Source of the DNA: Caecitellus pseudoparvulus
Taxonomy: Eukaryota; Protista; Bigyra: Bicosoecida
Assembly (NCBI GenBank): GCA_965644315.1
Contig: CBFFRQ010000013.1
Span: 919,775-983,774 of the forward strand
DNA length: 64,000 nt
Direction: 5' to 3'
This document shows positions 1 to 64,000 of this stretch, one piece after another. The notes under the pieces were generated by a model. That model worked only from the letters and a program-made list of their open reading frames with translations, was not told the DNA's origin and did no database searches. Both the position numbers and the translations under genes were made by a program. The stretch's first letter is position 1. The number at the start of each line of letters is the position of its first letter.

Positions 1-2838
1 CACGTACAGCCGCTCCCGCCAGCGCACATCTGGGTTGCTCAGCAGTTTGCGCTGGGCAGAGTTGGCCCACTGCCGCCCCAGCACTGCCCGCAGCACCTGC
101 ATGGACGCTGCGAAGACGGGCCGAACTGTGCCGTCGCCTGACCCAGCCACGATGGGGGTGACTCCATCCTCCCCAGGCGCCAGCAGCTCCGGCCCAGCGG
201 CGCCGCGGACCACCTCTCTCCCCTCCACGACGAAGATGCGCCAGTGGCGATCCACCACCTGCCAAGCTGTGAGGATGTCCAGATCACCGGCATGGACGGC
301 AGCCGTCTCCTCCGGCGCCAGCTCCACGGCAGCCAGACGCTCCACCTGTACACCTGCGATTCCAGGTCGTGCTGCACTGGCAGTCTGCGCCATGACTTCC
401 CGCGCCGCAGCCTCTGCAGCCGCTGCAGCAGCGGCAGCCGCCTTCTCATCGTCTCGCGGACTTCGCTGTTTGCGCCCACTCCGCTTGCCCTTGCCACGGG
501 GAGATGCCCGAGCGGAGGTGGCAGCTGCAGCGGCGGCCGCGGCGGCCTTGGCTGCTTGTTCGTGCGTCAGGTGTGCTGTCATGCGTGCAGTATTCAGGGA
601 CTGCAGCAGTGCGTTGACTTGCCGCAGAGCGGAGTCATCCTGGTACCGAGTCACCAGAACACAGCGCCCGACGGTGTTCGTGTTGGAGCCAGTGGCCGCG
701 GCGGCTCCCGTGACGCCCGCCTCGAGGGGCCGAGCCAGGCTGAACGACACAACGGTGCGGCAGCCCACTGCCGTGTATGCCGCCGTATCACGCGCCAGAG
801 CCTGGGCGGGGCTAAGGCCAGGCGCGTCTTCCCCCCCCCTAGGCACTGCCGTTCGCCTGCGCGGCAGCATGTCCACACTGGCAGACAGCGAGATGCAGCT
901 CGGTGCCTCCGTCGCCGTGGCTGCGTCAGTCTCCGCTGGCTGAGCCACCGTCCCTGCGCCTGCATCTGGTGCCGCAGCCACCCCCCCCCGGGAGTGGAAC
1001 TGAGACAACCGCCGCTGGGCTGCCGCCTGCTGCTGCTGTTGCTGCGCTGCCGTGTCCAGGGACGCCCGCTGCGCAGCTCCCTGAGCCACGGCTGCCGTGA
1101 GTGCTCTGTGCGCAGCTGCTGAGGAGTCGAGCAGGCCCTCACACCTCAGCCGTGCAATACCGTGGGGGTGGCAGGCGCTGGAGAGGGCAGCATCGCTGAG
1201 CACTTCCCAGGCGGCGGCGGCATCCACACGAGCAAGGGCGGCCCACGGCGCAGTGACTCCGGGCGGTGGGGGAGTCGGCACTGGCGCTGACTCGGGCAGG
1301 GCAGCGGGGTGACTCGGGGCTGAGTCAGCGCCCTGGTCCTGGACAAGGTGACTCAGCAGAGCGCCCAGCCTGGCTGCTGTGGCTGGCCAAGCACATGCGC
1401 CCAGCTGCCCAGTGCCTGACACATCCACAGCCCCCACTGCGCCCGCTGCTGCCTGGTCAGCGTCGGCCGGGTCTTGAGGAATGCTTTCCAGTTCGGCGGG
1501 GTCTGGGCGGCGCGGGGCGGGGAGTGGCCCCGCCCCCTCATCCAACGCGGCCTGCGCTGCATCCCGGTCGTGCAAGCGCAGGGTGAGGGGGTGGGTGAGA
1601 AGAGCTTCCCTCACGGAGTCAGCGGGGGCGGTGCCCAGCAGCACCGTTGTGCGGTGACTCCAGGCGATGCGAGGGAAGGCGGTGAGTGACTCCCGCGAGT
1701 CTGCCACCTCCCCAGCCTGTCCATGCGCCTCCGCCTCATCGTCTGAGCTGTCACTGTCGTCCGCGGCGGCGGCTGTGAAGGGCGTGCTGCCGACCAGGGC
1801 AGCTGGGTCGGCAGGTGTGACACGCGATGTGAGCTCGCTCCACTGCACACGGGGCGTGAGGATGAGCCTGTCCAGCTCCGGCAATGCAGCGCCAAAGAGA
1901 CGCCCAACGAGGCGAGGCGCTTGACACACGCTTGCTGTGTGGCTGTAGCGATTTGGACAAAGAAAGGCCCGGACCTGGCCTGGCGTCGGCTGGCTCAGGG
2001 TGGTACCCGGGAGGTGGTGTGTCGCTGCCACGGTCAGCGTGAGAGGGTTCAGCTCCTCGCGGAGTGCCGGGGGCAGTAAGGGGTCGCCAACGCACTGCAC
2101 GCTGATGACGCAGGTGCTGAGGGCGCTGGGGGGCGTGTACAAGTACGCGCCAGTGGGCAGTCCCAGGTCCGGTAGGGTCAGCGGCGCTTGAGGGGGGGCG
2201 GTGTCATCCTCAGCTGACGCAGGGGGCGTGCCCTTGCGCCCACTTTTGCGGGGCGGCGTGGCCGATCTCAGGTCGGGCGCGGGGGGCGATAGAAGGTTTG
2301 CATGTGGAGCTCGCCCGCATGCGACCACCACAGGAGGCGACGTGCCGTCGAGCAGGGGGGAGACATCCAGGGGGCAGAACCACTGGTAGTGGTCCTGTGG
2401 GACTTCTGCCTCGCCCTGAGCCTGCCCGCTCCCAGCCCCACTGCCTGCCTGCCCGGCAAACACGACGCAGTGCGGCGCCCGAGCCAGGGCCACGGCAGTC
2501 GCTGCATCTCGTGGCAGCGCCAGCGGCGGCGACGACCACCGCTTGATGCGGGGAACGTACGGCACATCGCCATCTACATGTGCATGACCAGCCTTGGACC
2601 CCTTGCCACCGCCCTTGCCGCTCTTCTTGCTGCGTGCAGGGGCGCCCTGGCCTGCGTCGGTTTCTTCATGTGCATCGGCAACCACGTCCCGCCACGCCTC
2701 AGCGTCGTTCAAGGGGGGCGTCGCCCACGGCAAGCCAGTGGGGAAGCAGCCACGAAAGTACGTGTTTTCTGCCCCAGCATCGTCAGGGACGACGGTGATG
2801 CAGATGCGCACCTCTGCGGGTTCCTGCGCCTCGGCCAT
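1..2838 (-). CDS. CFAP92: CFAP92/KIAA1257-like cilia- and flagella-associated protein, 3' end runs out of the window
   Basis: Absent from the ORF track, apparently because there is no stop before base 1. Manual translation from ATG 2838 (MAEAQEPAEVRIC...) is in the same frame as ...LLPPALREELNPLTLTVAATHHLP..., ...LDILTAWQVVDRHWRIFVVEG... and ...KLLSNPDVRWRERLY, which resemble recalled CFAP92 motifs (LNPL.I.I, LD.LTGF..lDg....fi.EG, F..RLY). The plus-strand ORFs here look like antisense shadows. Confidence 0.7.
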   Translation of the reverse strand, partial: MAEAQEPAEVRICITVVPDDAGAENTYFRGCFPTGLPWATPPLNDAEAWRDVVADAHEETDAGQGAPARSKKSGKGGGKGSKAGHAHVDGDVPYVPRIKRWSSPPLALPRDAATAVALARAPHCVVFAGQAGSGAGSGQAQGEAEVPQDHYQWFCPLDVSPLLDGTSPPVVVACGRAPHANLLSPPAPDLRSATPPRKSGRKGTPPASAEDDTAPPQAPLTLPDLGLPTGAYLYTPPSALSTCVISVQCVGDPLLPPALREELNPLTLTVAATHHLPGTTLSQPTPGQVRAFLCPNRYSHTASVCQAPRLVGRLFGAALPELDRLILTPRVQWSELTSRVTPADPAALVGSTPFTAAAADDSDSSDDEAEAHGQAGEVADSRESLTAFPRIAWSHRTTVLLGTAPADSVREALLTHPLTLRLHDRDAAQAALDEGAGPLPAPRRPDPAELESIPQDPADADQAAAGAVGAVDVSGTGQLGACAWPATAARLGALLSHLVQDQGADSAPSHPAALPESAPVPTPPPPGVTAPWAALARVDAAAAWEVLSDAALSSACHPHGIARLRCEGLLDSSAAAHRALTAAVAQGAAQRASLDTAAQQQQQQAAAQRRLSQFHSRGGVAAAPDAGAGTVAQPAETDAATATEAPSCISLSASVDMLPRRRTAVPRGGEDAPGLSPAQALARDTAAYTAVGCRTVVSFSLARPLEAGVTGAAAATGSNTNTVGRCVLVTRYQDDSALRQVNALLQSLNTARMTAHLTHEQAAKAAAAAAAAATSARASPRGKGKRSGRKQRSPRDDEKAAAAAAAAAEAAAREVMAQTASAARPGIAGVQVERLAAVELAPEETAAVHAGDLDILTAWQVVDRHWRIFVVEGREVVRGAAGPELLAPGEDGVTPIVAGSGDGTVRPVFAASMQVLRAVLGRQWANSAQRKLLSNPDVRWRERLYV

Positions 2839-3027
2839 GTTGCCCAAGCGATTTCCGCACTGGCCAGGCTTGCAGGTGCAAGCCCAGGCAGCGCGACACG
2901 TCGGCAGCACCCCAAGCAGTGCCAACAATAGTACCAATATTATGTAGAAACGTGGCGGGTTTCACCAGGCGCCTGATTTGCTGGGCGCGTGGCGATGCCA
3001 GCGTACATTGCGGACCCACTGGCTCCC

Positions 3028-4313
3028 TCACACAGCCACGGTGGCAGCAGCAGGGGGCACGAAGCCCGGCAGGCCCTCGCCCGCCCGGGCGACGGGGGAC
3101 ACCGTGGGCGGTGCGGTGAACTGGTCGTCTGTGGGGAAGTCCCGCACCTCCGCCTGGGCCTGGGCGACGATGTCGCGGGCCAGCATGTCGATGGCGATCT
3201 TGTTGTCCCGGGCGCGGGGGATGATGAAGTCGGCATGGCGCATGGACGGCGCCACGAACGTCTCGAAGCCCGGCTTGACGAAGGTCTGGTACTGGTGCAG
3301 GACAGACTCCACGTCGCGCTTGCGCTCGACGATGTCGCGGCGCAGGCGCCTGGCCAGGCAGACGTCCAGGTCCTCCATGGTGAACATGGTGACGTCACAC
3401 TGGGACCTGGGGCGGGCGCGGCGACGGAGGGGGGGCTGCAGCACGCCGTGGCGAGAAGCGGCGTGGAGTGGCGCTGCACGCACCTCACGGCATCCACATG
3501 CAGCGTGAAAATGCCGTCCACGATGACGACGTGGGCACGCTCGATGCGCTTGGTCTCTTTCAAACGCTTGTGTGTGGAGAAGTCGTACATGGGCACGTCC
3601 ACTGGCTCGCCATTCTGTGAGGAGGGGGAGCAGGCGTGTTCAGTGTGGCTGTAGACGCAGTGTTTCGAGAGCAAATTCCGCAGCCAAGCAGCCCCCTGAA
3701 CAAGGCCCCCCAGACGCCTCACCTTCATCATGGCCAGGTGCTGCGCCAGCAGCTGGTGGTCAATGGCATCTGGGACGTCAAAGTTCCACTTGGTGGCGTC
3801 TGCGCCCTTGGGCAGCGTGATGTAGTAGCTGTCGGCAGACATGGACACGACGATGCAGGTCGGGCCCATGCGCTTCTTGATGAGGTTGGCGATGGAGGTC
3901 TTCCCGGAGCCCGACGCGCCGCCCACGCCCACGACGATGCAGCTGGAGCCCTCCAGAGACGTGCGGCGGTGCCTGAAGTACTGGTTCCGCACCACCACAT
4001 TGCGCTTGTCCTCGGGGTCGGCGGGGGAGCTGGACCGCGCCGAGGCATCCCCTGCGCCAGCCACCGCCGCAGCCAGCTCTTTGGAGCCAGCTGTGGAGGA
4101 GGCACTGCCTGTCCGCTGCGTAGTGGGGGCGCTGGCGTCGCCCAGCCCTCCAGCAGGGGCAGCAGCCTTGGACGTTGCGCTGTGAAGCGCCATGCCAGCA
4201 GCGAAGGCCAGCCCGCCCACCACCACCGCGCCAGCAGCAGCTGCCCAGAGCGGGACAGAGGGCGGCGCCTGCGTCGCAGGGCCAGGGGTCGCGGTGGTGC
4301 TGGTGGAGGCCAT
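3028..4313 (-). CDS. udk: Uridine/cytidine kinase with N-terminal hydrophobic anchor, 3 exons
   Basis: P-loop VGVGGASGSGKTS, then D.YY, NFDVPDAID, VPMYDFSTH.R, VVIVDGIF, RRLRRDIVER.RD and FV.PS..HAD.IIP. Predicted GT-AG introns at about 3722-3615 and 3483-3407 join ORFs 2940..4535 and 3028..3483. Confidence 0.9.
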
Positions 4314-4721
4314 GTTGGTGATGGCGTGCGCCAGTGGCAGCTTGCGAGGTGTGGCGAGTGCAAGGGGCAGTGGGGGGCTGCAGTGAACCTGTGGGCAGGC
4401 AAGATTGGTGTGTGGTGGATTTTGTTCAAGGCAGGGGCGTTTCAAATGCTGCCTGGTATTGACGGAGGCTCGACTGGTTGTGGTCGAGGGGGGGTGGCGT
4501 TTGTGTGAGAGGGGGGGAGTGGCCCGAGTTGGCACCCTGCGCCACGTAAATCACTGCGTTAGTCGTAAAGTGAAGCGAGGCAGTGGGTGAGGTACCCATC
4601 TACACGACAAGGAAGTGCTGGGAACTGGCGCAACCTGCCTGGCCCGCGAGTGTAGGCGTTCTGGAGCCTGGCCTGGTGTTGTGCGGGTCAATTTCCGCCC
4701 AGCCTGGCCGCTCCCTGCACC

Positions 4722-7700
4722 ATGGCAGAGGTCGGCAAGCGCATTGCGGAATCGTGAGTCGGCGCGGCGAGCTATGCAGGCTGTGTGCAAGTAAAGCGCA
4801 GCGGCCTGCACTCTCTGAGCGTTGTGCATGCACAGGGGAGACCGCCGCTTCGTGGTGCGCGGCATCTACGATGCCGAGGCAGATGCACGGCTGGGTTTCC
4901 AGGCCTCCCAGACCTTCGACACTGCAGCGGAAGGCAAGGCGTGGTACAAGGACGTCCAGTGCTCGACGAATCCCTCCTTTCCCTCCTGCAAGCACCTGTA
5001 CACGACGGCATGTGACTGGCGCCAGGTGCAGGAACTGTTGCTGAACCCGCTCGCTCGCCTTCGCGAGGTGCTGCCTGTGCGCCCGCCGCCAGAGCACGGC
5101 GTGACGGACAACAGGTTCCTGGCAGAGCAAGGCATCACACGGGAACTGTCCTCGCGCCTGGACCTGCCCATTCACGCGGCCACCAACGAGGCGTCCACCC
5201 TGCACACGCTGCGGTATCTGTTTCACCACATGCGCTGCGGCATCTTCGTCGCCATTCGCCGGGGCGCCTTGGCCATGTTCGTGCCGTTTGTGAACCGGGA
5301 GTACACGAACACGTGGGGGGGGCAGCTGGAGTTGGAGGGCGGCGCGACAGTGGAGGGGTACTACGAGCGCAAGAACGCAGAGCAGAAGTGGCCCGAGCGA
5401 CCCATCCCCGACAAGAACAGGTGGTGGGCCAACGGCAACATCATGTGCAATGTGGAGAGCCCCAACTTCTGGGGCGACTCCTACCTCGGCCAGCTGCGCC
5501 ACATGCTGGAGGCCACCTGTGCCGCGCACGAGGTGCCAGACGTGGAGTTCTTCATCAACAAGCGGGATTTTCCTCAGCTCAAGGCGAACTTGACGGAGCC
5601 GTACGACTTCCTCTTCAACGCGCCAGACCAGCCCCTGCCTCGGGAAAAATACCCCACGTATGCCCCCATCGCATCTTTCTTTGTGTCCTCTGACGGCTCC
5701 TTCGCCGACATTCCGCTCGTGTGCACAGACGACTGGGAAACTGCCACCGGCCTGGTGTTCCCGCCCTCCTTCAAAGACCTGCGGTCCAAGGCCAACCGCG
5801 GCAAGCACGTCATGCCATGGGCACAACGCAGTGCCACTGCCGTGTTCCGCGGCAACTCCACAGGCCCCGGTGTGGCGCCCCAAACCAACCAGCGCCTTCT
5901 CCTAGCTGCACTCAGCGCCGCCTGGGCCAAGGACCCCCGGTACAACGAGCGCAACCCAGTGGACGGCGAGGCGTACTTGGATGCAGGCGTGGTGGGGTAC
6001 AACATGCGTGACCGCAAGCTGCTGGGCCACCCCATGACGTACTTGAAGCCCCGCAGCCTGGGCATCCCCCGTGTGCCGCGTGTGCCCATGTACGAACAGA
6101 GCAGCTTCAAGTACCAGCTGTACGTGGACGGCCACTGCGCAGCCATGCGGTACCTGTCCATGATTCCCCTGGGCGGTGTCATCCTGCGTGTGGCCAGCAT
6201 GGTGCAAGCAGACGCCATCTGGTACTGGCCGCTGCTGAAGCCGTACGACATCCATGCCGACCAGCCCGACCCCCATGGCGACCACATCCCAGTGAAGGCA
6301 GACCTGTCAGACCTCGCACAGATCATCACCTGGTGCAAACAACACGACGCCGAGTGCCAGGCCATCGCAGCCAACGCAGCTGCCCTGTACGACAGGCTGG
6401 TGAACGAGGCGGGGCAGATGGAGTACACCGCCTTGATGCTGCATGAGATGGCGGCGCGGTTCCGGTCGCGCCACGTCGCATCCAGCGACGCCACGCGCGC
6501 GGCAGTGGACGCAGATGTCGCTGGTGCTGACCACCCCGCCAATGCGACGGTGCCGCGCAAGGCTGTGCCGGATGAGGTGGTGCAGCCCTGGCGAGTGCTG
6601 CAGCTGGTGGAGCCGACGCAGGTGTTCCCGCCCGTGTTCAACACAGCAGGTCGCAGGCTGCGACCCATGTTCAAGACACGTCGCAGGTGGACCGCAGCGC
6701 CCAGCTTCAAGCAGCGGGATGTGCTGGCAGCGGCGCTGGCTGAGGAGGAGGAGGGGGGGGAGGTGCCCACTCCCGCTGTGGACACGCCACACCCTGAGGA
6801 AGGCATTGGCGTCCAGGAGGACATGCCCGAGGTGCAGGGGGGGGAAGTGGCTATCCTGGACGCGGGGCACTCAGCCACACTTCGCGCCCCTCTGGGTCCG
6901 GCACCCCTGTGGCCTGCCGGTGCGGAGCAGGCACCGCCCATGCAAGCGCCAGTGCGCTGCTCGCTGTGGGGTGTGCACGGGTACGACTGGTTCGGGGAGG
7001 ACAACGCCGAGTACACTGCGTGCGAAGCCAGTGTCGCTGTCCCGCCCGTGCCGGCCCCCTTGGCCAATCCCGGTGCCACCCCCACCCCCACCCCCAAGGC
7101 TGCCAAGGCTGCCGCTTCAGCTCCTGTTCCGCCCTCAGACACTGTCCTGTCCTTGGACGTCCTGGGCCCCGCTGGCGCACGGTATGCCTCCTTGGTGCCC
7201 TCCTCGGCCAGGGCCAGCGCCGGGTCAGGGGGGGGTGCTGCCCTGCCCCCCCTGTCCAAGGACATGCACCTGGGCAGTGGGCGTGCGCTGCATGAGGTGC
7301 AGGCACAGAAACGCAAGGCACTTCTGGCCCGGCTGCAGAAGGAGAAGGCAGGTGCAGGAGGGCGCAACACAGGCCTCATTGCCGCGATGAAAGCTCGCAC
7401 TGCGTCAGCCGTGGCTGCGCGAGAGGCGCGTGAGCGGGAGGCAGCAGCCCTTGCCCCTACCGCTGCCAGCAGGACTGGCGGCCGTCAGGTTGGCGGTGCG
7501 AAGCGGCAACGGGGTGGTGGCGGCCGGGCGCAGGGAAGGCGTGCTCGGGCAGCTGGCGGGCGACAGGGTGGCGCTGCTGTGGGTGCGGACTTCATTGCAG
7601 GGGAGGAGGACAGTGGGGAGGAGGAGGAGGAGGCTAGTGACGTGGAGAGCTTGTTGGAGAGCGATGTGGAGGAGGAGGGGGACAGCGACGAGGACGAGAG

Positions 7701-8073
7701 CCTGGCAGACAGCGACGAGGAGGAGGGGGATGACTCGGACGGCGACGGCTTGGAGGGGGATGAGGACGACTCAGCCTCAGACACGCCCGCTGCCAAGAAG
7801 CCACGGCGGGGCACGCTGGCAGATGTCGCGTTGACGTTCGGCGGGCAGGTGACGAATGGCGACGAATCGTCCTCCGAATCGGACACGTCTGACGGCGCCG
7901 CGGCGCTGGCTGCAGCAGACGCATCCGCTGACGCCGCGCTGGCAGCAGGGGCAGCGAAAGCGGTGGCCTCTGTGCAAGGCATGGGCAAGACGCTGGAAGC
8001 TGCTGCGGCCGAGATGCAGGAGGCCGAGGGCGGGGAGTACGACATTGAAGAGGAGGGTTTCTTGGAGTTTTGA
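4722..8073 (+). CDS. Glycosyltransferase family 90 (CAP10/KDELC-like) with long acidic low-complexity C-terminus
   Basis: FFINKRDFP, AVFRGNSTG, FKYQLYVDGHCAAMRY and DHIPVKADLSDL...I.WCK.HD..C..IA.NA motifs. A short first exon (ATG 4722, intron 4754-4835 GTGAGT..CACAG) splices in frame to ORF 4822..8073. Confidence 0.85.
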
Positions 8074-10206
8074 TCAGGCCTCCTTGACCAGTTTCAGCAG
8101 GGGCAGCGCTGCGGGGCCCAGCGTGCCCAGTCCTTGCATGGCCAGGGCGGACACGCGAGCGCGAATGTCGGAGTGCACGTGTGCCACCAGTGCTGCACAG
8201 GAGACAGATGCGAATGCCGGTTGGTGGCAGCAGTGCTGAGCCAGGCCAGTAGCATCGTTGCAGCCAGACCAGGCCAGGAAAGCGTCCCGCAAGGCCAGCA
8301 TGCAACGGGCCGCATGCAGCGCAGCCTGCACGCTGTGGCCAGGCTGCAGCCCTTCCCGCGCAATGCACAGCACCTCCTCCGTGCAAGACTCGGCACAGTC
8401 GGGAGGCAGCAGCGCTCTCCACGCTGCCAGGGTGTGCGCTGCGGCCGCCGTGCGCTGTTCGCTGGCGTGTTCAGCGGAAACACTGCGTGAGTGCTTGCGG
8501 TGCCACAGCAGTGGCGTGCCGATGTTTCCGACGGCTGCAGGGGCCTCAGGGGGATCTGCACTGAAAGACAACTTGCGCAGCCACAGCGCATAGTCCTCTG
8601 CATGCCCGTCAGCGGCTCTGTACGGCGTGTCGCCCCACCACTCCCGCGTCGCAACGAGGGTTGGGTGCACGAGGCTGCACTGCCACAGCATGCGCCAAGC
8701 CAGCAACACCGGGTGGCACGGCTGTCGAGACACCACAAAGTCCCCGGGCTCTGGGCAGGGCGCCACCACGTCAGAGGAGCTGGCATCAAAGAGTGCCGCA
8801 GCGGCGCCACAGGCTTGCAGGCCGTTCCCGCGCATGTGCAGGATTGTGCTGCTCAGGCGATGTGGAACACAGACGTCGTCGGCATCCATGCGTGCAATGT
8901 ACTCGGCGTGTGGGCGGCAGACAGCCAGGCCCCTGTTTAGCGCCACAGCAACGCCGCATTGCTGGTCCAGGTGGAGCAGGGTGCAGCGTGCGTTGCTGGC
9001 GGTTTGAGAAGCGCTGTCATGATGCAGAGGCCCCCACAGGTCCTCTGCTGCCTTGCATAGAACCTCCCACGTGTCATCGCTACTGCCGTCGTCGACAACG
9101 ACGGTGTGCGTGTCCAGGTCCAATTGAGCGCCGCTACTCTGTGCAGCGATGCTGCCCAGCGCAGCCACCACAGTGTCTGCTGCGTTGTGCGTGGGCATGA
9201 CGATGTCCACGGCACAAGGCGGCACGGTGGAGCCTTCTGGTGCAGGTTCCTTTGATTCCAGCTCGAATAATCCAATGTGCACGGAGGAAAAGTGGTGTCC
9301 AGCGTAGCTTGCTGCGTTGAGCCGACTTGGGCCACCTGCCAGCTGCAACAGGCCCTCTGCACTTGTGCAGGGCGCGCCCTCGGCGTCCGATTCAAAGACG
9401 GCATTGGAAAAGTGATCTTGTACTCGATTTACCGTGATGCAGGTGCAACAAGGGGCTACTGGGCATGCCATGAGTGGTGTGCGGTCAGGTGGAGTGTCTT
9501 GCGGCAAAAGTGCTGCAATGCCCTCGCCGCGGCACACGCGAGCACCTGCGGCCTCCAGCAAGTTCGGGTGAGACAAGGGGTTCGTGTCACCGCTTTCGCC
9601 AGCGACGCTCGCGAGGATCCTCTCCACAGCGCCCGCCCTGAGGGCTGTCGCACACAACTCAAACGGGTACCGCCAGTCCCCGCTGCCTGCCTGCGCCGTT
9701 TGAAGGGGCCCTGTGCAGAAGCTGGCGGGCACCGACTGGCGATGGCGCAGGGACAGCTTGGGCACAGAGCAAACTGCATCAGGGGGGTGTGCATACTCGA
9801 CGCTGGGGTGCAGCTTGAAGTGGAAGCAGGCAACAGCTGGGTTGGACAGCGCGGCATGGGCTGCCGACCAGGCAAAGGCGGCATGAAAGCACACATCGTC
9901 CACAAAGAAAGCAAGGACGGGCACGCGCGAGGCAATGTCAGCGACGGTGCTCTTCAGGATGTCAGCGAAGGCTCCGCCGGGTGTGGCAGCCTCGGGCTTG
10001 GCCTTCACGTGTGGTCCGGCTCGCTTGAATTCCGCAGCATACCCCGCCTCGAAGGCCTCAGTGCTGGCGGTGAAGATGACGTGTGTCTGGATGGGCCCGT
10101 CCACCGCATACTCATCCATGCTGGCCAGCAACTGCCCCAGCTGCCATGGGCGGTCTTTAGAAAAGACGATGGCTTCGCACTGGAGCACCTGCGCTGCAGC
10201 CGCCAT
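8074..10206 (-). CDS. Two-domain glycosyltransferase: N-terminal FSKDRP-type GT-like domain plus GT2 domain
   Basis: GT2 motifs DIVMPTHNA, VVVDDGSSDDT, GVAVALNRGL, YIARMDADD, HPT and EDYALWLR. N-terminal IVFSKDRPWQL..LL.S, FFVDD and W.YPFEL. Likely start MAAAAQ at 10206; the ORF extension beyond it overlaps the next gene. Confidence 0.85.
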   Translation of the reverse strand: MAAAAQVLQCEAIVFSKDRPWQLGQLLASMDEYAVDGPIQTHVIFTASTEAFEAGYAAEFKRAGPHVKAKPEAATPGGAFADILKSTVADIASRVPVLAFFVDDVCFHAAFAWSAAHAALSNPAVACFHFKLHPSVEYAHPPDAVCSVPKLSLRHRQSVPASFCTGPLQTAQAGSGDWRYPFELCATALRAGAVERILASVAGESGDTNPLSHPNLLEAAGARVCRGEGIAALLPQDTPPDRTPLMACPVAPCCTCITVNRVQDHFSNAVFESDAEGAPCTSAEGLLQLAGGPSRLNAASYAGHHFSSVHIGLFELESKEPAPEGSTVPPCAVDIVMPTHNAADTVVAALGSIAAQSSGAQLDLDTHTVVVDDGSSDDTWEVLCKAAEDLWGPLHHDSASQTASNARCTLLHLDQQCGVAVALNRGLAVCRPHAEYIARMDADDVCVPHRLSSTILHMRGNGLQACGAAAALFDASSSDVVAPCPEPGDFVVSRQPCHPVLLAWRMLWQCSLVHPTLVATREWWGDTPYRAADGHAEDYALWLRKLSFSADPPEAPAAVGNIGTPLLWHRKHSRSVSAEHASEQRTAAAAHTLAAWRALLPPDCAESCTEEVLCIAREGLQPGHSVQAALHAARCMLALRDAFLAWSGCNDATGLAQHCCHQPAFASVSCAALVAHVHSDIRARVSALAMQGLGTLGPAALPLLKLVKEA

Positions 10207-10408
10207 TTGCTGCAGCCTGGCGCTGGACAGCGGTGGATAAATCCAACTGCAACGCACAAAGTGCAAAGAGCAAACCTGCTGCAACCCGCATGCCGGGAGT
10301 GCCTGCCCTGTCCACCATAGCAGGTGTCTGTGGAGTGTTGGACATGGTGCGATTGTCCGAGCAAAGCGCCTGGCTGCCTGCAATTTCCGCACCCCCCTCG
10401 CTCTGTGC

Positions 10409-12355
10409 ATGGACACACCCCTCATGGCGGGCATGAGCGGGGGCGGTCCCCGGAACCCCATCATGTACACAAAGAGCAAGGCGAACGTGCGCTCACCACT
10501 CGTGGCACGCAGCGGCGTCGGCTCCATCAGCGGCGTGCAGTTGAGCGAGACTAGCAGCGCAGACCGCCACGCAGCACTCCGCAGCGACGCACACTTGGAC
10601 GACAGCATCAGCGACGGCGAAGTCATCATCCGCCAGCACGTGCCCATTCGCCTGCACACATCTAACGCGTGCCTGGCCTTGACGCCGCCTGTGCTTGTGG
10701 TGGTGCTGGCGCTGGGGTGTGTGGCCACCGGAGTTCTCTGGCTCCTGCCGCCTGCAGACACACCCCTGCCCACTGACGCCTTGCCCGGCGCCTTCCAGCC
10801 GTGGGTGTTCCGGGGATCCATCGCCCTGATTGCCTTTGGTGTGCTGCTGGTGCCGCTGTACCTGCGTCTGGCTCTCTGCTGCGTTTCGCAGTCTGTCAGC
10901 GTCGCGCGTGAGCGTGACTTCATGGGAGACGCCCTGGTGGAGCAGTGCCTGTCAGGCAACAGCATCTACGAGCACTACGACGTGGCAGGCACACACAACG
11001 CCGAACGCGGAACACTGGTGTTCCTCGCCGGCGCCTCCGCCCCGCGCCACATCATGTGGCCACTGGCCCGGCGGGCTGCGGCAGGGTACAAGGTGATCGT
11101 GGTGGACTGCCCTGGGGCGGGGTCCCTGGCCAATGTGCCCTTCTCCCTGCCTCGCGCACAGCAGGTGCTGACGCGTGTTGTGGAGCGCGAGAACAAGCCC
11201 ACAGCCCCCCTCATGCCGTATGGCTCACGCGTCACGCCCACTCCCCAGCCGTTGCTGCGGACAGGGCTGGTTGCGTGGGGTGCGGCTGGGTTTGTGGCCA
11301 TGCACACTGCTCTGCGGGAGCCCTCTCGCTGGGGGGGCCTGGTCATCCTGGGCCCTATGCCCGACTACATCGGCCGTTTCGCGTGTTCTGGCAACAACGT
11401 GGAACGCCTACTGGCCATCCCCTGGGTAGCTCAGCTGCGGGCACGAGACCTGAGGCGGCGTGTGAACGGGAGGCTTGTCGGGCTGGCTTTGTCGCCGGCC
11501 ACGAGCAAGGGCACTGCTGTGCGCGAGGAGGGGGGGGGCGGAGGGGAGGCATCAGCTTACCCCCACCCTGGCACCGGGGAGAGGGGGGTTGCCACCTCAG
11601 AGGACCCCCCCTCGCACACCCCCCCTCCGTTGGTCGAGACCGCCTCCGTGCATGCCGACGGCAGTCTGACAGGTCCTCCAACCAGCCTGCAGGACATCTC
11701 CGAGGAGGGGGGGTCACGCCAGGCGGGAGGGGGGGTCGGACCCCCCTCCCTTCGCCGCCTCCTCTCCGGCTCCGCCTCAGGCGGTGGACCCCGCCGGAAG
11801 CTGGGCGGACGCCTGCTACCGTCTGCCCAGGGCACGGCCAGCGCACCTGCAGCCTCCCCGACTACAGCATCTGTGCCTGTGTTCGCCGGTGCAGGCGCAA
11901 CTGTGACTGTGGGCGCAGGGGGCGCCGTGCCCCCCCCCCGGATGGGCGCCGTAGTGTCTGTGCTGCAGGCTGGGCCGGGGGGTCTGCCAGTCCTGGACGA
12001 CTTCAACGTCGGCCTGCTGCCCTCCATGCGCGCTGAGATGTGGGGTCTGAACCTCTTCTCGCGCCTGCGTGAGTTCCCCCGCCCCGTCACGTTCGTCGGC
12101 CCGCGCCGGTGGACACGGGAGGTGCTCGAGGCCGCCCCCGTGCGCACAGTCACCACAGCCACCTGCGAGGCGGCCTCATCGGAGGTGCTGCCGCCCCAGG
12201 AAGCCAGGCCTCTCAGTGCCGTCGCCGGCATCCTACTGCGTGCGGTGCAGGGGTGGTCCCTGCACAAGCCCATGCCGCTGGCGGAGGCCCGCGAAATCCG
12301 CCGTGTCTCGCGCAGCAGCTTCCTCAGCCACTCCTCCTTCACCTCTTGGGCTTGA
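10409..12355 (+). CDS. Membrane-anchored alpha/beta-hydrolase-fold protein, probably catalytically degenerate
   Basis: Two hydrophobic segments, then LVFLAG and GYKVIVVDCPGAGS. The nucleophile-elbow position reads AWGAAG rather than GxSxG. Confidence 0.6.
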   Translation: MDTPLMAGMSGGGPRNPIMYTKSKANVRSPLVARSGVGSISGVQLSETSSADRHAALRSDAHLDDSISDGEVIIRQHVPIRLHTSNACLALTPPVLVVVLALGCVATGVLWLLPPADTPLPTDALPGAFQPWVFRGSIALIAFGVLLVPLYLRLALCCVSQSVSVARERDFMGDALVEQCLSGNSIYEHYDVAGTHNAERGTLVFLAGASAPRHIMWPLARRAAAGYKVIVVDCPGAGSLANVPFSLPRAQQVLTRVVERENKPTAPLMPYGSRVTPTPQPLLRTGLVAWGAAGFVAMHTALREPSRWGGLVILGPMPDYIGRFACSGNNVERLLAIPWVAQLRARDLRRRVNGRLVGLALSPATSKGTAVREEGGGGGEASAYPHPGTGERGVATSEDPPSHTPPPLVETASVHADGSLTGPPTSLQDISEEGGSRQAGGGVGPPSLRRLLSGSASGGGPRRKLGGRLLPSAQGTASAPAASPTTASVPVFAGAGATVTVGAGGAVPPPRMGAVVSVLQAGPGGLPVLDDFNVGLLPSMRAEMWGLNLFSRLREFPRPVTFVGPRRWTREVLEAAPVRTVTTATCEAASSEVLPPQEARPLSAVAGILLRAVQGWSLHKPMPLAEAREIRRVSRSSFLSHSSFTSWA

Positions 12356-12382
12356 ATGCATTGCGCTGCATGGGCAGGCGCC

Positions 12383-13296
12383 CTAGGCCTTGCTGGCGCG
12401 CTCCTCGTACTCCAGCGTGTCCAGGTTCACGACAATGGCGTCACCCTCGCCCACGAACGGCGGCACCATGACCGACGCTCCGTTCTCCAGCGTCACACGC
12501 TTGAAGCTCTTGGTGGCCACCGTGTCCTCCCGGATGTGCCCGCCGTCCGTGACGGTGAAGGTAGCCTTGGGCGGCCAGGGGGACACCAGCAGCGGCTGCC
12601 CTGCGTATTTCGCCACCCGCACCCGCATGCCGTCCGACAGGAAGGGCGCGATGCCTTCTCGCACCATGTCACAGTCCACTTCGATCTGCTCGTACGTCTC
12701 CTCGTGCATGAGCACCATGTTCTGGCCTGCAGCGGAAGTGGGTGTGTGGCGGAGAGGGGGGGCGTGAGTGACTGGCGCTCGCGCTGCAGTATTCACAGCC
12801 ACGCTCACCTTCCACATACAGCAGCGTGTAGAACTCGGGGGGGTCGGGCTCGGCGATTGTGACATCCTCTGTGCTGCGCAGACGCGTGTTATTCTTCCTG
12901 GTCCCCGTCAGCTCCTTCAGCTCCAGCTGTGCTCGCGCAGGGGGGGAGGGGATGTGTCTGCCTGGAGCCAGGCCTGGACACCGATTTCCGCACCTGGACA
13001 AAGGCACCGCCTTTCCCCGGCTTCACCGTGTTCATCTTGCGGACCTGTGGCGATGAGCACGAGAACTGGAATGAAACGCACAGGAAGCAGGCACGGCAGC
13101 TGCTGTATCACTCTGCCACACTCACCACCCACAGCGTGTTGTCAATCTCCAGCAAATCCCGCACTCGGACATTGTTGGCGCTCTTGGTGCTGGTGCTCAT
13201 GCAGCTCGCCCCTGACCACGCAGCAAGCTGGGCCAAAGGTGGGGACACGTGGGCGCCCCGCCAAGCACAGCACGCAGCTCGTCTGGCGACCTGCAT
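12383..13296 (-). CDS. efp: Organellar (probably mitochondrial) elongation factor P, 4 exons
   Basis: Arg/Ala-rich presequence. The exons read ANNVRVRDLLEIDNTLWV / VRKMNTVKPGKGGAFVQ / LELKEL..RLRSTEDV / MHEETYEQI...KRVTLENGASVMVPPFVGEGDAIVVN...YEERA, including the EF-P KPGKG loop, with GT-AG introns between them. Confidence 0.9.
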
Positions 13297-13493
13297 GCCT
13301 CTTCACGTTACCAACTTTGCGCGAGTATGTTGCACGGATCGGGTCACGTGGCGCCTGTCAGCAAGGGATTCAAGTGGGACGACCAGATAAAACCGAATCC
13401 CACAGTGAAGTTTTATCATAGGGTCGTGTGAGACCCGTGGTTGGTGCTGCCCCCTGTTCCAAGGTTTGCAGACTCTGCCCAAAGTTGAGAATC

Positions 13494-15386
13494 ATGGCGC
13501 ATGCCCAGACGCGAACCAGTGTCGCCGCAGAAGTCAGTGCCCCAGGCAAGGTGCTCGTAGTGGGGGGCTACCTGGTTCTAGAAGCTGAGCATGGTGGCCT
13601 CGTTGTCGCCACAAGCTCCCGGTTCTACTCGGCTGTGTGGTGGGAGCTGCCGGCAACTGCGGAATTGGAGGCTGCAGGCGTCAATTTCCGCGCGGCAGGC
13701 AGCGCCGAGGCCTGTGCCCAGGCACTGCTGCAGCGCAAGTATGCCGAGCTGAACGGCCTGATCGACGTGCACTCCCTCTCGCCGCCCACGCTGCCGTTGG
13801 TTGTGCACTCTCCCCAGTTCCACGCTGAGATGCACTTCCAGCTTGACACGGCAGCACCCTTCAGCGTCACAGCCAGCGCAGGCACGTCCGCCAACCCGTT
13901 CATCCAGCAGCCCATCACTGCTGCATTCTTAGCAGCACATGCTGCCGCACCCCCCCACCACATCCACAGCACCCTCGCTGTGGCTGCCTGCCTGGGCGCC
14001 ACTCTGCACTGCGCCCTGCAAGCTGACAATGACTTCTACTCCCAGCTGCCACACCTGCAGGCCGCGGGTCAGGCGCCCTCCCTCGCAGCACTGGCCGCCC
14101 TCCCGCCCTGCTTGCCCATGCTGAAGGACCCTTCTGGCTCTCTGCGCCTGTCCAAGACAGGCCTCGGCTCCTCCGCTGCGCTCACCACGAGTCTGGCAGG
14201 GGCGCTTCTGCAGCACCTGGGCATCACCTCCTTGCCCACGGCGCGTCAGCAAGCGGGGGGCGTTTTGGCCGAGGCAGCACCAGCTCGTGCCGTCTTGCCA
14301 GGCGCTGGGCCAGGGGCCCTTCCAGGCGGTGTGCTGGCCACTGCCCACTCTGTGCGCCTCGTGCATCACGTGGCCCAGGTGGCGCACTGCCTGGCCCAAG
14401 GCAAAGTTGGTTCGGGTTTTGACGTCGCGTCGGCGTCGTTTGGCAGCATGGCTTACCACCGGGTGAGCAAGGGTGTGCTGCAACGCATCATGGAGCAGGT
14501 GGGCGGCGCCAGCGCAGCAACAGCTGTGGCGGCAGGCAGCGCGCTGCTGTCACCCGCTGCTGGGTGGGACTACACTGCTGCACCCTTTGCCTTGCCTGCT
14601 TGCTGTGACATCGTCCTCGGTGACGTGTGTGGCGGCAGTGAAACGCCCTCCATGGTGCGCAAGGTGTTGGCGTGGCTGGCCGCCGCCCCCGCCCACAGGA
14701 ACTTCTGGCAGGCACTGGGTGGAATAAACACAGCAGTGGGTGAGATGCTGCATTGTGTGTCCCAGTTCACCGGGCCAGCGGCTGACAGCGAAGCGCGGAA
14801 GCTTGCGCAGCTGCCGCAGTGTGGCTGGCCAGTGCCTGACGGCGCCGCGCCGCTGGCCCTCAGCGGCGAGTCCCCGCAAGAAGTCACTGCGACTGTGCAG
14901 GGATGGCTGAAGACCAAACCGTGGTCCAGCCCCGCCACAGTTGGGCAGGCGTTGTGGTGGACAGGGCAGGTGTGGGGGGTGGCGCGCCGCATGCTGCGGT
15001 GTATGGGCGTTGCCGCTGAAGTGCCCATTGAGCCTGCCAGCCAGACCATGCTCCTGGATGCCACCCTGGACCTGCCAGGGGTGTTGGCTGTGGGTGTACC
15101 GGGTGCAGGCGGCTACGACGCAGTGTATGCCGTGTGCCTAGGGGGGGCGGAAGGAAAGGCTGCAGTGGCTGACCACTGGCTGAAGCAGCAGGAGCAAGGT
15201 GCCGTGTGCCCACTGCTGCTCTCAGCAGGAGCTAGCTCGCTGCGAGGCAGTGACGCCGATGGCGCTGCCCAACCCGCCACAAAGCCAGGCACAAAGCCAG
15301 AGGCTGGTGTGAAGCCATGGGCGCTGGCAGCTGGGTTTGTCGCGCTCGCGTTGGCATGCGCCCTCTCCACGCAACGACCAGCGTGA
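13494..15386 (+). CDS. ERG8: ERG8-type (GHMP) phosphomevalonate kinase with C-terminal hydrophobic tail
   Basis: SAPGKVLVVGGYLVL, ADNDFYSQ, KTGLGSSAAL, AHCLAQGKVGSGFD, GGSETPSMV, VPIEP..QT.LLD and GVPGAGGYDA. Confidence 0.93.
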   Translation: MAHAQTRTSVAAEVSAPGKVLVVGGYLVLEAEHGGLVVATSSRFYSAVWWELPATAELEAAGVNFRAAGSAEACAQALLQRKYAELNGLIDVHSLSPPTLPLVVHSPQFHAEMHFQLDTAAPFSVTASAGTSANPFIQQPITAAFLAAHAAAPPHHIHSTLAVAACLGATLHCALQADNDFYSQLPHLQAAGQAPSLAALAALPPCLPMLKDPSGSLRLSKTGLGSSAALTTSLAGALLQHLGITSLPTARQQAGGVLAEAAPARAVLPGAGPGALPGGVLATAHSVRLVHHVAQVAHCLAQGKVGSGFDVASASFGSMAYHRVSKGVLQRIMEQVGGASAATAVAAGSALLSPAAGWDYTAAPFALPACCDIVLGDVCGGSETPSMVRKVLAWLAAAPAHRNFWQALGGINTAVGEMLHCVSQFTGPAADSEARKLAQLPQCGWPVPDGAAPLALSGESPQEVTATVQGWLKTKPWSSPATVGQALWWTGQVWGVARRMLRCMGVAAEVPIEPASQTMLLDATLDLPGVLAVGVPGAGGYDAVYAVCLGGAEGKAAVADHWLKQQEQGAVCPLLLSAGASSLRGSDADGAAQPATKPGTKPEAGVKPWALAAGFVALALACALSTQRPA

Positions 15387-15853
15387 GATGCCCCACAGGC
15401 AACATGAACATGATCCATTGTGTCCCAGCCCTTCCAATGCAGGAACCATGTGCCCGACTGAAGCAGCTGGATAGCCACTTGCGACACGCTGTACCCAGGC
15501 CAGTCACACAGCACCCAATGCCTGCAGGGAAGGTGGGAGCAAGAGCTTTGTTGAGATATATGCCTTAGATGTACTGGGGGGTACACGTGCGGCGCGCTGC
15601 CTGCGTTCGTGGCGTCAAGGCTGACGGGAGACGGTTCCATCCGAGTTTCACCTGCACACTTCCGCGGTCGTGCGGCAAATCAAACACCACAACGTGCGAC
15701 TCTACCCTCCGTGAGTCTTCTGCACAGTAAGCACTGTCTAGCCTTACACTTTCATCCAGCTCCGACTGAGCCAGGCCATTGCCCACGTCCTTCTGGCTGT
15801 GCCTGCGTTGAAAGCGCGCTTTGCACCTCCCCCTCCTTCTACAAGCGACAGCC

Positions 15854-17696
15854 ATGATCTCGCCACACCGTGTGTCTTGCGCTGCACTAGCAACTGCTCA
15901 CCAGCACGTCACAACACTTGAGCACTCCGTTGCTGCTTCCCACAGGCGTCCTGGCCATCGCCGCCGCACTGGCATGTGCTGCACTGCACATGACTGCAGC
16001 TGCAGATGCCCCAGCAGCCTCCCGACAGCTGCAGGTCAACGGGGCACTGCGCCTGGTGGGCGGCCACACAGAGAACATGGGGTACCTGCAGGCATATGTG
16101 AATGGCGAGTGGGGCACGGTGTGCAATGATGGCTTCAGCACCCCAGAGGGCCAAGTCGCATGCGAGCTGCTGGGGTACTCTGAGCTTGTTGGTGTGTCCA
16201 GCGGCTCCAGCAGCATGAGGGTGTCTGTGGCGAGTGCGACGTCGACGTATGTGGTGCCCGTAGAATCTGAGTGTCAAGTCCCTATCCTGTGGGACGACGT
16301 GACGTGCTACACGCCCGCTTCCGGCAGCTCGGTGCCACGCTGCACGTTCCGCAGCCGGGAGTGGGGCTCGGAGAACTGCAGCCCTTTCGAGAATGTCGTC
16401 CTGCGCTGCACATCTACATCAAGAGAGCTGATCTCTGGCGGCTCTTTCTCTGGCACGCCTGCTGGCTGCACGCCCAGCTCCACGCGCTTCCGCCTCACCG
16501 GCTCGGGCTCCTCCAACTACGGGCGCCTGGAGGTGTCGTACGATGGCTCGTGCAGCGGGCAGAGCATCTCCAGCATCTACGCGTCAAAGGGCTGCTCGAG
16601 CTCGGCACCGACGGGCGGCATCTGGGGGTCGGTGTGTGACGACAGCTTCTCCAACTCTGATGCCCATGCGGTGTGTCAGACCCTTGGGTACCTTGGAGCA
16701 TCGCTGAACACCAACCAAGGTGCCACTTCCTCATCAGCAAACACCCGCACTGTCTACCCTGTCACGTACCGGCCAGACACATCTGTGGATATTGTGCTGG
16801 ATGATGTGGATTGCCGCACCACCACACCACAGCAGGCTGGCGGCTCCATCTTGGCCGCATGCAGCACGCGCACGCCTGGGCAGCACAACTGCGGGCACAG
16901 TGAGGATGTGACGCTGTTCTGTGCGAACAGTGTGCCTGTGCAGTCTAGCAGCATTCCAAGCGGGTCAGGGTCAGCCCCAAGCACTGACAACCCTGACGCA
17001 CCAGGAGGGTCGAGCGGGTCCGGTGGGTCGAGCGGCTCCAGCGGCTCCAGCACATCAGGGGCTGCTGGTTTCGCATCTGTCATCGGCTCCATCATCCCCG
17101 CCCTCGTCGTGGTGTCCATCATTGCCGTGGCCGTGCGTGTGTACCGAGCACGCCGGGCACGCCAGGCAGCGTCAGCGACAACCGCTGCAGTTGCCGCCAG
17201 CAGTCAGTCCCCATCCCCGGCACCCAGTCCATCCCCTGCACCGGCGCCCTCCCCATCTACCGTGCAGAGCTTCTCAGTAGCCAGCCCTGTGTCTCCTTCC
17301 GGGTCTGCGACACCTGCACCCACTCCCTACGCCATGCCGGCCTCCAACCCATATCCGGGCAGTGCTGGCTACCCCAGCGGCCCTGGTGCAAGCTACCCGC
17401 CCAACAACGGTGGTGGGCCTGGTGCATACCCTGGCGCTGGTGCGTACCCTGGTGCTGCCCCGACAGGCGGCGGGTACCCGGGGTCCACCCCATACCCCGG
17501 CGCCAGTGCATACCCTGGCGCGTACCCATCAGGTGGTGGGCCTGGTGCAGGCGGGTATCCAGGCGCCAGTGCGTATCCCACGGCGCCGGTGTCGAGCTAT
17601 GGGTACAGTGCGCAGCCTGGTGGGTATGGGGGTGTGACTCCAGGCATGCCGCCGGGGTCAGGGGGGTCAGACGCGCCACCCCCGCAGTACTCGTGA
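15854..17696 (+). CDS. Type I membrane protein with two SRCR domains and a Pro/Gly/Tyr-rich tail (copy 1)
   Basis: LRLVGG..G.L...NG.WGTVCND.F....VAC..LGY...I.WDDV.C and a second WGSVCDDSF...VC..LG...IVLDDVDC...HNCGHSEDV.L.C; TM segment IIPALVVVSIIAVAV; GAYPG repeats. ATG 15854 followed by a short intron gives the signal peptide MISPHRVLAIAAALA. Confidence 0.88.
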
Positions 17697-18002
17697 GCGG
17701 GTAAAGGTGGATGTGTGATGCTGTGAGGAGTGCGGAAGGTCGTGTGGCTGTTGGCTGTTGGCGCGTCAAAGGTGTGCTGGTAGCTGTGGGGAGGGGGGTG
17801 TGGAGGGGTGTGTGGACAGTGTGGTGTGCAGGGTGAATGCACTAGCCAATTCCAATTTTGCACACTTGAGGATGAGATCTGTTTGTGGAATACCATCTGC
17901 ACGCTGGCGCTTGCCATAGTGTCTGCTGTCCCTGCTTCCTGCAAGCGAATCTCGGCCCGGAAGTTGCCTGGCACTGTCCACAACACCTCACGAGCGACAG
18001 CC

Positions 18003-19869
18003 ATGAAGTCGCCACACCGTGCGTCCTGCACTGTACCATCTGACGGACTTCAGTAGCATGCAGCACTTTACCGCTCCGTTGCTGCTTCCCACAGGTGTCC
18101 TGGCCATCGCCGCCGCACTGGCATGTGCTGCACTGCACATGACTGCAGCTGCAGATGCCCCAGCAGCCTCCCGACAGCTGCAGGTCAACGGGGCACTGCG
18201 CCTGGTGGGCGGCCACACAGAGAACATGGGGTACCTGCAAGCGTACGTCAATGGTCGATGGGGCACGGTTTGTGACGACAGCTTCGGCTCGCCAGAGGGC
18301 CAGGTGGCCTGCGAGCTGCTGGGGTACTCTGAGCTTGTTGGTGTGTCCAGCGGCTCCAGCAGCATGAGGGTGTCTGTGGCGAGTGCGACGTCGACGTATG
18401 TGGTGCCCGTGTCATCTGAGTGTCAAGTCCCTATCCTGTGGGACGACGTGATCTGCTATGCTCCCATCTCCGGCAGCTCGGTGCCACGCTGCACGTTCCG
18501 CAGCCGGGAGTGGGGCTCTGAAAACTGCAGCCCGTTCGAGAATGTCGTCCTGCGCTGTACGTCCAACTCGAGTGAGCTGCTGCCAGGCACAATCTTGGCT
18601 GGCAACCCCTCTGGCTGCACGCCCAGCTCCACGCGCTTCCGCCTCACTGGCTCGAACTCCTCCAACTATGGGCGCCTGGAGGTGTCGTACGATGGCTCGT
18701 GCAACGGTCAAAGCATCTCCAGTATCTACGCGTCAAAGGGCTGCTCGGGCTCAGTGCCGACGGGCAGCATCTGGGGGTCGGTGTGCGACGACAGCTTCTC
18801 CAACTCTGACGCCCACGCTGTATGCCTGACAATGGGTTTCCGGGGCGCCTCAGAACTGACGAACCAGGCCGCGACAGACTCTGCCGCAGGTTCCTACACA
18901 GAAACCATGTATCCTGCCACTTACAGACCAGACGCGTCTGTGCCTATCGTGCTGGATGATGTGGATTGCCGCACCACCACACCACAGCAGGCTGGCGGCT
19001 CCATCTTGGCCGCATGCAGCACGCGCACGCCTGGGCAGCACAACTGCGGGCACAGTGAGGATGTGACGCTGTTCTGTGCGAACAGTGTGCCTGTGCAGTC
19101 TAGCAGCATTCCAAGCGGGTCAGGGTCAGCCCCAAGCACTGACAACCCTGACGCACCAGCCGATGATGATGATTCCGATGACTCAACAGGCTCCGGTGGG
19201 TCGAGCGGCTCCAGCGGCTCCAGCACATCAGGGGCTGCTGGTTTCGCATCTGTCATCGGCTCCATCATCCCCGCCCTCGTCGTGGTGTCCATCATTGCCG
19301 TGGCCGTGCGTGTGTACCGAGCACGCCGGGCACGCCAGGCAGCGTCAGCGACAACCGCTGCAGTTGCCGCCAGCAGTCAGTCCCCATCCCCGGCACCCAG
19401 TCCATCCCCTGCACCGGCGCCCTCCCCATCTACCGTGCAGAGCTTCTCAGTAGCCAGCCCTGTATCTCCTTCCGGGTCTGCGACACCTGCACCCACTCCC
19501 TACGCCATGCCAGCTTCCAACCCATACCCAGGCAGTGCCGCATATCCAAGTGCTCCACCACCGAGCTACCCACCCAACAACGGTGGTGGGCCTGGTGCAT
19601 ACCCTGGCGCTGGTGCGTACCCTGGTGCTGCCCCGACAGGCGGCGGGTACCCGGGGTCCACCCCATACCCCGGCGCCAGTGCATACCCTGGCGCGTACCC
19701 ATCAGGTGGTGGGCCTGGTGCAGGCGGGTATCCAGGCGCCAGTGCGTATCCCACGGCGCCGGTGTCGAGCTATGGGTACAGTGCGCAGCCTGGTGGGTAT
19801 GGGGGCGTGACTCCAGGCATGCCGCCGGGGTCAGGGGGGTCAGACGCGCCACCCCCGCAGTACTCGTGA
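18003..19869 (+). CDS. Type I membrane protein with two SRCR domains (tandem copy 2)
   Basis: Near-identical paralog of 15854..17696. ATG 18003 and intron 18019-18094 sit at the same relative positions. Confidence 0.88.
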
Positions 19870-20143
19870 GCGGGTGTTGTGATGGATGGTGGGTGGGTGG
19901 CTGTTGGCGCGTCAAAGGTGTGCTGGTGGCTGAGGGGGGTGTGTGGAGGGGAGTGGTGTGCCGAGTGAATGCAATTTTCAAAGCATGCCAGAAAGTAAAT
20001 CAACGCCTTTGTGGAAGGGATTGGTTTCATTCACTTGTCTCGTCACAGGGCTGCTCTCTTTTTGGGCGGGTGCAAGGCAGGCCAGTTGGGTGCACCCCAG
20101 GGCAGTTGTGACTGAGTGACGTTTGCGCGCATTCTGCCGCACC

Positions 20144-21907
20144 ATGCGAGGCTTGTCTTTGCTGTGCACCGCAGCGATTGTGTCCGCATCACTGGCGCTG
20201 GATGCTGGGCGGGATTATGCCTTGATGATTGACGCGGGGTCCACGGGCAGGTGTGTTGTCCGTGCTGTGGTTGCTTGCGGAATTTGGTGCTCCCTCACGC
20301 CCCTCTCGTTCCCTCGCCTTGCAGCCGCGCACGGCTGTACTCATGGCCAAGCCGGGTGTTCAAGACGCTGCCCCCCCCACTTTCAGTGCCCATTCAGCAG
20401 GAGGATTTTCTGTTCAAGGTCAAGCCTGGCATCGACACGACCGCAGGCAGGCAGGCCTTGACGTCTCTTTTGCAGCAGTGCAAGGCAGACCCGGTGTTGG
20501 CTGGCAGCCCTGAGCGCTGGGCTGACGTTCCCATTTTCTTGTTTGCTACTGCTGGCATGCGTGTGTTGGATCCTGCGGCCCGTGAAGCCGCGTTTGCCGA
20601 GGTTCGGGCAACGCTAGCTGGCTCTGGCTTTGCCTTTGCGCCTCGCCAAGCTCGCGGTGAGTGCCGCAGCCAGACACGGGAACCATGCGCGCGCCTGCAG
20701 CTCGTGCGCCTACCTTCCCTTCACAGTGATCGCGGGGGAAGAAGAAGGCGTGTTCGGCTGGCTCACCGCTAACAAGCTGCAGGGGCGGCTGCCGAAGGAC
20801 TCCAGCCAAGCGTACGTGGGCGCCCTGGACATGGGCGGTGCCTCCACCCAAATCACCTTTGCACCCAGCTCGTCCCTGCTGGCCAATGCCTATCACGTGG
20901 GTCTGGAGAACCAGGTGCAAGCGGATGTGTACACGCATTCGTTCCTGTACTTCGGCCTGGACAAGGCCCGCTGGCGCACGAACCAGGTGGTGCTGTTGAA
21001 CACCACCCAGTCTGCTGGGGGCAGCTGGCCCCACCCGTGCTGGCTGCAGAACGGCTCCACTCCCTACCAGCTCACTGTGAACGGGGTGGGGGACGATGTG
21101 CCCTTCACAGGTGCGGGGGACTGGCAGGCATGCTTGAACGCCGTGAACTACCTCATGAACAAGGCCACCGTCTGCTTGACTGATGCGCTGGACCCTGCAA
21201 CGCTGCAGCCTGCAACTGCGCTGCCGGCCGGTGGCGCAGCAGGTTTGCCTGCGGGCGGGCGACTGCCCACCATCAACGCCGCCGCAAACTCGTCCTGCTC
21301 GGTGAATGGCGTGTACCAGCCGCCCCTCGGCCAGGTGCAGTTCTACGCCTTCTCAGGGTACTCCTACCTGTACGAGTTCTTTGGCTTGGGCGCCAGCTCC
21401 ACCCCCAGCGACCTGGCGCGCGCCGGGGAGCACTTCTGCGGTTTGGACCTGGCAGCCGCCCAGGCTGAGCACCCAGGGCAAGACGAGGAGTTCCTGACCA
21501 CCTACTGCTTCACTGCTGCCTACGTGTACAGCCTGTGGACGACGGGGTACGGCTTTGCCCCCGACAGCACCAACATCCACGTCGTGACGGGGGCCAACGC
21601 CAGCGCCTACTCGTACGCCTTCGGCAGCATGATTTCAGAGGCCAACGCCATGGCGTGGAGCTACGACGGGGGCAAGCCAGCCCCTGCCAAGGCGGGCAAG
21701 TGGCAGCTGGTGGGCATCGCCATGATCTGCATCGCTTCAGTCGCCACCCTGGCGGCCTTCTTGCTGGCGTTCAAGGTGGGCTTGTGCTGCAAGCGCGAGG
21801 CAAGCCCCACCACGCTGAAGGGCGACTCCTTCAACATCCAGGGCGAGCAGGAGGCGTCCCTCGTCGGCCGCAGCTCCCTGGATGTGCACCAGGGGGCGGC
21901 GGTGTAA
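20144..21907 (+). CDS. GDA1/CD39-family NTPDase (apyrase), signal peptide and C-terminal TM, 3 exons
   Basis: Apyrase conserved regions IDAGSTG, ATAGMR, I.GEEEG.FGW.TAN and GALDMGGASTQITF, plus VYTHSFLYFG. Confidence 0.92.
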
Positions 21908-22094
21908 GCTGGACAGCGAGTGTTCACGCCAGACCAGCACGTTGCTGTGGGCGGCACGCAAACCCGGCTCGTGGTCAAAATTCACGTCTACCACCACAAA
22001 TTGCAGGCTTCACGACAACGTGAGTGCCCTCTCCCCTGTGGACAGTCTTGCCTTGTTTGTGTCCGGGCGTTGGACGGTAACGGCAAACCGCGTC

Positions 22095-23513
22095 ATGGCA
22101 GCAGCTGCGGAAGTTGGCGGCCCCGCTGACACACTGGATGTGTCCATCGACCCCAAGGAGCGAGGGGTCATGACTGGGGACAAGGCCAAGGAACTCTTTG
22201 CCGGCGTGCTGTCTGGGGAGACGACGCATTACACGGGCATTTCCCTGAGCGGGTGGTCCATCCGACCGGGAGGCGCTGCAATTGCCGCACAGGCCATCGC
22301 GGCGCTGCCCATTGAGCGCGCCAACCTCGCCAACACCATTGGCGGGCAGCCCGAAGCGCAAGGACTGAAAACGTACGAAGTGCTGGGGGAGGCGCTGAAG
22401 GAGAAGCACCTGCTGGAGCTGAATCTGAGCAGCAATGCCGTGGGCGCCAAGGGCGTGGCTTCCCTCACGCCGCTGCTGGCCTCCTGCACCGCGCTGGAGT
22501 CCATCTCCTTCGACGACTGCGGCATGTCTGCAGAGGCGGTGGCTTCCATCTGCTCCCTCATCGCCGCCAAGGCCCCCACTGCCCTGCGCAAGCTGCACTC
22601 GTACAACAACATGGCCGGCGGTGGCGGCGCCAAGGCGGCTGGCGACATCATCCTCGCCTCGCCAGCCATGGAGGACGTCCGCTTCGCCAGCACGCGGGGC
22701 GACCGCGAGGGCGGCGAGGCCCTGGGCAAGGCCCTCGCCCAGGCCCGCGCTCTGCGCCACGTGGACTTGTCTGACAACACCTTCGGCGCAGGAACGGGCA
22801 TCGCCCTGGCGGCCGGAGTGCTGCACCAGCCTGCCCTCACCACCCTGAACATCGGAGACATCACCCTGGAGAACGAGGGACTGCTGCCCCTCGCCTCTGC
22901 CCTGCTGGCGGGCGTCGCGGCAGGTGTGGGGGCGGGTATGTCCCTCACCCGCCTGGACCTCTCCTTCAACGAGCTGGAAGGCGAGGAGGCAGTGGCGGCC
23001 CTGTGCGCCCTCGTCGCTCGCCTGCCCGCCCTGCAGCGTGTCGTCCTCTCCAACAACGAGCTGTACACGCAGGGCCTGCTGAACCTGGCCGGCGCCCTCA
23101 AGGCCCGTGCCGCCGCCGGACTCACCTCCCTGCAGGAGCTGCACGTGTCTGAGGTGTACGCGTACACCAGCGGCGTGCAGGCAGTGGCCGAGGCAGCGGC
23201 TGCCCTGCCCGGCTTCAAGCTGCTGGTGGCTGACGGAAACTATGTGTCGGAGGAGGGCCTGCAGGCGGTGACTGCCGCCGCCTCGGCAGGGGGGTTCCGC
23301 CTGGGGCCGTGGGATATGAATGACCCGGAGCAGGCGGCGGAGGAGGAGGGCGAGGCAGGGGACCTCGAGACGGACGTTGGTGACGGCGCTGGCTCGTGGG
23401 CGCCTTCTCCTGAACATGTGGCGGAGGCTGCGCGGGTGGCGGCCGCGGCTGGGGCGGGTGAGGGCCCAGACCTCGCAGACGCCGCCGCAACGGCGCCGTC
23501 AGAGGGCGTGTAA
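22095..23513 (+). CDS. RANGAP1: Ran GTPase-activating protein-like LRR protein with acidic tail
   Basis: LNLSSNAVGAKGV, NNMAG..GA, FASTR...GG, VDLSDNTFG, LDLSFNEL, LSNNEL, D.N.VSEEG and LGPWDMND-acidic, matching the recalled plant/protist RanGAP pattern. Confidence 0.8.
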   Translation: MAAAAEVGGPADTLDVSIDPKERGVMTGDKAKELFAGVLSGETTHYTGISLSGWSIRPGGAAIAAQAIAALPIERANLANTIGGQPEAQGLKTYEVLGEALKEKHLLELNLSSNAVGAKGVASLTPLLASCTALESISFDDCGMSAEAVASICSLIAAKAPTALRKLHSYNNMAGGGGAKAAGDIILASPAMEDVRFASTRGDREGGEALGKALAQARALRHVDLSDNTFGAGTGIALAAGVLHQPALTTLNIGDITLENEGLLPLASALLAGVAAGVGAGMSLTRLDLSFNELEGEEAVAALCALVARLPALQRVVLSNNELYTQGLLNLAGALKARAAAGLTSLQELHVSEVYAYTSGVQAVAEAAAALPGFKLLVADGNYVSEEGLQAVTAAASAGGFRLGPWDMNDPEQAAEEEGEAGDLETDVGDGAGSWAPSPEHVAEAARVAAAAGAGEGPDLADAAATAPSEGV

Positions 23514-23541
23514 TGCATTCAAGGCCGGCGAGGGGCCCCTC

Positions 23542-24977
23542 TCACAGTTTGGCGTGTGCCTGGCGGGCAGCGGTGATGGCGTCCAGCTTGGCGCGGCACA
23601 TGTCTGCTAGCATGGGCATGAGGGCGCCCACTGCCTTGCCTGCTGAGGATGCGGCCTGGCCCCGCCTCGCCCGTGCTGCGATGCCCTGTGTGATGACTGC
23701 GTACTTGAAGAAGAACACGCTCATGCAGGCGTCCCAGTCACAGGGCAGGGGTGGGGTGGTGGGCGGCGTGTGGGGCAGTTTGGGCCGGGAGGTGCCTGGG
23801 GTGAGCCAGGCATCTGCGTCACCTGCGTCTGATGCGCTGTGCATGGTGATGCGCCAGGCATGGGGGGCGGCGGCACAGTACCACTGCACTAGGGCCGCTT
23901 CCGTTGGCACGCCACTGCCCTGGTGGTCGAACCCCATTAGGCCCTGCAGGCGCACCCCCTTCACGATGCTGCCGCCTTGCTCTGCGCGGGGCATGTAGAA
24001 CGCACCGCACCAATTCGCCAAGTCGCTGAGTGGGTGGCCTGTGTGGAGAGCGCAGGGGGGCAGTGTGCAGCCCAAGTTGACCTGTGGCTGTGCCTCGCGT
24101 CCGGCTGTGTGCGGTGCAACGGCACATGCCCGGGGAGGGGCAGCAGCCGTGCCCCACACGCACGCACCAAGGGTGGACAGCTCCCAGTCCAAGACGGCCA
24201 CAACACGCGGCTCACTGGGGTGGAACACCAAGTTGTCGATTTTGAAGTCTCCGTGGATGAGGCAAGGCGCATCTGCAGTGCGGGGACGGCAGTGGCGCCA
24301 GGTGGTGTGTTTTGCAAGGTACGGAGAGCAGTGGGGCTTTGCGGATACAGGGACGTACCTGGAGGCACTTGAGCTTGTAGGGCCTGTTCCAGCTCGTCCA
24401 GGCCTGGCACCTCTGGGGCGTGGGCTGCCTGCTGCCTGGAGACGCTGGCCAGGCGACGCACCTGCCTGGCGTAGAAGTTCGCGCCCCCCTGCACGCCGAA
24501 AGAGGCCAGACCGAGAGAAGCAGGGTCCACGCCGTGCAGTGCTACGAGGGCCTGCAGGGCGCTGGCGTAGCAGGCTGTGCGGTGCTGGGGGTGCACGGAG
24601 GGCATGGCTGGGTCGTGGAAGATGCGGCCAGGCACGAAGTCCATGATGTAGAAAGGCGTGCCGATCACGCCGTCGTCCATGCACAGGCAGTGCACGCGGG
24701 GAACAGGCACTCCCGAGTCTTGCAGAGCCTGCAGGACACGGAACTCCCTGTCTACGGCGTGCGCTGAAGCAGGCAGGTTTGCGCCGCTGGGTCGCTTCCG
24801 CAGCACCAGAGTTTGGCAAGGCGTGGTCAGCTTGAACGTGGGGTTGCTCTGGCCGAACGCAAAGGGGGCCACTCGCAAGGGGCCTGCAAAGCCTTTCAAG
24901 GCCACGCTCAAGTACGCCCCCAGCGCCCGCGTGTCAAAGGGCTCAGCGGCTGGAGCAGCATCAGTCTGAGCAGCCAT
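23542..24977 (-). CDS. Aminoglycoside-phosphotransferase-family (ACAD10/11 N-terminal-like) protein, intron-containing
   Basis: [69 protein letters not shown] and FK.A.I.QG, spread over ORFs 23961..24977 and 23542..24819. Confidence 0.88.
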
Positions 24978-25553
24978 GGCTCAATTTCCGCAGTCCGCAG
25001 CAGGGCGGTCCTCCACGTCCTCCAACGATAAAGCGAGCGACAAATAACGGGCAGATAGTGGAAAATGGTGGGAATTCTCGTTCCAAGTGTGTCTGTCTGG
25101 ATGCCGCAGGCGCTGTGCCGGTGTTCGAGCGCACAGGAGTGCTTGCGGGGGGGAAGCAGGCTTCCGTTGCGAAGGGGGGCTCACGGAATGACCGCTCAGT
25201 ATTGTGTTCAGCACAAGAACGTCAAAGACTCGCGTCCTCGGAATCATTGGCAGATTTTTATGTGCGCCCTCGTTTTGCGCCCTTGCTTGAAGTGGTTTCT
25301 TGGTGTGGGTGCTTGCTCATTCCCCGCACCAACACGCCTTCACCTTGCGCTGCGCCCAGGACGACAGCGATCCCGCTTGTGGTAAATCAAGCCCAGAACT
25401 AAGCTCCCCTAGTCTTCAATTAGACTTTCATCCCACCTTGCTTGCCCTGACCCCCTCCGCTCGTCACTTTCTCCGTCGGGCAGTTATCGTGCAGAGTGGC
25501 AACCTTCGCCTTTGCTGACAGAATCACTGCGAGCCCCCTGGCGTGCCAACGAC

Positions 25554-28016
25554 ATGGACATTCAGACGGACGCATTCACGCGAGGTATTGGTGGGTCCCC
25601 TAGCTTGCTCGCTTGCAAGTGGCCTGAACTGGAGGCGTTGCCAGCGGAAGTGGTGGAAGCCGCCGAGGCCATCAAAGCGCAGGGAGCGAAGTCTGGGAAT
25701 GACCTTGTGAGCAAGGTGTTCGCAGAAGGCACCTGGATAGCCTGCACGGTGCACTTGACCCTGCAGCAAGTGTCCTGCAAAGCGGCCTTCCTGCAGCACC
25801 TCAACGTGCAGGTGTGGACGGAGACGCTGCTGCTGCTGCAAGCTGGGTTGCCTGTCCAGCACCCCGTGACGGCTGAATTCGAACAGGCGTGTGGGCAGTT
25901 GCTGGAGGGCCAGGGCGAGGCTCCTATCCTGGACATGTGCCAGCAGGTGCGGGAGGCCATCCTCATGCCCTGGCACGTCGCACCTGACGTCCGCCGAGTG
26001 CAGGTGCCGTCAGCGCCGAACTTGGGTGGTGCCTGTGCGGCGGCAGCCGTGCAGGAGCTATTCCACAGCTTGTGCATGCGGGGCACGATGTCGGATGAGC
26101 GCCGTGAGTTCCTGCGTGTAGCTTGTGCCGCCCTGGGCTCGCCGCCTGATGCCGATGTGCCGAGGCTGGCAGCTCGAATGGACGCGATGGTCGCAGCTGC
26201 CGGGTCGAGCACGCAAGCCGTGGCTCTGTGGGACTTCCTCGCTTTCTGCGCTGTCTTCTCGGCGTCTGTGCCGCTGGTGGCTCATGTGCTGACTGTGACG
26301 TCAGAGGTGGCCCTGACCCTCGGAGCGACCCAGGCTCAGCTCGGCCAGGCTTGGGAGCGATGGAGCCCCGCCCTCACGGCTGCCCTCAGCGGGGGACTGA
26401 ACATGCTGCAATACCTGTCTGGCAGCGCCGTGGCACACCCTGCCTGCGAGCAGGGCATGCTCATCCCAGAGCAGTGGGTGCGAGCAGCCCCACAGGACGC
26501 ACACGATGCGCTGCGCGGCGCCATGGCAACAAACTGTGCAGACATCGTCAACCTCCTGTCCCTGGGTGGCGAGGGGGAAGGCGAACCCACCAAGCCCCGG
26601 CCACTCATCGCAGGTGGCTTGGATGTCGCCTTCGTCGTCGGTTGCGCGTGTGGCAGCGTCGATGCTCTGGCCGCTCTCCTCGACTGTCCCCGCCACACGC
26701 CGTACCACATGAACCACTGGCATGTTCAGGCAGGCATGGGTGCTGCTGGCGCATGCTTGTCGCTCGACCTGGTGCAGCTCTTTGCCAAGCACTTGCCCGT
26801 GCAAGACCAGGCTTGGCGTGCACTGCTCTCTGCAGCGGCCAGCTCAGCTCCTCTGCACGTCGTGCAAGCGGCAGAGCAAGCCGTGACTGGCATCCAGTTT
26901 CAGCATGCAGGGCCTGGGAAGGGCGTTGTGGGGCCCATCATGACAGGCATGCTCATTGCCGCTGTGCAGGGCGGGCAGCTGCCCACGGTGGAGTACCTGT
27001 TGGCAAAGCGTGGCAGGCAGAGTGTGCCCTGGCTGCAGCACATTCGCTCGTACATCACCACGGCGAGCGTGCTAGGCAACGCAGCCATGCTGCAATTCTG
27101 GATGGACAGGCTTGGGGACCTTTTTTCAGCGATCATGGACGCTTCCGACGCAGCAGATTTGGTGCGAAACGCAAAGGGCCCCTGCAAGCGCCAGCTGCAC
27201 GAGGCTACCCTTGCAGCCTTCGGGGAAGCTCCCAGCCTTGACGAGGCAAACCCCGATGAACTCCTGGTACCGCAGTGGTTGCTGGACCTACCCGAGTGCC
27301 GTCCATCTGACCCGGCAGCCGTCGATGCCGCTGTGAAGCACGCGCAGGTGTTCTTGCAACATCGCAGCATGCCTGCACGTACACTGTACCAGGCGTCTCC
27401 CATCAAGGAATTTGCATGTTTTGCCATGGCTGTGCATGCTGTGCAGTACGTGGCATCCCATGCGCCGTGGCTCATCGCCATGCCAGATGCCATGCAGAGC
27501 ATTTGTGAGTGGGTCACTGCGTACCGAGGCAGCCCGCTGGGGTTTGGCCTGCCCTTGCCGAGGCTTGCGCTGTTCATAGGGTGGACACCGCTGCGGCGCC
27601 TCGCAGCCGCTGCGGGGCTGCCCATCCCCCACGGCCGGCGTGATCAAGCGGGAGACTGGTTTTGCGGTTTGCCGTCGCTCTTCGACGAGCATGAGGTGTC
27701 AGGGGATGTGCTGCGCGAAAGCCTCGCAAACTTGCTGCCCCCCCCCTGGCAACCTGCCGAAAACTACACGTACTACAAGGGCGCCCAAGGGTTCGCGCAA
27801 TCTGAGCAAATGCTACTGGCCGCGCCTCTGCTGGCTGGGGCGCTGGTTGCCGATGGCCGGTTCGCAAGGGAGATGAAGGCTGCGCTGCACGGCGTCGCAG
27901 CACAAGGGGGTGGGGAGGTGGAGGAGGCCCCTATCTCGGGAGCTATGCGGCAGGCCCTGCGCACGTCCAATTCCCTCCGCCGCCGGTCCATGGTCCTGCT
28001 GCGTGCCGCTGTGTAG
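25554..28016 (+). CDS. Hypothetical helical protein with degenerate ankyrin-like repeats
   Basis: Long ORF with host-like composition; weak ankyrin-like segments (MLIAAVQGGQLPTVEYLL, ITTASVLGNAAMLQFWM). Confidence 0.6.
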   Translation: MDIQTDAFTRGIGGSPSLLACKWPELEALPAEVVEAAEAIKAQGAKSGNDLVSKVFAEGTWIACTVHLTLQQVSCKAAFLQHLNVQVWTETLLLLQAGLPVQHPVTAEFEQACGQLLEGQGEAPILDMCQQVREAILMPWHVAPDVRRVQVPSAPNLGGACAAAAVQELFHSLCMRGTMSDERREFLRVACAALGSPPDADVPRLAARMDAMVAAAGSSTQAVALWDFLAFCAVFSASVPLVAHVLTVTSEVALTLGATQAQLGQAWERWSPALTAALSGGLNMLQYLSGSAVAHPACEQGMLIPEQWVRAAPQDAHDALRGAMATNCADIVNLLSLGGEGEGEPTKPRPLIAGGLDVAFVVGCACGSVDALAALLDCPRHTPYHMNHWHVQAGMGAAGACLSLDLVQLFAKHLPVQDQAWRALLSAAASSAPLHVVQAAEQAVTGIQFQHAGPGKGVVGPIMTGMLIAAVQGGQLPTVEYLLAKRGRQSVPWLQHIRSYITTASVLGNAAMLQFWMDRLGDLFSAIMDASDAADLVRNAKGPCKRQLHEATLAAFGEAPSLDEANPDELLVPQWLLDLPECRPSDPAAVDAAVKHAQVFLQHRSMPARTLYQASPIKEFACFAMAVHAVQYVASHAPWLIAMPDAMQSICEWVTAYRGSPLGFGLPLPRLALFIGWTPLRRLAAAAGLPIPHGRRDQAGDWFCGLPSLFDEHEVSGDVLRESLANLLPPPWQPAENYTYYKGAQGFAQSEQMLLAAPLLAGALVADGRFAREMKAALHGVAAQGGGEVEEAPISGAMRQALRTSNSLRRRSMVLLRAAV

Positions 28017-28184
28017 CTGTGAGGGAACGAGGCGGGGCGCTGCTGTGGGCGTCACGGGGCAAATTTCTTGACTCAACCAATTTACGGCGGCTCTTGGAAT
28101 GTATAGAACAGCCTTTCTAGCAGTCCTTACTGTCTTCCTGGGTCGTGGTCTTGATTCCTCGTCCCACGCCGGGCCCGCGCAGCC

Positions 28185-28856
28185 ATGGCTGCCTCCACGC
28201 CCATTGTCACAGAACCGGCTGCAGCGGTAGAAGACAGCATCCAAATGGCTGCAGGGGATGACCGCCTCGATGCCGTCAAGGCGTTTGTCGTCGCAGGCGT
28301 GTCGGTCAACACCGCAGACGAGAACGGCTACACAGCTCTGTGAGCATGCTCGCTGTCTGTGCATGGTTCAAGGCCCTTCGGGCACTCGCCCACCGCTCCA
28401 AATGACAGACATGCCGCTGCCAGCTATGGAGCGACGGGGACTCTCGCCTGGCTCCTGGAGCAGGGCGCGTCAGTGACTGCTGTGGATGGTGTGTGCTGCG
28501 GCGAGAAGCAATTTCCGCAACGAGACTGCACGGCGCATACCCCCGCACCGCACACAGAGGAAGGCGACACCCCCTTGCATGCATGCGAAAGTGTAGAGTG
28601 TGCTGACATGCTGCTGCGGGCAGGGGCTGACTTGGCTGCGACGAACAGCCTGGGTCTGTACCCGATCCAAACCATGGCTGGGAACGAAGCGGACGAGCTG
28701 GTGGAGGCGCTGCGACCCATGTACGCCACCGCAGGCATCGCCTTGCCCGAGCCGCTTCTCCCGCCGAACTATCGCTTTGGAGAGCTGGTGCCAGAGACAG
28801 GGGGCCTGGTCGTGGACGAGGACGGCGACATTGAGACGGAGTTCCCCGACGCGTGA
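28185..28856 (+). CDS. Small ankyrin-repeat protein, intron-containing
   Basis: Exons MAAST..GVSVNTADENGYTAL / HAAASYG...LAWLLEQGASVTAVD / EGDTPLH..E..ECADMLLRAGAD..ATN..GLYP. Confidence 0.8.
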
Positions 28857-28875
28857 CGGTGCATTGCGCTGCCAG

Positions 28876-29634
28876 TCAAATGTCCACCTGTGGTGCTGGC
28901 ACCCGGCGCAGGAGCAACATCAGAGGCCGGGAGGCCTCCCTAAATACACAAGCCACCTCTTGAAGGCTCATGCAGGTGGCCAGCGGCTGCCCATTCACGG
29001 CAAGTAGCTCATCACCCAACCGCACGATACCGCTGGCCTTGGCGGCCAGTGCAGCTCCTGTATCAGGGTCATCTTTCAAGGCCCCCACGATGACGTGTCC
29101 GTCTGCGTTAAACTCCACTGCCATGCCAACTGGGCCGCTGGCGATGCGCAGGCGGTACAGGTTCGTCGCTGTTTGAACGTGCCCGGGGCAGGCGCTGTGA
29201 GCGGCGACTTCCCTGTCGAGCATGCGCGTTGTGCGAAGTAGCAAACCTTCCAGGTGGACCCGGATCTCGCTTGGACATCGCCTTTCAGGTGTGCGCTCCG
29301 TTTCCTCTTGCTCTGTGGAGGGGCGGCCCCAAGCTGCTTGGCTTTGCGTTGGACTGCCCTGCTTGCCGTCTGCGAGTGAAGGCGCTGCCACGGCTGAAAC
29401 TAAACCCTGAGGCTTTCCATGCGGTTCCGGTGAAAGTTGCTGCCCGGGGTTTGCTTTCTGGCCCCGGGGGCGGCGCAGGGCACCTCGTGGCGCTCCCTGA
29501 GAGGTTGGCGTTTCGCCACGCCTTCTCGCCACTGCTGCCCGCGCCTCGCTCGCCCTTGCTCGCTGACTGCGCAAGTCCAACTGCGTCACTTGCACTGCAA
29601 TTGGTGTGAATCCAGCTGTGCAAGCCTCTGGCAT
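28876..29634 (-). CDS. PDZ-domain protein, 5' end uncertain
   Basis: C-terminal GPVGM...VIVG......AKASGIVRLGDELLAVNGQPL....LQEV...FREASRPLMLLLRR. Confidence 0.65.
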   Translation of the reverse strand: MPEACTAGFTPIAVQVTQLDLRSQRARASEARAAVARRRGETPTSQGAPRGALRRPRGQKANPGQQLSPEPHGKPQGLVSAVAAPSLADGKQGSPTQSQAAWGRPSTEQEETERTPERRCPSEIRVHLEGLLLRTTRMLDREVAAHSACPGHVQTATNLYRLRIASGPVGMAVEFNADGHVIVGALKDDPDTGAALAAKASGIVRLGDELLAVNGQPLATCMSLQEVACVFREASRPLMLLLRRVPAPQVDI

Positions 29635-29873
29635 GCTTGCAACGCAAGTTTGTCCCGGCCAGGGACTGGCGCAATTGGCGAGGGGCAGCGCAGCCGGCTT
29701 GGCTACTGGCTTGAGTCACAGGAACAGAGGAAAACGGAAGCGAACTCGATGACACGGAAGGCAGTCTTCCGAGAAACACTACCGGGTTGACGGGTGGTGG
29801 AAAGTGCAGTGCATTACGTCGTCGCGCCCTGCGGAAGCGGACGCAAGTGCCCCCTCCGCCAGGCACAGCAGCC

Positions 29874-31237
29874 TCAACCCTCATGCTCCAGAGATGACAT
29901 GTCCATGGCAGGAACGTCATCAGGAACACCACCAGCATACGCCTCCGACTTGCCTTCTTCCGAGTGCACGCTGGGTGCCGGCTGCGCGGCGGCTGCTGCA
30001 GCCTCACGAGCGTGTCTTGCGCGGACCTTGTCCACATACCGCATGCCACCCTTCTTGCGAGCGGCCTCCAACTCAGCTTTGCGCCGCTTCATCTCAGCGT
30101 ACGCCGCGTGGGAGGCAGCCGGGTTCTTGGAGTGCGTGCTCAGCTTGCCAGTGGTGTTCTTCCCAAACTTGGACATCTTCCAGCCCGGCCCTTGGCTCTG
30201 CTGTGCCCGAATGCGCTCACGAGCTGCAGCAGTGCGCAGTGCTGAGCTAAGCGTGGCGCCAGCTGAAATGTCAGCGGGCGGCGCCTTGGCGGCCACGCGC
30301 TTGGTGTGCTGCGTCCCGGACGGCATGATATCCTCCTTCGCGGGGGCACTGCCGTATGCGTGGGCCATTACGCTCTTCAGCGGCGCGTCAGTGCGAGACT
30401 GCACCACGCCAAACACGCGGTTGGACAGGTCTGGCCCGGGGGGCTTGGCTCGCGGCTTGCGCACTTGCGGTGCGTTCCAGAACGTGACAGCTGTGAAACG
30501 TGGGGACACAACGCGTGCAGAGCGAGTATAAACCCTCGACTGCCGGTGGAAGGGGCGCGGCACGCACCGTCGCGCGTGCCAAAGGCGTCGGAAGGGTACT
30601 TGACACCATAGGCCTTGTCGGGTGGTGGCAGCTTGTATGTCGCAGGGCGTGGGTGTCCCACTTGGTCCCGCACCAGCAGTCGGTTCAACACTTGGCCTTG
30701 TTCACCAATGACATACTTGATGTACCTGCACACGTTGCGCGGGGCGAGTATTGACAGGCAAGATGGAGGGGGTTGCTGTGCGGAAATTGTTGCGGCGCGA
30801 CTTGGCATCGAGCCGCCACAGGACTGGCCTGCCATGGTCGGAGAACCGGGTCAAGGCCCGCCAAACGAATGCAGACAGCAGAAACGGCTTATTTGACCTT
30901 GCTGCTTCCCGCACGGCGATGAACCGCACATAGGAGGGAGCCTGGGGCCGCGCTGCAGAGCCACTCACCACCTGATGAACTCGGGCCTCGTAATGACGCT
31001 GTCTGCGTCTGCATCCAGCTCCCGCGTCAGGAAATGCATCTGTTCCGATGTTGGCGCTTGGCCTGTGAGGTCTCGCACAACCTGGCGCACCTCCAGGTCG
31101 TTCAGCTCCCCTGAGCCGTCCACATCGTACTTGGAGAAGGCTGCACTGGCCATGGCCCGCAGCTTCTTGTGCCCGGCGCCCCCCTGCCTGGCCGCCTGCA
31201 CGATGGAGGCGTGCACATCTCGCTGTGAAGAAGCCAT
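29874..31237 (-). CDS. CFAP77: EF-hand pair fused to a CFAP77-like (DUF4483) domain, 3 exons
   Basis: Exon 1 has the EF-hands DVDGSGELNDLE and DADADSVITRPE. Intron 30968-30726 (GTGAGT..TGCAG) joins in frame to give EFIRWYIKYVIGEQGQVLNRLLVRDQVGHPRPATYKLPPPDKAYG, a CFAP77-like NPLL..G.....Y.LP.....YG motif. A second intron at ~30567-30491 leads to FG...R...P...V....YG and WKMSKF. Confidence 0.72.
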
Positions 31238-31417
31238 GCTTGCGCGAGGACTGGAGATGCCGCTTTCGAAAGGCGTGCAAGGGAATAAGGTGTGTGCGCA
31301 ATCGCTGCAGTGGGATTTGGCTGACGCATCACAGTGCACCTGAGCCTTCCCAAGCATCCGGCACCGGCTGAGCAAAACCACTGCTGGCAGGTGCTCCTGC
31401 ATTTCAGCGCCTTCGGA

Positions 31418-33364
31418 CTACATGCCCAATGCAGGAGGGAGGGTGATCGTCGTGACAGGCTGGCGGGGCAGTGCAGCGTCGCTGCTTGAGGGGCCGCCTG
31501 CAGGTTTGCCGCCTGGCGCTTGCCTGGCGGTGGTGAGGCCATTTCCAGCACCCGCCCCCCCAGCACTCAGAGCACTAGCCCCTCCAGCACGGAGCGAGTG
31601 TGAACCTCCATCTCTTTGATCACTCAGAACTCCGGTGCTCACACCTCCGCCAGCAGTTCCCATTCCAGCACCAGCGGCTACTGGAGATGAACTTTCATCC
31701 GACTGTGCGGCTGCAGAAGCGTGTGGCTGGCCAAGTGCTGAGGCGGGGCTCTTCTGCTGCTTGGCTTCGTGCCATTTCCTTGCTTGCTCTGCCATGTACT
31801 GAAAGTTATCTGACGTCAGGATCACCCTTGGGTGACTCGAGAGGAACTTCATCACAACGGGAATGTTCCACTGCTCCAGGTCACCCAAGGCACCTTTCTT
31901 GCTGCCGGGTGGGTACAAGAAGGAGAGGTTCACTGTGTCAGGACGAAATGCCGCCGTCCCTCTGGCCGCGTGGACCTGCATGCAGTACTCGCGGTACACA
32001 GCGGCAGCAATGTCTGAGTTGAAGGAGGACTGATCAGGGAGGAGTCCTTGGCAATGCTTGAGCGCGTGGGAATCGAGCGTAAAGGTTCCAAACGCTGGAT
32101 GGACCCGGTCAGTCTGCCAGCAGAGCACGCCATGCAGCCGGGGATGCACGATTATCTTGTGGGGCATGCGTCGCTTTGGAGCGCGCTGCCCGAGTAACAG
32201 TGCTCGGTTCACCTTCCACGCTTGTGAAGGGGGGGTCGTGCGCCATGGCAGGTGGGCCACAAAGTCGTGGATGTCGTGCGGTGTGGTCTCCGTGAAAGTG
32301 TTCTTTCCTCTCCGAGCCTGCTCGAAGGCTTCCCGCACAGCAGACCCCGAGATGTTCGTGCCGTGCACTGCGTCCGCGACGAGCGCCGCGGACAGAGCGA
32401 GGCGCAACACACTGGGGGAGGTGATGGCCATGCCCAGCAAGCGGGCCAAGTACCCAAGGGCAAGGAAATCGGGGCCAACCCATGTGGGGGGCTGCTGCAG
32501 GGGATGCGTTGGGTGTGGCTTCAGCCAATGCCGGTGCATGCTGGGGAAGGGGAAGTTTGCGTATACTGTAGTGATGCTGGGGGGCTGCGCTGGCACCTCC
32601 CGGGCGCCTGCAGAAAATGCCTTGCGTACGGTTTGAAGCAGAGATGTGTGTGGGCACATGATCAGGGGGTTCAGCTTCAGCACGGAAAACCACAACCACG
32701 AAAGCAGCAGCGCACCCATGTACTCCGTGTGAGTCTCCACCGCCGCCGCGAGGGCTCTGCCCCAACCACTCTCCATGGCACACTTTGGCAGGTATCTGAA
32801 GGAGACGATGACGCCGACGTGGCTGCGGGGCTTGTTGCGCACGCTGATGCTCTTGTACCGCCATTGTTGGGCGGGGCACGGCACAGCTGCGATGCAGTGC
32901 ACGTCCAACGAATCAGCCTCCAGCGCAATGCGCGCCAAGGCGTCTTGGGGCAGTCGAGAGAGCACCTTGCAGTTTTCTGAGCGGGCAGCGAGGAAGGCTG
33001 CGCTGCTTGAGGACGGCCCATGCTGCAGTGGAGGGGATGTCAGCTCCGCAGGTTTGTGCCGCTGCGCAGGCGCCCCTTTCTGGGACCCACTGCGGGGTCG
33101 CTTTCGTGAGGAAGGGCTCTTCTTTCGACTAGCAGTACTTGAAGGTGTGTTGCTTCCTTTCATTGACCCCGCAGCGGCTAGTTCAGCATCCAGGCTGGCA
33201 AGGACCGGGGCAAGGCCCTGGGCTGTGCCAAGGCCAGTGCTCGCTTGCCAGGCCGAGCCTGCCGCAGCCACGTGTGCCAGGCTTGCCTGTCGTGCCGCGT
33301 GCACAAAGATAGCAGGCAGACCAGGACACAGCTCTGCCGTGGAGGCTGCTGCCTGCCCTTGCAT
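31418..33364 (-). CDS. Hypothetical protein
   Basis: Long ORF; likely start MQGQAAAS at 33364; basic NLS-like stretch SRKKSPSSRKRPR. No recognised family. Confidence 0.55.
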   Translation of the reverse strand: MQGQAAASTAELCPGLPAIFVHAARQASLAHVAAAGSAWQASTGLGTAQGLAPVLASLDAELAAAGSMKGSNTPSSTASRKKSPSSRKRPRSGSQKGAPAQRHKPAELTSPPLQHGPSSSSAAFLAARSENCKVLSRLPQDALARIALEADSLDVHCIAAVPCPAQQWRYKSISVRNKPRSHVGVIVSFRYLPKCAMESGWGRALAAAVETHTEYMGALLLSWLWFSVLKLNPLIMCPHTSLLQTVRKAFSAGAREVPAQPPSITTVYANFPFPSMHRHWLKPHPTHPLQQPPTWVGPDFLALGYLARLLGMAITSPSVLRLALSAALVADAVHGTNISGSAVREAFEQARRGKNTFTETTPHDIHDFVAHLPWRTTPPSQAWKVNRALLLGQRAPKRRMPHKIIVHPRLHGVLCWQTDRVHPAFGTFTLDSHALKHCQGLLPDQSSFNSDIAAAVYREYCMQVHAARGTAAFRPDTVNLSFLYPPGSKKGALGDLEQWNIPVVMKFLSSHPRVILTSDNFQYMAEQARKWHEAKQQKSPASALGQPHASAAAQSDESSSPVAAGAGMGTAGGGVSTGVLSDQRDGGSHSLRAGGASALSAGGAGAGNGLTTARQAPGGKPAGGPSSSDAALPRQPVTTITLPPALGM

Positions 33365-33927
33365 CGTGATTGCTGGGTCGCAAAGTCCCCGCACGCTGTA
33401 CAAAACGCACGCGAAACGCAACCTGCCCCAAAGTAGCGTGAGCAGCACTCGGGCGATGGTAAGGCTCGAAAAGAAAGCCAGCCCAGAACAGCGTGCAAGC
33501 TGTGTCTCCTCCGGCGTCCAAAACGTGTCCAGCTCAGTGCCCGCTGCCAAACGATGCCCGTGAAAGCACTCCTCTCCACTCCAACTGTCCCAAAGCACTG
33601 CAGTGAAAACGAAGCTTCACAGCAAAAGATGGCAGAGTGAAACCTGAAGAAAGTGTGCAAGTCTGAAAAGTTGGCACGTTGGAATTGGTTTTGATCCGAA
33701 GCAAGCCTTGCCCACTACGACAAAAAGGTAAATCAAACCAGTACCAATTGAAAGGCCATGTACTGAAAGGTTAACTTACTATGGCTGTGTGCCACAAGAC
33801 AGCAACAAGAGATGCATCAGCACATTCCGCGAAGGACTGGCAGTCACCATGCATTGCCTGTGCAGCAGCTTCCTCACTTTGGGGCAGCCCGCTGCACCCC
33901 AACAGGGCTCTTCCAATTGGCGCTTCC

Positions 33928-36621
33928 CTAGCTCGGGCTCTTGTTGAACGCCGCGCGCAGGTCTGAAACACTGCGGCGAATGCCCAGGGGCTGCACAGTG
34001 GCAGAAGGTGGCGCTGGAGTGGGCTGCAGGCTGGGAGAGGTGCGGGGTGTCAGCTTGGAGGGAGTACTTGCGGCAGGTGATGCGTTGGAGTCACATCGCA
34101 TCAAGTGCTCCACAGTCTCTCTCAGGTCGGATTCAGATATGACGCCATCGGGCACTTCCAGCACGGGCTTGGCCATGCTGTGCTTCCAATTGTCAAACAG
34201 CTCCAGGCGGCGACGAGTGGCTTCCACCGAAGGTGCCGCTCGCTTGCGGTGCACAGCCGTCCAATAGTGCTGCTGCGCCGACACCACACCTGGGTCCTGG
34301 GCGGGCACAGCGTGCCACAGAATGAGGCAGAGCAGCAGGACGATGTGCTCCAGAGCCCACACAAACTGGGTGACGGACAGCGCGTCGTTGTCCTGCTGCA
34401 GGCACAGTGCGGTAAGGACAGGCCGCACAAGGTTGGCCAAGTCCCCAGTCGTTGCCAGCAGCAGGACGTTGGAGGACACGGCCAGCCAGGCCTGCGCAAT
34501 GAGGATGCCCTCCCACACACCTAGCCCCTCACATGCCTGAGGCAGTGGCCGCTGCAGCACCTGTGTGTACCTGTACACGTCAGCCAACAGCTCCAGGACG
34601 GTGGCCAGCAGTGCGAGGGGGAAGCTGAGGGAAGACACGCCGACGGCGAACATGGCGACATAGCCGAACTGCAAGATGAGCGTCAAGCAGTCCTCGAACG
34701 TACCCTCGTATATGTCCAGCGTGTGCTCTGCGGCGCCAGGGCGCGCGCCTCGCCGCCAAGCCAGCGCTGCCGGCACCACGGCATCCGTCACCAGCCTCCA
34801 CGCGGCATCGGCACTCAGCATGATCAGCACGTTGTGCTGCAGCAGGCTGCTGTCCTGCACAATGAACGCGAGCATGAAAAGCTTGAAGTACACATCCGTG
34901 GCTTCCAGGAAGAAGCGCTTGCCTGCGAGGGACACTCGGGCGGCTTGTGCCGTGTCGTCTTCCCAGCCAGTCAAGAGCCGCGCCAGGGGACGCAGGAGGA
35001 GGGAGTTGATGGCCAGCACAAAGACTGCCCGCACGACTTCCAGCACGATTTCGTAAAAGGGGATGGAGAGGGCTGCTTTGCTCGTCTGCGCCACCCACGC
35101 ATCCAGGTGGGCAGGGCTGATGTCATCGTCCAGCGCGCGCAGGGGTGCGGCCGCGACAGAAAGCATGCGGGTTGCCCAGCCTTGACGACAGGCGTTGCCA
35201 GGCGCCAGTTCATGCTCCGGGACGAGGCCCACAGTTGCGAGGACGGAGGCCAACAAGGATGGCGCGGCCTCCTGCGTCTGAACAGCGTGACTCTCAGGTG
35301 TCAGTTCCCCAGCTGCAAACATGAACGCTGCGAGCAGCGACAGAACCGCGACCGCCACACAGGCTGTGATGCAGGACGTGACTGCGTACCGAATGCAGTT
35401 GCGGGGCAAGCCGAAGCACATCCAAAGCCTGGAGTGCTGCCTGGAGAGCAGCACCTCTGTGCCCACTTCCTCGGCTTGCACGTCACGCCCGTCCCCAGCT
35501 TGCTTGTCCAGCTCTGTGCCCACTGCGCTGGTGCCAGCAGCCCACTTGAAAGACAGATGGCTTGACAGCTGCTGCCACGAACGGATCACCAGCAAGCCCC
35601 AGGCAGGCACAGCTAGGGCGAGGAAGGCCGTGTCCCACCCCGGCGCACTCCAATCTAGCGCGTGAGCGACGTGTCCAGCCAGGGACACGGCCGCCGGCAG
35701 CAGCAGCCACTGACACATAAGTGCAGCCCACGCAAGATAGAATCCCAGCGCATCTCCGAAGTAACCCCGTGCAGTATTCAGGAAGGGCAGGCAGCCTCGG
35801 CGGGGCGTCTCCCACAAGCGCCGCATCAGCCGCCGGCTCATGTGGGGCGTGTGCTTCGCCGAGAGTGTGACTGCAGTGACTCCCGGGAGAAATCGCAGCG
35901 CGTTGAGCAAGTTTGATCCTTCCTTATCCTGCAAGTGGCGCTGGATGAGGCTAGCCAGCTCGCCAGCTGGTGGCTCCTCGTTCTTGTCTGGTGGAGATGG
36001 ACGGGCGGCATTGGCTGGTGGCGCGGGGGCACACACGACCACCCTCTGCAGGCGGCTGACGTGGCAGGCGAGGACCTGGGCCGGCGTGAATGCCCGTGCA
36101 AGGAGCGCATGCATCGTGCGCTGTACAGGAGTCGCCGTTGCGTAAGCTGCATGCCCGGGGGTCGCAGACGTCACGCCATCTTGGGCTGCCAGCAGCACAC
36201 CCCGGATGCCTGCCCTGCTGATGGCCAGGGGCCGAGGAGCACTCACGTTGGCCTTGCCGGCCTCTCGATCGGACCTGGCGGTGGCCACTGCAGTGTGCAG
36301 CTTCAGCCCCATGTGCTGTGCCTCCTGCAACACAGCCTCACCATGCCCGGCATCGGAGACGCCCAGCGCCAGCACACCCACGCCTGCATGCAGCAGGCGA
36401 GCCTGCAAGCTTGACTCATGAAAGGCTCCCGCCGAGTCTAGGAGCCATGCTTGCAAGGCCTCGGCGTCGTGCTTTGCGAGGGTGTGTGTGAGCAGCAGGA
36501 CCGCCTCATTCTCCACGATCACGCGACGAGCAGCAGCCGCAGCAGGCAAGATGCGTGGGCGCCGCACAGGGCCCACTTCCACCCCATCATGATAAGAATC
36601 GGAAGGGACTCGCTGCGGCAT
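33928..36621 (-). CDS. Anoctamin/TMEM16-family channel/scramblase (ANO10-like)
   Basis: RGYFGDALGFYLAW, LA..LT.WE, K.F..E....Y..LF.LAF, YEGTFEDCL.LILQFGYV.MF, RP.P.....LGVW..I and EH; multiple TM segments. Confidence 0.9.
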   Translation of the reverse strand: MPQRVPSDSYHDGVEVGPVRRPRILPAAAAARRVIVENEAVLLLTHTLAKHDAEALQAWLLDSAGAFHESSLQARLLHAGVGVLALGVSDAGHGEAVLQEAQHMGLKLHTAVATARSDREAGKANVSAPRPLAISRAGIRGVLLAAQDGVTSATPGHAAYATATPVQRTMHALLARAFTPAQVLACHVSRLQRVVVCAPAPPANAARPSPPDKNEEPPAGELASLIQRHLQDKEGSNLLNALRFLPGVTAVTLSAKHTPHMSRRLMRRLWETPRRGCLPFLNTARGYFGDALGFYLAWAALMCQWLLLPAAVSLAGHVAHALDWSAPGWDTAFLALAVPAWGLLVIRSWQQLSSHLSFKWAAGTSAVGTELDKQAGDGRDVQAEEVGTEVLLSRQHSRLWMCFGLPRNCIRYAVTSCITACVAVAVLSLLAAFMFAAGELTPESHAVQTQEAAPSLLASVLATVGLVPEHELAPGNACRQGWATRMLSVAAAPLRALDDDISPAHLDAWVAQTSKAALSIPFYEIVLEVVRAVFVLAINSLLLRPLARLLTGWEDDTAQAARVSLAGKRFFLEATDVYFKLFMLAFIVQDSSLLQHNVLIMLSADAAWRLVTDAVVPAALAWRRGARPGAAEHTLDIYEGTFEDCLTLILQFGYVAMFAVGVSSLSFPLALLATVLELLADVYRYTQVLQRPLPQACEGLGVWEGILIAQAWLAVSSNVLLLATTGDLANLVRPVLTALCLQQDNDALSVTQFVWALEHIVLLLCLILWHAVPAQDPGVVSAQQHYWTAVHRKRAAPSVEATRRRLELFDNWKHSMAKPVLEVPDGVISESDLRETVEHLMRCDSNASPAASTPSKLTPRTSPSLQPTPAPPSATVQPLGIRRSVSDLRAAFNKSPS

Positions 36622-37040
36622 GGTGGGCTGAGCCGTGCCGCCGCATGAAGCTGTGGTAGTATGTGGCCTGGTCGCCTCGCTCAGCGCCAGTTGGCGACCC
36701 CAGCGCTGGACAGAATGAAGAATTCAATGGGGCCCCTCGATGGATTCACATGAAAAGAGTAGTGATGGGACCATGCCGCTGTGGTGATTCTCGCCGCGGG
36801 GAATTGAATGGGGACGCTTGTCGTGGGAAGCTAATCGTTTCACCTGCGTTTCACTCAACCTTTACGAAATGCCTTCCGCACGCAGCTGCGGCCCGGGAGT
36901 CAAATTCATTGCTATCAAAGAGCGCCAGCCTCCGACCGAATCCTTAAATTGTCCTATTGGGACCCCGAACTTCCTTGCTTCTCTCGAGAAGCACGTGATT
37001 TTCTGCCTCGTTCGCTGTGCTGATTCGCACCCGACTCAAC

Positions 37041-38711
37041 ATGGCAAGTGCACCTACTTGCACGTGGTGCTACTTGTACACGCCAGAACGGTACAAAGCG
37101 CGGTCTCCAGACTCCATCGCAAGGACGTCTTGGTGCTGGCTGATGTGTGGCGTGCTCCCCCTCCACATTCTTGTGCTGTGCTGGCTGCCGATGTGGCACC
37201 GCGTGCAGTGGGGCGCAGAGTTCCTTGTGGAGCGAGCGCAGCCCGCCATGCACCTGGCCGACGAGCTGTCTGCAGACCTTGCTGCTTCGTGGCCCCCTGA
37301 CTTGGAAGTGCGTGTCACAGCTGGGCATGGTGTGGCGCTGCACGATGTAGCATCCGACACGCCTGTCGCTGAATTGACGCTGCCGCTGCCTTCTCTGCAA
37401 AACACGACCTGCGCGTCAAGGGCGTGGGTTAAGTTCGTGGGCAGCACGCCAGAGTTGCCCGCGCCCCTCGTCCCAAACCCTGCCTTATCTGATGCGCTGG
37501 GGGCCACGGAGGGGCCTTTGGACGCCACGCTGGCGGCAGACTTGCTGCTGTGGCACAATGTCCAAGAAAAGGGCATAGCGAGCAACGGCGAGGTTGCGAG
37601 TGGCGACGAAGACGGCTGGTTGGAGCAAGCTGCGCCATACACCATGACGCTGCAAGCGGAATCGTCACGCGAGGTGCCCACCGCGTTTGTCGTGGGCGGG
37701 CTGATCATCCTACTTCCAAGGCCAGGCCACGTGGCGCCGCCGCTGGAGCACCCCCTGTGCGCTGGGAGCCCCGGCGCAGTTGCGACACACACTGTGCAGT
37801 ACTTTGCATGGCCCCTGACGCCACACCCAGCCTTCCTTTTGGAGCACGCGATGACGGGTTGGACCAAGCCGTCTGATGGAGTGGAAGGCGACCTTGACGC
37901 CACTGTGGCTTCTGACGCCGCGGTGATGCGGACAGGACACTGGAAAGTCGCCCCGGACTTAGATAGAGACTACATCACGAGCGTCATGCAGAATCGCGAG
38001 TGGTCCCGACCTCACTTGGTGGCTGCAATGGCGCCATTCATGTCCGCAGTCCCCATCATGACTGGTGCGATGTTGCCAGTTGACCGTGCACACGACAATC
38101 TCCGGAAGACCCTGATCGGGAATGTGGCACATGCACCATCTGAAAAAACAGCCAAGTCAAGGCGCCGTGGACGTGGCTTCCTCCCGATTCCACCTGCTCT
38201 CGTGCCTCTGGCACACTCGCACCCGAACGCCAGCCTCGTTCTGTACAAAGGCACGAAGGAGTCACTGGTGGGCGCCTTGCAAGGAGTGGCCCCCGCTTTG
38301 GAACAGCTGGCTGAATGGGTGTTTCTAGTAGGCCTTGCAGTGTTCCAGGTGGTGGGTGCTGCAGTTTTCTCCTGGCAAGTCATGCTGCCGCTGCTGCTGC
38401 GGACACTGGCAGGCATGCTGTGTCTGTGGCTTGTCGCCGAGGTTGGCGCAAGCTGCTGCGGCGACACGCCGAAACTCGACTTGAGCTTGTCGCAAGCGCT
38501 GAAGCTGGGCGTCTGTGGTGCCATGGCTTCCAGCACGCTCGCGTTGTTGGCGCAGACGCTACTGAGCCTGTCAGAGGGTCGCACTTGGTTGGTCGCCACT
38601 TCTGCCGCCACAGTCATTGTGACCTCCACCCTATGGTTGAATGCCGCTCCTCGGCAGCGCAGGCGGATCGTGGATGGCGTTGCGCTCCCTCCAGAGCCTG
38701 TTGACGAGTAA
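37041..38711 (+). CDS. Hypothetical multi-pass membrane protein
   Basis: One N-terminal TM, a large soluble region and about four C-terminal TM segments. Confidence 0.6.
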   Translation: MASAPTCTWCYLYTPERYKARSPDSIARTSWCWLMCGVLPLHILVLCWLPMWHRVQWGAEFLVERAQPAMHLADELSADLAASWPPDLEVRVTAGHGVALHDVASDTPVAELTLPLPSLQNTTCASRAWVKFVGSTPELPAPLVPNPALSDALGATEGPLDATLAADLLLWHNVQEKGIASNGEVASGDEDGWLEQAAPYTMTLQAESSREVPTAFVVGGLIILLPRPGHVAPPLEHPLCAGSPGAVATHTVQYFAWPLTPHPAFLLEHAMTGWTKPSDGVEGDLDATVASDAAVMRTGHWKVAPDLDRDYITSVMQNREWSRPHLVAAMAPFMSAVPIMTGAMLPVDRAHDNLRKTLIGNVAHAPSEKTAKSRRRGRGFLPIPPALVPLAHSHPNASLVLYKGTKESLVGALQGVAPALEQLAEWVFLVGLAVFQVVGAAVFSWQVMLPLLLRTLAGMLCLWLVAEVGASCCGDTPKLDLSLSQALKLGVCGAMASSTLALLAQTLLSLSEGRTWLVATSAATVIVTSTLWLNAAPRQRRRIVDGVALPPEPVDE

Positions 38712-39209
38712 GTTTGGTGTCGAAGGTCTGGTCTGGTGGGAAGCGGGCGTGTGTCTGAAGCAGGTGCTTGCTGGGGTTGAGCGTTGAGTGGATGGAAATA
38801 CAAGATTTGATGTTGATGGTGTGTAGTTTGAGACTTGTGATATGGCGACGGTTTGTCCCTGTGAGTGGCGGGCAGTGGTGCGAAGGTGGCCAGAGGACGT
38901 TGGTGGTAGATTCGCCGTGACCTCCAGACGCAGTGACGGCCACACAGGCAACTGGGCAAAAAAAAAAGCCCCCCAGAAGAAGATTGAGAATTACAGAGAT
39001 CTAGTAGTGTATTCTTTCAAGTGTTGGCACCATGGGTGCCTCCATGTCAGCCCAGGAGGGGTCAGCGAGGCAAGACGAGGCTGGCTCCAACGCCAGCTCG
39101 GCCAATGCGAGCCCTAGGATTCGGAGAGACTTGGTGGCCGACTGCTGCATGTGGGATGGCGAAGCTACTGAACGACTCGTGCTGAGGCTGGAGGCTGAGC
39201 GCATGCGCC

Positions 39210-42200
39210 TTGGTCACGGTGGGGGTGAGTGTGGCGGGGCAACCTGGCCAGGGTGAGCATGGTCGCGTGCAACGGCCGTCGCAAGTTTCTTCGCTGCGCC
39301 TCGCAGGCACATCATCTGAGGGCACCGCGCCAGCCACTCTACATGTCTCTCGCCTGCGTTTTCTAGAGCTATTTTCCCTGGTTGGAACGGCCTCCCCCGC
39401 CCCTTTGCTGGGCCCTGCTCGAGCGCTGGCTGGCGCAGACAGCGAGCCAGCTCGGCGGCGCAGTCGACGCAGCCTTCGAGCGTCACGGGGGAGTTTCTCC
39501 AGCTCCAAGCGCCGATCATCCACGACGAGCTCATCTAGCACCATCGTTTCACGACAGCATTCTGGTGCAGAGTCCCAGGCTGAAGCGACTGCTGGGCGGC
39601 CTGCCATCGGCCCCATGACGCACGAAGCAGCTGCGCGGATGGAGGCACAGGCCGACGAAGCAGCCCTGCGATCCTTTACGGGCGGAGTCGTGCGAGGGTC
39701 AGGGGCCACTGACATTCTTCTGGGCGATAGGCTGCTTTCGCTGGGCGTTCCAGGACTGCATGTTGGAAGCGAGGCGGCCCTGGACGCAGTCATGCAGGAC
39801 GGGGACTCCACAGTTCGCAGTACGGCTGACGTGCACATACCACAGGCACTGGAAGCTGCCTTGCTTCCCCACAGTAAGGAGTCGTTCGTGACTCTTCCGA
39901 AGCGCATGTTCAGTGCGTTTGCAGGCGTGGCAAGCGCGGGGGTCGAGCTGCATGGGGATGTTGCTGATGCGCGACTCGTGGCAGCTGCACTAGTCCTGGC
40001 GTGTGATGCGACAATCGAAGACAGGTGTGCACTGCTGTTTCGCCTTGTTGCGCCGGTGCACAGCCAATGGCTGGGTGCTGACCATGTGAAGGACATGTTG
40101 TGTCTCATCCTGGGGGCTGCGCGCGTGCTGGGTCTCTCGTCGCACTCGCCGGACAACGAGCGTGGAGGGGCTCTTGCATCGACTGTCGAAAGCGCCTTTC
40201 GGACTTCGGGGAAGGTTTTCGTCCCCTCTGTGCAGCCAGGCGGGGCCGGTAGCGAGGAGGCCGCAGTGGACACTGCAAGCAGCGGCCGCGATATGTCGGC
40301 TGGGCGCCATGCTGCGCTGAAAGCCAAAGGCAGGTACTTGCTCAAGCGTGTTGCACAGCTGGACGGTGAGACGCTGGGCGCTGACGCCAGCACCATCCCA
40401 GGGAGTTCCCGGAGCGGCGAGCCTGTGACAGGTGAGGAGACCACCATATCCAACGCATTTGTTTCCACGGCCTTGCAGGAGAAGCAGATTGGAACGGTCC
40501 TGGCATCCCAACATGCCGCACCAGCACCCCCCAAAGGCTACATTGCTGTGCCGTACCTTGGCGTCCGACCTCGATCGTCGCCGATGGCACCTCCGGGTGC
40601 CTCGCTTTCCGCAATGCTGTGGGGAAGCGGCGAGCACGCTCAAAAGCCGCACCTCTCTGTACAAGGCCTTATTCAGTGGTGCCATACATCCAGGCCGGTG
40701 CGAACTTTCTTGCGATCGGTAGAGTCAGTTCGCTCTGGTGTTCTGCTGGGACACGGAGTGTACGGCAGTCCGCTGGTCCGAGACGCCGTGCGCCACGTCT
40801 TGGCAGTGAAGGACACCGTATCAGAGCCTATCACTGCCATCCGGGCTGCGCTCCTGACAAGTGCTGCAGAACGCGCACCCAGCGCTGGAGCCTTGCCAGG
40901 GGTTGTGCGTGCAAGGTCGCCAGATGCTGAGTTGCAAAGCTTGCCCAGAGGTACGCCCATAACGGCTGCTTCCAGCCCAGGTCGCCATGAAGACAGCGTC
41001 CGCGCAGATCTCTCACCGGGGGGACTTGTGGAAGGTGCTCAGGTTATTGCAGCTGCGGAGAGTACGTCGGCAGCACCGCTCGAGCCAGCTCTTTTGAGCA
41101 ACGGATCCTTGACTGAGCTGGACAGGAAGCAGCGCTACATGCCCCCCCTCACTCTTGACCGCCTCGTGGACATTGCGACTGAGAACGATCTTCACGTGTT
41201 CTCGACTCATGGGGTCATGCAGCTGAGCATGTCGCAACTTTACGCCCTGCGCTTCTTGTTTGCACTCGTAGCTGGGAGCAGTGGTGTGCGCCTCAAATCC
41301 GAGCGGCGGCCAGTCCTCTCACAAGAACGCTCTGCACTGCTCCTCAGCGAGCAGCGCAGTGCTCTGCAACGCAAGACAGAGCACGAAGCAAAGGACCCAG
41401 GCCCTCACAAGGTGCAGCCGGAGAGGCTGGAGTTTGTGACGGTTTGGTACCGCAATGTGCTGACCAAGGAGGAGTTCGTCGTGTTCATGCGGGAGCACCT
41501 GGCGTCTAAGTGCAGCGAAGCAATGCTCGGCCGCCTATTTGACGTGATGAACCTCAACGCAGACGGCATGCTTGGGTTTGATGAGCTGGTATGCGGCTTG
41601 GGCTGCCTGCAGTGCGCGGGGCTTCGAGACCGCCTGCAGCTGTGGTTCTCCATTTTGGAATGCCCCCCACCCGAAGGCAAGTGCCAAGGGCCAACAGCGT
41701 CTCCATACTCTGCCGCATCTATTAACCAAGATGCGGACCGGGGCTCCTCAGCCACGCCCGGCAGCGGCAGCTGCGGCGACCAGGCAAGTCTTGCAGCCTC
41801 AGGCTTGCTTCGCGGCACGAGCACCTTGGAGAGCACTGGAACATCGAAACTTGAACAATGCTTCGTTCAAGTTTCTGAGGTGTTGCAGCTGATTCGCGAT
41901 GCGGACTCTGTCAGCGAGTGGCCACACCTTCAGACACTTCGAATCATTCGACAGCAGCACCTGGCCACCTGGCGCGAGCGCGTCCTGCACCGCTTTCAGT
42001 TCCAGCAACTGCCTAGCCTGCTCGCAGACACCTTGGAAGTCACGGACACACTGTCCGTCTTTACTCGAAGGAAAGGCACTTCGGAAGTCGGTTCGCCCGA
42101 GCCTGAGCCGGCGACTTCGCTGGGCGCTGACGCTGCAATAGCCGACCCGGCTGCACTGCGTGGTACAGGATTGTGGGACGACGCCAGTTTTCCACACCAT

Positions 42201-45200
42201 ACACCTGCAGGGCTGGGTCAGCCTGCTTTAGGGGCGTCATACCCAGGGGGTGGTTCGGTGAACGTGGATGGCGAACCAGACGAAGTGCTTCGCGAGACAC
42301 TCCACGTGACGTGGGAGGACTTCGCTGCCGAACTGTGTGCTGGCGTATCTGGAGGGGGAGGCACTACTATCACCCAGCTGGAGTTGGCGACGTGCATTGT
42401 GCGCGAGCCTGGGTTATTGGATGTGCTGACTCGGAGCTTGCTGTGGGGGTTGTTCTATCCCCCAGACCATACCTGCGCGACTCCCGCAACCAGCACTCAT
42501 GAAAGCGGCGGAGCCGCAGCGCAAGCAGCTATGTTGAAGGACCTGATCGCGCGGAGGTTTGCCCTTACATCTGAAGATGCTGACGAGCGTGCCGAAGTTG
42601 CCGCCATGGCACGTGGCGCGCTGGCTGCGGCAGGCGCCCCTAGACCAATCAGTTTTCCGTTCACGAACGCCCTATTTGCTCGCCGAGCAGGCGCTGCAGC
42701 AGCACGAACTATCAAAAAACGAGAAAAAATATCCGTGAGCTTGTTTTCCACCTTGCAGCCCAAGCCGCTGCTGCAGTACTGGAGGGAGGTGGGAGCAGCC
42801 CAGCAGCAGCGGGAGCCGGACGCGGCCCAGTCTCTCGCCGCCGAGCAGCAAGAAGCTGGTGCGAAAGAGGCAAGTGGGGAGGACCGAGTTGAGCAGACTG
42901 CTTCGACTGTCATTGGTGTGCCATTGTTTCACGTGCCTGCGTTGACGGTCGCATGCGTGCATGCTGCCACGCAAGTGAGCAGGGCGGAATGGCTGGCCCG
43001 CCCAGTAGCCAAGGTACAGGTCCCCACAAGCCCCAGTAAGCGGCTCAAGTTTGCCCCGATGTCCATGCAGAGGGATGTGCACGTGGCAGGGCTGGATGCT
43101 GCGGATCCTTCAGCAAAGACGGGAGAGGCCCATGTTGACGACCGTGCTCCTCCCCTTGCGCAAGCCAGTGTCCGAGTGTATGCCGGATCAGCCGCCTCAA
43201 CGCCCTTGGTGGCGTTCCCAAAGAATTGGGCTGGAATGGAGACCATGGTTCGGTCCCTCCCTCAAGAAGGCCCGGTGCCTGGGGTGTCAAAAGGCATGTT
43301 CCAGCGACTCCTTGCCACGCGCTTCGATGGGGCTAGGGGTGACGCCTTGCTTCTCGCGCCCCTTTGGCGCGCATACGCCCACGATTTGGCTCTGCCAGGG
43401 TCATCCAGCCTTGACATGATGGCTCTGCTTGCTAACTTGAACATGGTCTTGCACTCGGTTGCCCCCCTGGACGCTGTGGCCACTTTAGTTTTCCACCTTC
43501 TGGAGCACCGAGGCAGCGGCAAAGTTTGGCGCCAGGACTTGCTTCGCATCGCAGCACAGGTGTTTGTGTGTTGTGTGCCGTCCACTGAACGGGATGCGGC
43601 ACAATTACTGGCTCAGCAGCAGCTGGAAGCGCGGCGCCGCACTGGGCGTCCTCGAAGTTCCAGCGCCGTCTCCCGCAGTCGCCAGAGAGGACGGCGATCG
43701 TCCTTGCTCTCTGCAATTAAAAATCGAGGTGAAGTCGTTGGGGACGGAGAGTCCACCACACAGCGAACTGCGGACTTTGCACTGGACCCAGAAGACAGGC
43801 GGGGTGAGTTGCTGCGCAGAGTCATGGCCAGCTTCCCCTCTTTTGCTGAGGAGCTTGTCGTCCTCTTGCACCACCCAAGACTGTGGTCTCCATCGTGGCG
43901 CAATGAGTACAAAGCTGCGCAGGAAAAGGCGGAACAGGCTGCCAGGAGGTGCTACTTGAAGTACCTCTCGCCAGCCAAGCTGGGGCCAGGCGACGAAGCT
44001 CCGGCCAGTTCGCCAGCAAGAGGCAGGGCAGAAGGCCACACTGGTCTTGGTGGCAGGAGGGCGACATCAGGGCGGAGCAGCTTTTCTGTGGGACGCCGAC
44101 TTGTGCGGTCTAGACGCAGGGCACACGCGCTTGCGAAACGTGAAAGGGTAGCCCGCGTCGGGCTGGCCAGAGAGCCAAAGCCCAGGAGCACCGAAGACCC
44201 CACAGCACATGTAAGTGGAGAGCGGCAAGCAAACAGCGTTTCAGAGCGAGAGAGAAAAGAAGGCACGCAGTCCGAGACGGAGCAGACCTCTTCTCGCTTC
44301 TCTGACACGCTGAGTGGCGCAGCACTACATGCTTGGGGTGGGGCGCCACAGCGACTGCGCTCTCAAGAAGTCCACGAGGCCCAGGCCAGGTTGAAGAAGT
44401 CCCGCATCCAGAAGCAGTATGCTTTAACCTTTGCGACGCCGAAGCAAGTCAACACAGAGGAAGCCCGCGCGGCGAGTGCCGTGCTGGAGCAGGCTCAGGC
44501 TGACGGTCGGCACGGGTTGGAGGCGAGTCCACCACAGCAGCGTGGGAGTCACACTGGACCACAGGGCGCTGCAACAGTTCGCATTGCTCGACGTGCCCCG
44601 CCTGGAAGCTTCACGAAGCGTCAGTTCCTTGCCCTGTGCCGCTTCAATCCTGCGATCCCGCTGCTGCTGGCTGTGATGCTCGGGGTCCAGCCGTGCCAAA
44701 GTGCAGTGGAAGCCGAGCCAAGAACACCAGCTTGGCAAAAGGCACAAACTCGCATGATAAGCTTCGAGGCCTTGTCCAAACCAAGCAAGTCGAAATCTGG
44801 TCAGCGATCTGAGTTTGATGAGGACGAGCCCGGGATCCGCCCGGCTGCTCGGGAGAGCACAAGCTCTCGGCAGCCACTGCGCTCGGCTCTTAGTCCCCAT
44901 CAAAGGCGAGTGAAGCGTCCTGCTTACTCGCCGCAAGAAGCCGAGCTGATTAAGGATGCCACATCACACGCAGAGCAAGAGGCCAGGAAGCTGCTCTCGC
45001 AAGACCTCCTTTCTGCAGAGCAGCAGAATTTCAAAGATACTGGTCGAAGTGAGGGGGTCCAGAGCAACGGAAGCCAAGTGGCAGGTGACGACCCGGACCT
45101 TCCTGATTGGATCAAGCGCATGCAAGCGCATGCAGAAGCAGCTATGCTGGCGAACGACCCCAAGGTGGCATTCCTCATGCAACTCCAGAGGCGATTCCGC

Positions 45201-46805
45201 ATTGCCTCGCGTTCTCGGGAGATGGAGGCCGCTGCAGCGCCTGCTGGCGGCAGCAAGAACGGCGAAACGACTCGGACTGATGGGGCAAGGAGTCTTCGCT
45301 CCGGATCCGAAGCATGGAAGCGAGTTTCAGTCGCAGCGAGGGTCGAACCGGTCAATGCGGCAGCTCAGCCAGCTTCTGAAGCGCCTTCCGGTCTCCTGGG
45401 CACTGCCCTGTCCATGCTCCGTACGCCAAAGTTGCACTTGGGAAACACTGCGGAAGTCGGCGATCCAACTGTTGCGTCCCATCGCTTGCAGCACTTTGTG
45501 GATTCCTTGTTGGGCGACCAGGAACAAGCCCGAAGCTCTCCAGCTTCGCCGCATCTTGCGGAGGACGGATCTCCGGGTGACAGCGTTGGGAACCAGCCAG
45601 GCCGCGCCAGTGAGCCGCTGGAGGCGGGTGACGCGGGAGGTTGCGGGGAAACCGTGGGAATCTCACATACAGATCACGTCACATGGTTTGTCCTCGCCCA
45701 ACGCCTTGCTCTGACAAGGTACAGGCTGCTCATTGATGCCCGAGAGAAGAAGGTCTCCTCGCTTGTCCAGCCACGAAGGCAGCGTGCGTGGGAAGGGTAC
45801 TCCATCCAGCGAACAGCAGACGTGGCGGTACAGGGAGAGGCCATGGAGCTGTCTGCACAACTGGGCACGCTGCGCAACCTGCTCGGGCTGCCCCCCCACA
45901 CAACGCTTGCCGAACTGCATCGACGGCTGCGGGCAGAGGCTCACCTAGGAGAGCTGCAGCTCCTGCAAGTTCAGCATGACAAAGCAGAGGCGCGGGCCCA
46001 GGCCATGTACAGCAGATTGGCGGACGCTGAAGCCATGGCCGTTTCATCCATGCACAAGACACACGCGACATCCCACAGGGCTGGGCTTGCAGCAGAAGCT
46101 GCCCGACTGCGCGACGGGATCTGGACCCAGGCCGCCACCGACCTGCACATGCAGATGCACAAAGCTGATTCCCTCGCACAGAGCGCAGGCCAAGACAAGG
46201 CGGCGGTGTTTGCGGCCGGCATCTCTGCGAACACATTCGTGCCCCTCCCTCAAGCCAGGGGATCAGCCGCAGGGCGCGTCAAGATGAAGCACACCACGGC
46301 TGGGAAAGAAGGACCGTCCAACTCGGCAGATGCGACCTTGCGGCGTACAAGGAAGGGGGGCGTGGACGTGGCTGAAAGGCGGCAGGCGCCTCGGCCTCCA
46401 ACTCACGACCACAGCTTGAAGCCAACCTCACTTCGTGCTCGTGGGCGACATGCATCACGAGGATGGTCGCCGGTCCGACCGTCAACCACACAGTCTGGCA
46501 CCGTTGCTGGACGAGCAAGGTCAACGAGTGTGGGCTTGACAGAGCGTGGAGTGGAAAGGGAGTTGTGCACCGATGTGCTGAGAGAAGGGGTCGCTACGGC
46601 GGCCCAAGTCGGGGCGCTTGAATTGGGCACCCGCTTGAAAGGATCGAGCACTTCTCAGCGTTGGACATGGCAGCGAAGATCAAACCCAAGTCCCCGGCAG
46701 CCGACCAGGCTGCAGGGCACTCCATATGGGCGCAAGCTCGTGGGTGTCGCAACTGAAAGAAGCAAGGAGATGTCCAGGCCAAAATCGGCTTCGCTTGTGC
46801 GTTGA
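39210..46805 (+). CDS. Very large protein with a calcineurin-B/recoverin-like EF-hand region and C-terminal coiled coil
   Basis: 7.6-kb uninterrupted frame with LTKEEF..FM...RLFDVMNLNADGMLGFDELVCGL......LRDRLQLWFS and other degenerate EF-hand-like segments. The true start is probably a short upstream exon (ATG 39032 or 39044). Confidence 0.7.
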   Translation: MVTVGVSVAGQPGQGEHGRVQRPSQVSSLRLAGTSSEGTAPATLHVSRLRFLELFSLVGTASPAPLLGPARALAGADSEPARRRSRRSLRASRGSFSSSKRRSSTTSSSSTIVSRQHSGAESQAEATAGRPAIGPMTHEAAARMEAQADEAALRSFTGGVVRGSGATDILLGDRLLSLGVPGLHVGSEAALDAVMQDGDSTVRSTADVHIPQALEAALLPHSKESFVTLPKRMFSAFAGVASAGVELHGDVADARLVAAALVLACDATIEDRCALLFRLVAPVHSQWLGADHVKDMLCLILGAARVLGLSSHSPDNERGGALASTVESAFRTSGKVFVPSVQPGGAGSEEAAVDTASSGRDMSAGRHAALKAKGRYLLKRVAQLDGETLGADASTIPGSSRSGEPVTGEETTISNAFVSTALQEKQIGTVLASQHAAPAPPKGYIAVPYLGVRPRSSPMAPPGASLSAMLWGSGEHAQKPHLSVQGLIQWCHTSRPVRTFLRSVESVRSGVLLGHGVYGSPLVRDAVRHVLAVKDTVSEPITAIRAALLTSAAERAPSAGALPGVVRARSPDAELQSLPRGTPITAASSPGRHEDSVRADLSPGGLVEGAQVIAAAESTSAAPLEPALLSNGSLTELDRKQRYMPPLTLDRLVDIATENDLHVFSTHGVMQLSMSQLYALRFLFALVAGSSGVRLKSERRPVLSQERSALLLSEQRSALQRKTEHEAKDPGPHKVQPERLEFVTVWYRNVLTKEEFVVFMREHLASKCSEAMLGRLFDVMNLNADGMLGFDELVCGLGCLQCAGLRDRLQLWFSILECPPPEGKCQGPTASPYSAASINQDADRGSSATPGSGSCGDQASLAASGLLRGTSTLESTGTSKLEQCFVQVSEVLQLIRDADSVSEWPHLQTLRIIRQQHLATWRERVLHRFQFQQLPSLLADTLEVTDTLSVFTRRKGTSEVGSPEPEPATSLGADAAIADPAALRGTGLWDDASFPHHTPAGLGQPALGASYPGGGSVNVDGEPDEVLRETLHVTWEDFAAELCAGVSGGGGTTITQLELATCIVREPGLLDVLTRSLLWGLFYPPDHTCATPATSTHESGGAAAQAAMLKDLIARRFALTSEDADERAEVAAMARGALAAAGAPRPISFPFTNALFARRAGAAAARTIKKREKISVSLFSTLQPKPLLQYWREVGAAQQQREPDAAQSLAAEQQEAGAKEASGEDRVEQTASTVIGVPLFHVPALTVACVHAATQVSRAEWLARPVAKVQVPTSPSKRLKFAPMSMQRDVHVAGLDAADPSAKTGEAHVDDRAPPLAQASVRVYAGSAASTPLVAFPKNWAGMETMVRSLPQEGPVPGVSKGMFQRLLATRFDGARGDALLLAPLWRAYAHDLALPGSSSLDMMALLANLNMVLHSVAPLDAVATLVFHLLEHRGSGKVWRQDLLRIAAQVFVCCVPSTERDAAQLLAQQQLEARRRTGRPRSSSAVSRSRQRGRRSSLLSAIKNRGEVVGDGESTTQRTADFALDPEDRRGELLRRVMASFPSFAEELVVLLHHPRLWSPSWRNEYKAAQEKAEQAARRCYLKYLSPAKLGPGDEAPASSPARGRAEGHTGLGGRRATSGRSSFSVGRRLVRSRRRAHALAKRERVARVGLAREPKPRSTEDPTAHVSGERQANSVSERERKEGTQSETEQTSSRFSDTLSGAALHAWGGAPQRLRSQEVHEAQARLKKSRIQKQYALTFATPKQVNTEEARAASAVLEQAQADGRHGLEASPPQQRGSHTGPQGAATVRIARRAPPGSFTKRQFLALCRFNPAIPLLLAVMLGVQPCQSAVEAEPRTPAWQKAQTRMISFEALSKPSKSKSGQRSEFDEDEPGIRPAARESTSSRQPLRSALSPHQRRVKRPAYSPQEAELIKDATSHAEQEARKLLSQDLLSAEQQNFKDTGRSEGVQSNGSQVAGDDPDLPDWIKRMQAHAEAAMLANDPKVAFLMQLQRRFRIASRSREMEAAAAPAGGSKNGETTRTDGARSLRSGSEAWKRVSVAARVEPVNAAAQPASEAPSGLLGTALSMLRTPKLHLGNTAEVGDPTVASHRLQHFVDSLLGDQEQARSSPASPHLAEDGSPGDSVGNQPGRASEPLEAGDAGGCGETVGISHTDHVTWFVLAQRLALTRYRLLIDAREKKVSSLVQPRRQRAWEGYSIQRTADVAVQGEAMELSAQLGTLRNLLGLPPHTTLAELHRRLRAEAHLGELQLLQVQHDKAEARAQAMYSRLADAEAMAVSSMHKTHATSHRAGLAAEAARLRDGIWTQAATDLHMQMHKADSLAQSAGQDKAAVFAAGISANTFVPLPQARGSAAGRVKMKHTTAGKEGPSNSADATLRRTRKGGVDVAERRQAPRPPTHDHSLKPTSLRARGRHASRGWSPVRPSTTQSGTVAGRARSTSVGLTERGVERELCTDVLREGVATAAQVGALELGTRLKGSSTSQRWTWQRRSNPSPRQPTRLQGTPYGRKLVGVATERSKEMSRPKSASLVR

Positions 46806-47737
46806 TGCATTGTGACTCCTTTGGGGTGTTGTGATGAAAGTGTGGTAGCACAAGGGGTCAAGAAGGTGGGATACGGTGAGGGTGGTATAATACGCAAGTT
46901 TAAGCTTGCCTTGAAAGACGGGAATGCGCTGCATTACAAGTTCGGCTCAGGCGTGGTTTCTCGTGCCAGTCAAGATGCCCAACTGTTGAGCTCTGCTTTG
47001 AACTCCACGTCATGGGGTCGCCTTTGCTTGCTTGGGGCAAATGGGAGGATCGGCACTACAAAGAAACAGGAATCTTTGTTTGATGCTGTCCCTCTGACAA
47101 CGCTGGGCTGTGCACAAGTGTTGAAATGGAGGTGCTTGGTTCATGACACGCCGCGCACCATCAGCGTTGCAAGAGCAAGCTCGCCGAGGAGCAGTTCGAA
47201 CTGGCTGAGTCTCGGAGTGAGCTGGAATGCTCAAAAGCATGCACAGTTTGAGTTCCCAGATAAGTTCCATGTCTCTGAAGCTCGGAGGAGTGGTTCAGGT
47301 CGAGGCAACGCAAGTACAACGGAAACCAGCGCGAGGTTGAGTGTGCGCCCTACACAAGGGGGTGCTGAAGGTCGCCAGTCAACTTCCCGTTGTACTATAC
47401 ATTGAACTGTATTCTCATTCACATGAAGGCTGGTCTTCTGTCTTCAGTCGAAAGACTCACTGTGTTGACTGGGTTGAGGGAGATCGTTGAGCTGCGGAAG
47501 TTGAACTTCGTCCTCCCATCACTCCGGACCTTCATCGGCCTTGTGCACGCACGTTTTGGATACTTGCACACCTTTCTGGGGTTTCTTTCGCTGCTGTTGC
47601 TATTTTGCCCCAATGGTGCGTGCTTTCGCGACTATGGAGTGTCGTGCACAGCGTTGGAAGTATCAGTTTGGCGCTGGCACTTGTACTTGCACCCGGCACT
47701 TGGATGCCAGCGCTGCCCCTTTGTCAAGTGCACTCTC

Positions 47738-50700
47738 ATGATCAAGTCCGCCCCGCAGGATGTAACGATTGCACATGCTGAGGCCCACGCCGGAGCTGGC
47801 GGGGGTGCTACTCTTGGAAGCTTGCCGCGTGAAGTGATCGATGGGCTGGACAAGCTGCGATGCCTGCCAGGCTGGCCAACAAAGCGAGTTGATGCTCTGC
47901 GCGGCTCAGAAGCCACTGAGAAGGTGGAAACCTCGGCCGGAGAAGAGTCGAGTGCCATAGGGAATCGTGAAGTGGTACGTCTGCTTCAGGATGTTGGGAT
48001 GGCGCTGTTGGATCAGGCTCGCCTCTTGCAAGGGCAGCGCGAGCGAGAAGAAGTATGCCCTGCGTTGCGGTACTTGTCTATCCGTTGCTTCGCTGCGATT
48101 GAGATGCTGCATCAAGTTGGGTCCTGTGCCAGCCCTCATCTCGTGCCGGATGGTGAAGCAATGTGGGGTCCGATGGTGGAGGCTTGGAGCAGCGTACGCG
48201 CCGGACCAGGGCCAGTCGAAGGCGTACTTGCAGATCTTACTCGGTGGTGGTTGGACCGCAAGGCGAGAGGTGTGGCACCTGTTCCCTTTGGGGATGTTTC
48301 CTTGGCAAGTGCTGCAGGAAATACGGCAATCACGGAGGCAGTCACTTCGTTGGGCCGACAAGCAAGTTGGCTTCGTGGATCTGCAGCTGGGCCTATGCAG
48401 TGTGAAGCAGCTGCCAATCAAATTGATCTTGCCGCCTGTGCTGTTCAAAGGTTTCAGGGACTCGTGGGGTCTGCAGGGGCCGTGGATGTGGACGCACTTC
48501 CCCGTGAGGATGGTCTGAACGTGCCAGACGAGCTCAGCTGTTTTACTGCTAAGGACGCGTGCGTTTTCAGCAGCAAAGTCGCACCCGCCGGATCAGAAAG
48601 CAAGAATGTGGAAAAGATCTGCCAATTGGCTCTGCAGCTGCGGAGTGGTTCCGAGGCTCTTGCCCAATGTGCAGGGGGCGTGGCAAAAGCTGAGGCGGCC
48701 CGCATCGCTTTGGGTTTGCCACGCTTTGCCCAAGTACTGCAAAGCGTTGCATTCAGTTCCACGTCACCAGACGAACTCAAGTCATACCAACAAGGTGTTG
48801 GAGATGTTGCGGCAGTGCAGATGCATGGCGAGCGCTGCTGGCCCCTGAGCCGAATGCTGCAAGACGAGGCATGGGGAGACGTTGACAGTGGATCCAAGGA
48901 GTTGTTGTGTGTTCAGGTATTTGGAAGCCTTGCTGTTGCAGAGGTTTGTGGAGTGAAGGTAGACAGTGCCTGCGTGGCTGATTTTGTGGTCGTTGGCCTC
49001 AGCACATGCAGTGTTGGGAGTTTTGTCGAGTCTTTGAGGTCAAGGCGCTGTCATGTGCTCCTCAGTGCCTGCTCAAAGATTTGGGCTGGCCATGCTGCAG
49101 GAGTTTTTCGGGAAAAGGGGGCAGCGCTTGCGCGAGCTATTCTTGGAGCTGGGACTGGGTCAGAAGGGACGATGCAGGAGTCCACATCCTTCGACGATAG
49201 CGACTCCAGTGCCTGGCGAGCAGCCTTGTCAGCCTTTGAAAGGGATTCAATTGCCAACTTTGCAGACTTGTACGCTCTTGTGTTTCTGTCTTGTAAGCTG
49301 AACCGTGGCAGCGTTGAGTCCCTTGAAGAGAGGCTTCGAGCTATTGGGGCTCGGAGCATGAGCATGGCCAGGCAGCAGATGGAACACAGCTGGGCCGCCC
49401 AAGAATCATCCTTCATCACTGCGTGCCGAACGGGCGACGTAGCTTTGCTCCGGCAGCTGCTTGCGCTAGAAGGAGACGAGGCAGTGGGCGTGCATGCGAG
49501 TATCGCGGTGGAACTTGAGGCAGCCTTTTGTTGGGCATGCCACAATGGCCACCTTTGCACTGTACGCGAGCTTCTTGGGTTAACAGGCAAGCGAGAAGTT
49601 GATGTACATGCCGGCAGTAGGTTCGGGTCCGAAGCTGGCTTTCGACTTGCATGCCGAGAAGGCCATGTCGAGGTGGTGAAGGAGCTGCTGGCGTTGAAGG
49701 GGCACCGGGAGATCGATGTGCATGCTGGCGATGATGGCGGATTCCGGCTCGCATGCAAGCGGAGTCATGTAGCTGTTGTGCGTGAGCTCTTGCGGCTTGA
49801 AGGTGGTCGTGCCATTGACTTACGCGCCCATGGGGACCAGTGGCTCAGGTGGGCGTGCGATCATTGCAGCTTCAATGTCGTCTGCGAGCTGCTGACGCAT
49901 TGCACTTCATTGGCGGGCAAGGGGCATGCACGGCACCGAACGCAGGGCAGTGAACAGTCCAGTACAGAGTCAGGTACAGCTGGAAGTGCAACAGGAAGGG
50001 ATTCAGCCACTCAGCCTTTGTTGGACGAACGTGTAGCTAGGTTGGAGAGCAGCGCCCGTGACGGTCTTTCGTTGACACTGCAAGAAAAGGTGGCTCAGCT
50101 TCGTAGAATCGTAGAAGCGGCTGCTCCTTATGTCCATCAAATGGACCACGGGAGCAGCACGGCAAGCTCTGAACCCGCAGCAGACTGTGCAACACCTTGC
50201 AGTGGTAAGCGTTCCATCACTGAAGAGCCAGAAGTGGGATTTGAATCCAAGCAGCAGCAAGCTGCCGGAACACCAAGGATTTCAGTAGCGCAAATCCGAA
50301 ATAGGAAGGCTGCTGCGGATGCGCTGGTGTGGACGGGTGAGGAAGGACGCGCCACAGAAGCGACCGCCATATCCCCGGGAAATGCGTTCGTAGATGAGAG
50401 TGAGGCGACTACAACAGGAACCGAGACTTCTCCAGTATACAAGGCAAGAAGCGTGGGTGCAGGCAAGAACACCCACGCGCATTTGCGAATTGATCTACGC
50501 TCTTGCGATCGTCGCGCTCACGAGTGGGATTTCCCTGCGACTCCCAAAGTCTCCAGTGGGTTGTCCGTGAAGCTTGGCCTTGGGCAAAGCAAGTCCAAGG
50601 GTCTGGACCCAGAGAAGTACATGACTGCTATCAAGTCAGGCAACACAATTGCTCCGTCGGGCGATCCTGAGATTGACGATGATCACAGCGAAGCGCCTAT

Positions 50701-52756
50701 GCGTGGCGACAGTGACACTGTTTCAGATCACCTACAAGCAGCACAGCAGGGAGACGCTACGGAACAGGTATACTTGGGCGTCATGTACAAACATGGCAGA
50801 GGTGTGGCCAGGGATGAATGTGAGGCTGTCCGGTGGTTCAGCGCAGCTGCCGAGCAGGGACTCGCGTTGGGACAAACCAAGCTGGGAATCATGCTCAGAA
50901 CAGGGGTTGGTGTGAGCAAGAATGAGAGCGAGGCTGTTCGTTGGTTCAAAGCTGCAGCAGAGCAGGGCCATGCAGCTGGGCAAGTCAACTTGGGCGACAT
51001 GTACAGGTACGGCAAGGGCGTTGGGAAAGATGTAGGTCAAGCTGTGCGGTGGTATCGGGCAGCAGCTGAGCAGGGGCATCCGCGAGGACAAATCAATCTT
51101 GGGCGAATGTATGCCAGCGGCAGGGGCGTGCCGAAGAATGAGAGTGAGGCTGTGCTGTGGTATCGGGCAGCGGCTGACCAGGGGCATGCAAAGGGGCAGG
51201 TCAAGCTCGGCCGCATGCTCGAGTTCGGCACGGGTGTGGCCAAGGACGAAGCCGAAGCTGTGCGGTGGTATCGGGCAGCAGCGGAGCAAGGAGATGCACG
51301 CGGTCAAGTTAACCTGGGCATAAAGCTCGTCTTTGGCTCTGGCGTGGCCAAGGATGATGCCGAGGCTGTGCGTTGGTTAAGGGCAGCTGCTGAGCAGGGG
51401 CATGCACATGGGCAAGGCAGTTTGGGCACGATGTACGAGTATGGCAGGGGTGTAGAGCAGGACGAAGCCGAGGCTGTGCGGTGGTACCGGGCAGCAGCGG
51501 AGCAGGGTGATGCCCTTGGTCAGTGCAATCTGGCCAACATGTATGGGTTTGGCAAAGGGGTGGAGAAGGACGACGCGGAGGCTGTGCGGTGGTACACGGA
51601 AGCTGCCGGAAAAGGAGTAGCTGATGCACAGTGCTACCTAGGCACGATGTACTCCAACAGCTGGGGCGTGGACCAGGATGAAGTTGAAGCTGTCCGGTGG
51701 TACAGAGCAGCTGCTGCCCAGGGGCACACAGAAGGGCTATGCAACCTTGGGGATGCGCTTGCTCATGGGATTGGTGTGGAGCAGGATGAAACTGAAGCAG
51801 TTCGCTGCTACGAAGCAGCGGCCGGGCAGGGGGACTCAGACGGGCAGTGCAACCTCGGCATTATGTATGAGTACGGTAGGGGAGTGGAGAAAAACGAGGC
51901 AATGGCCGCTGAGTTGTATAGCGCAGCAGCTTTGCAAGGAAATGAGCTTGGCCAGTACTATCTGGGCACGATGTACGAACACGGAAGTGGTGTGGCAAAA
52001 GACGAAGCAGAAGCTGTACATTGGTACAGGGCAGCGGCCGAGCAGGGTCACGCGGATGGGCAGGTCAGTCTGGGCACTATGTACGAGGAGGGAAGGGGTG
52101 TGGAGATGGATGAAGGTGAAGCTTTGCGCTGGTACAGGGCAGCGGCAGAGCAAGGAAATGGGCTTGGGCAGTGCAAATTGGGAATGTTGTATGAGTATGG
52201 CAAGGGAGTGGAAAAGGATGAGGGAGAGGCACTGAAGTGGTACACGGCAGCGGCTGAGCAAGGCGACGAATTTGGCCAATGGTACCTTGGTATCATGTAC
52301 TCGACCGGCAGAGGTGTAGAAGTTAACGAAGCTGAGGCAGTGCGCTGGTCCAGGGCAGCGGCTGAGCAAGGACATGCCGATGGACAGTGCGACCTAGGCT
52401 TGATGCTTGAGTTCGGCAAGGGTGTGGAGAAAGATCACATTGAAGCTGCAAAGTGGTACAGAGAAGCAGCCGATCAAGGTCATGCCCACGGGCAGTGTTA
52501 TCTGGGCACCATGCATGAGCATGGAAAGGGTGTGGACCAGGATTTCGCCGAAGCGGCAAAGTGGTACAGAGCCGCGGCCGAACAAGGACACGCGGGGGCT
52601 CAGTGCCTCCTTGGCAAGATGTACTCGGACGGTCGGGGCGTGGAGCAGGATGACGTTGAAGCCGTGCGGTGGTACAAGGCAGCAGCTGAGCAGGGAGATG
52701 AACTTGGGCAATTCTGCTTAGCGAAAATGCTCGAACATGGCACGAGTGCTGAATGA
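47738..52756 (+). CDS. Ankyrin-repeat plus Sel1-like-repeat protein; last host-type gene before the terminal array
   Basis: About five ankyrin repeats (FRLACREGHVEVVKELL...IDVHA), then 18 complete and one partial 36-aa Sel1 repeats (GQ.NLG.MY..G.GV.KD..EAVRWYRAAAEQG). Likely start MIKSAP at 47738. Confidence 0.9.
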   Translation: MIKSAPQDVTIAHAEAHAGAGGGATLGSLPREVIDGLDKLRCLPGWPTKRVDALRGSEATEKVETSAGEESSAIGNREVVRLLQDVGMALLDQARLLQGQREREEVCPALRYLSIRCFAAIEMLHQVGSCASPHLVPDGEAMWGPMVEAWSSVRAGPGPVEGVLADLTRWWLDRKARGVAPVPFGDVSLASAAGNTAITEAVTSLGRQASWLRGSAAGPMQCEAAANQIDLAACAVQRFQGLVGSAGAVDVDALPREDGLNVPDELSCFTAKDACVFSSKVAPAGSESKNVEKICQLALQLRSGSEALAQCAGGVAKAEAARIALGLPRFAQVLQSVAFSSTSPDELKSYQQGVGDVAAVQMHGERCWPLSRMLQDEAWGDVDSGSKELLCVQVFGSLAVAEVCGVKVDSACVADFVVVGLSTCSVGSFVESLRSRRCHVLLSACSKIWAGHAAGVFREKGAALARAILGAGTGSEGTMQESTSFDDSDSSAWRAALSAFERDSIANFADLYALVFLSCKLNRGSVESLEERLRAIGARSMSMARQQMEHSWAAQESSFITACRTGDVALLRQLLALEGDEAVGVHASIAVELEAAFCWACHNGHLCTVRELLGLTGKREVDVHAGSRFGSEAGFRLACREGHVEVVKELLALKGHREIDVHAGDDGGFRLACKRSHVAVVRELLRLEGGRAIDLRAHGDQWLRWACDHCSFNVVCELLTHCTSLAGKGHARHRTQGSEQSSTESGTAGSATGRDSATQPLLDERVARLESSARDGLSLTLQEKVAQLRRIVEAAAPYVHQMDHGSSTASSEPAADCATPCSGKRSITEEPEVGFESKQQQAAGTPRISVAQIRNRKAAADALVWTGEEGRATEATAISPGNAFVDESEATTTGTETSPVYKARSVGAGKNTHAHLRIDLRSCDRRAHEWDFPATPKVSSGLSVKLGLGQSKSKGLDPEKYMTAIKSGNTIAPSGDPEIDDDHSEAPMRGDSDTVSDHLQAAQQGDATEQVYLGVMYKHGRGVARDECEAVRWFSAAAEQGLALGQTKLGIMLRTGVGVSKNESEAVRWFKAAAEQGHAAGQVNLGDMYRYGKGVGKDVGQAVRWYRAAAEQGHPRGQINLGRMYASGRGVPKNESEAVLWYRAAADQGHAKGQVKLGRMLEFGTGVAKDEAEAVRWYRAAAEQGDARGQVNLGIKLVFGSGVAKDDAEAVRWLRAAAEQGHAHGQGSLGTMYEYGRGVEQDEAEAVRWYRAAAEQGDALGQCNLANMYGFGKGVEKDDAEAVRWYTEAAGKGVADAQCYLGTMYSNSWGVDQDEVEAVRWYRAAAAQGHTEGLCNLGDALAHGIGVEQDETEAVRCYEAAAGQGDSDGQCNLGIMYEYGRGVEKNEAMAAELYSAAALQGNELGQYYLGTMYEHGSGVAKDEAEAVHWYRAAAEQGHADGQVSLGTMYEEGRGVEMDEGEALRWYRAAAEQGNGLGQCKLGMLYEYGKGVEKDEGEALKWYTAAAEQGDEFGQWYLGIMYSTGRGVEVNEAEAVRWSRAAAEQGHADGQCDLGLMLEFGKGVEKDHIEAAKWYREAADQGHAHGQCYLGTMHEHGKGVDQDFAEAAKWYRAAAEQGHAGAQCLLGKMYSDGRGVEQDDVEAVRWYKAAAEQGDELGQFCLAKMLEHGTSAE
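50756..52741 (+). repeat. 108-nt coding tandem repeat (18.5 Sel1 units)
   Basis: Units counted from the translation. Confidence 0.9.
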
Positions 52757-52865
52757 TGCCTGGTCAGCTTGAAGCGTGAGAAGACTGCCTTGTTGACCAT
52801 GTGTGGTAGCCACTCGAGGAATCGAAGGTTGCCCCAACTGCAGGCAGCGTCATGTCTCAGCTCAA

Positions 52866-52923
52866 TAGGACTAAATGCAGTGCAAACTCTTGTTTTCACC
52901 ACACTCACCTCACAAACGCTCCT
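52866..52923 (-). mobile_element. Decayed ~60-bp remnant of the retrotransposon 3' terminus
   Basis: TAGGACTAAATGCAGTGCAAACTCTTGTTTTCA-CCACACTCACCTCACAAACGCTCCT aligns with 52955-53013 at about 50 of 59 positions by manual alignment. Confidence 0.7.
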
Positions 52924-52942
52924 GCGCCGCGCCATTTCGCCC

Positions 52943-52958
52943 TTAGGTTAGGGTTAGG
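52943..52958 (+). repeat. Interstitial telomeric relic TTAGG-TTAGGG-TTAGG
   Basis: Read directly; it lies at the 3' junction of the retrotransposon. Confidence 0.85.
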
Positions 52959-55900
52959 AATCAATGCATTGCAACCTCTTGTTTTCAACCACACTCACTT
53001 CACACTTGCTCCTCGAGAGAAGCGGGCTGCGGCGCTCGCTTGCTCAGTGCACATAACTTGCACAGAGCATGGTGAGTCACCATGTAAAGTAAGCTTGTTC
53101 TTTTCAGAACATGGTACTTTAATGTTCTTCGTCGTCATTCAGGCGTTCGGCGCCTGTTGGGTGAGTTGGGCGCGGGTTTCGGCCCTGGCGTGTTGGGGGC
53201 GCCGCGGCGACCCCGCGCACACCGCGCCACCCCGCGACCCAACACGGCCCCGCCGCGCGTTACGACACTGGGAATTTCAGAATAACATCTTAGAATGCAC
53301 TATCAACCCAAAGCAAGCTTTTATCACTCACTTTCTTCCTCCTCTGCTGCGCCATCTCGCCCGGGAGCGAGGTGGCTTGGCATGGTCCAGGCGGCAGGCG
53401 TGGCAGCCGTGTAGCGGGCTCGCCGCGCGAGGTCCGCGGCGGGCTGCCCGCGTTCCACGCCAGCGCCCTGAAGTTGAGCTTCTACCACGTGATTAAACAC
53501 GGCCCCACAGTACCGGATGCACGTTTTCAGGACTTGCGTCCATCCGGGAGGTGCGGCGACCACGTCGTGGGGCCAGTAGAAACTTTTGCCGTCTGCGGCA
53601 CCCCCAGAATTCGGGGGCAACTTTTGCCGCAAGGGCCCAGCAAATGCCTCCAGTGCTTCAGCGGCTTTCACTGGGTCTTGGTCCAGTAGATGGGTCGAGT
53701 TTCGGACTGGAACACGCAACCGTTCCATGTGTGGCGCCGTGAGGGCAGCACAAGTTGCGTGATCCCAGTCCGCACACTCGGGTGCTCCCGTGGGCCACTG
53801 ACCACACAAGGCGAGCCGCTTCAGCAACGCCCGGGTGTTCTGGCATGAGATACGTGTTCCAGTGTCTAGTTGACAGCCAGCCTGCACCGCTGCGTGCAGG
53901 CTTTCTGGAATGGTGACGTATCTCAGGGGTGGGTGCCGGAGGGCCTCGGCCGTCAGCCGCCTCGGCACAGCGGTTGACTTTGCCGCTTCGTCACAGTCCT
54001 GCATGTTCTGCGCTGCCTCTCGGAAGAACGCCAGACGTTCTAGAGATACTGAAGGGCAGTCCAGCAGAATGTGGTCTAAAATAAGCTCCGCATCGCGAAT
54101 TTCGGGGTCCAAACACAGAGGACATGCGATATACGGTGTCAGAGCAGCACCCGGATGCAGGAGCTGCTGTGTCTGCAGCATGAACACCTTCGGCAACGGG
54201 CTTCTGTCAGGGTGACAGGCGGTCCAAGCACTACAGGGAACACTTGGAATCGGATGAAGTTCCGCGTGTGTTCGCGCTCGGATGTCCAAATGGTGAGGCC
54301 TCGGCGAGAGCGTCGGATTCACTCTTTTGTCGCCTGTTTCTCCTCGAGGCGAGTGGCCCGGGTACTCAGCAGGTAGGAACATGGTCTCCCGGTACATGTC
54401 TGTTCTTTGCGTTCGTGCAATGAACAAGTACGACTCCAGGAGGTCCAAACGCTGCCTCAACGTGAAAGTGGCTGGGAAGTCAACCGACCTGTCGAACCTT
54501 GCAGAGGCCACAGGAACACTCGTTGCGACGAACAACTTCGGGCCGTTCTGGGCCATGTTCTTGGGCAGCTTTAAGGCCTTTTGGAGAGATCGCATCTCTT
54601 CGTGTAGGGCCGTGGTGTCCCGATTTCCGCTCAAATCGTGCCACCTCGCGGCCATGGCCAGAACGCCGAACACACCTTCGTGGTACCCCAACAGGCGCAG
54701 CTCTAAGAGAGGTCTGACGGCCCACGGGGTGCCTGTGCCGTAGAAGGTGTGTTTCGAGGCCGCTACGTCTTCCAAAAGGAGGGCCGACGGGACCCTCTCG
54801 TCCGGGACGTCCGCGACCATCGTTCGGCCCTGCCATACGCTCACCATCAGGATCTTGAAAGCAGGCGAATCCACCACAGCCTGCTTAAGTGTCCGGACTA
54901 TGAAACCAATGCGACTTCGCATCGTGCGCATGTGCGTCAGAGGAATACCAGCCGCTGCAAGGACCGCGCCGTGTTGGACGCGCATCGGATGAAGCTGAAA
55001 ACCGAACACGGATTTGTCCAGAACACTGCCAACGGCATTGTCGCACATGCGGTTGGGCATGAGCGAGTGTTTGCCGGTGATTGCCAGTGTGTAGTCCGCT
55101 GCAGCGACCACTGAGGTCCTCAAAAGGCGGTGCGCTGCCGACGGGGCGAGCCATTCGGCCGCAGAAATCGCCACAGAAGAATGCCCAGCCATGCTCAAGG
55201 TGGTTGCAGCATTTCGACGAGCTACTTTATGCTGTATGAACAGCTTGGCTTGCAGCGGTGTTCCCAAGTACTCGTATTCGTCCACGAGAGGGATCCGCTT
55301 TCCGTCGACTGTTAGCGCCTGTGACTCCGCAGCAAGGCGTTTCTTGGCGCTGACTATCTGCACATGGAGTCGGCTCATGCGATACGCAAGTCGTGGTGTT
55401 GGTCGCATGATCAGGATGGCCGACTTGGAGGCGTTGACTCTGAGCCCCAGCAGAGCCCCGACCCGCCTGACGATGGTGATCGCACGGATCACGGCGGCCG
55501 CGCTGTCTACGACGAGCCCCAGGTCGTCTGCGTACAGCGCATGGCTGAATCGGGGTCCAGTGTGGACTGGGTCCCCCTTTGAATGCAGTAGCTTGACCCC
55601 CAGTGTCGGTTTTTTCCCCCGTTCCCTCCCCCGGAATGTGGTTCAAGGAGAGTGCACGGGACACCAGGTCGACCGCGATCTTGAATAGGAGGGGCGAGAG
55701 GACGCTTCCTTGCGCTACGCCACTGGTCGCATGAATGGCCTCGGTCATGCCGTGTTCCGTGTCGATGCAGACGCTGGCGTTCTCGATGAAGTCTACGAGG
55801 AGTCGCCTGGTGGTGCGGTCCAGCGGCAGGTGCTCTAGCAGCACGCGCAAGGCCCTGTGATCAACGGAGTCGAAAGCCTTTCGAAAGTCGATAAACACGG

Positions 55901-58370
55901 CGAAAACGGCCAGTGGAGGGCTGTTCTTGGGTCTAATGTCCCGGGAACACGTCGCGGTCGCTGTTCTCAGTGCTGTTCTTGGTCCTTCGAGCATCGCAAA
56001 AACGTGCTCGTGGCACCCGCGGCCTCTGGAGAACCCTGCTTGCTGCGGAGTGATGAGGCCTTGGACGGCTTGTTCCAGCCTGAATGCAAGAACACTGTTC
56101 ACCAGCTTGCTCAGCGGGCTCCGGCACACGATCAGCCGGTACGTCGACGCGACCCCGGGGGTCTGACCCTTCTTTGCGAGCAGTACTCCCTTGCCGTGGT
56201 GCAGCTCCCGTGGCAGGAGACCGTCTCCCTTCACCAGGTGCTGTAGCGTCTCTGCGAGGCATCTCAGAACATCCGGGCCTGCGTAGGCCCAGTGTTCGGC
56301 CTTGAGTTCCGACAGACCACTGCTGCGGTGTTTCCGCAGTGACTTGGTCGCTCTGAGGACCGCCTCAAAGTTGAAGATTTTCGGCTCTTCAGAGGCTCCC
56401 GAGTCACTCCCTGCGGAAATTGGAGGCAGCAGACCCTCAAAGTGGGCTGCACTGAGTCCGTCCAAGTCGGTACTGGGTGGCTGTGCTATCACAGATCTCA
56501 TCTGAGAATGCAAGATTTTCACCACCTGGGCCGGCTCGGTCACCGCCTGGCCGGCCTGCAGCGCGAGGCCAGTTGGCGCCAGGCCTCCGGCTCTTCGACC
56601 CAGCGCACGGCAGATGAGTTGATGCGCCGTGAAAGGGTGCTCCTTGGCGAGCATGTTGATATGCTTCCTTAGCCTGGAGGCGGTCTCCTTCTTAAAATCG
56701 GCCTTCGCGCGAGCCACCTCGTTGTGAGCCGCCCTGCAGCGCAGGGTCGATTCTCGGAGACTAACTTCTAAACTAGAGATCGCCAGGGCACGCCGCCTTG
56801 CAACCGAGTCACCTGAAGGGTGTTCTTCCAGATGGCGTGGTCGGAGTCGTCTCAACTTGCGCCGAAGTCTCCGGACCTCTGCAACTTTTTGGTTGCGTTT
56901 GCGGCGGGCCGCCCGCAGGCCATGGTCGGCCCTGGAACTCCTGCCCCTGGCGAAGACAGCGCATGCCGCTTTGTGCAGGACTCGGCCGATGTGACCCAAG
57001 GAGGGTGGTATGTGCGGTGTTCCGGCCCGCGGCCCCTGGGTGTTCTTGGCACTCTGGGCCAGCCTGTCGCCAGCATGTCTGGCGTACTGGGTGACCCGGG
57101 TGGAGGTTTGGAACACACCGGGGTCTTCGAATGGGGCCACCGGCCTGCGAGTGTTCCGTGTTCGGCCTGGGGGGGCTGTGGCACCGTGCAGCGTGACCGT
57201 ACAATGCACCAAAGCGTGGTCCGAGAGGAGCAGGTCCTGTGGGGACCTGGCGTCGCCCGTGCTGAAGGTGGTCACCACTCTTCCGTGTTCCGCGCGTTCG
57301 TACACGGGCCTGGACAGGCATATGTGGTCCAGGCACCGTCCGTACTTCATGTGGGTCGCGTTTCCTGACCCCGGACTCGGCAAGAGACCGTGCTGGTGGG
57401 TCCATCTGTCGAAGGATCCGACGTCGGATGCCGGCTTCTTCGGTGTTCCAGGACAGGACCACCCCATCCGCTCCCAGAACTGCATCCCCCCTGTTCCGGG
57501 ATGGCAGTTGAAGTCGCCAAGGAACGCCAGCTGGTGGGTGGGGCCGTAGCGGCTCGCCAAGAGCTCGAGGCCAGCCCAGACTTCGGCCCGGTCTGGCAGG
57601 GCGCCCGTGTCCACCTGTTCCACGTCCATGTCCCGTGTTCCAGTTGAAGGTGGAACACCGGGACGGTGGTCCTGACCTCGTTCAGGCGGGCTAACTCTCG
57701 CGTGCTTCCGCGTGATGCTGTGCGGCCGCAGTACCGGCATGTACACGCCTACCACCAGCAGCGGCGGTGACACCGCGTCCACCTCCGCCACCACAAGGCA
57801 GCGCCCATCCACCTGGCTCTCCTGCTCCGGTAGGAACCTGGGTCGGAGCCGGTCGTCCACGATCATGGCCACCTCGCTGCGGCCGCCGTCCTGTTGGACT
57901 GGTGGGCGGTACGACCTCATGCCGTGCTGGGCCAGTGACGGCATGCCGACCCCGCCCGGCTCCGTCACCACCAGGACCAGGGCGGCCGTATCCGGGGTCA
58001 CTGACTCCACAGCGGACAGCACCAGCTCCGGGTACATGCTGTGGGACTTCCACGTGTTCCACGTCGCCAGCGACACCGAGATGGGTCTCGTGCGTACTGG
58101 GCCGCCCTCAGCCCAAGTTCCGCACGGCTGCCCCGCGGCGCCTTCAGGGCTGTTCGGCGGCACCTCCGCGGAACCGAGAACACCCGTTGCGGCACCAGGG
58201 GCAGCGTGACCTCCTACAACGTCTACGAAATCCATGGCCTGGGATGCAGGTCGCATGGACCACACCACGCCCATGGCCGCTTAAAAAAAAGGGAATGGGA
58301 TGGCGGAGCATCCTACCACAGTGGTTACGCTTCGCTTCACAACTCTTACGAGTCCCGATGCTACGCATCT
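52959..58370 (-). mobile_element. Telomere-associated non-LTR retrotransposon, single pol ORF (APE-RT-CCHC), no ORF1, no poly(A) tail
   Basis: 3' end abuts the telomeric relic; ~360-nt 3' UTR; ~5-kb pol frame; ~95-nt 5' leader that ends abruptly at AT-rich DNA. Confidence 0.88.
53324..58274 (-). CDS. AP-endonuclease/reverse transcriptase/CCHC polyprotein (~1650 aa), broken by one extra base at ~55610-55640
   Basis: APE: ATWNT, VTEP, GVYMP, LGDFNCH, LDHI, SDH. RT: YRLI....LSKL, QAGF..GRGC.EH, FIDFRKAFDSVDH, GVAQGSVLSPLLF, then in the next frame LGVKL..FSHALYADDL, GLRVNASKS and YEYLG. C-terminal CPLC...DHILLDCP. Confidence 0.92.
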
Positions 58371-58989
58371 AGTTTAATGGTTCATTTAATAGTTCATTTT
58401 ACAGTAATTTAATATTCAATAAAATATACATTTTTTAAGATAAATAAAAATCCTATTTTTCCCTTTTACATTAAGGCCTCTTAGAACGACTTAATAATTT
58501 ATAAATAATAAAAAGTGTAATAGTATATACCTTCAAAAAATAAAATATCCAAAATATCCAAAAATCCAAAATATCCAAGAATTTTTAAAGTTCATAAAAA
58601 GTTATCATTTTACCAAAATAATTTGAAAGTGTCGGGAAACTGGATTTTTAGGATAATGGGGAAAATGTGGCATAGAGTATGGTAGGTGCAATATGTGCCA
58701 TCAAAAGAAGTATGGGCGGTGTGAGCCCCCTTCAAGAACAATTTAATTGCAACACTTAAAAATAAGAACCTACATGAGGAAGTTGAGAATGAGAAATAAG
58801 CATTTAAATTTTTTAGTATATTTAATTATTAAAGTTAATTATACAATTTTAAAAACGTGATTTTAGTTTAAAGGTTGCCTTAATTACACTATATAATTCA
58901 TCATAGGAGGAAAAGATATTTAGTAGATCGTGTCCACAAGCGGAGATAAGCTCCAGCCTTTCTTTTTCACATGATTTTTATATTGAAAC

Positions 58990-59266
58990 CTAACTAAAGA
59001 ACCTTTTATTGTAATCTCTTATAGCATCTTGTAAATTGTCATTTTCACCCCATAATAAAAAGAAGCTTAAATAACCGGCTCGTTTTGCGTCTCCTGTGTT
59101 AAGGTCTTTTATATGTCGTTTATGATAGCTAGAACGTTTTTTTTTTGTCTTTATGGTCTATATATGTGTTTCCTCCTACTTGTCCAAAATGTGTTTTAGT
59201 TCCATCATCAAATATAGCCGTACATCTTTTATTCTTTCGTGTGCTTGGTATAATATCAATAATCAT
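58990..59266 (-). CDS. Small basic viral protein of the NCLDV/virophage/PLV type (DUF5754-like), frameshifted in an A10 run
   Basis: Missing from the ORF track. Removing one base from the T10 run at 59137-59146 gives MIIDIIPSTRKNKRCTAIFDDGTKTHFGQVGGNTYIDHKDKKKRSSYHKRHIKDLNTGDAKRAGYLSFFLLWGENDNLQDAIRDYNKRFFS*, matching the recalled S.rk.K...hFG..g..y..HkD...r..Y..RH....aG.ls..lLW pattern. Confidence 0.75.
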
Positions 59267-59285
59267 ATATTATATACTATATTCT

Positions 59286-59867
59286 TTAATTGCTGATTCT
59301 ATCCATTTTATATGTTATTTCAACGTCTATGTTTTCATTTATATCACTTTTAACGGATACATTCCAAGTTGGAAAATTACCAGCGCTTGAAACTGTCATA
59401 ACCTTACTTAATGTAATTTGTCCATAGTTTTTAGCGGCTTCAGCTTCCATAAATATACGCCCTATAGTTGTATCCACGCCTGAAGCAGAAGCAGGAACTG
59501 TCATTCTACCAAATACAACAGCTGTTGTTTGTCCTGGTCCGTCTATTACTAAATTAATAGTAGCACTTAAAACATACGTTCCTGTTTGATATGATTCAAT
59601 GGGGATAACAGCATCCATAGCAAACGTTTTCCAGGTGTTAGCGGTGAAAACATCATTAAGAGCTATTTTATAACTTTGAAATTTTGACGTTCTTTCGTAT
59701 AATTGCCCGTAATTTATGCCGTGATATTGTGATATTCCTGCTCTTAATTGTTCTATCCTATTATTACTCATATTCAATTCTCTAATTGTTTTAATTTCGT
59801 TATTAGTTACAGAAAATATCTGAATTGGATTTCCTCCATTGTTACAAAAAAAGGCGTGTTGTGAGCT
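59286..59867 (-). pseudogene. 5'-truncated beta-rich viral structural (fibre/spike-like) gene
   Basis: ORF 59286..59777 stays open upstream (SSQHAFFCNNGGNPIQIFSVTNNEIKTIRELNMSNNRIEQL...) right into the telomeric repeats. LNMSNNRI resembles fibre-shaft repeats and the C-terminal domain is beta-strand-rich. Confidence 0.55.
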
Positions 59868-59927
59868 GGTTAGGGTTAGGGTTAGGGGTAGGGTTAGGGT
59901 TAGGGTTAGGGTTAGGGTTAGGGTTAG
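59868..59927 (+). repeat. Interstitial telomeric tract, ~10 TTAGGG units with one GTAGGG variant
   Basis: Read directly. Confidence 0.98.
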
Positions 59928-62850
59928 CTACTCAATGCATTGCAGATTGCCTCCATGCAGGCTACATCATGGTACAGCTTGGGCTTGGACATGTGGTGCC
60001 ACCTGCGCCACAACAGAATGCAGTGACACAGACACCACGACGGCACCGCTTGCACGGCTTTGCGACTAGCACAGACTCGTGTCCGTTGTATAAGTCGCCG
60101 TCTGTCTTGGCGCTTCAGCGCCCGCCCCGGTGGGATGGTCTTGAGGTGTAGGTCCAGGTCTCGGTCCACTCTTGTCTTGTCCGTCCAGTCCAGTCTCGTC
60201 CGTCTCGGTCCGATGTCCAGGGGTGGAGACCCGACTTGCTTGGCTTGGGTGGCGGTGTGGGCTGGAGGATATGGACTCGACACGGACTGGGTGTTGCTGA
60301 GATGCAAGCACACGACCCAGCCCGGCTGTCCCTTCGGCTCAGGTTTGGGGGCGGCCTCACAGATCTTGCTGCAAGTGCCTTCCCCTTCCACTGAGCCGAG
60401 TCCTGATGTGTTGGTATCGATGTTGGGTTGGTGATGGTGAGGTTGGGTTGGACTTTCCAATGTCCGATGTCAGCTATGTGCGTCGGTCGCGACACAAAGC
60501 TTCAGTCATGTGTGGCACAGGGAGTATGCCCCCACAGGTGACTTACATCAGGCGTCCACCCATCTGCCCGATCGAGATGTGGGGCACATCCTTGACCTTG
60601 GGCAGGCGACCCTCGCCGTCTTCAGGCACCAGCCGCTTGAGGGGGTCCTTGACCTCAGCCTCCAGGGTGGCGGCCTGCTGTCGGGTCATCCGCCCATGAG
60701 GCATGGCCACCCTTGTGCCCTTGCCAGCGATGAGGGTCTGGGGGTGCACGGTGCCGTCGGTGGCCTTGTGAGGCAGGGGGGGGAAGTCATCTCGGAGAGA
60801 CTGGAGTGCCCCTCGAAGCCTGTCCCGGAAGGGTGCTGGACTGCCCGCCTCGGGTGTGGTCCAGATCCGGTACAAGACGTTGATGCCTTCGGCTGCCAGC
60901 CGGGTCATGCACTTGTGCAGGGGCAGCTCGTCATGGAGGTCAGGGATGTCGGGGTTCCACAGCACCAGCTTGCCTCGATCATGGTCGACGAGGATGAGCT
61001 GCAGATGGGCCGTGTTGTCGGTCCACACCTCTCGAAGTGCGAAGGCATACAGCACTCCGTCGAGGTGCCCCTCTTGGTCACCCTCTTCATCAACCTGGCT
61101 GGGGTCGACGCCGGCCTGGCCAAGGTCATCATGCCCGGCTGGGGCACGGTACCCTTGGTTGATGCGGTCGATGAGCAGGTGCAGGCCGGGAAGCAGGACT
61201 GGTGGTGTACCTGGGGCCAGGAAGGTGTCATCCGGCGAGTGCTGGTGCAGCATGTTGCGGAAGACGGCCACCCGTTGCCCGTCTGAGCGGAAGGGGGAGG
61301 GTGGCTTCTGGCCGACGTCCATGATGTCCGAGCTGGACGAGTCACTGACCACCCCCTCCAGCTGCCTGACCATGTGCTTGAAGGCAAGCTGGGCAGCGTT
61401 GATGGTGGCTGCATGCTGGAGTAGGAGGAGGTCCCCAGCCTCGAAGACCCTCTCCCCTGCTGCCGTCTCGAGACAGGCCTGGACACAGGCCCGCCCCCCC
61501 ACGTTAGAGTACACGTGGGTCGATGACAGCAGGTCGGCCAGAGGGCCAGGCTTGATGGGGTACTCGGCCAGGTGCTCGGGTGTCCGCACACTGTCATGAA
61601 GAGGCACCACCCTTGTGATCACCTCCCATGCTGCTGCTGCAGACGGCCGATACCGGTGCACCTCGGGGCTTGCCTCGCCCGACGGGGTGGGGGACGGCCA
61701 CTTGCGGTCGACGCCCCGCTGCACCCTTGATGAAGGCAACATGGCATGCACCACAGGGGTGGTGACGGTATCTTTGGGTGAGCCTTGGGTGGCAGGTGGT
61801 GAGGTTGGTCGAGGTGCAGGTGGCCGGACGTTCTTGATGAAGACGTCCTCGAAGGTGAGGGATCGTCCGGCTGACTTGCCCTTTCCTCGCTTGCCTCGAC
61901 GGGTCTTCTTCTTCTTCGGTGCCTTGTCGAGCTGAGTGTCAGTCCAGGTCGATGGTGTCTTGGTGTCGACAGGTGCATCACCCTCGGAGGGGACGGATTG
62001 TCTGACACTGGGACGGACGGCTTGGGCTGGCACGGGGCCATGGTCGAAGTGGGACCTAACGAGGCACATGACCTTGGCAACATCACCTGACTGGCAGGCG
62101 ATTTCGGTTGCTTCCTTGGTCACTTGGTGGGCCACTTGGATGGCGGTGGGGTGGGCCTTCACCTTCACTTTCGCCTTCGCCGATGCGAACTGCTTGGTGT
62201 TGGTGTAGGCCACGGCGACGAACCCACCTTGGCCGACTCGAATGGCGAAGTCGTCCTCTTGAGCAGCAAGAATGCGAAGTTGACGTGCCACTGTTGGTGA
62301 ATCACCCTCACTTCCGAGCGTGACGAGGATGGTTGGCGATCCGGTGGGTCCCTGGCGCAGGGCCGCATTGGCGTTGCCGAATTCCGCACTCAGCCCTGGG
62401 ATCAGCCGTTCGGCGGCTTCCCCATAGACCTCGAGCCACATGTCCCGTGCCGAAGATGAACTATCATGATCAGTCTTGGGCAGGGGTCCTCCAAGCTCGA
62501 AGGTGCGTGCGGCACCCCGACGTGGCATGTCAGTGAAGACACCTGTTCTGGGGCCGAGCACTTGCTTGCGCTTCAGGCACCCCTCCACGAAGAGGACCCC
62601 CAGGACTTGATCCACTTGGGCGTTCATGATGCTTGTCAATGATGCTTTTGATGTCGATCCCAGGTGCATGCCCCGACCGAGGGCGCAAACTGGGAGCCAC
62701 GGTGCGATGGTGTGCGGAATTCGCACTACCCCGCCCCGGTGCGCACCACCCAACCAGCAAGCACTGTGCAACACCACACTTGGGTGCACGAGCGCCTGGA
62801 TTAGGCAATGTTAGCACTTCACAACTTGTGATTAGCTTGACATTTGGAAA
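59928..62850 (-). mobile_element. 2.9-kb RT-less element embedded between telomeric repeats; putative non-autonomous telomeric retroelement
   Basis: TTAGGG on both sides; one long intronless ORF; 3' terminal motif and 5' leader motif shared with the upstream retrotransposon. Confidence 0.65.
60543..62669 (-). CDS. Hypothetical ~700-aa protein, possible ORF1/gag-like
   Basis: Long ORF (first ATG 62669) with an RNP1-like GGFVAVAY, a basic KKKKTRRGKRGKGK stretch and a Pro/Thr/Ser linker. No RT or endonuclease motifs. Confidence 0.65.
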   Translation of the reverse strand: MHLGSTSKASLTSIMNAQVDQVLGVLFVEGCLKRKQVLGPRTGVFTDMPRRGAARTFELGGPLPKTDHDSSSSARDMWLEVYGEAAERLIPGLSAEFGNANAALRQGPTGSPTILVTLGSEGDSPTVARQLRILAAQEDDFAIRVGQGGFVAVAYTNTKQFASAKAKVKVKAHPTAIQVAHQVTKEATEIACQSGDVAKVMCLVRSHFDHGPVPAQAVRPSVRQSVPSEGDAPVDTKTPSTWTDTQLDKAPKKKKTRRGKRGKGKSAGRSLTFEDVFIKNVRPPAPRPTSPPATQGSPKDTVTTPVVHAMLPSSRVQRGVDRKWPSPTPSGEASPEVHRYRPSAAAAWEVITRVVPLHDSVRTPEHLAEYPIKPGPLADLLSSTHVYSNVGGRACVQACLETAAGERVFEAGDLLLLQHAATINAAQLAFKHMVRQLEGVVSDSSSSDIMDVGQKPPSPFRSDGQRVAVFRNMLHQHSPDDTFLAPGTPPVLLPGLHLLIDRINQGYRAPAGHDDLGQAGVDPSQVDEEGDQEGHLDGVLYAFALREVWTDNTAHLQLILVDHDRGKLVLWNPDIPDLHDELPLHKCMTRLAAEGINVLYRIWTTPEAGSPAPFRDRLRGALQSLRDDFPPLPHKATDGTVHPQTLIAGKGTRVAMPHGRMTRQQAATLEAEVKDPLKRLVPEDGEGRLPKVKDVPHISIGQMGGRLM

Positions 62851-64000
62851 GTTAGGGTTAGGGTTAGGGTTAGGGTTAGGGTTAGGGTTAGGGTTAGGGT
62901 TAGGGTTAGGGTTAGGGTTAGGGTTAGGGTTAGGGTTAGGGTTAGGGTTAGGGTTAGGGTTAGGGTTAGGGTTAGGGTTAGGGTTAGGGTTAGGGTTAGG
63001 GTTAGGGTTAGGGTTAGGGTTAGGGTTAGGGTTAGGGTTAGGGTTAGGGTTAGGGTTAGGGTTAGGGTTAGGGTTAGGGTTAGGGTTAGGGTTAGGGTTA
63101 GGGTTAGGGTTAGGGTTAGGGTTAGGGTTAGGGTTAGGGTTAGGGTTAGGGTTAGGGTTAGGGTTAGGGTTAGGGTTAGGGTTAGGGTTAGGGTTAGGGT
63201 TAGGGTTAGGGTTAGGGTTAGGGTTAGGGTTAGGGTTAGGGTTAGGGTTAGGGTTAGGGTTAGGGTTAGGGTTAGGGTTAGGGTTAGGGTTAGGGTTAGG
63301 GTTAGGGTTAGGGTTAGGGTTAGGGTTAGGGTTAGGGTTAGGGTTAGGGTTAGGGTTAGGGTTAGGGTTAGGGTTAGGGTTAGGGTTAGGGTTAGGGTTA
63401 GGGTTAGGGTTAGGGTTAGGGTTAGGGTTAGGGTTAGGGTTAGGGTTAGGGTTAGGGTTAGGGTTAGGGTTAGGGTTAGGGTTAGGGTTAGGGTTAGGGT
63501 TAGGGTTAGGGTTAGGGTTAGGGTTAGGGTTAGGGTTAGGGTTAGGGTTAGGGTTAGGGTTAGGGTTAGGGTTAGGGTTAGGGTTAGGGTTAGGGTTAGG
63601 GTTAGGGTTAGGGTTAGGGTTAGGGTTAGGGTTAGGGTTAGGGTTAGGGTTAGGGTTAGGGTTAGGGTTAGGGTTAGGGTTAGGGTTAGGGTTAGGGTTA
63701 GGGTTAGGGTTAGGGTTAGGGTTAGGGTTAGGGTTAGGGTTAGGGTTAGGGTTAGGGTTAGGGTTAGGGTTAGGGTTAGGGTTAGGGTTAGGGTTAGGGT
63801 TAGGGTTAGGGTTAGGGTTAGGGTTAGGGTTAGGGTTAGGGTTAGGGTTAGGGTTAGGGTTAGGGTTAGGGTTAGGGTTAGGGTTAGGGTTAGGGTTAGG
63901 GTTAGGGTTAGGGTTAGGGTTAGGGTTAGGGTTAGGGTTAGGGTTAGGGTTAGGGTTAGGGTTAGGGTTAGGGTTAGGGTTAGGGTTAGGGTTAGGGTTA
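62851..64000 (+). repeat. Terminal telomere (TTAGGG)n
   Basis: Uninterrupted TTAGGG array to the end of the window, G-rich strand pointing to the end. Confidence 0.99.

What the first reader, a model, noticed from the sequence alone, without database searches (positions are those of the whole stretch)
52866..62850. Candidate two-component telomere-targeted retroelement system: a pol-only LINE plus an RT-less single-ORF partner
Seen: two otherwise dissimilar GC-rich elements lie head-to-tail on the minus strand, 5' ends toward the telomere. Each has its 3' end joined to TTAGGG repeats with no poly(A). Element A (52959-58370) encodes only APE-RT-CCHC, with about 95 nt upstream and no ORF1. Element B (59928-62850) encodes only a basic ~700-aa protein with no RT. 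They share a 13-nt 3' terminal motif and a 10-12-nt 5' motif. Known analogues: Drosophila HeT-A/TART, Magnaporthe MoTeR1/MoTeR2 and silkworm SART/TRAS. Inference: here the ORF1-like and pol functions may be split over two separately mobilised RNAs that both target telomerase-made TTAGGG ends. I do not know of this arrangement in a protist. Caveat: A may have lost an ORF1 when the viral DNA was joined.
Basis: partly seen in the sequence, partly recalled or inferred. Interest (0 to 1): 0.9.

Follow-up and report, generated by a model that had tools for sequence, protein, structure and literature searches.

The report
Paired telomere-targeted retroelements in a protist
At the end of a chromosome of a GC-rich marine protist that still makes ordinary TTAGGG telomeres, a reverse-transcriptase-encoding jumping gene and a second, unrelated jumping gene that encodes only an orphan protein sit head-to-tail inside the telomere repeats, a fruit-fly-like (HeT-A/TART) or rice-blast-like (MoTeR1/2) arrangement not yet listed for such organisms.

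Summary
The window ends in about 190 perfect TTAGGG repeats. Proximal to them, all in minus-strand sense with 5' ends toward the chromosome end, lie element B, a short TTAGGG tract, a 1.5-kb AT-rich DNA-virus fragment, element A, a 16-nt telomeric tract and an A-like 3' remnant.

A encodes one APE–RT–CCHC reading frame, broken by one frameshift, and has no room for an ORF1. B encodes a single 694-aa protein with no detectable relative among 1.84 billion protein representatives, yet it is under purifying selection (pN/pS 0.17).

A and B share only an exact 13-mer 2–5 nt from their 3' ends and an exact 10-mer 25–27 nt from their 5' ends.

Five independent metagenome contigs carry B at 97% identity. 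Four of them hold a full-length B between CCCTAA repeats. They show B–B tandems and intact B distal to two differently 5'-truncated A copies, once with no telomere repeat between them.

This supports target-primed addition to G-strand ends, with B probably copied in trans by A's reverse transcriptase. That B supplies an ORF1-like function is untested.

Closest analogues are MoTeR1/MoTeR2 and HeT-A/TART. I rate it a new variant of a known kind.

The parts
52866..52942 (-). A' : remnant of a diverged A-like element. It comprises about 19 nt matching the end of A's ORF plus the last 58 nt of the 3' end. It is joined directly to unique host DNA at 52865/52866 and keeps its terminal CCTA.
   Evidence: 13-mer with 2 mismatches at 52872-52884
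52943..52958 (+). 16-nt telomeric tract (TTAGG TTAGGG TTAGG) between A' and A. The last TTAGG may be the copy of A's own terminal CCUAA.
52959..58370 (-). Element A, a 5.4-kb non-LTR retrotransposon with a 96-nt 5' leader, one APE-RT-CCHC reading frame and a ~365-nt 3' UTR. It has no poly(A) and no ORF1.
57180..58080 (-). APE-like endonuclease region of A. The motifs WN, VTE, YMP, GDFN, LDH and SDH are present, and the sequence is very divergent.
   Evidence: (Exo_endo_phos E 1.9e-4, below cut-off); no pairwise or PDB match
55280..56357 (-). Reverse-transcriptase domain of A, with YADD at 55534. The frame shifts by one base somewhere in 55546-55642.
54053..54124 (-). C-terminal CCHC knuckle of A (CPLC-x13-H-x4-C). 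No REL endonuclease follows it.
52961..52973 (-). Shared 3' motif TGCAATGCATTGA in A, 2 nt from the CCTAA/telomere junction.
58335..58344 (-). Shared 5' motif AGTTGTGAAG in A, starting 26-27 nt from A's 5' boundary.
58371..59852 (-). AT-rich (about 33% GC) fragment of a DNA virus. It holds an orphan 163-aa ORF (59777->59289) and a frameshifted Tlr6F/DUF5754 gene (59266->58993). It is followed distally by a GC-rich 17-mer (59853-59869).
   Evidence: PMC12220804 for DUF5754 = Tlr6F of PLVs, NCLDVs and phages
59870..59927 (+). Interstitial telomere tract of about 10 TTAGGG units with one variant pair (TTAGGGG TAGGG). The last 4 nt (59924-59927) equal B's terminal CTAA.
59928..62850 (-). Element B, 2.9 kb, with a 223-nt 5' UTR, a 694-aa ORF and a 615-nt 3' UTR. 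It has no RT and no poly(A).
60546..62627 (-). B ORF encoding an orphan protein with a basic patch at residues 235-255. It is under purifying selection.
   Evidence: (pN/pS 0.17)
59932..59944 (-). Shared 3' motif TGCAATGCATTGA in B, 4-5 nt from the telomere junction.
62817..62826 (-). Shared 5' motif AGTTGTGAAG in B, starting 25-26 nt from B's 5' boundary.
62851..64000 (+). Terminal telomere of about 191 perfect TTAGGG repeats running off the window.

Best explanation
A and B are two families of telomere-targeted non-LTR retroelements living in the telomerase-made TTAGGG telomeres of a GC-rich marine protist.

Proposed cycle:
- Each element is transcribed from its own 5' end. An internal promoter is inferred from the near-invariant 5' UTR of B and from the shared motif at about +26.
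- Each RNA ends, without poly(A), in the shared 13-mer followed by a few bases and 4-5 nt complementary to the G-strand (A ..UCCUAA, B ..GCUAA).
- This tail pairs with a G-strand 3' end. That end is the natural overhang, an eroded or broken end, or a nick made by A's APE domain. The 3' OH then primes reverse transcription by A's RT.
- The cDNA extends the chromosome with the element's 5' end outermost, and telomerase then resumes on the new end in a fixed phase.

A is the autonomous member. B has no polymerase and is copied in trans because it carries the same 3' recognition motif. It persists because its own protein, of unknown biochemical role, is useful to the pair or to itself.

Shown: architecture, polarity, junctions, copy diversity, selection on B, and lack of an RT in B.

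Inferred: trans-mobilisation, end-priming, promoter function, and any ORF1-like role of B.
For: Architecture and polarity: telomeric tracts flank every unit in one orientation.

B junctions were compared across six copies: the window plus L001, L002, L003, L004 and L006.
- All end at the same nucleotide (..GAGTAGCTAA).
- They abut different proximal sequence: 2.5, 4.5, about 10 or at least 8 repeats, or none.
- All five readable B 5' ends are full length and join the repeats in the same phase, CCTAAC|TTTCC.

Other arrangements:
- L001 shows a B-B tandem.
- Two different 5'-truncated A copies lie proximal to intact B. In L006 the truncation is at about window 54515, capped by repeats. In L003 it is at about 55457, joined directly to B's CTAA. 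Both are 98% identical to window A.
- A' is joined to unique DNA and keeps CCTA. This shows the telomere-like terminal bases are element-encoded and that ends without repeats can be used.

Shared motifs: both are exact, far beyond chance and at matching offsets.

Coding content:
- A has a LINE-type RT.
- B has none, and no relative in 1.84e9 representatives.
- B's ORF has 40 synonymous against 20 non-synonymous differences, pN/pS 0.17.
- B's 5' UTR has 1 difference in 223 nt, against pS 0.075 in the ORF.
- GC3 of A and B is host-like.
- No A or B copy lies in the 52.8 kb internal to the array.
Against: - No experiment and no read-level data are available.
- Only one full A is available, and it carries a frameshift, so its activity is unproven.
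- A's APE is recognisable only by motifs.
- The 5' motif is not kept in a second B subfamily (L001 2986-3145: AGGTTGTGCAT), so it may not be essential.
- No 5'-truncated B was seen.
- The 3' ends show no structure more stable than shuffled controls.
- Metagenome contigs could collapse several loci.
- Whether priming uses the free end or an APE nick cannot be decided from sequence.
- B's protein function is unknown: both structure models were unusable, with pLDDT 29.5 and 37.9.
Confidence: 0.6

Rival explanations
1. A and B are retroelements, but they enter as TRAS/SART do. A's sequence-specific APE nicks the G-strand inside duplex telomeric repeats, and insertion is internal to the tract rather than onto the chromosome end.
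For: - All APE catalytic motifs are retained in A.
- Most junctions lie within repeat tracts, and the 3' junction phase is fixed.
- In a quick RT tree, A's nearest neighbours are site-specific elements, two of them sitting in 28S rDNA.
Against: - Two of eight 3' junctions are on non-telomeric DNA: A' on unique sequence and B on truncated A in L003. A telomere-specific nickase would not produce these.
- No target-site duplication can be read in a repeat.
- The element-encoded telomere-complementary tail fits end-pairing equally well.
Confidence: 0.3
2. B is not a retroelement but a Y'-like subtelomeric gene cassette bounded by interstitial telomere repeats. It spreads between chromosome ends by recombination or break-induced replication.
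For: - B lacks any polymerase.
- It lies in tandem, separated by short telomeric tracts, as yeast Y' elements do (established knowledge).
- MoTeR arrays also change by break-induced copying (PMC7367193).
Against: - Both B termini are exact to the nucleotide in all copies, while the proximal partner differs each time.
- B shares terminal motifs at equal offsets with an RT-encoding element.
- B is joined directly to an internal point of A with only its own CTAA between them.
Confidence: 0.08
3. B is autonomous or uses a host enzyme. Either its orphan protein has an unrecognised priming or polymerase activity, or telomerase itself copies B RNA that is paired to the overhang by its CUAA tail.
For: - B is intact and conserved, while the only full A is frameshifted.
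- B's RNA tail is complementary to the telomerase substrate.
- No homology limits what the protein could be.
Against: - No RT motif or Pfam hit appears at any threshold.
- Telomerase is not known to copy kilobase templates (established knowledge).
- The 13-mer shared with A is unexplained under this view.
Confidence: 0.05
4. The array is an assembly artefact, a chimera of telomeric reads, viral DNA and repeats.
For: - Two frameshifts at homopolymers suggest noisy long reads.
- The virus-telomere-B joint at 59853-59927 has no outside confirmation.
Against: - B with both telomeric junctions was assembled independently in four metagenomes, and B-repeat-A and B-A joints in two.
- The polarity is uniform throughout.
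Confidence: 0.03

Closest known systems
MoTeR1 / MoTeR2 of Magnaporthe (Pyricularia) oryzae, and the related FoTeRs of Fusarium
   Same: - An RT-encoding element and an RT-less element share terminal sequences.
- Both are embedded in (TTAGGG)n with no poly(A) and are always oriented 5' end toward the chromosome end.
- Arrays are head-to-tail, separated by half a repeat to more than 20 repeats.
- Intact RT-less copies lie distal to 5'-truncated RT copies, and telomerase re-seeds on truncated ends (PMC7367193, PMC12857005).
   Different: - MoTeR/FoTeR RTs carry a C-terminal REL endonuclease of the CRE/SLACS type. A has N-terminal APE motifs and no REL.
- MoTeR2 shares 860 bp at the 5' end and 77 bp at the 3' end with MoTeR1, and its unique part has no obvious function. 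B shares only 10 and 13 nt with A and encodes a 694-aa protein under selection.
- MoTeRs begin with TTCGGG(TTTGGG)n variant repeats, which are absent here.
HeT-A / TART / TAHRE of Drosophila
   Same: - An RT-less, protein-coding element coexists with an RT-encoding one.
- Arrays are head-to-tail with 3' ends toward the centromere.
- The elements can be added to broken, repeat-free ends (PMC5537684, PMC2173066).
   Different: - Drosophila has lost telomerase and its arrays are the telomere. Here long TTAGGG tracts persist.
- HeT-A encodes a Gag related to TART's Gag, with zinc knuckles. B's protein has no detectable relative and no similarity to A.
- The Drosophila elements end in oligo(A).
TRAS1 / SART1 of Bombyx mori (R1 clade)
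   Same: - They are APE-type LINEs specific for telomeric repeats in a telomerase-positive host.
- They have a fixed orientation and junction phase (PMC7265360, PMC2868851).
   Different: - They have two ORFs (ORF1 with zinc knuckles) and poly(A) tails.
- They have no RT-less protein-coding partner.
- A has a single ORF and no poly(A).
- Clade membership could not be tested for lack of reference sequences.
Endonuclease-deficient Penelope-like elements (Athena, Coprina)
   Same: - Their RNA 3' ends carry reverse-complement telomeric bases that can pair with the G-overhang.
- They sit at chromosome termini with telomerase repeats added on top (Gladyshev and Arkhipova 2007, as cited in PMC10088271; PMC8557442).
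   Different: - Their RT is of the Penelope/telomerase-like type, without an endonuclease.
- A's RT is LINE-type (best solved relatives R2 and L1 ORF2p) and follows an APE-like domain.
LINE/SINE pairs of the stringent type (e.g. UnaL2/UnaSINE1)
   Same: - A non-autonomous RNA is copied because it carries the LINE's 3' terminal recognition sequence (established knowledge; PMC3747384).
   Different: - SINEs are short, non-coding and made by Pol III.
- B is 2.9 kb and protein-coding.

Membership tests
Non-LTR (LINE) retrotransposon, APE type (element A) | LINE-type reverse transcriptase | tested here: met
   Pfam RVT_1 E 8.7e-17. Solved R2 and L1 ORF2p RTs match at E about 1e-10. YADD is present.
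Non-LTR (LINE) retrotransposon, APE type (element A) | N-terminal apurinic/apyrimidinic-like endonuclease | tested here: inconclusive
   The Exo_endo_phos hit scores 21.7 bits, below the 24.5 cut-off, and covers only half the profile. All catalytic motifs are present by eye. There is no pairwise or PDB match.
Non-LTR (LINE) retrotransposon, APE type (element A) | No terminal repeats; variable 5' truncation of copies | tested here: met
   No LTR or TIR was found. Truncated copies start at about 55457 (L003) and about 54515 (L006).
R1 clade telomere-specific LINEs (TRAS, SART) | ORF1 with zinc knuckles upstream of ORF2 | tested here: not met
   A has only a 96-nt leader before its ORF. The 5' end is judged intact from the equal offset of the shared motif.
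R1 clade telomere-specific LINEs (TRAS, SART) | Poly(A) tail at the 3' junction | tested here: not met
   The junction reads ..GCATTGATT|CCTAACCC.
R1 clade telomere-specific LINEs (TRAS, SART) | RT groups with R1-clade references in a phylogeny | not tested
   No labelled reference sequences were obtainable. In a tree of database hits, A is sister (support 0.92) to REL-type R2/R4-like elements, a provisional placement.
MoTeR/FoTeR (CRE-like telomeric retrotransposons) | C-terminal REL (PD-(D/E)XK) endonuclease after CCHC | tested here: not met
   A profile of four REL domains against A's C-terminus gave hhalign probability 0.2%. No RHD or KPD motif is present.
MoTeR/FoTeR (CRE-like telomeric retrotransposons) | Head-to-tail arrays inside (TTAGGG)n with 5' ends distal, plus an RT-less partner sharing the ends | tested here: met
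MoTeR/FoTeR (CRE-like telomeric retrotransposons) | Variant telomere-like repeats at the element's 5' end | tested here: not met
   B starts (C)TTTCCAAATG and A starts (A)GATGCGTAGC.
HeT-A-type Gag-only telomeric element (element B) | Gag/ORF1-like protein (zinc knuckles, or coiled coil plus RRM) | tested here: not met
   B has no Pfam, NCBIfam or PDB hit even at E 10, and no CCHC. An RRM-like beta-alpha-beta-beta-alpha-beta order at residues 99-190 appears only in an unusable model.
HeT-A-type Gag-only telomeric element (element B) | Lacks RT; restricted to chromosome ends; fixed polarity | tested here: met
Dualen/RandI LINEs | Both APE and REL endonucleases in one ORF | tested here: not met
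   REL is absent.
Penelope-like EN-deficient telomeric elements | Penelope-type RT without endonuclease | tested here: not met
   A's RT matches LINE RTs (R2, L1) and follows an APE-like domain.
Yeast Y'-like subtelomeric elements (element B) | Helicase ORF; spread by recombination with flanks | tested here: not met
   B has no helicase domain. Its termini are exact while the proximal partners differ. Recombination itself is not testable here.

The most novel reading that the evidence does not exclude
A telomerase-positive marine alga, possibly one of the most abundant picoeukaryotes of the open ocean, has independently evolved a HeT-A/TART-like partnership. In it, a single-ORF APE LINE supplies reverse transcription. 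A separately transcribed element supplies a new, fold-unknown protein that acts as the RNA-binding or telomere-targeting (ORF1-equivalent) component for both RNAs. Both RNAs pair with the G-overhang through element-encoded telomere-complementary tails, so the pair can heal repeat-free chromosome ends.
Probability: 0.25. Interest if true: 0.85.

Novelty: new variant of a known kind. Interest (0 to 1): 0.68.

Why it matters
Telomere-targeted retroelements are the main natural evidence for how retrotransposition and telomerase relate. A 2023 survey (PMC10088271) lists them only for insects, a lizard, rotifers, Giardia, Chlorella and a fungus.

A pair consisting of an autonomous LINE and a protein-coding but RT-less partner, living on top of working TTAGGG telomeres in a free-living marine protist, would matter in three ways.
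- It would be a third independent case of such a division of labour, after Drosophila and Magnaporthe, and the first with an APE-type LINE.
- It offers short, exact cis-motifs (13 nt at the 3' end, 10 nt at the 5' end) that make trans-recognition directly testable.
- It presents an orphan 694-aa protein, conserved in wild populations, whose role at chromosome ends is unknown.

The junctions on repeat-free DNA also suggest a chromosome-healing activity. The captured viral fragment shows that such ends can trap foreign DNA.

Tried and rejected
Searches for relatives of B:
- The word-indexed search found only 97%-identical copies.
- The exhaustive phmmer search against 1.84e9 representatives found only a 48-aa fragment of B itself.
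- Pfam, NCBIfam and PDB searches at E up to 10 found nothing.
- Scans of prokaryote genome contigs and IMG/VR found nothing.

Structure of B: two AlphaFold runs gave pLDDT 29.5 (whole protein) and 37.9 (C-terminal part). No fold search was run, because matches to such models are meaningless.

Searches for relatives of A:
- The first search drew its words from the low-complexity N-terminus and found nothing.
- The RT-region search gave at most 30% identity.
- The JGI metagenome scan gave one distant hit.
- The exact look-up of A's ORF found nothing on record.
- As a result, no second full-length A was obtained, and the ORF1 question rests on the motif-offset argument.

Other attempts:
- A 3'-junction pattern search in prokaryote and viral collections gave 0 hits.
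- 3'-end RNA folds were no more stable than shuffled sequence.
- Rfam found nothing in the window.
- Two scans for relatives of the viral fragment in IMG/VR found nothing.
- The REL-domain idea for A's C-terminus was rejected.
- Derivation of B from A was rejected: the best protein match had E 0.018 over 102 aa.
- The 142-aa ORF called in B's 3' UTR was rejected as coding, with 2 synonymous against 6 non-synonymous differences.
- The bacterial promoter/terminator scan is irrelevant to a eukaryote.
- Clade assignment of A against R1, RTE, L1/Tx1 and I references could not be done, because no labelled reference sequences were available.

Full report
**Layout**

The window ends in 1150 nt of perfect TTAGGG on the + strand, so it is a right chromosome end. 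Telomeric repeats occur at only two other places, 52943-52958 and 59870-59927, in the same orientation.

Reading inward from the end, every unit is in minus-strand sense with its 5' end toward the telomere:
- element B (59928-62850);
- about ten repeats;
- a 1.5-kb stretch of about 33% GC (58371-59852) plus a GC-rich 17-mer;
- element A (52959-58370);
- a 16-nt telomeric tract;
- a 77-nt A-like remnant, A' (52866-52942), joined directly to unique DNA.

Next inward is a very large Sel1/ankyrin-repeat ORF (47390-52756). The internal 52.8 kb is 55-70% GC, has ordinary eukaryotic domains (anoctamin, SRCR, glycosyltransferases), and holds no other copy of A or B.

**Element A**

One reading frame runs from the ATG at 58274.
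- It has an N-terminal region with the full set of APE motifs. This region is so divergent that Pfam scores it below threshold, and it has no pairwise or PDB match.
- It has a clear LINE reverse transcriptase: RVT_1 at E 8.7e-17, and solved R2 and L1 ORF2p RTs at E about 1e-10.
- It has YADD, a long C-terminal region and a CCHC knuckle.
- The frame shifts by one base between 55546 and 55642, in a run of homopolymers. The viral gene nearby also has a homopolymer frameshift, so both may be sequencing errors. This cannot be decided here.
- Nothing follows the CCHC that resembles a REL endonuclease.
- The best RT relative among 5.8 billion proteins is 30% identical.
- In a quick tree of the N-terminal half of the RT with 111 database hits, A is sister (local support 0.92) to four R2/R4-like REL elements. 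Of the three whose contigs were read, two sit in 28S rDNA. I treat this only as a hint that A belongs to a deep, site-specific lineage. No labelled clade references were available.
- A' shows that a second A subfamily with a shorter 3' UTR existed.

**Element B**

B has a single ORF of 694 aa (62627->60546).
- No family, solved structure or relative was found, apart from its own copies.
- Both structure predictions were unusable.
- The protein is nevertheless real. Against metagenome copies it has 40 synonymous and 20 non-synonymous differences, pN/pS 0.17.
- The 142-aa ORF that gene callers placed in its 3' UTR behaves as non-coding.
- The 223-nt 5' UTR differs at one position, whereas synonymous sites differ at 7.5%. 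This argues for a functional 5' region.
- The protein is only mildly basic overall (pI 8.57), with one Lys/Arg patch.
- It shows no similarity to A's protein.

**Shared ends**

A and B share TGCAATGCATTGA 2-5 nt from their 3' junctions and AGTTGTGAAG 25-27 nt from their 5' boundaries. The 2-nt uncertainty comes from bases that could belong to either neighbour.
- Each word occurs exactly twice in 64 kb.
- Shuffles reach the 3' match 0 times in 5000, and the 5' match at a similar offset 7 times in 5000.
- A caveat: a second B subfamily (L001 2986-3145) has 3 changes in that motif.

**Outside evidence**

B's protein led to five contigs from five metagenome assemblies: ENA ERZ1643211, ERZ23495255, ERZ17161837 and ERZ23796855, and JGI 3300045056. 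B is 97% identical to the window copy.
- All four contigs that include the 5' end (L001-L004) show a full-length B, with the repeat joined in the phase CCTAAC|TTTCC.
- All show the 3' end ..GAGTAGCTAA.
- The sequence proximal to B differs each time: at least 8 repeats (L002, L004); 2.5 repeats and then another B (L001); 4.5 repeats and then A truncated at about 54515 (L006); and no repeat at all, with B's CTAA abutting A truncated at about 55457 (L003).
- The A fragments are 98% identical to the window's A.
- Exact element ends combined with variable partners are the signature of repeated insertion events, not of copying a segment with its flanks.
- Together with A' on unique DNA, the L003 junction shows two things. 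The last 4-5 telomere-like bases are encoded by the elements. And ends lacking repeats can be extended.

**Mechanism**

The polarity (antisense strand continuous with the G-strand) is what target-primed reverse transcription from a G-strand 3' OH produces.

I propose that the RNA's short CUAA/CCUAA tail pairs with that end. A's RT, recognising the 13-mer, copies both A and B RNA. Telomerase then extends the new end; the constant phase at B's 5' end fits alignment of the same terminal bases on the telomerase template.

Whether the primer is the free end or an APE nick is open. The two repeat-free junctions favour end-priming for at least some events, while the retained APE motifs favour nicking. 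Trans-mobilisation of B and any ORF1-like role of its protein are inferences.

**The AT-rich segment**

It carries a frameshifted gene of family DUF5754 (E 7e-11). One paper equates this family with Tlr6F and describes it as conserved in polinton-like viruses, giant viruses and phages (PMC12220804). It also appears in an algal giant virus genome (PMC12085832). Beside it is an orphan 163-aa ORF.

No close relative was found in IMG/VR. Both genes have the polarity of A and B. That would fit either capture of viral DNA by an uncapped end, or template switching from the 5' end of A RNA. I cannot tell which.

**Host**

The composition (about 63% GC), TTAGGG telomeres and near-identical copies in ocean metagenomes fit a pelagophyte such as Pelagomonas calceolata (PMC9481584; bioRxiv 10.1101/2024.10.30.620910). 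This is an inference only. Neither paper mentions retrotransposons.

**Comparison and novelty**

- The closest system is MoTeR1/MoTeR2. It has the same polarity, the same spacing by half a repeat to more than 20 repeats, the same 'intact RT-less copy distal to a truncated RT copy', and no poly(A) (PMC7367193).
- The differences from MoTeR are the endonuclease type, the minimal shared ends, and a selected protein in the RT-less partner. That last point recalls HeT-A.
- TRAS/SART share the APE type and telomerase coexistence, but they have ORF1 and poly(A).
- The survey in PMC10088271 lists no such element for stramenopiles, haptophytes or other marine protists, and my searches found none.
- I therefore rate the finding a new variant of a known kind.

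Noticed in passing
window 58371-59869: A 1.5-kb fragment of a DNA virus (frameshifted Tlr6F/DUF5754 gene plus an orphan 163-aa ORF, about 33% GC) is trapped between A's 5' end and a telomere tract. It has the same polarity as the retroelements. A GC-rich 17-mer of unknown origin sits at its distal edge.
   Followed up: partly
L001 14-24 and L002 130-140: The telomere tract distal to B contains CCTAGCTAACCC, that is, the last four bases of B (TAGC) embedded in the repeats. This may be a trace of an aborted B reverse transcription or of an extremely truncated copy.
   Followed up: no
L001 2986-3145: A second, clearly diverged B subfamily lies in tandem proximal to a standard B. Its 5' UTR differs and changes 3 of 11 positions of the shared 5' motif.
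   Followed up: partly
L009 1-168 and 4900-5047; L011 4290-4318: A's nearest RT neighbours in the quick tree are REL-endonuclease LINEs. These two are inserted in 28S rDNA just after ..GCGCATGAATGG (the L009 flank is confirmed as LSU rRNA by Rfam). That is roughly midway between the classical R2 and R1 sites, which from memory is an R4-like site.
   Followed up: partly
window 47390-52756 (+): The last host gene before the array is a 1788-aa open frame with at least 18 Sel1 repeats plus ankyrin repeats. It shows up as a 108-nt tandem periodicity in the DNA.
   Followed up: partly
window 53014-53348: About 335 nt of A's 3' UTR, including a GC-rich palindromic stretch at 53150-53260, have no counterpart in the older A' remnant. 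This is either an insertion in A or a deletion in A'.
   Followed up: partly
window 55546-55642 and 59143-59153: Both frameshifts in this region (A's RT and the viral DUF5754 gene) fall in homopolymer runs. This pattern is expected from long-read consensus errors, so A may be intact in the organism.
   Followed up: no
window 59882-59893: The interstitial tract between the viral DNA and B has one variant repeat pair (TTAGGGG TAGGG), whereas the terminal 191 repeats are perfect.
   Followed up: no
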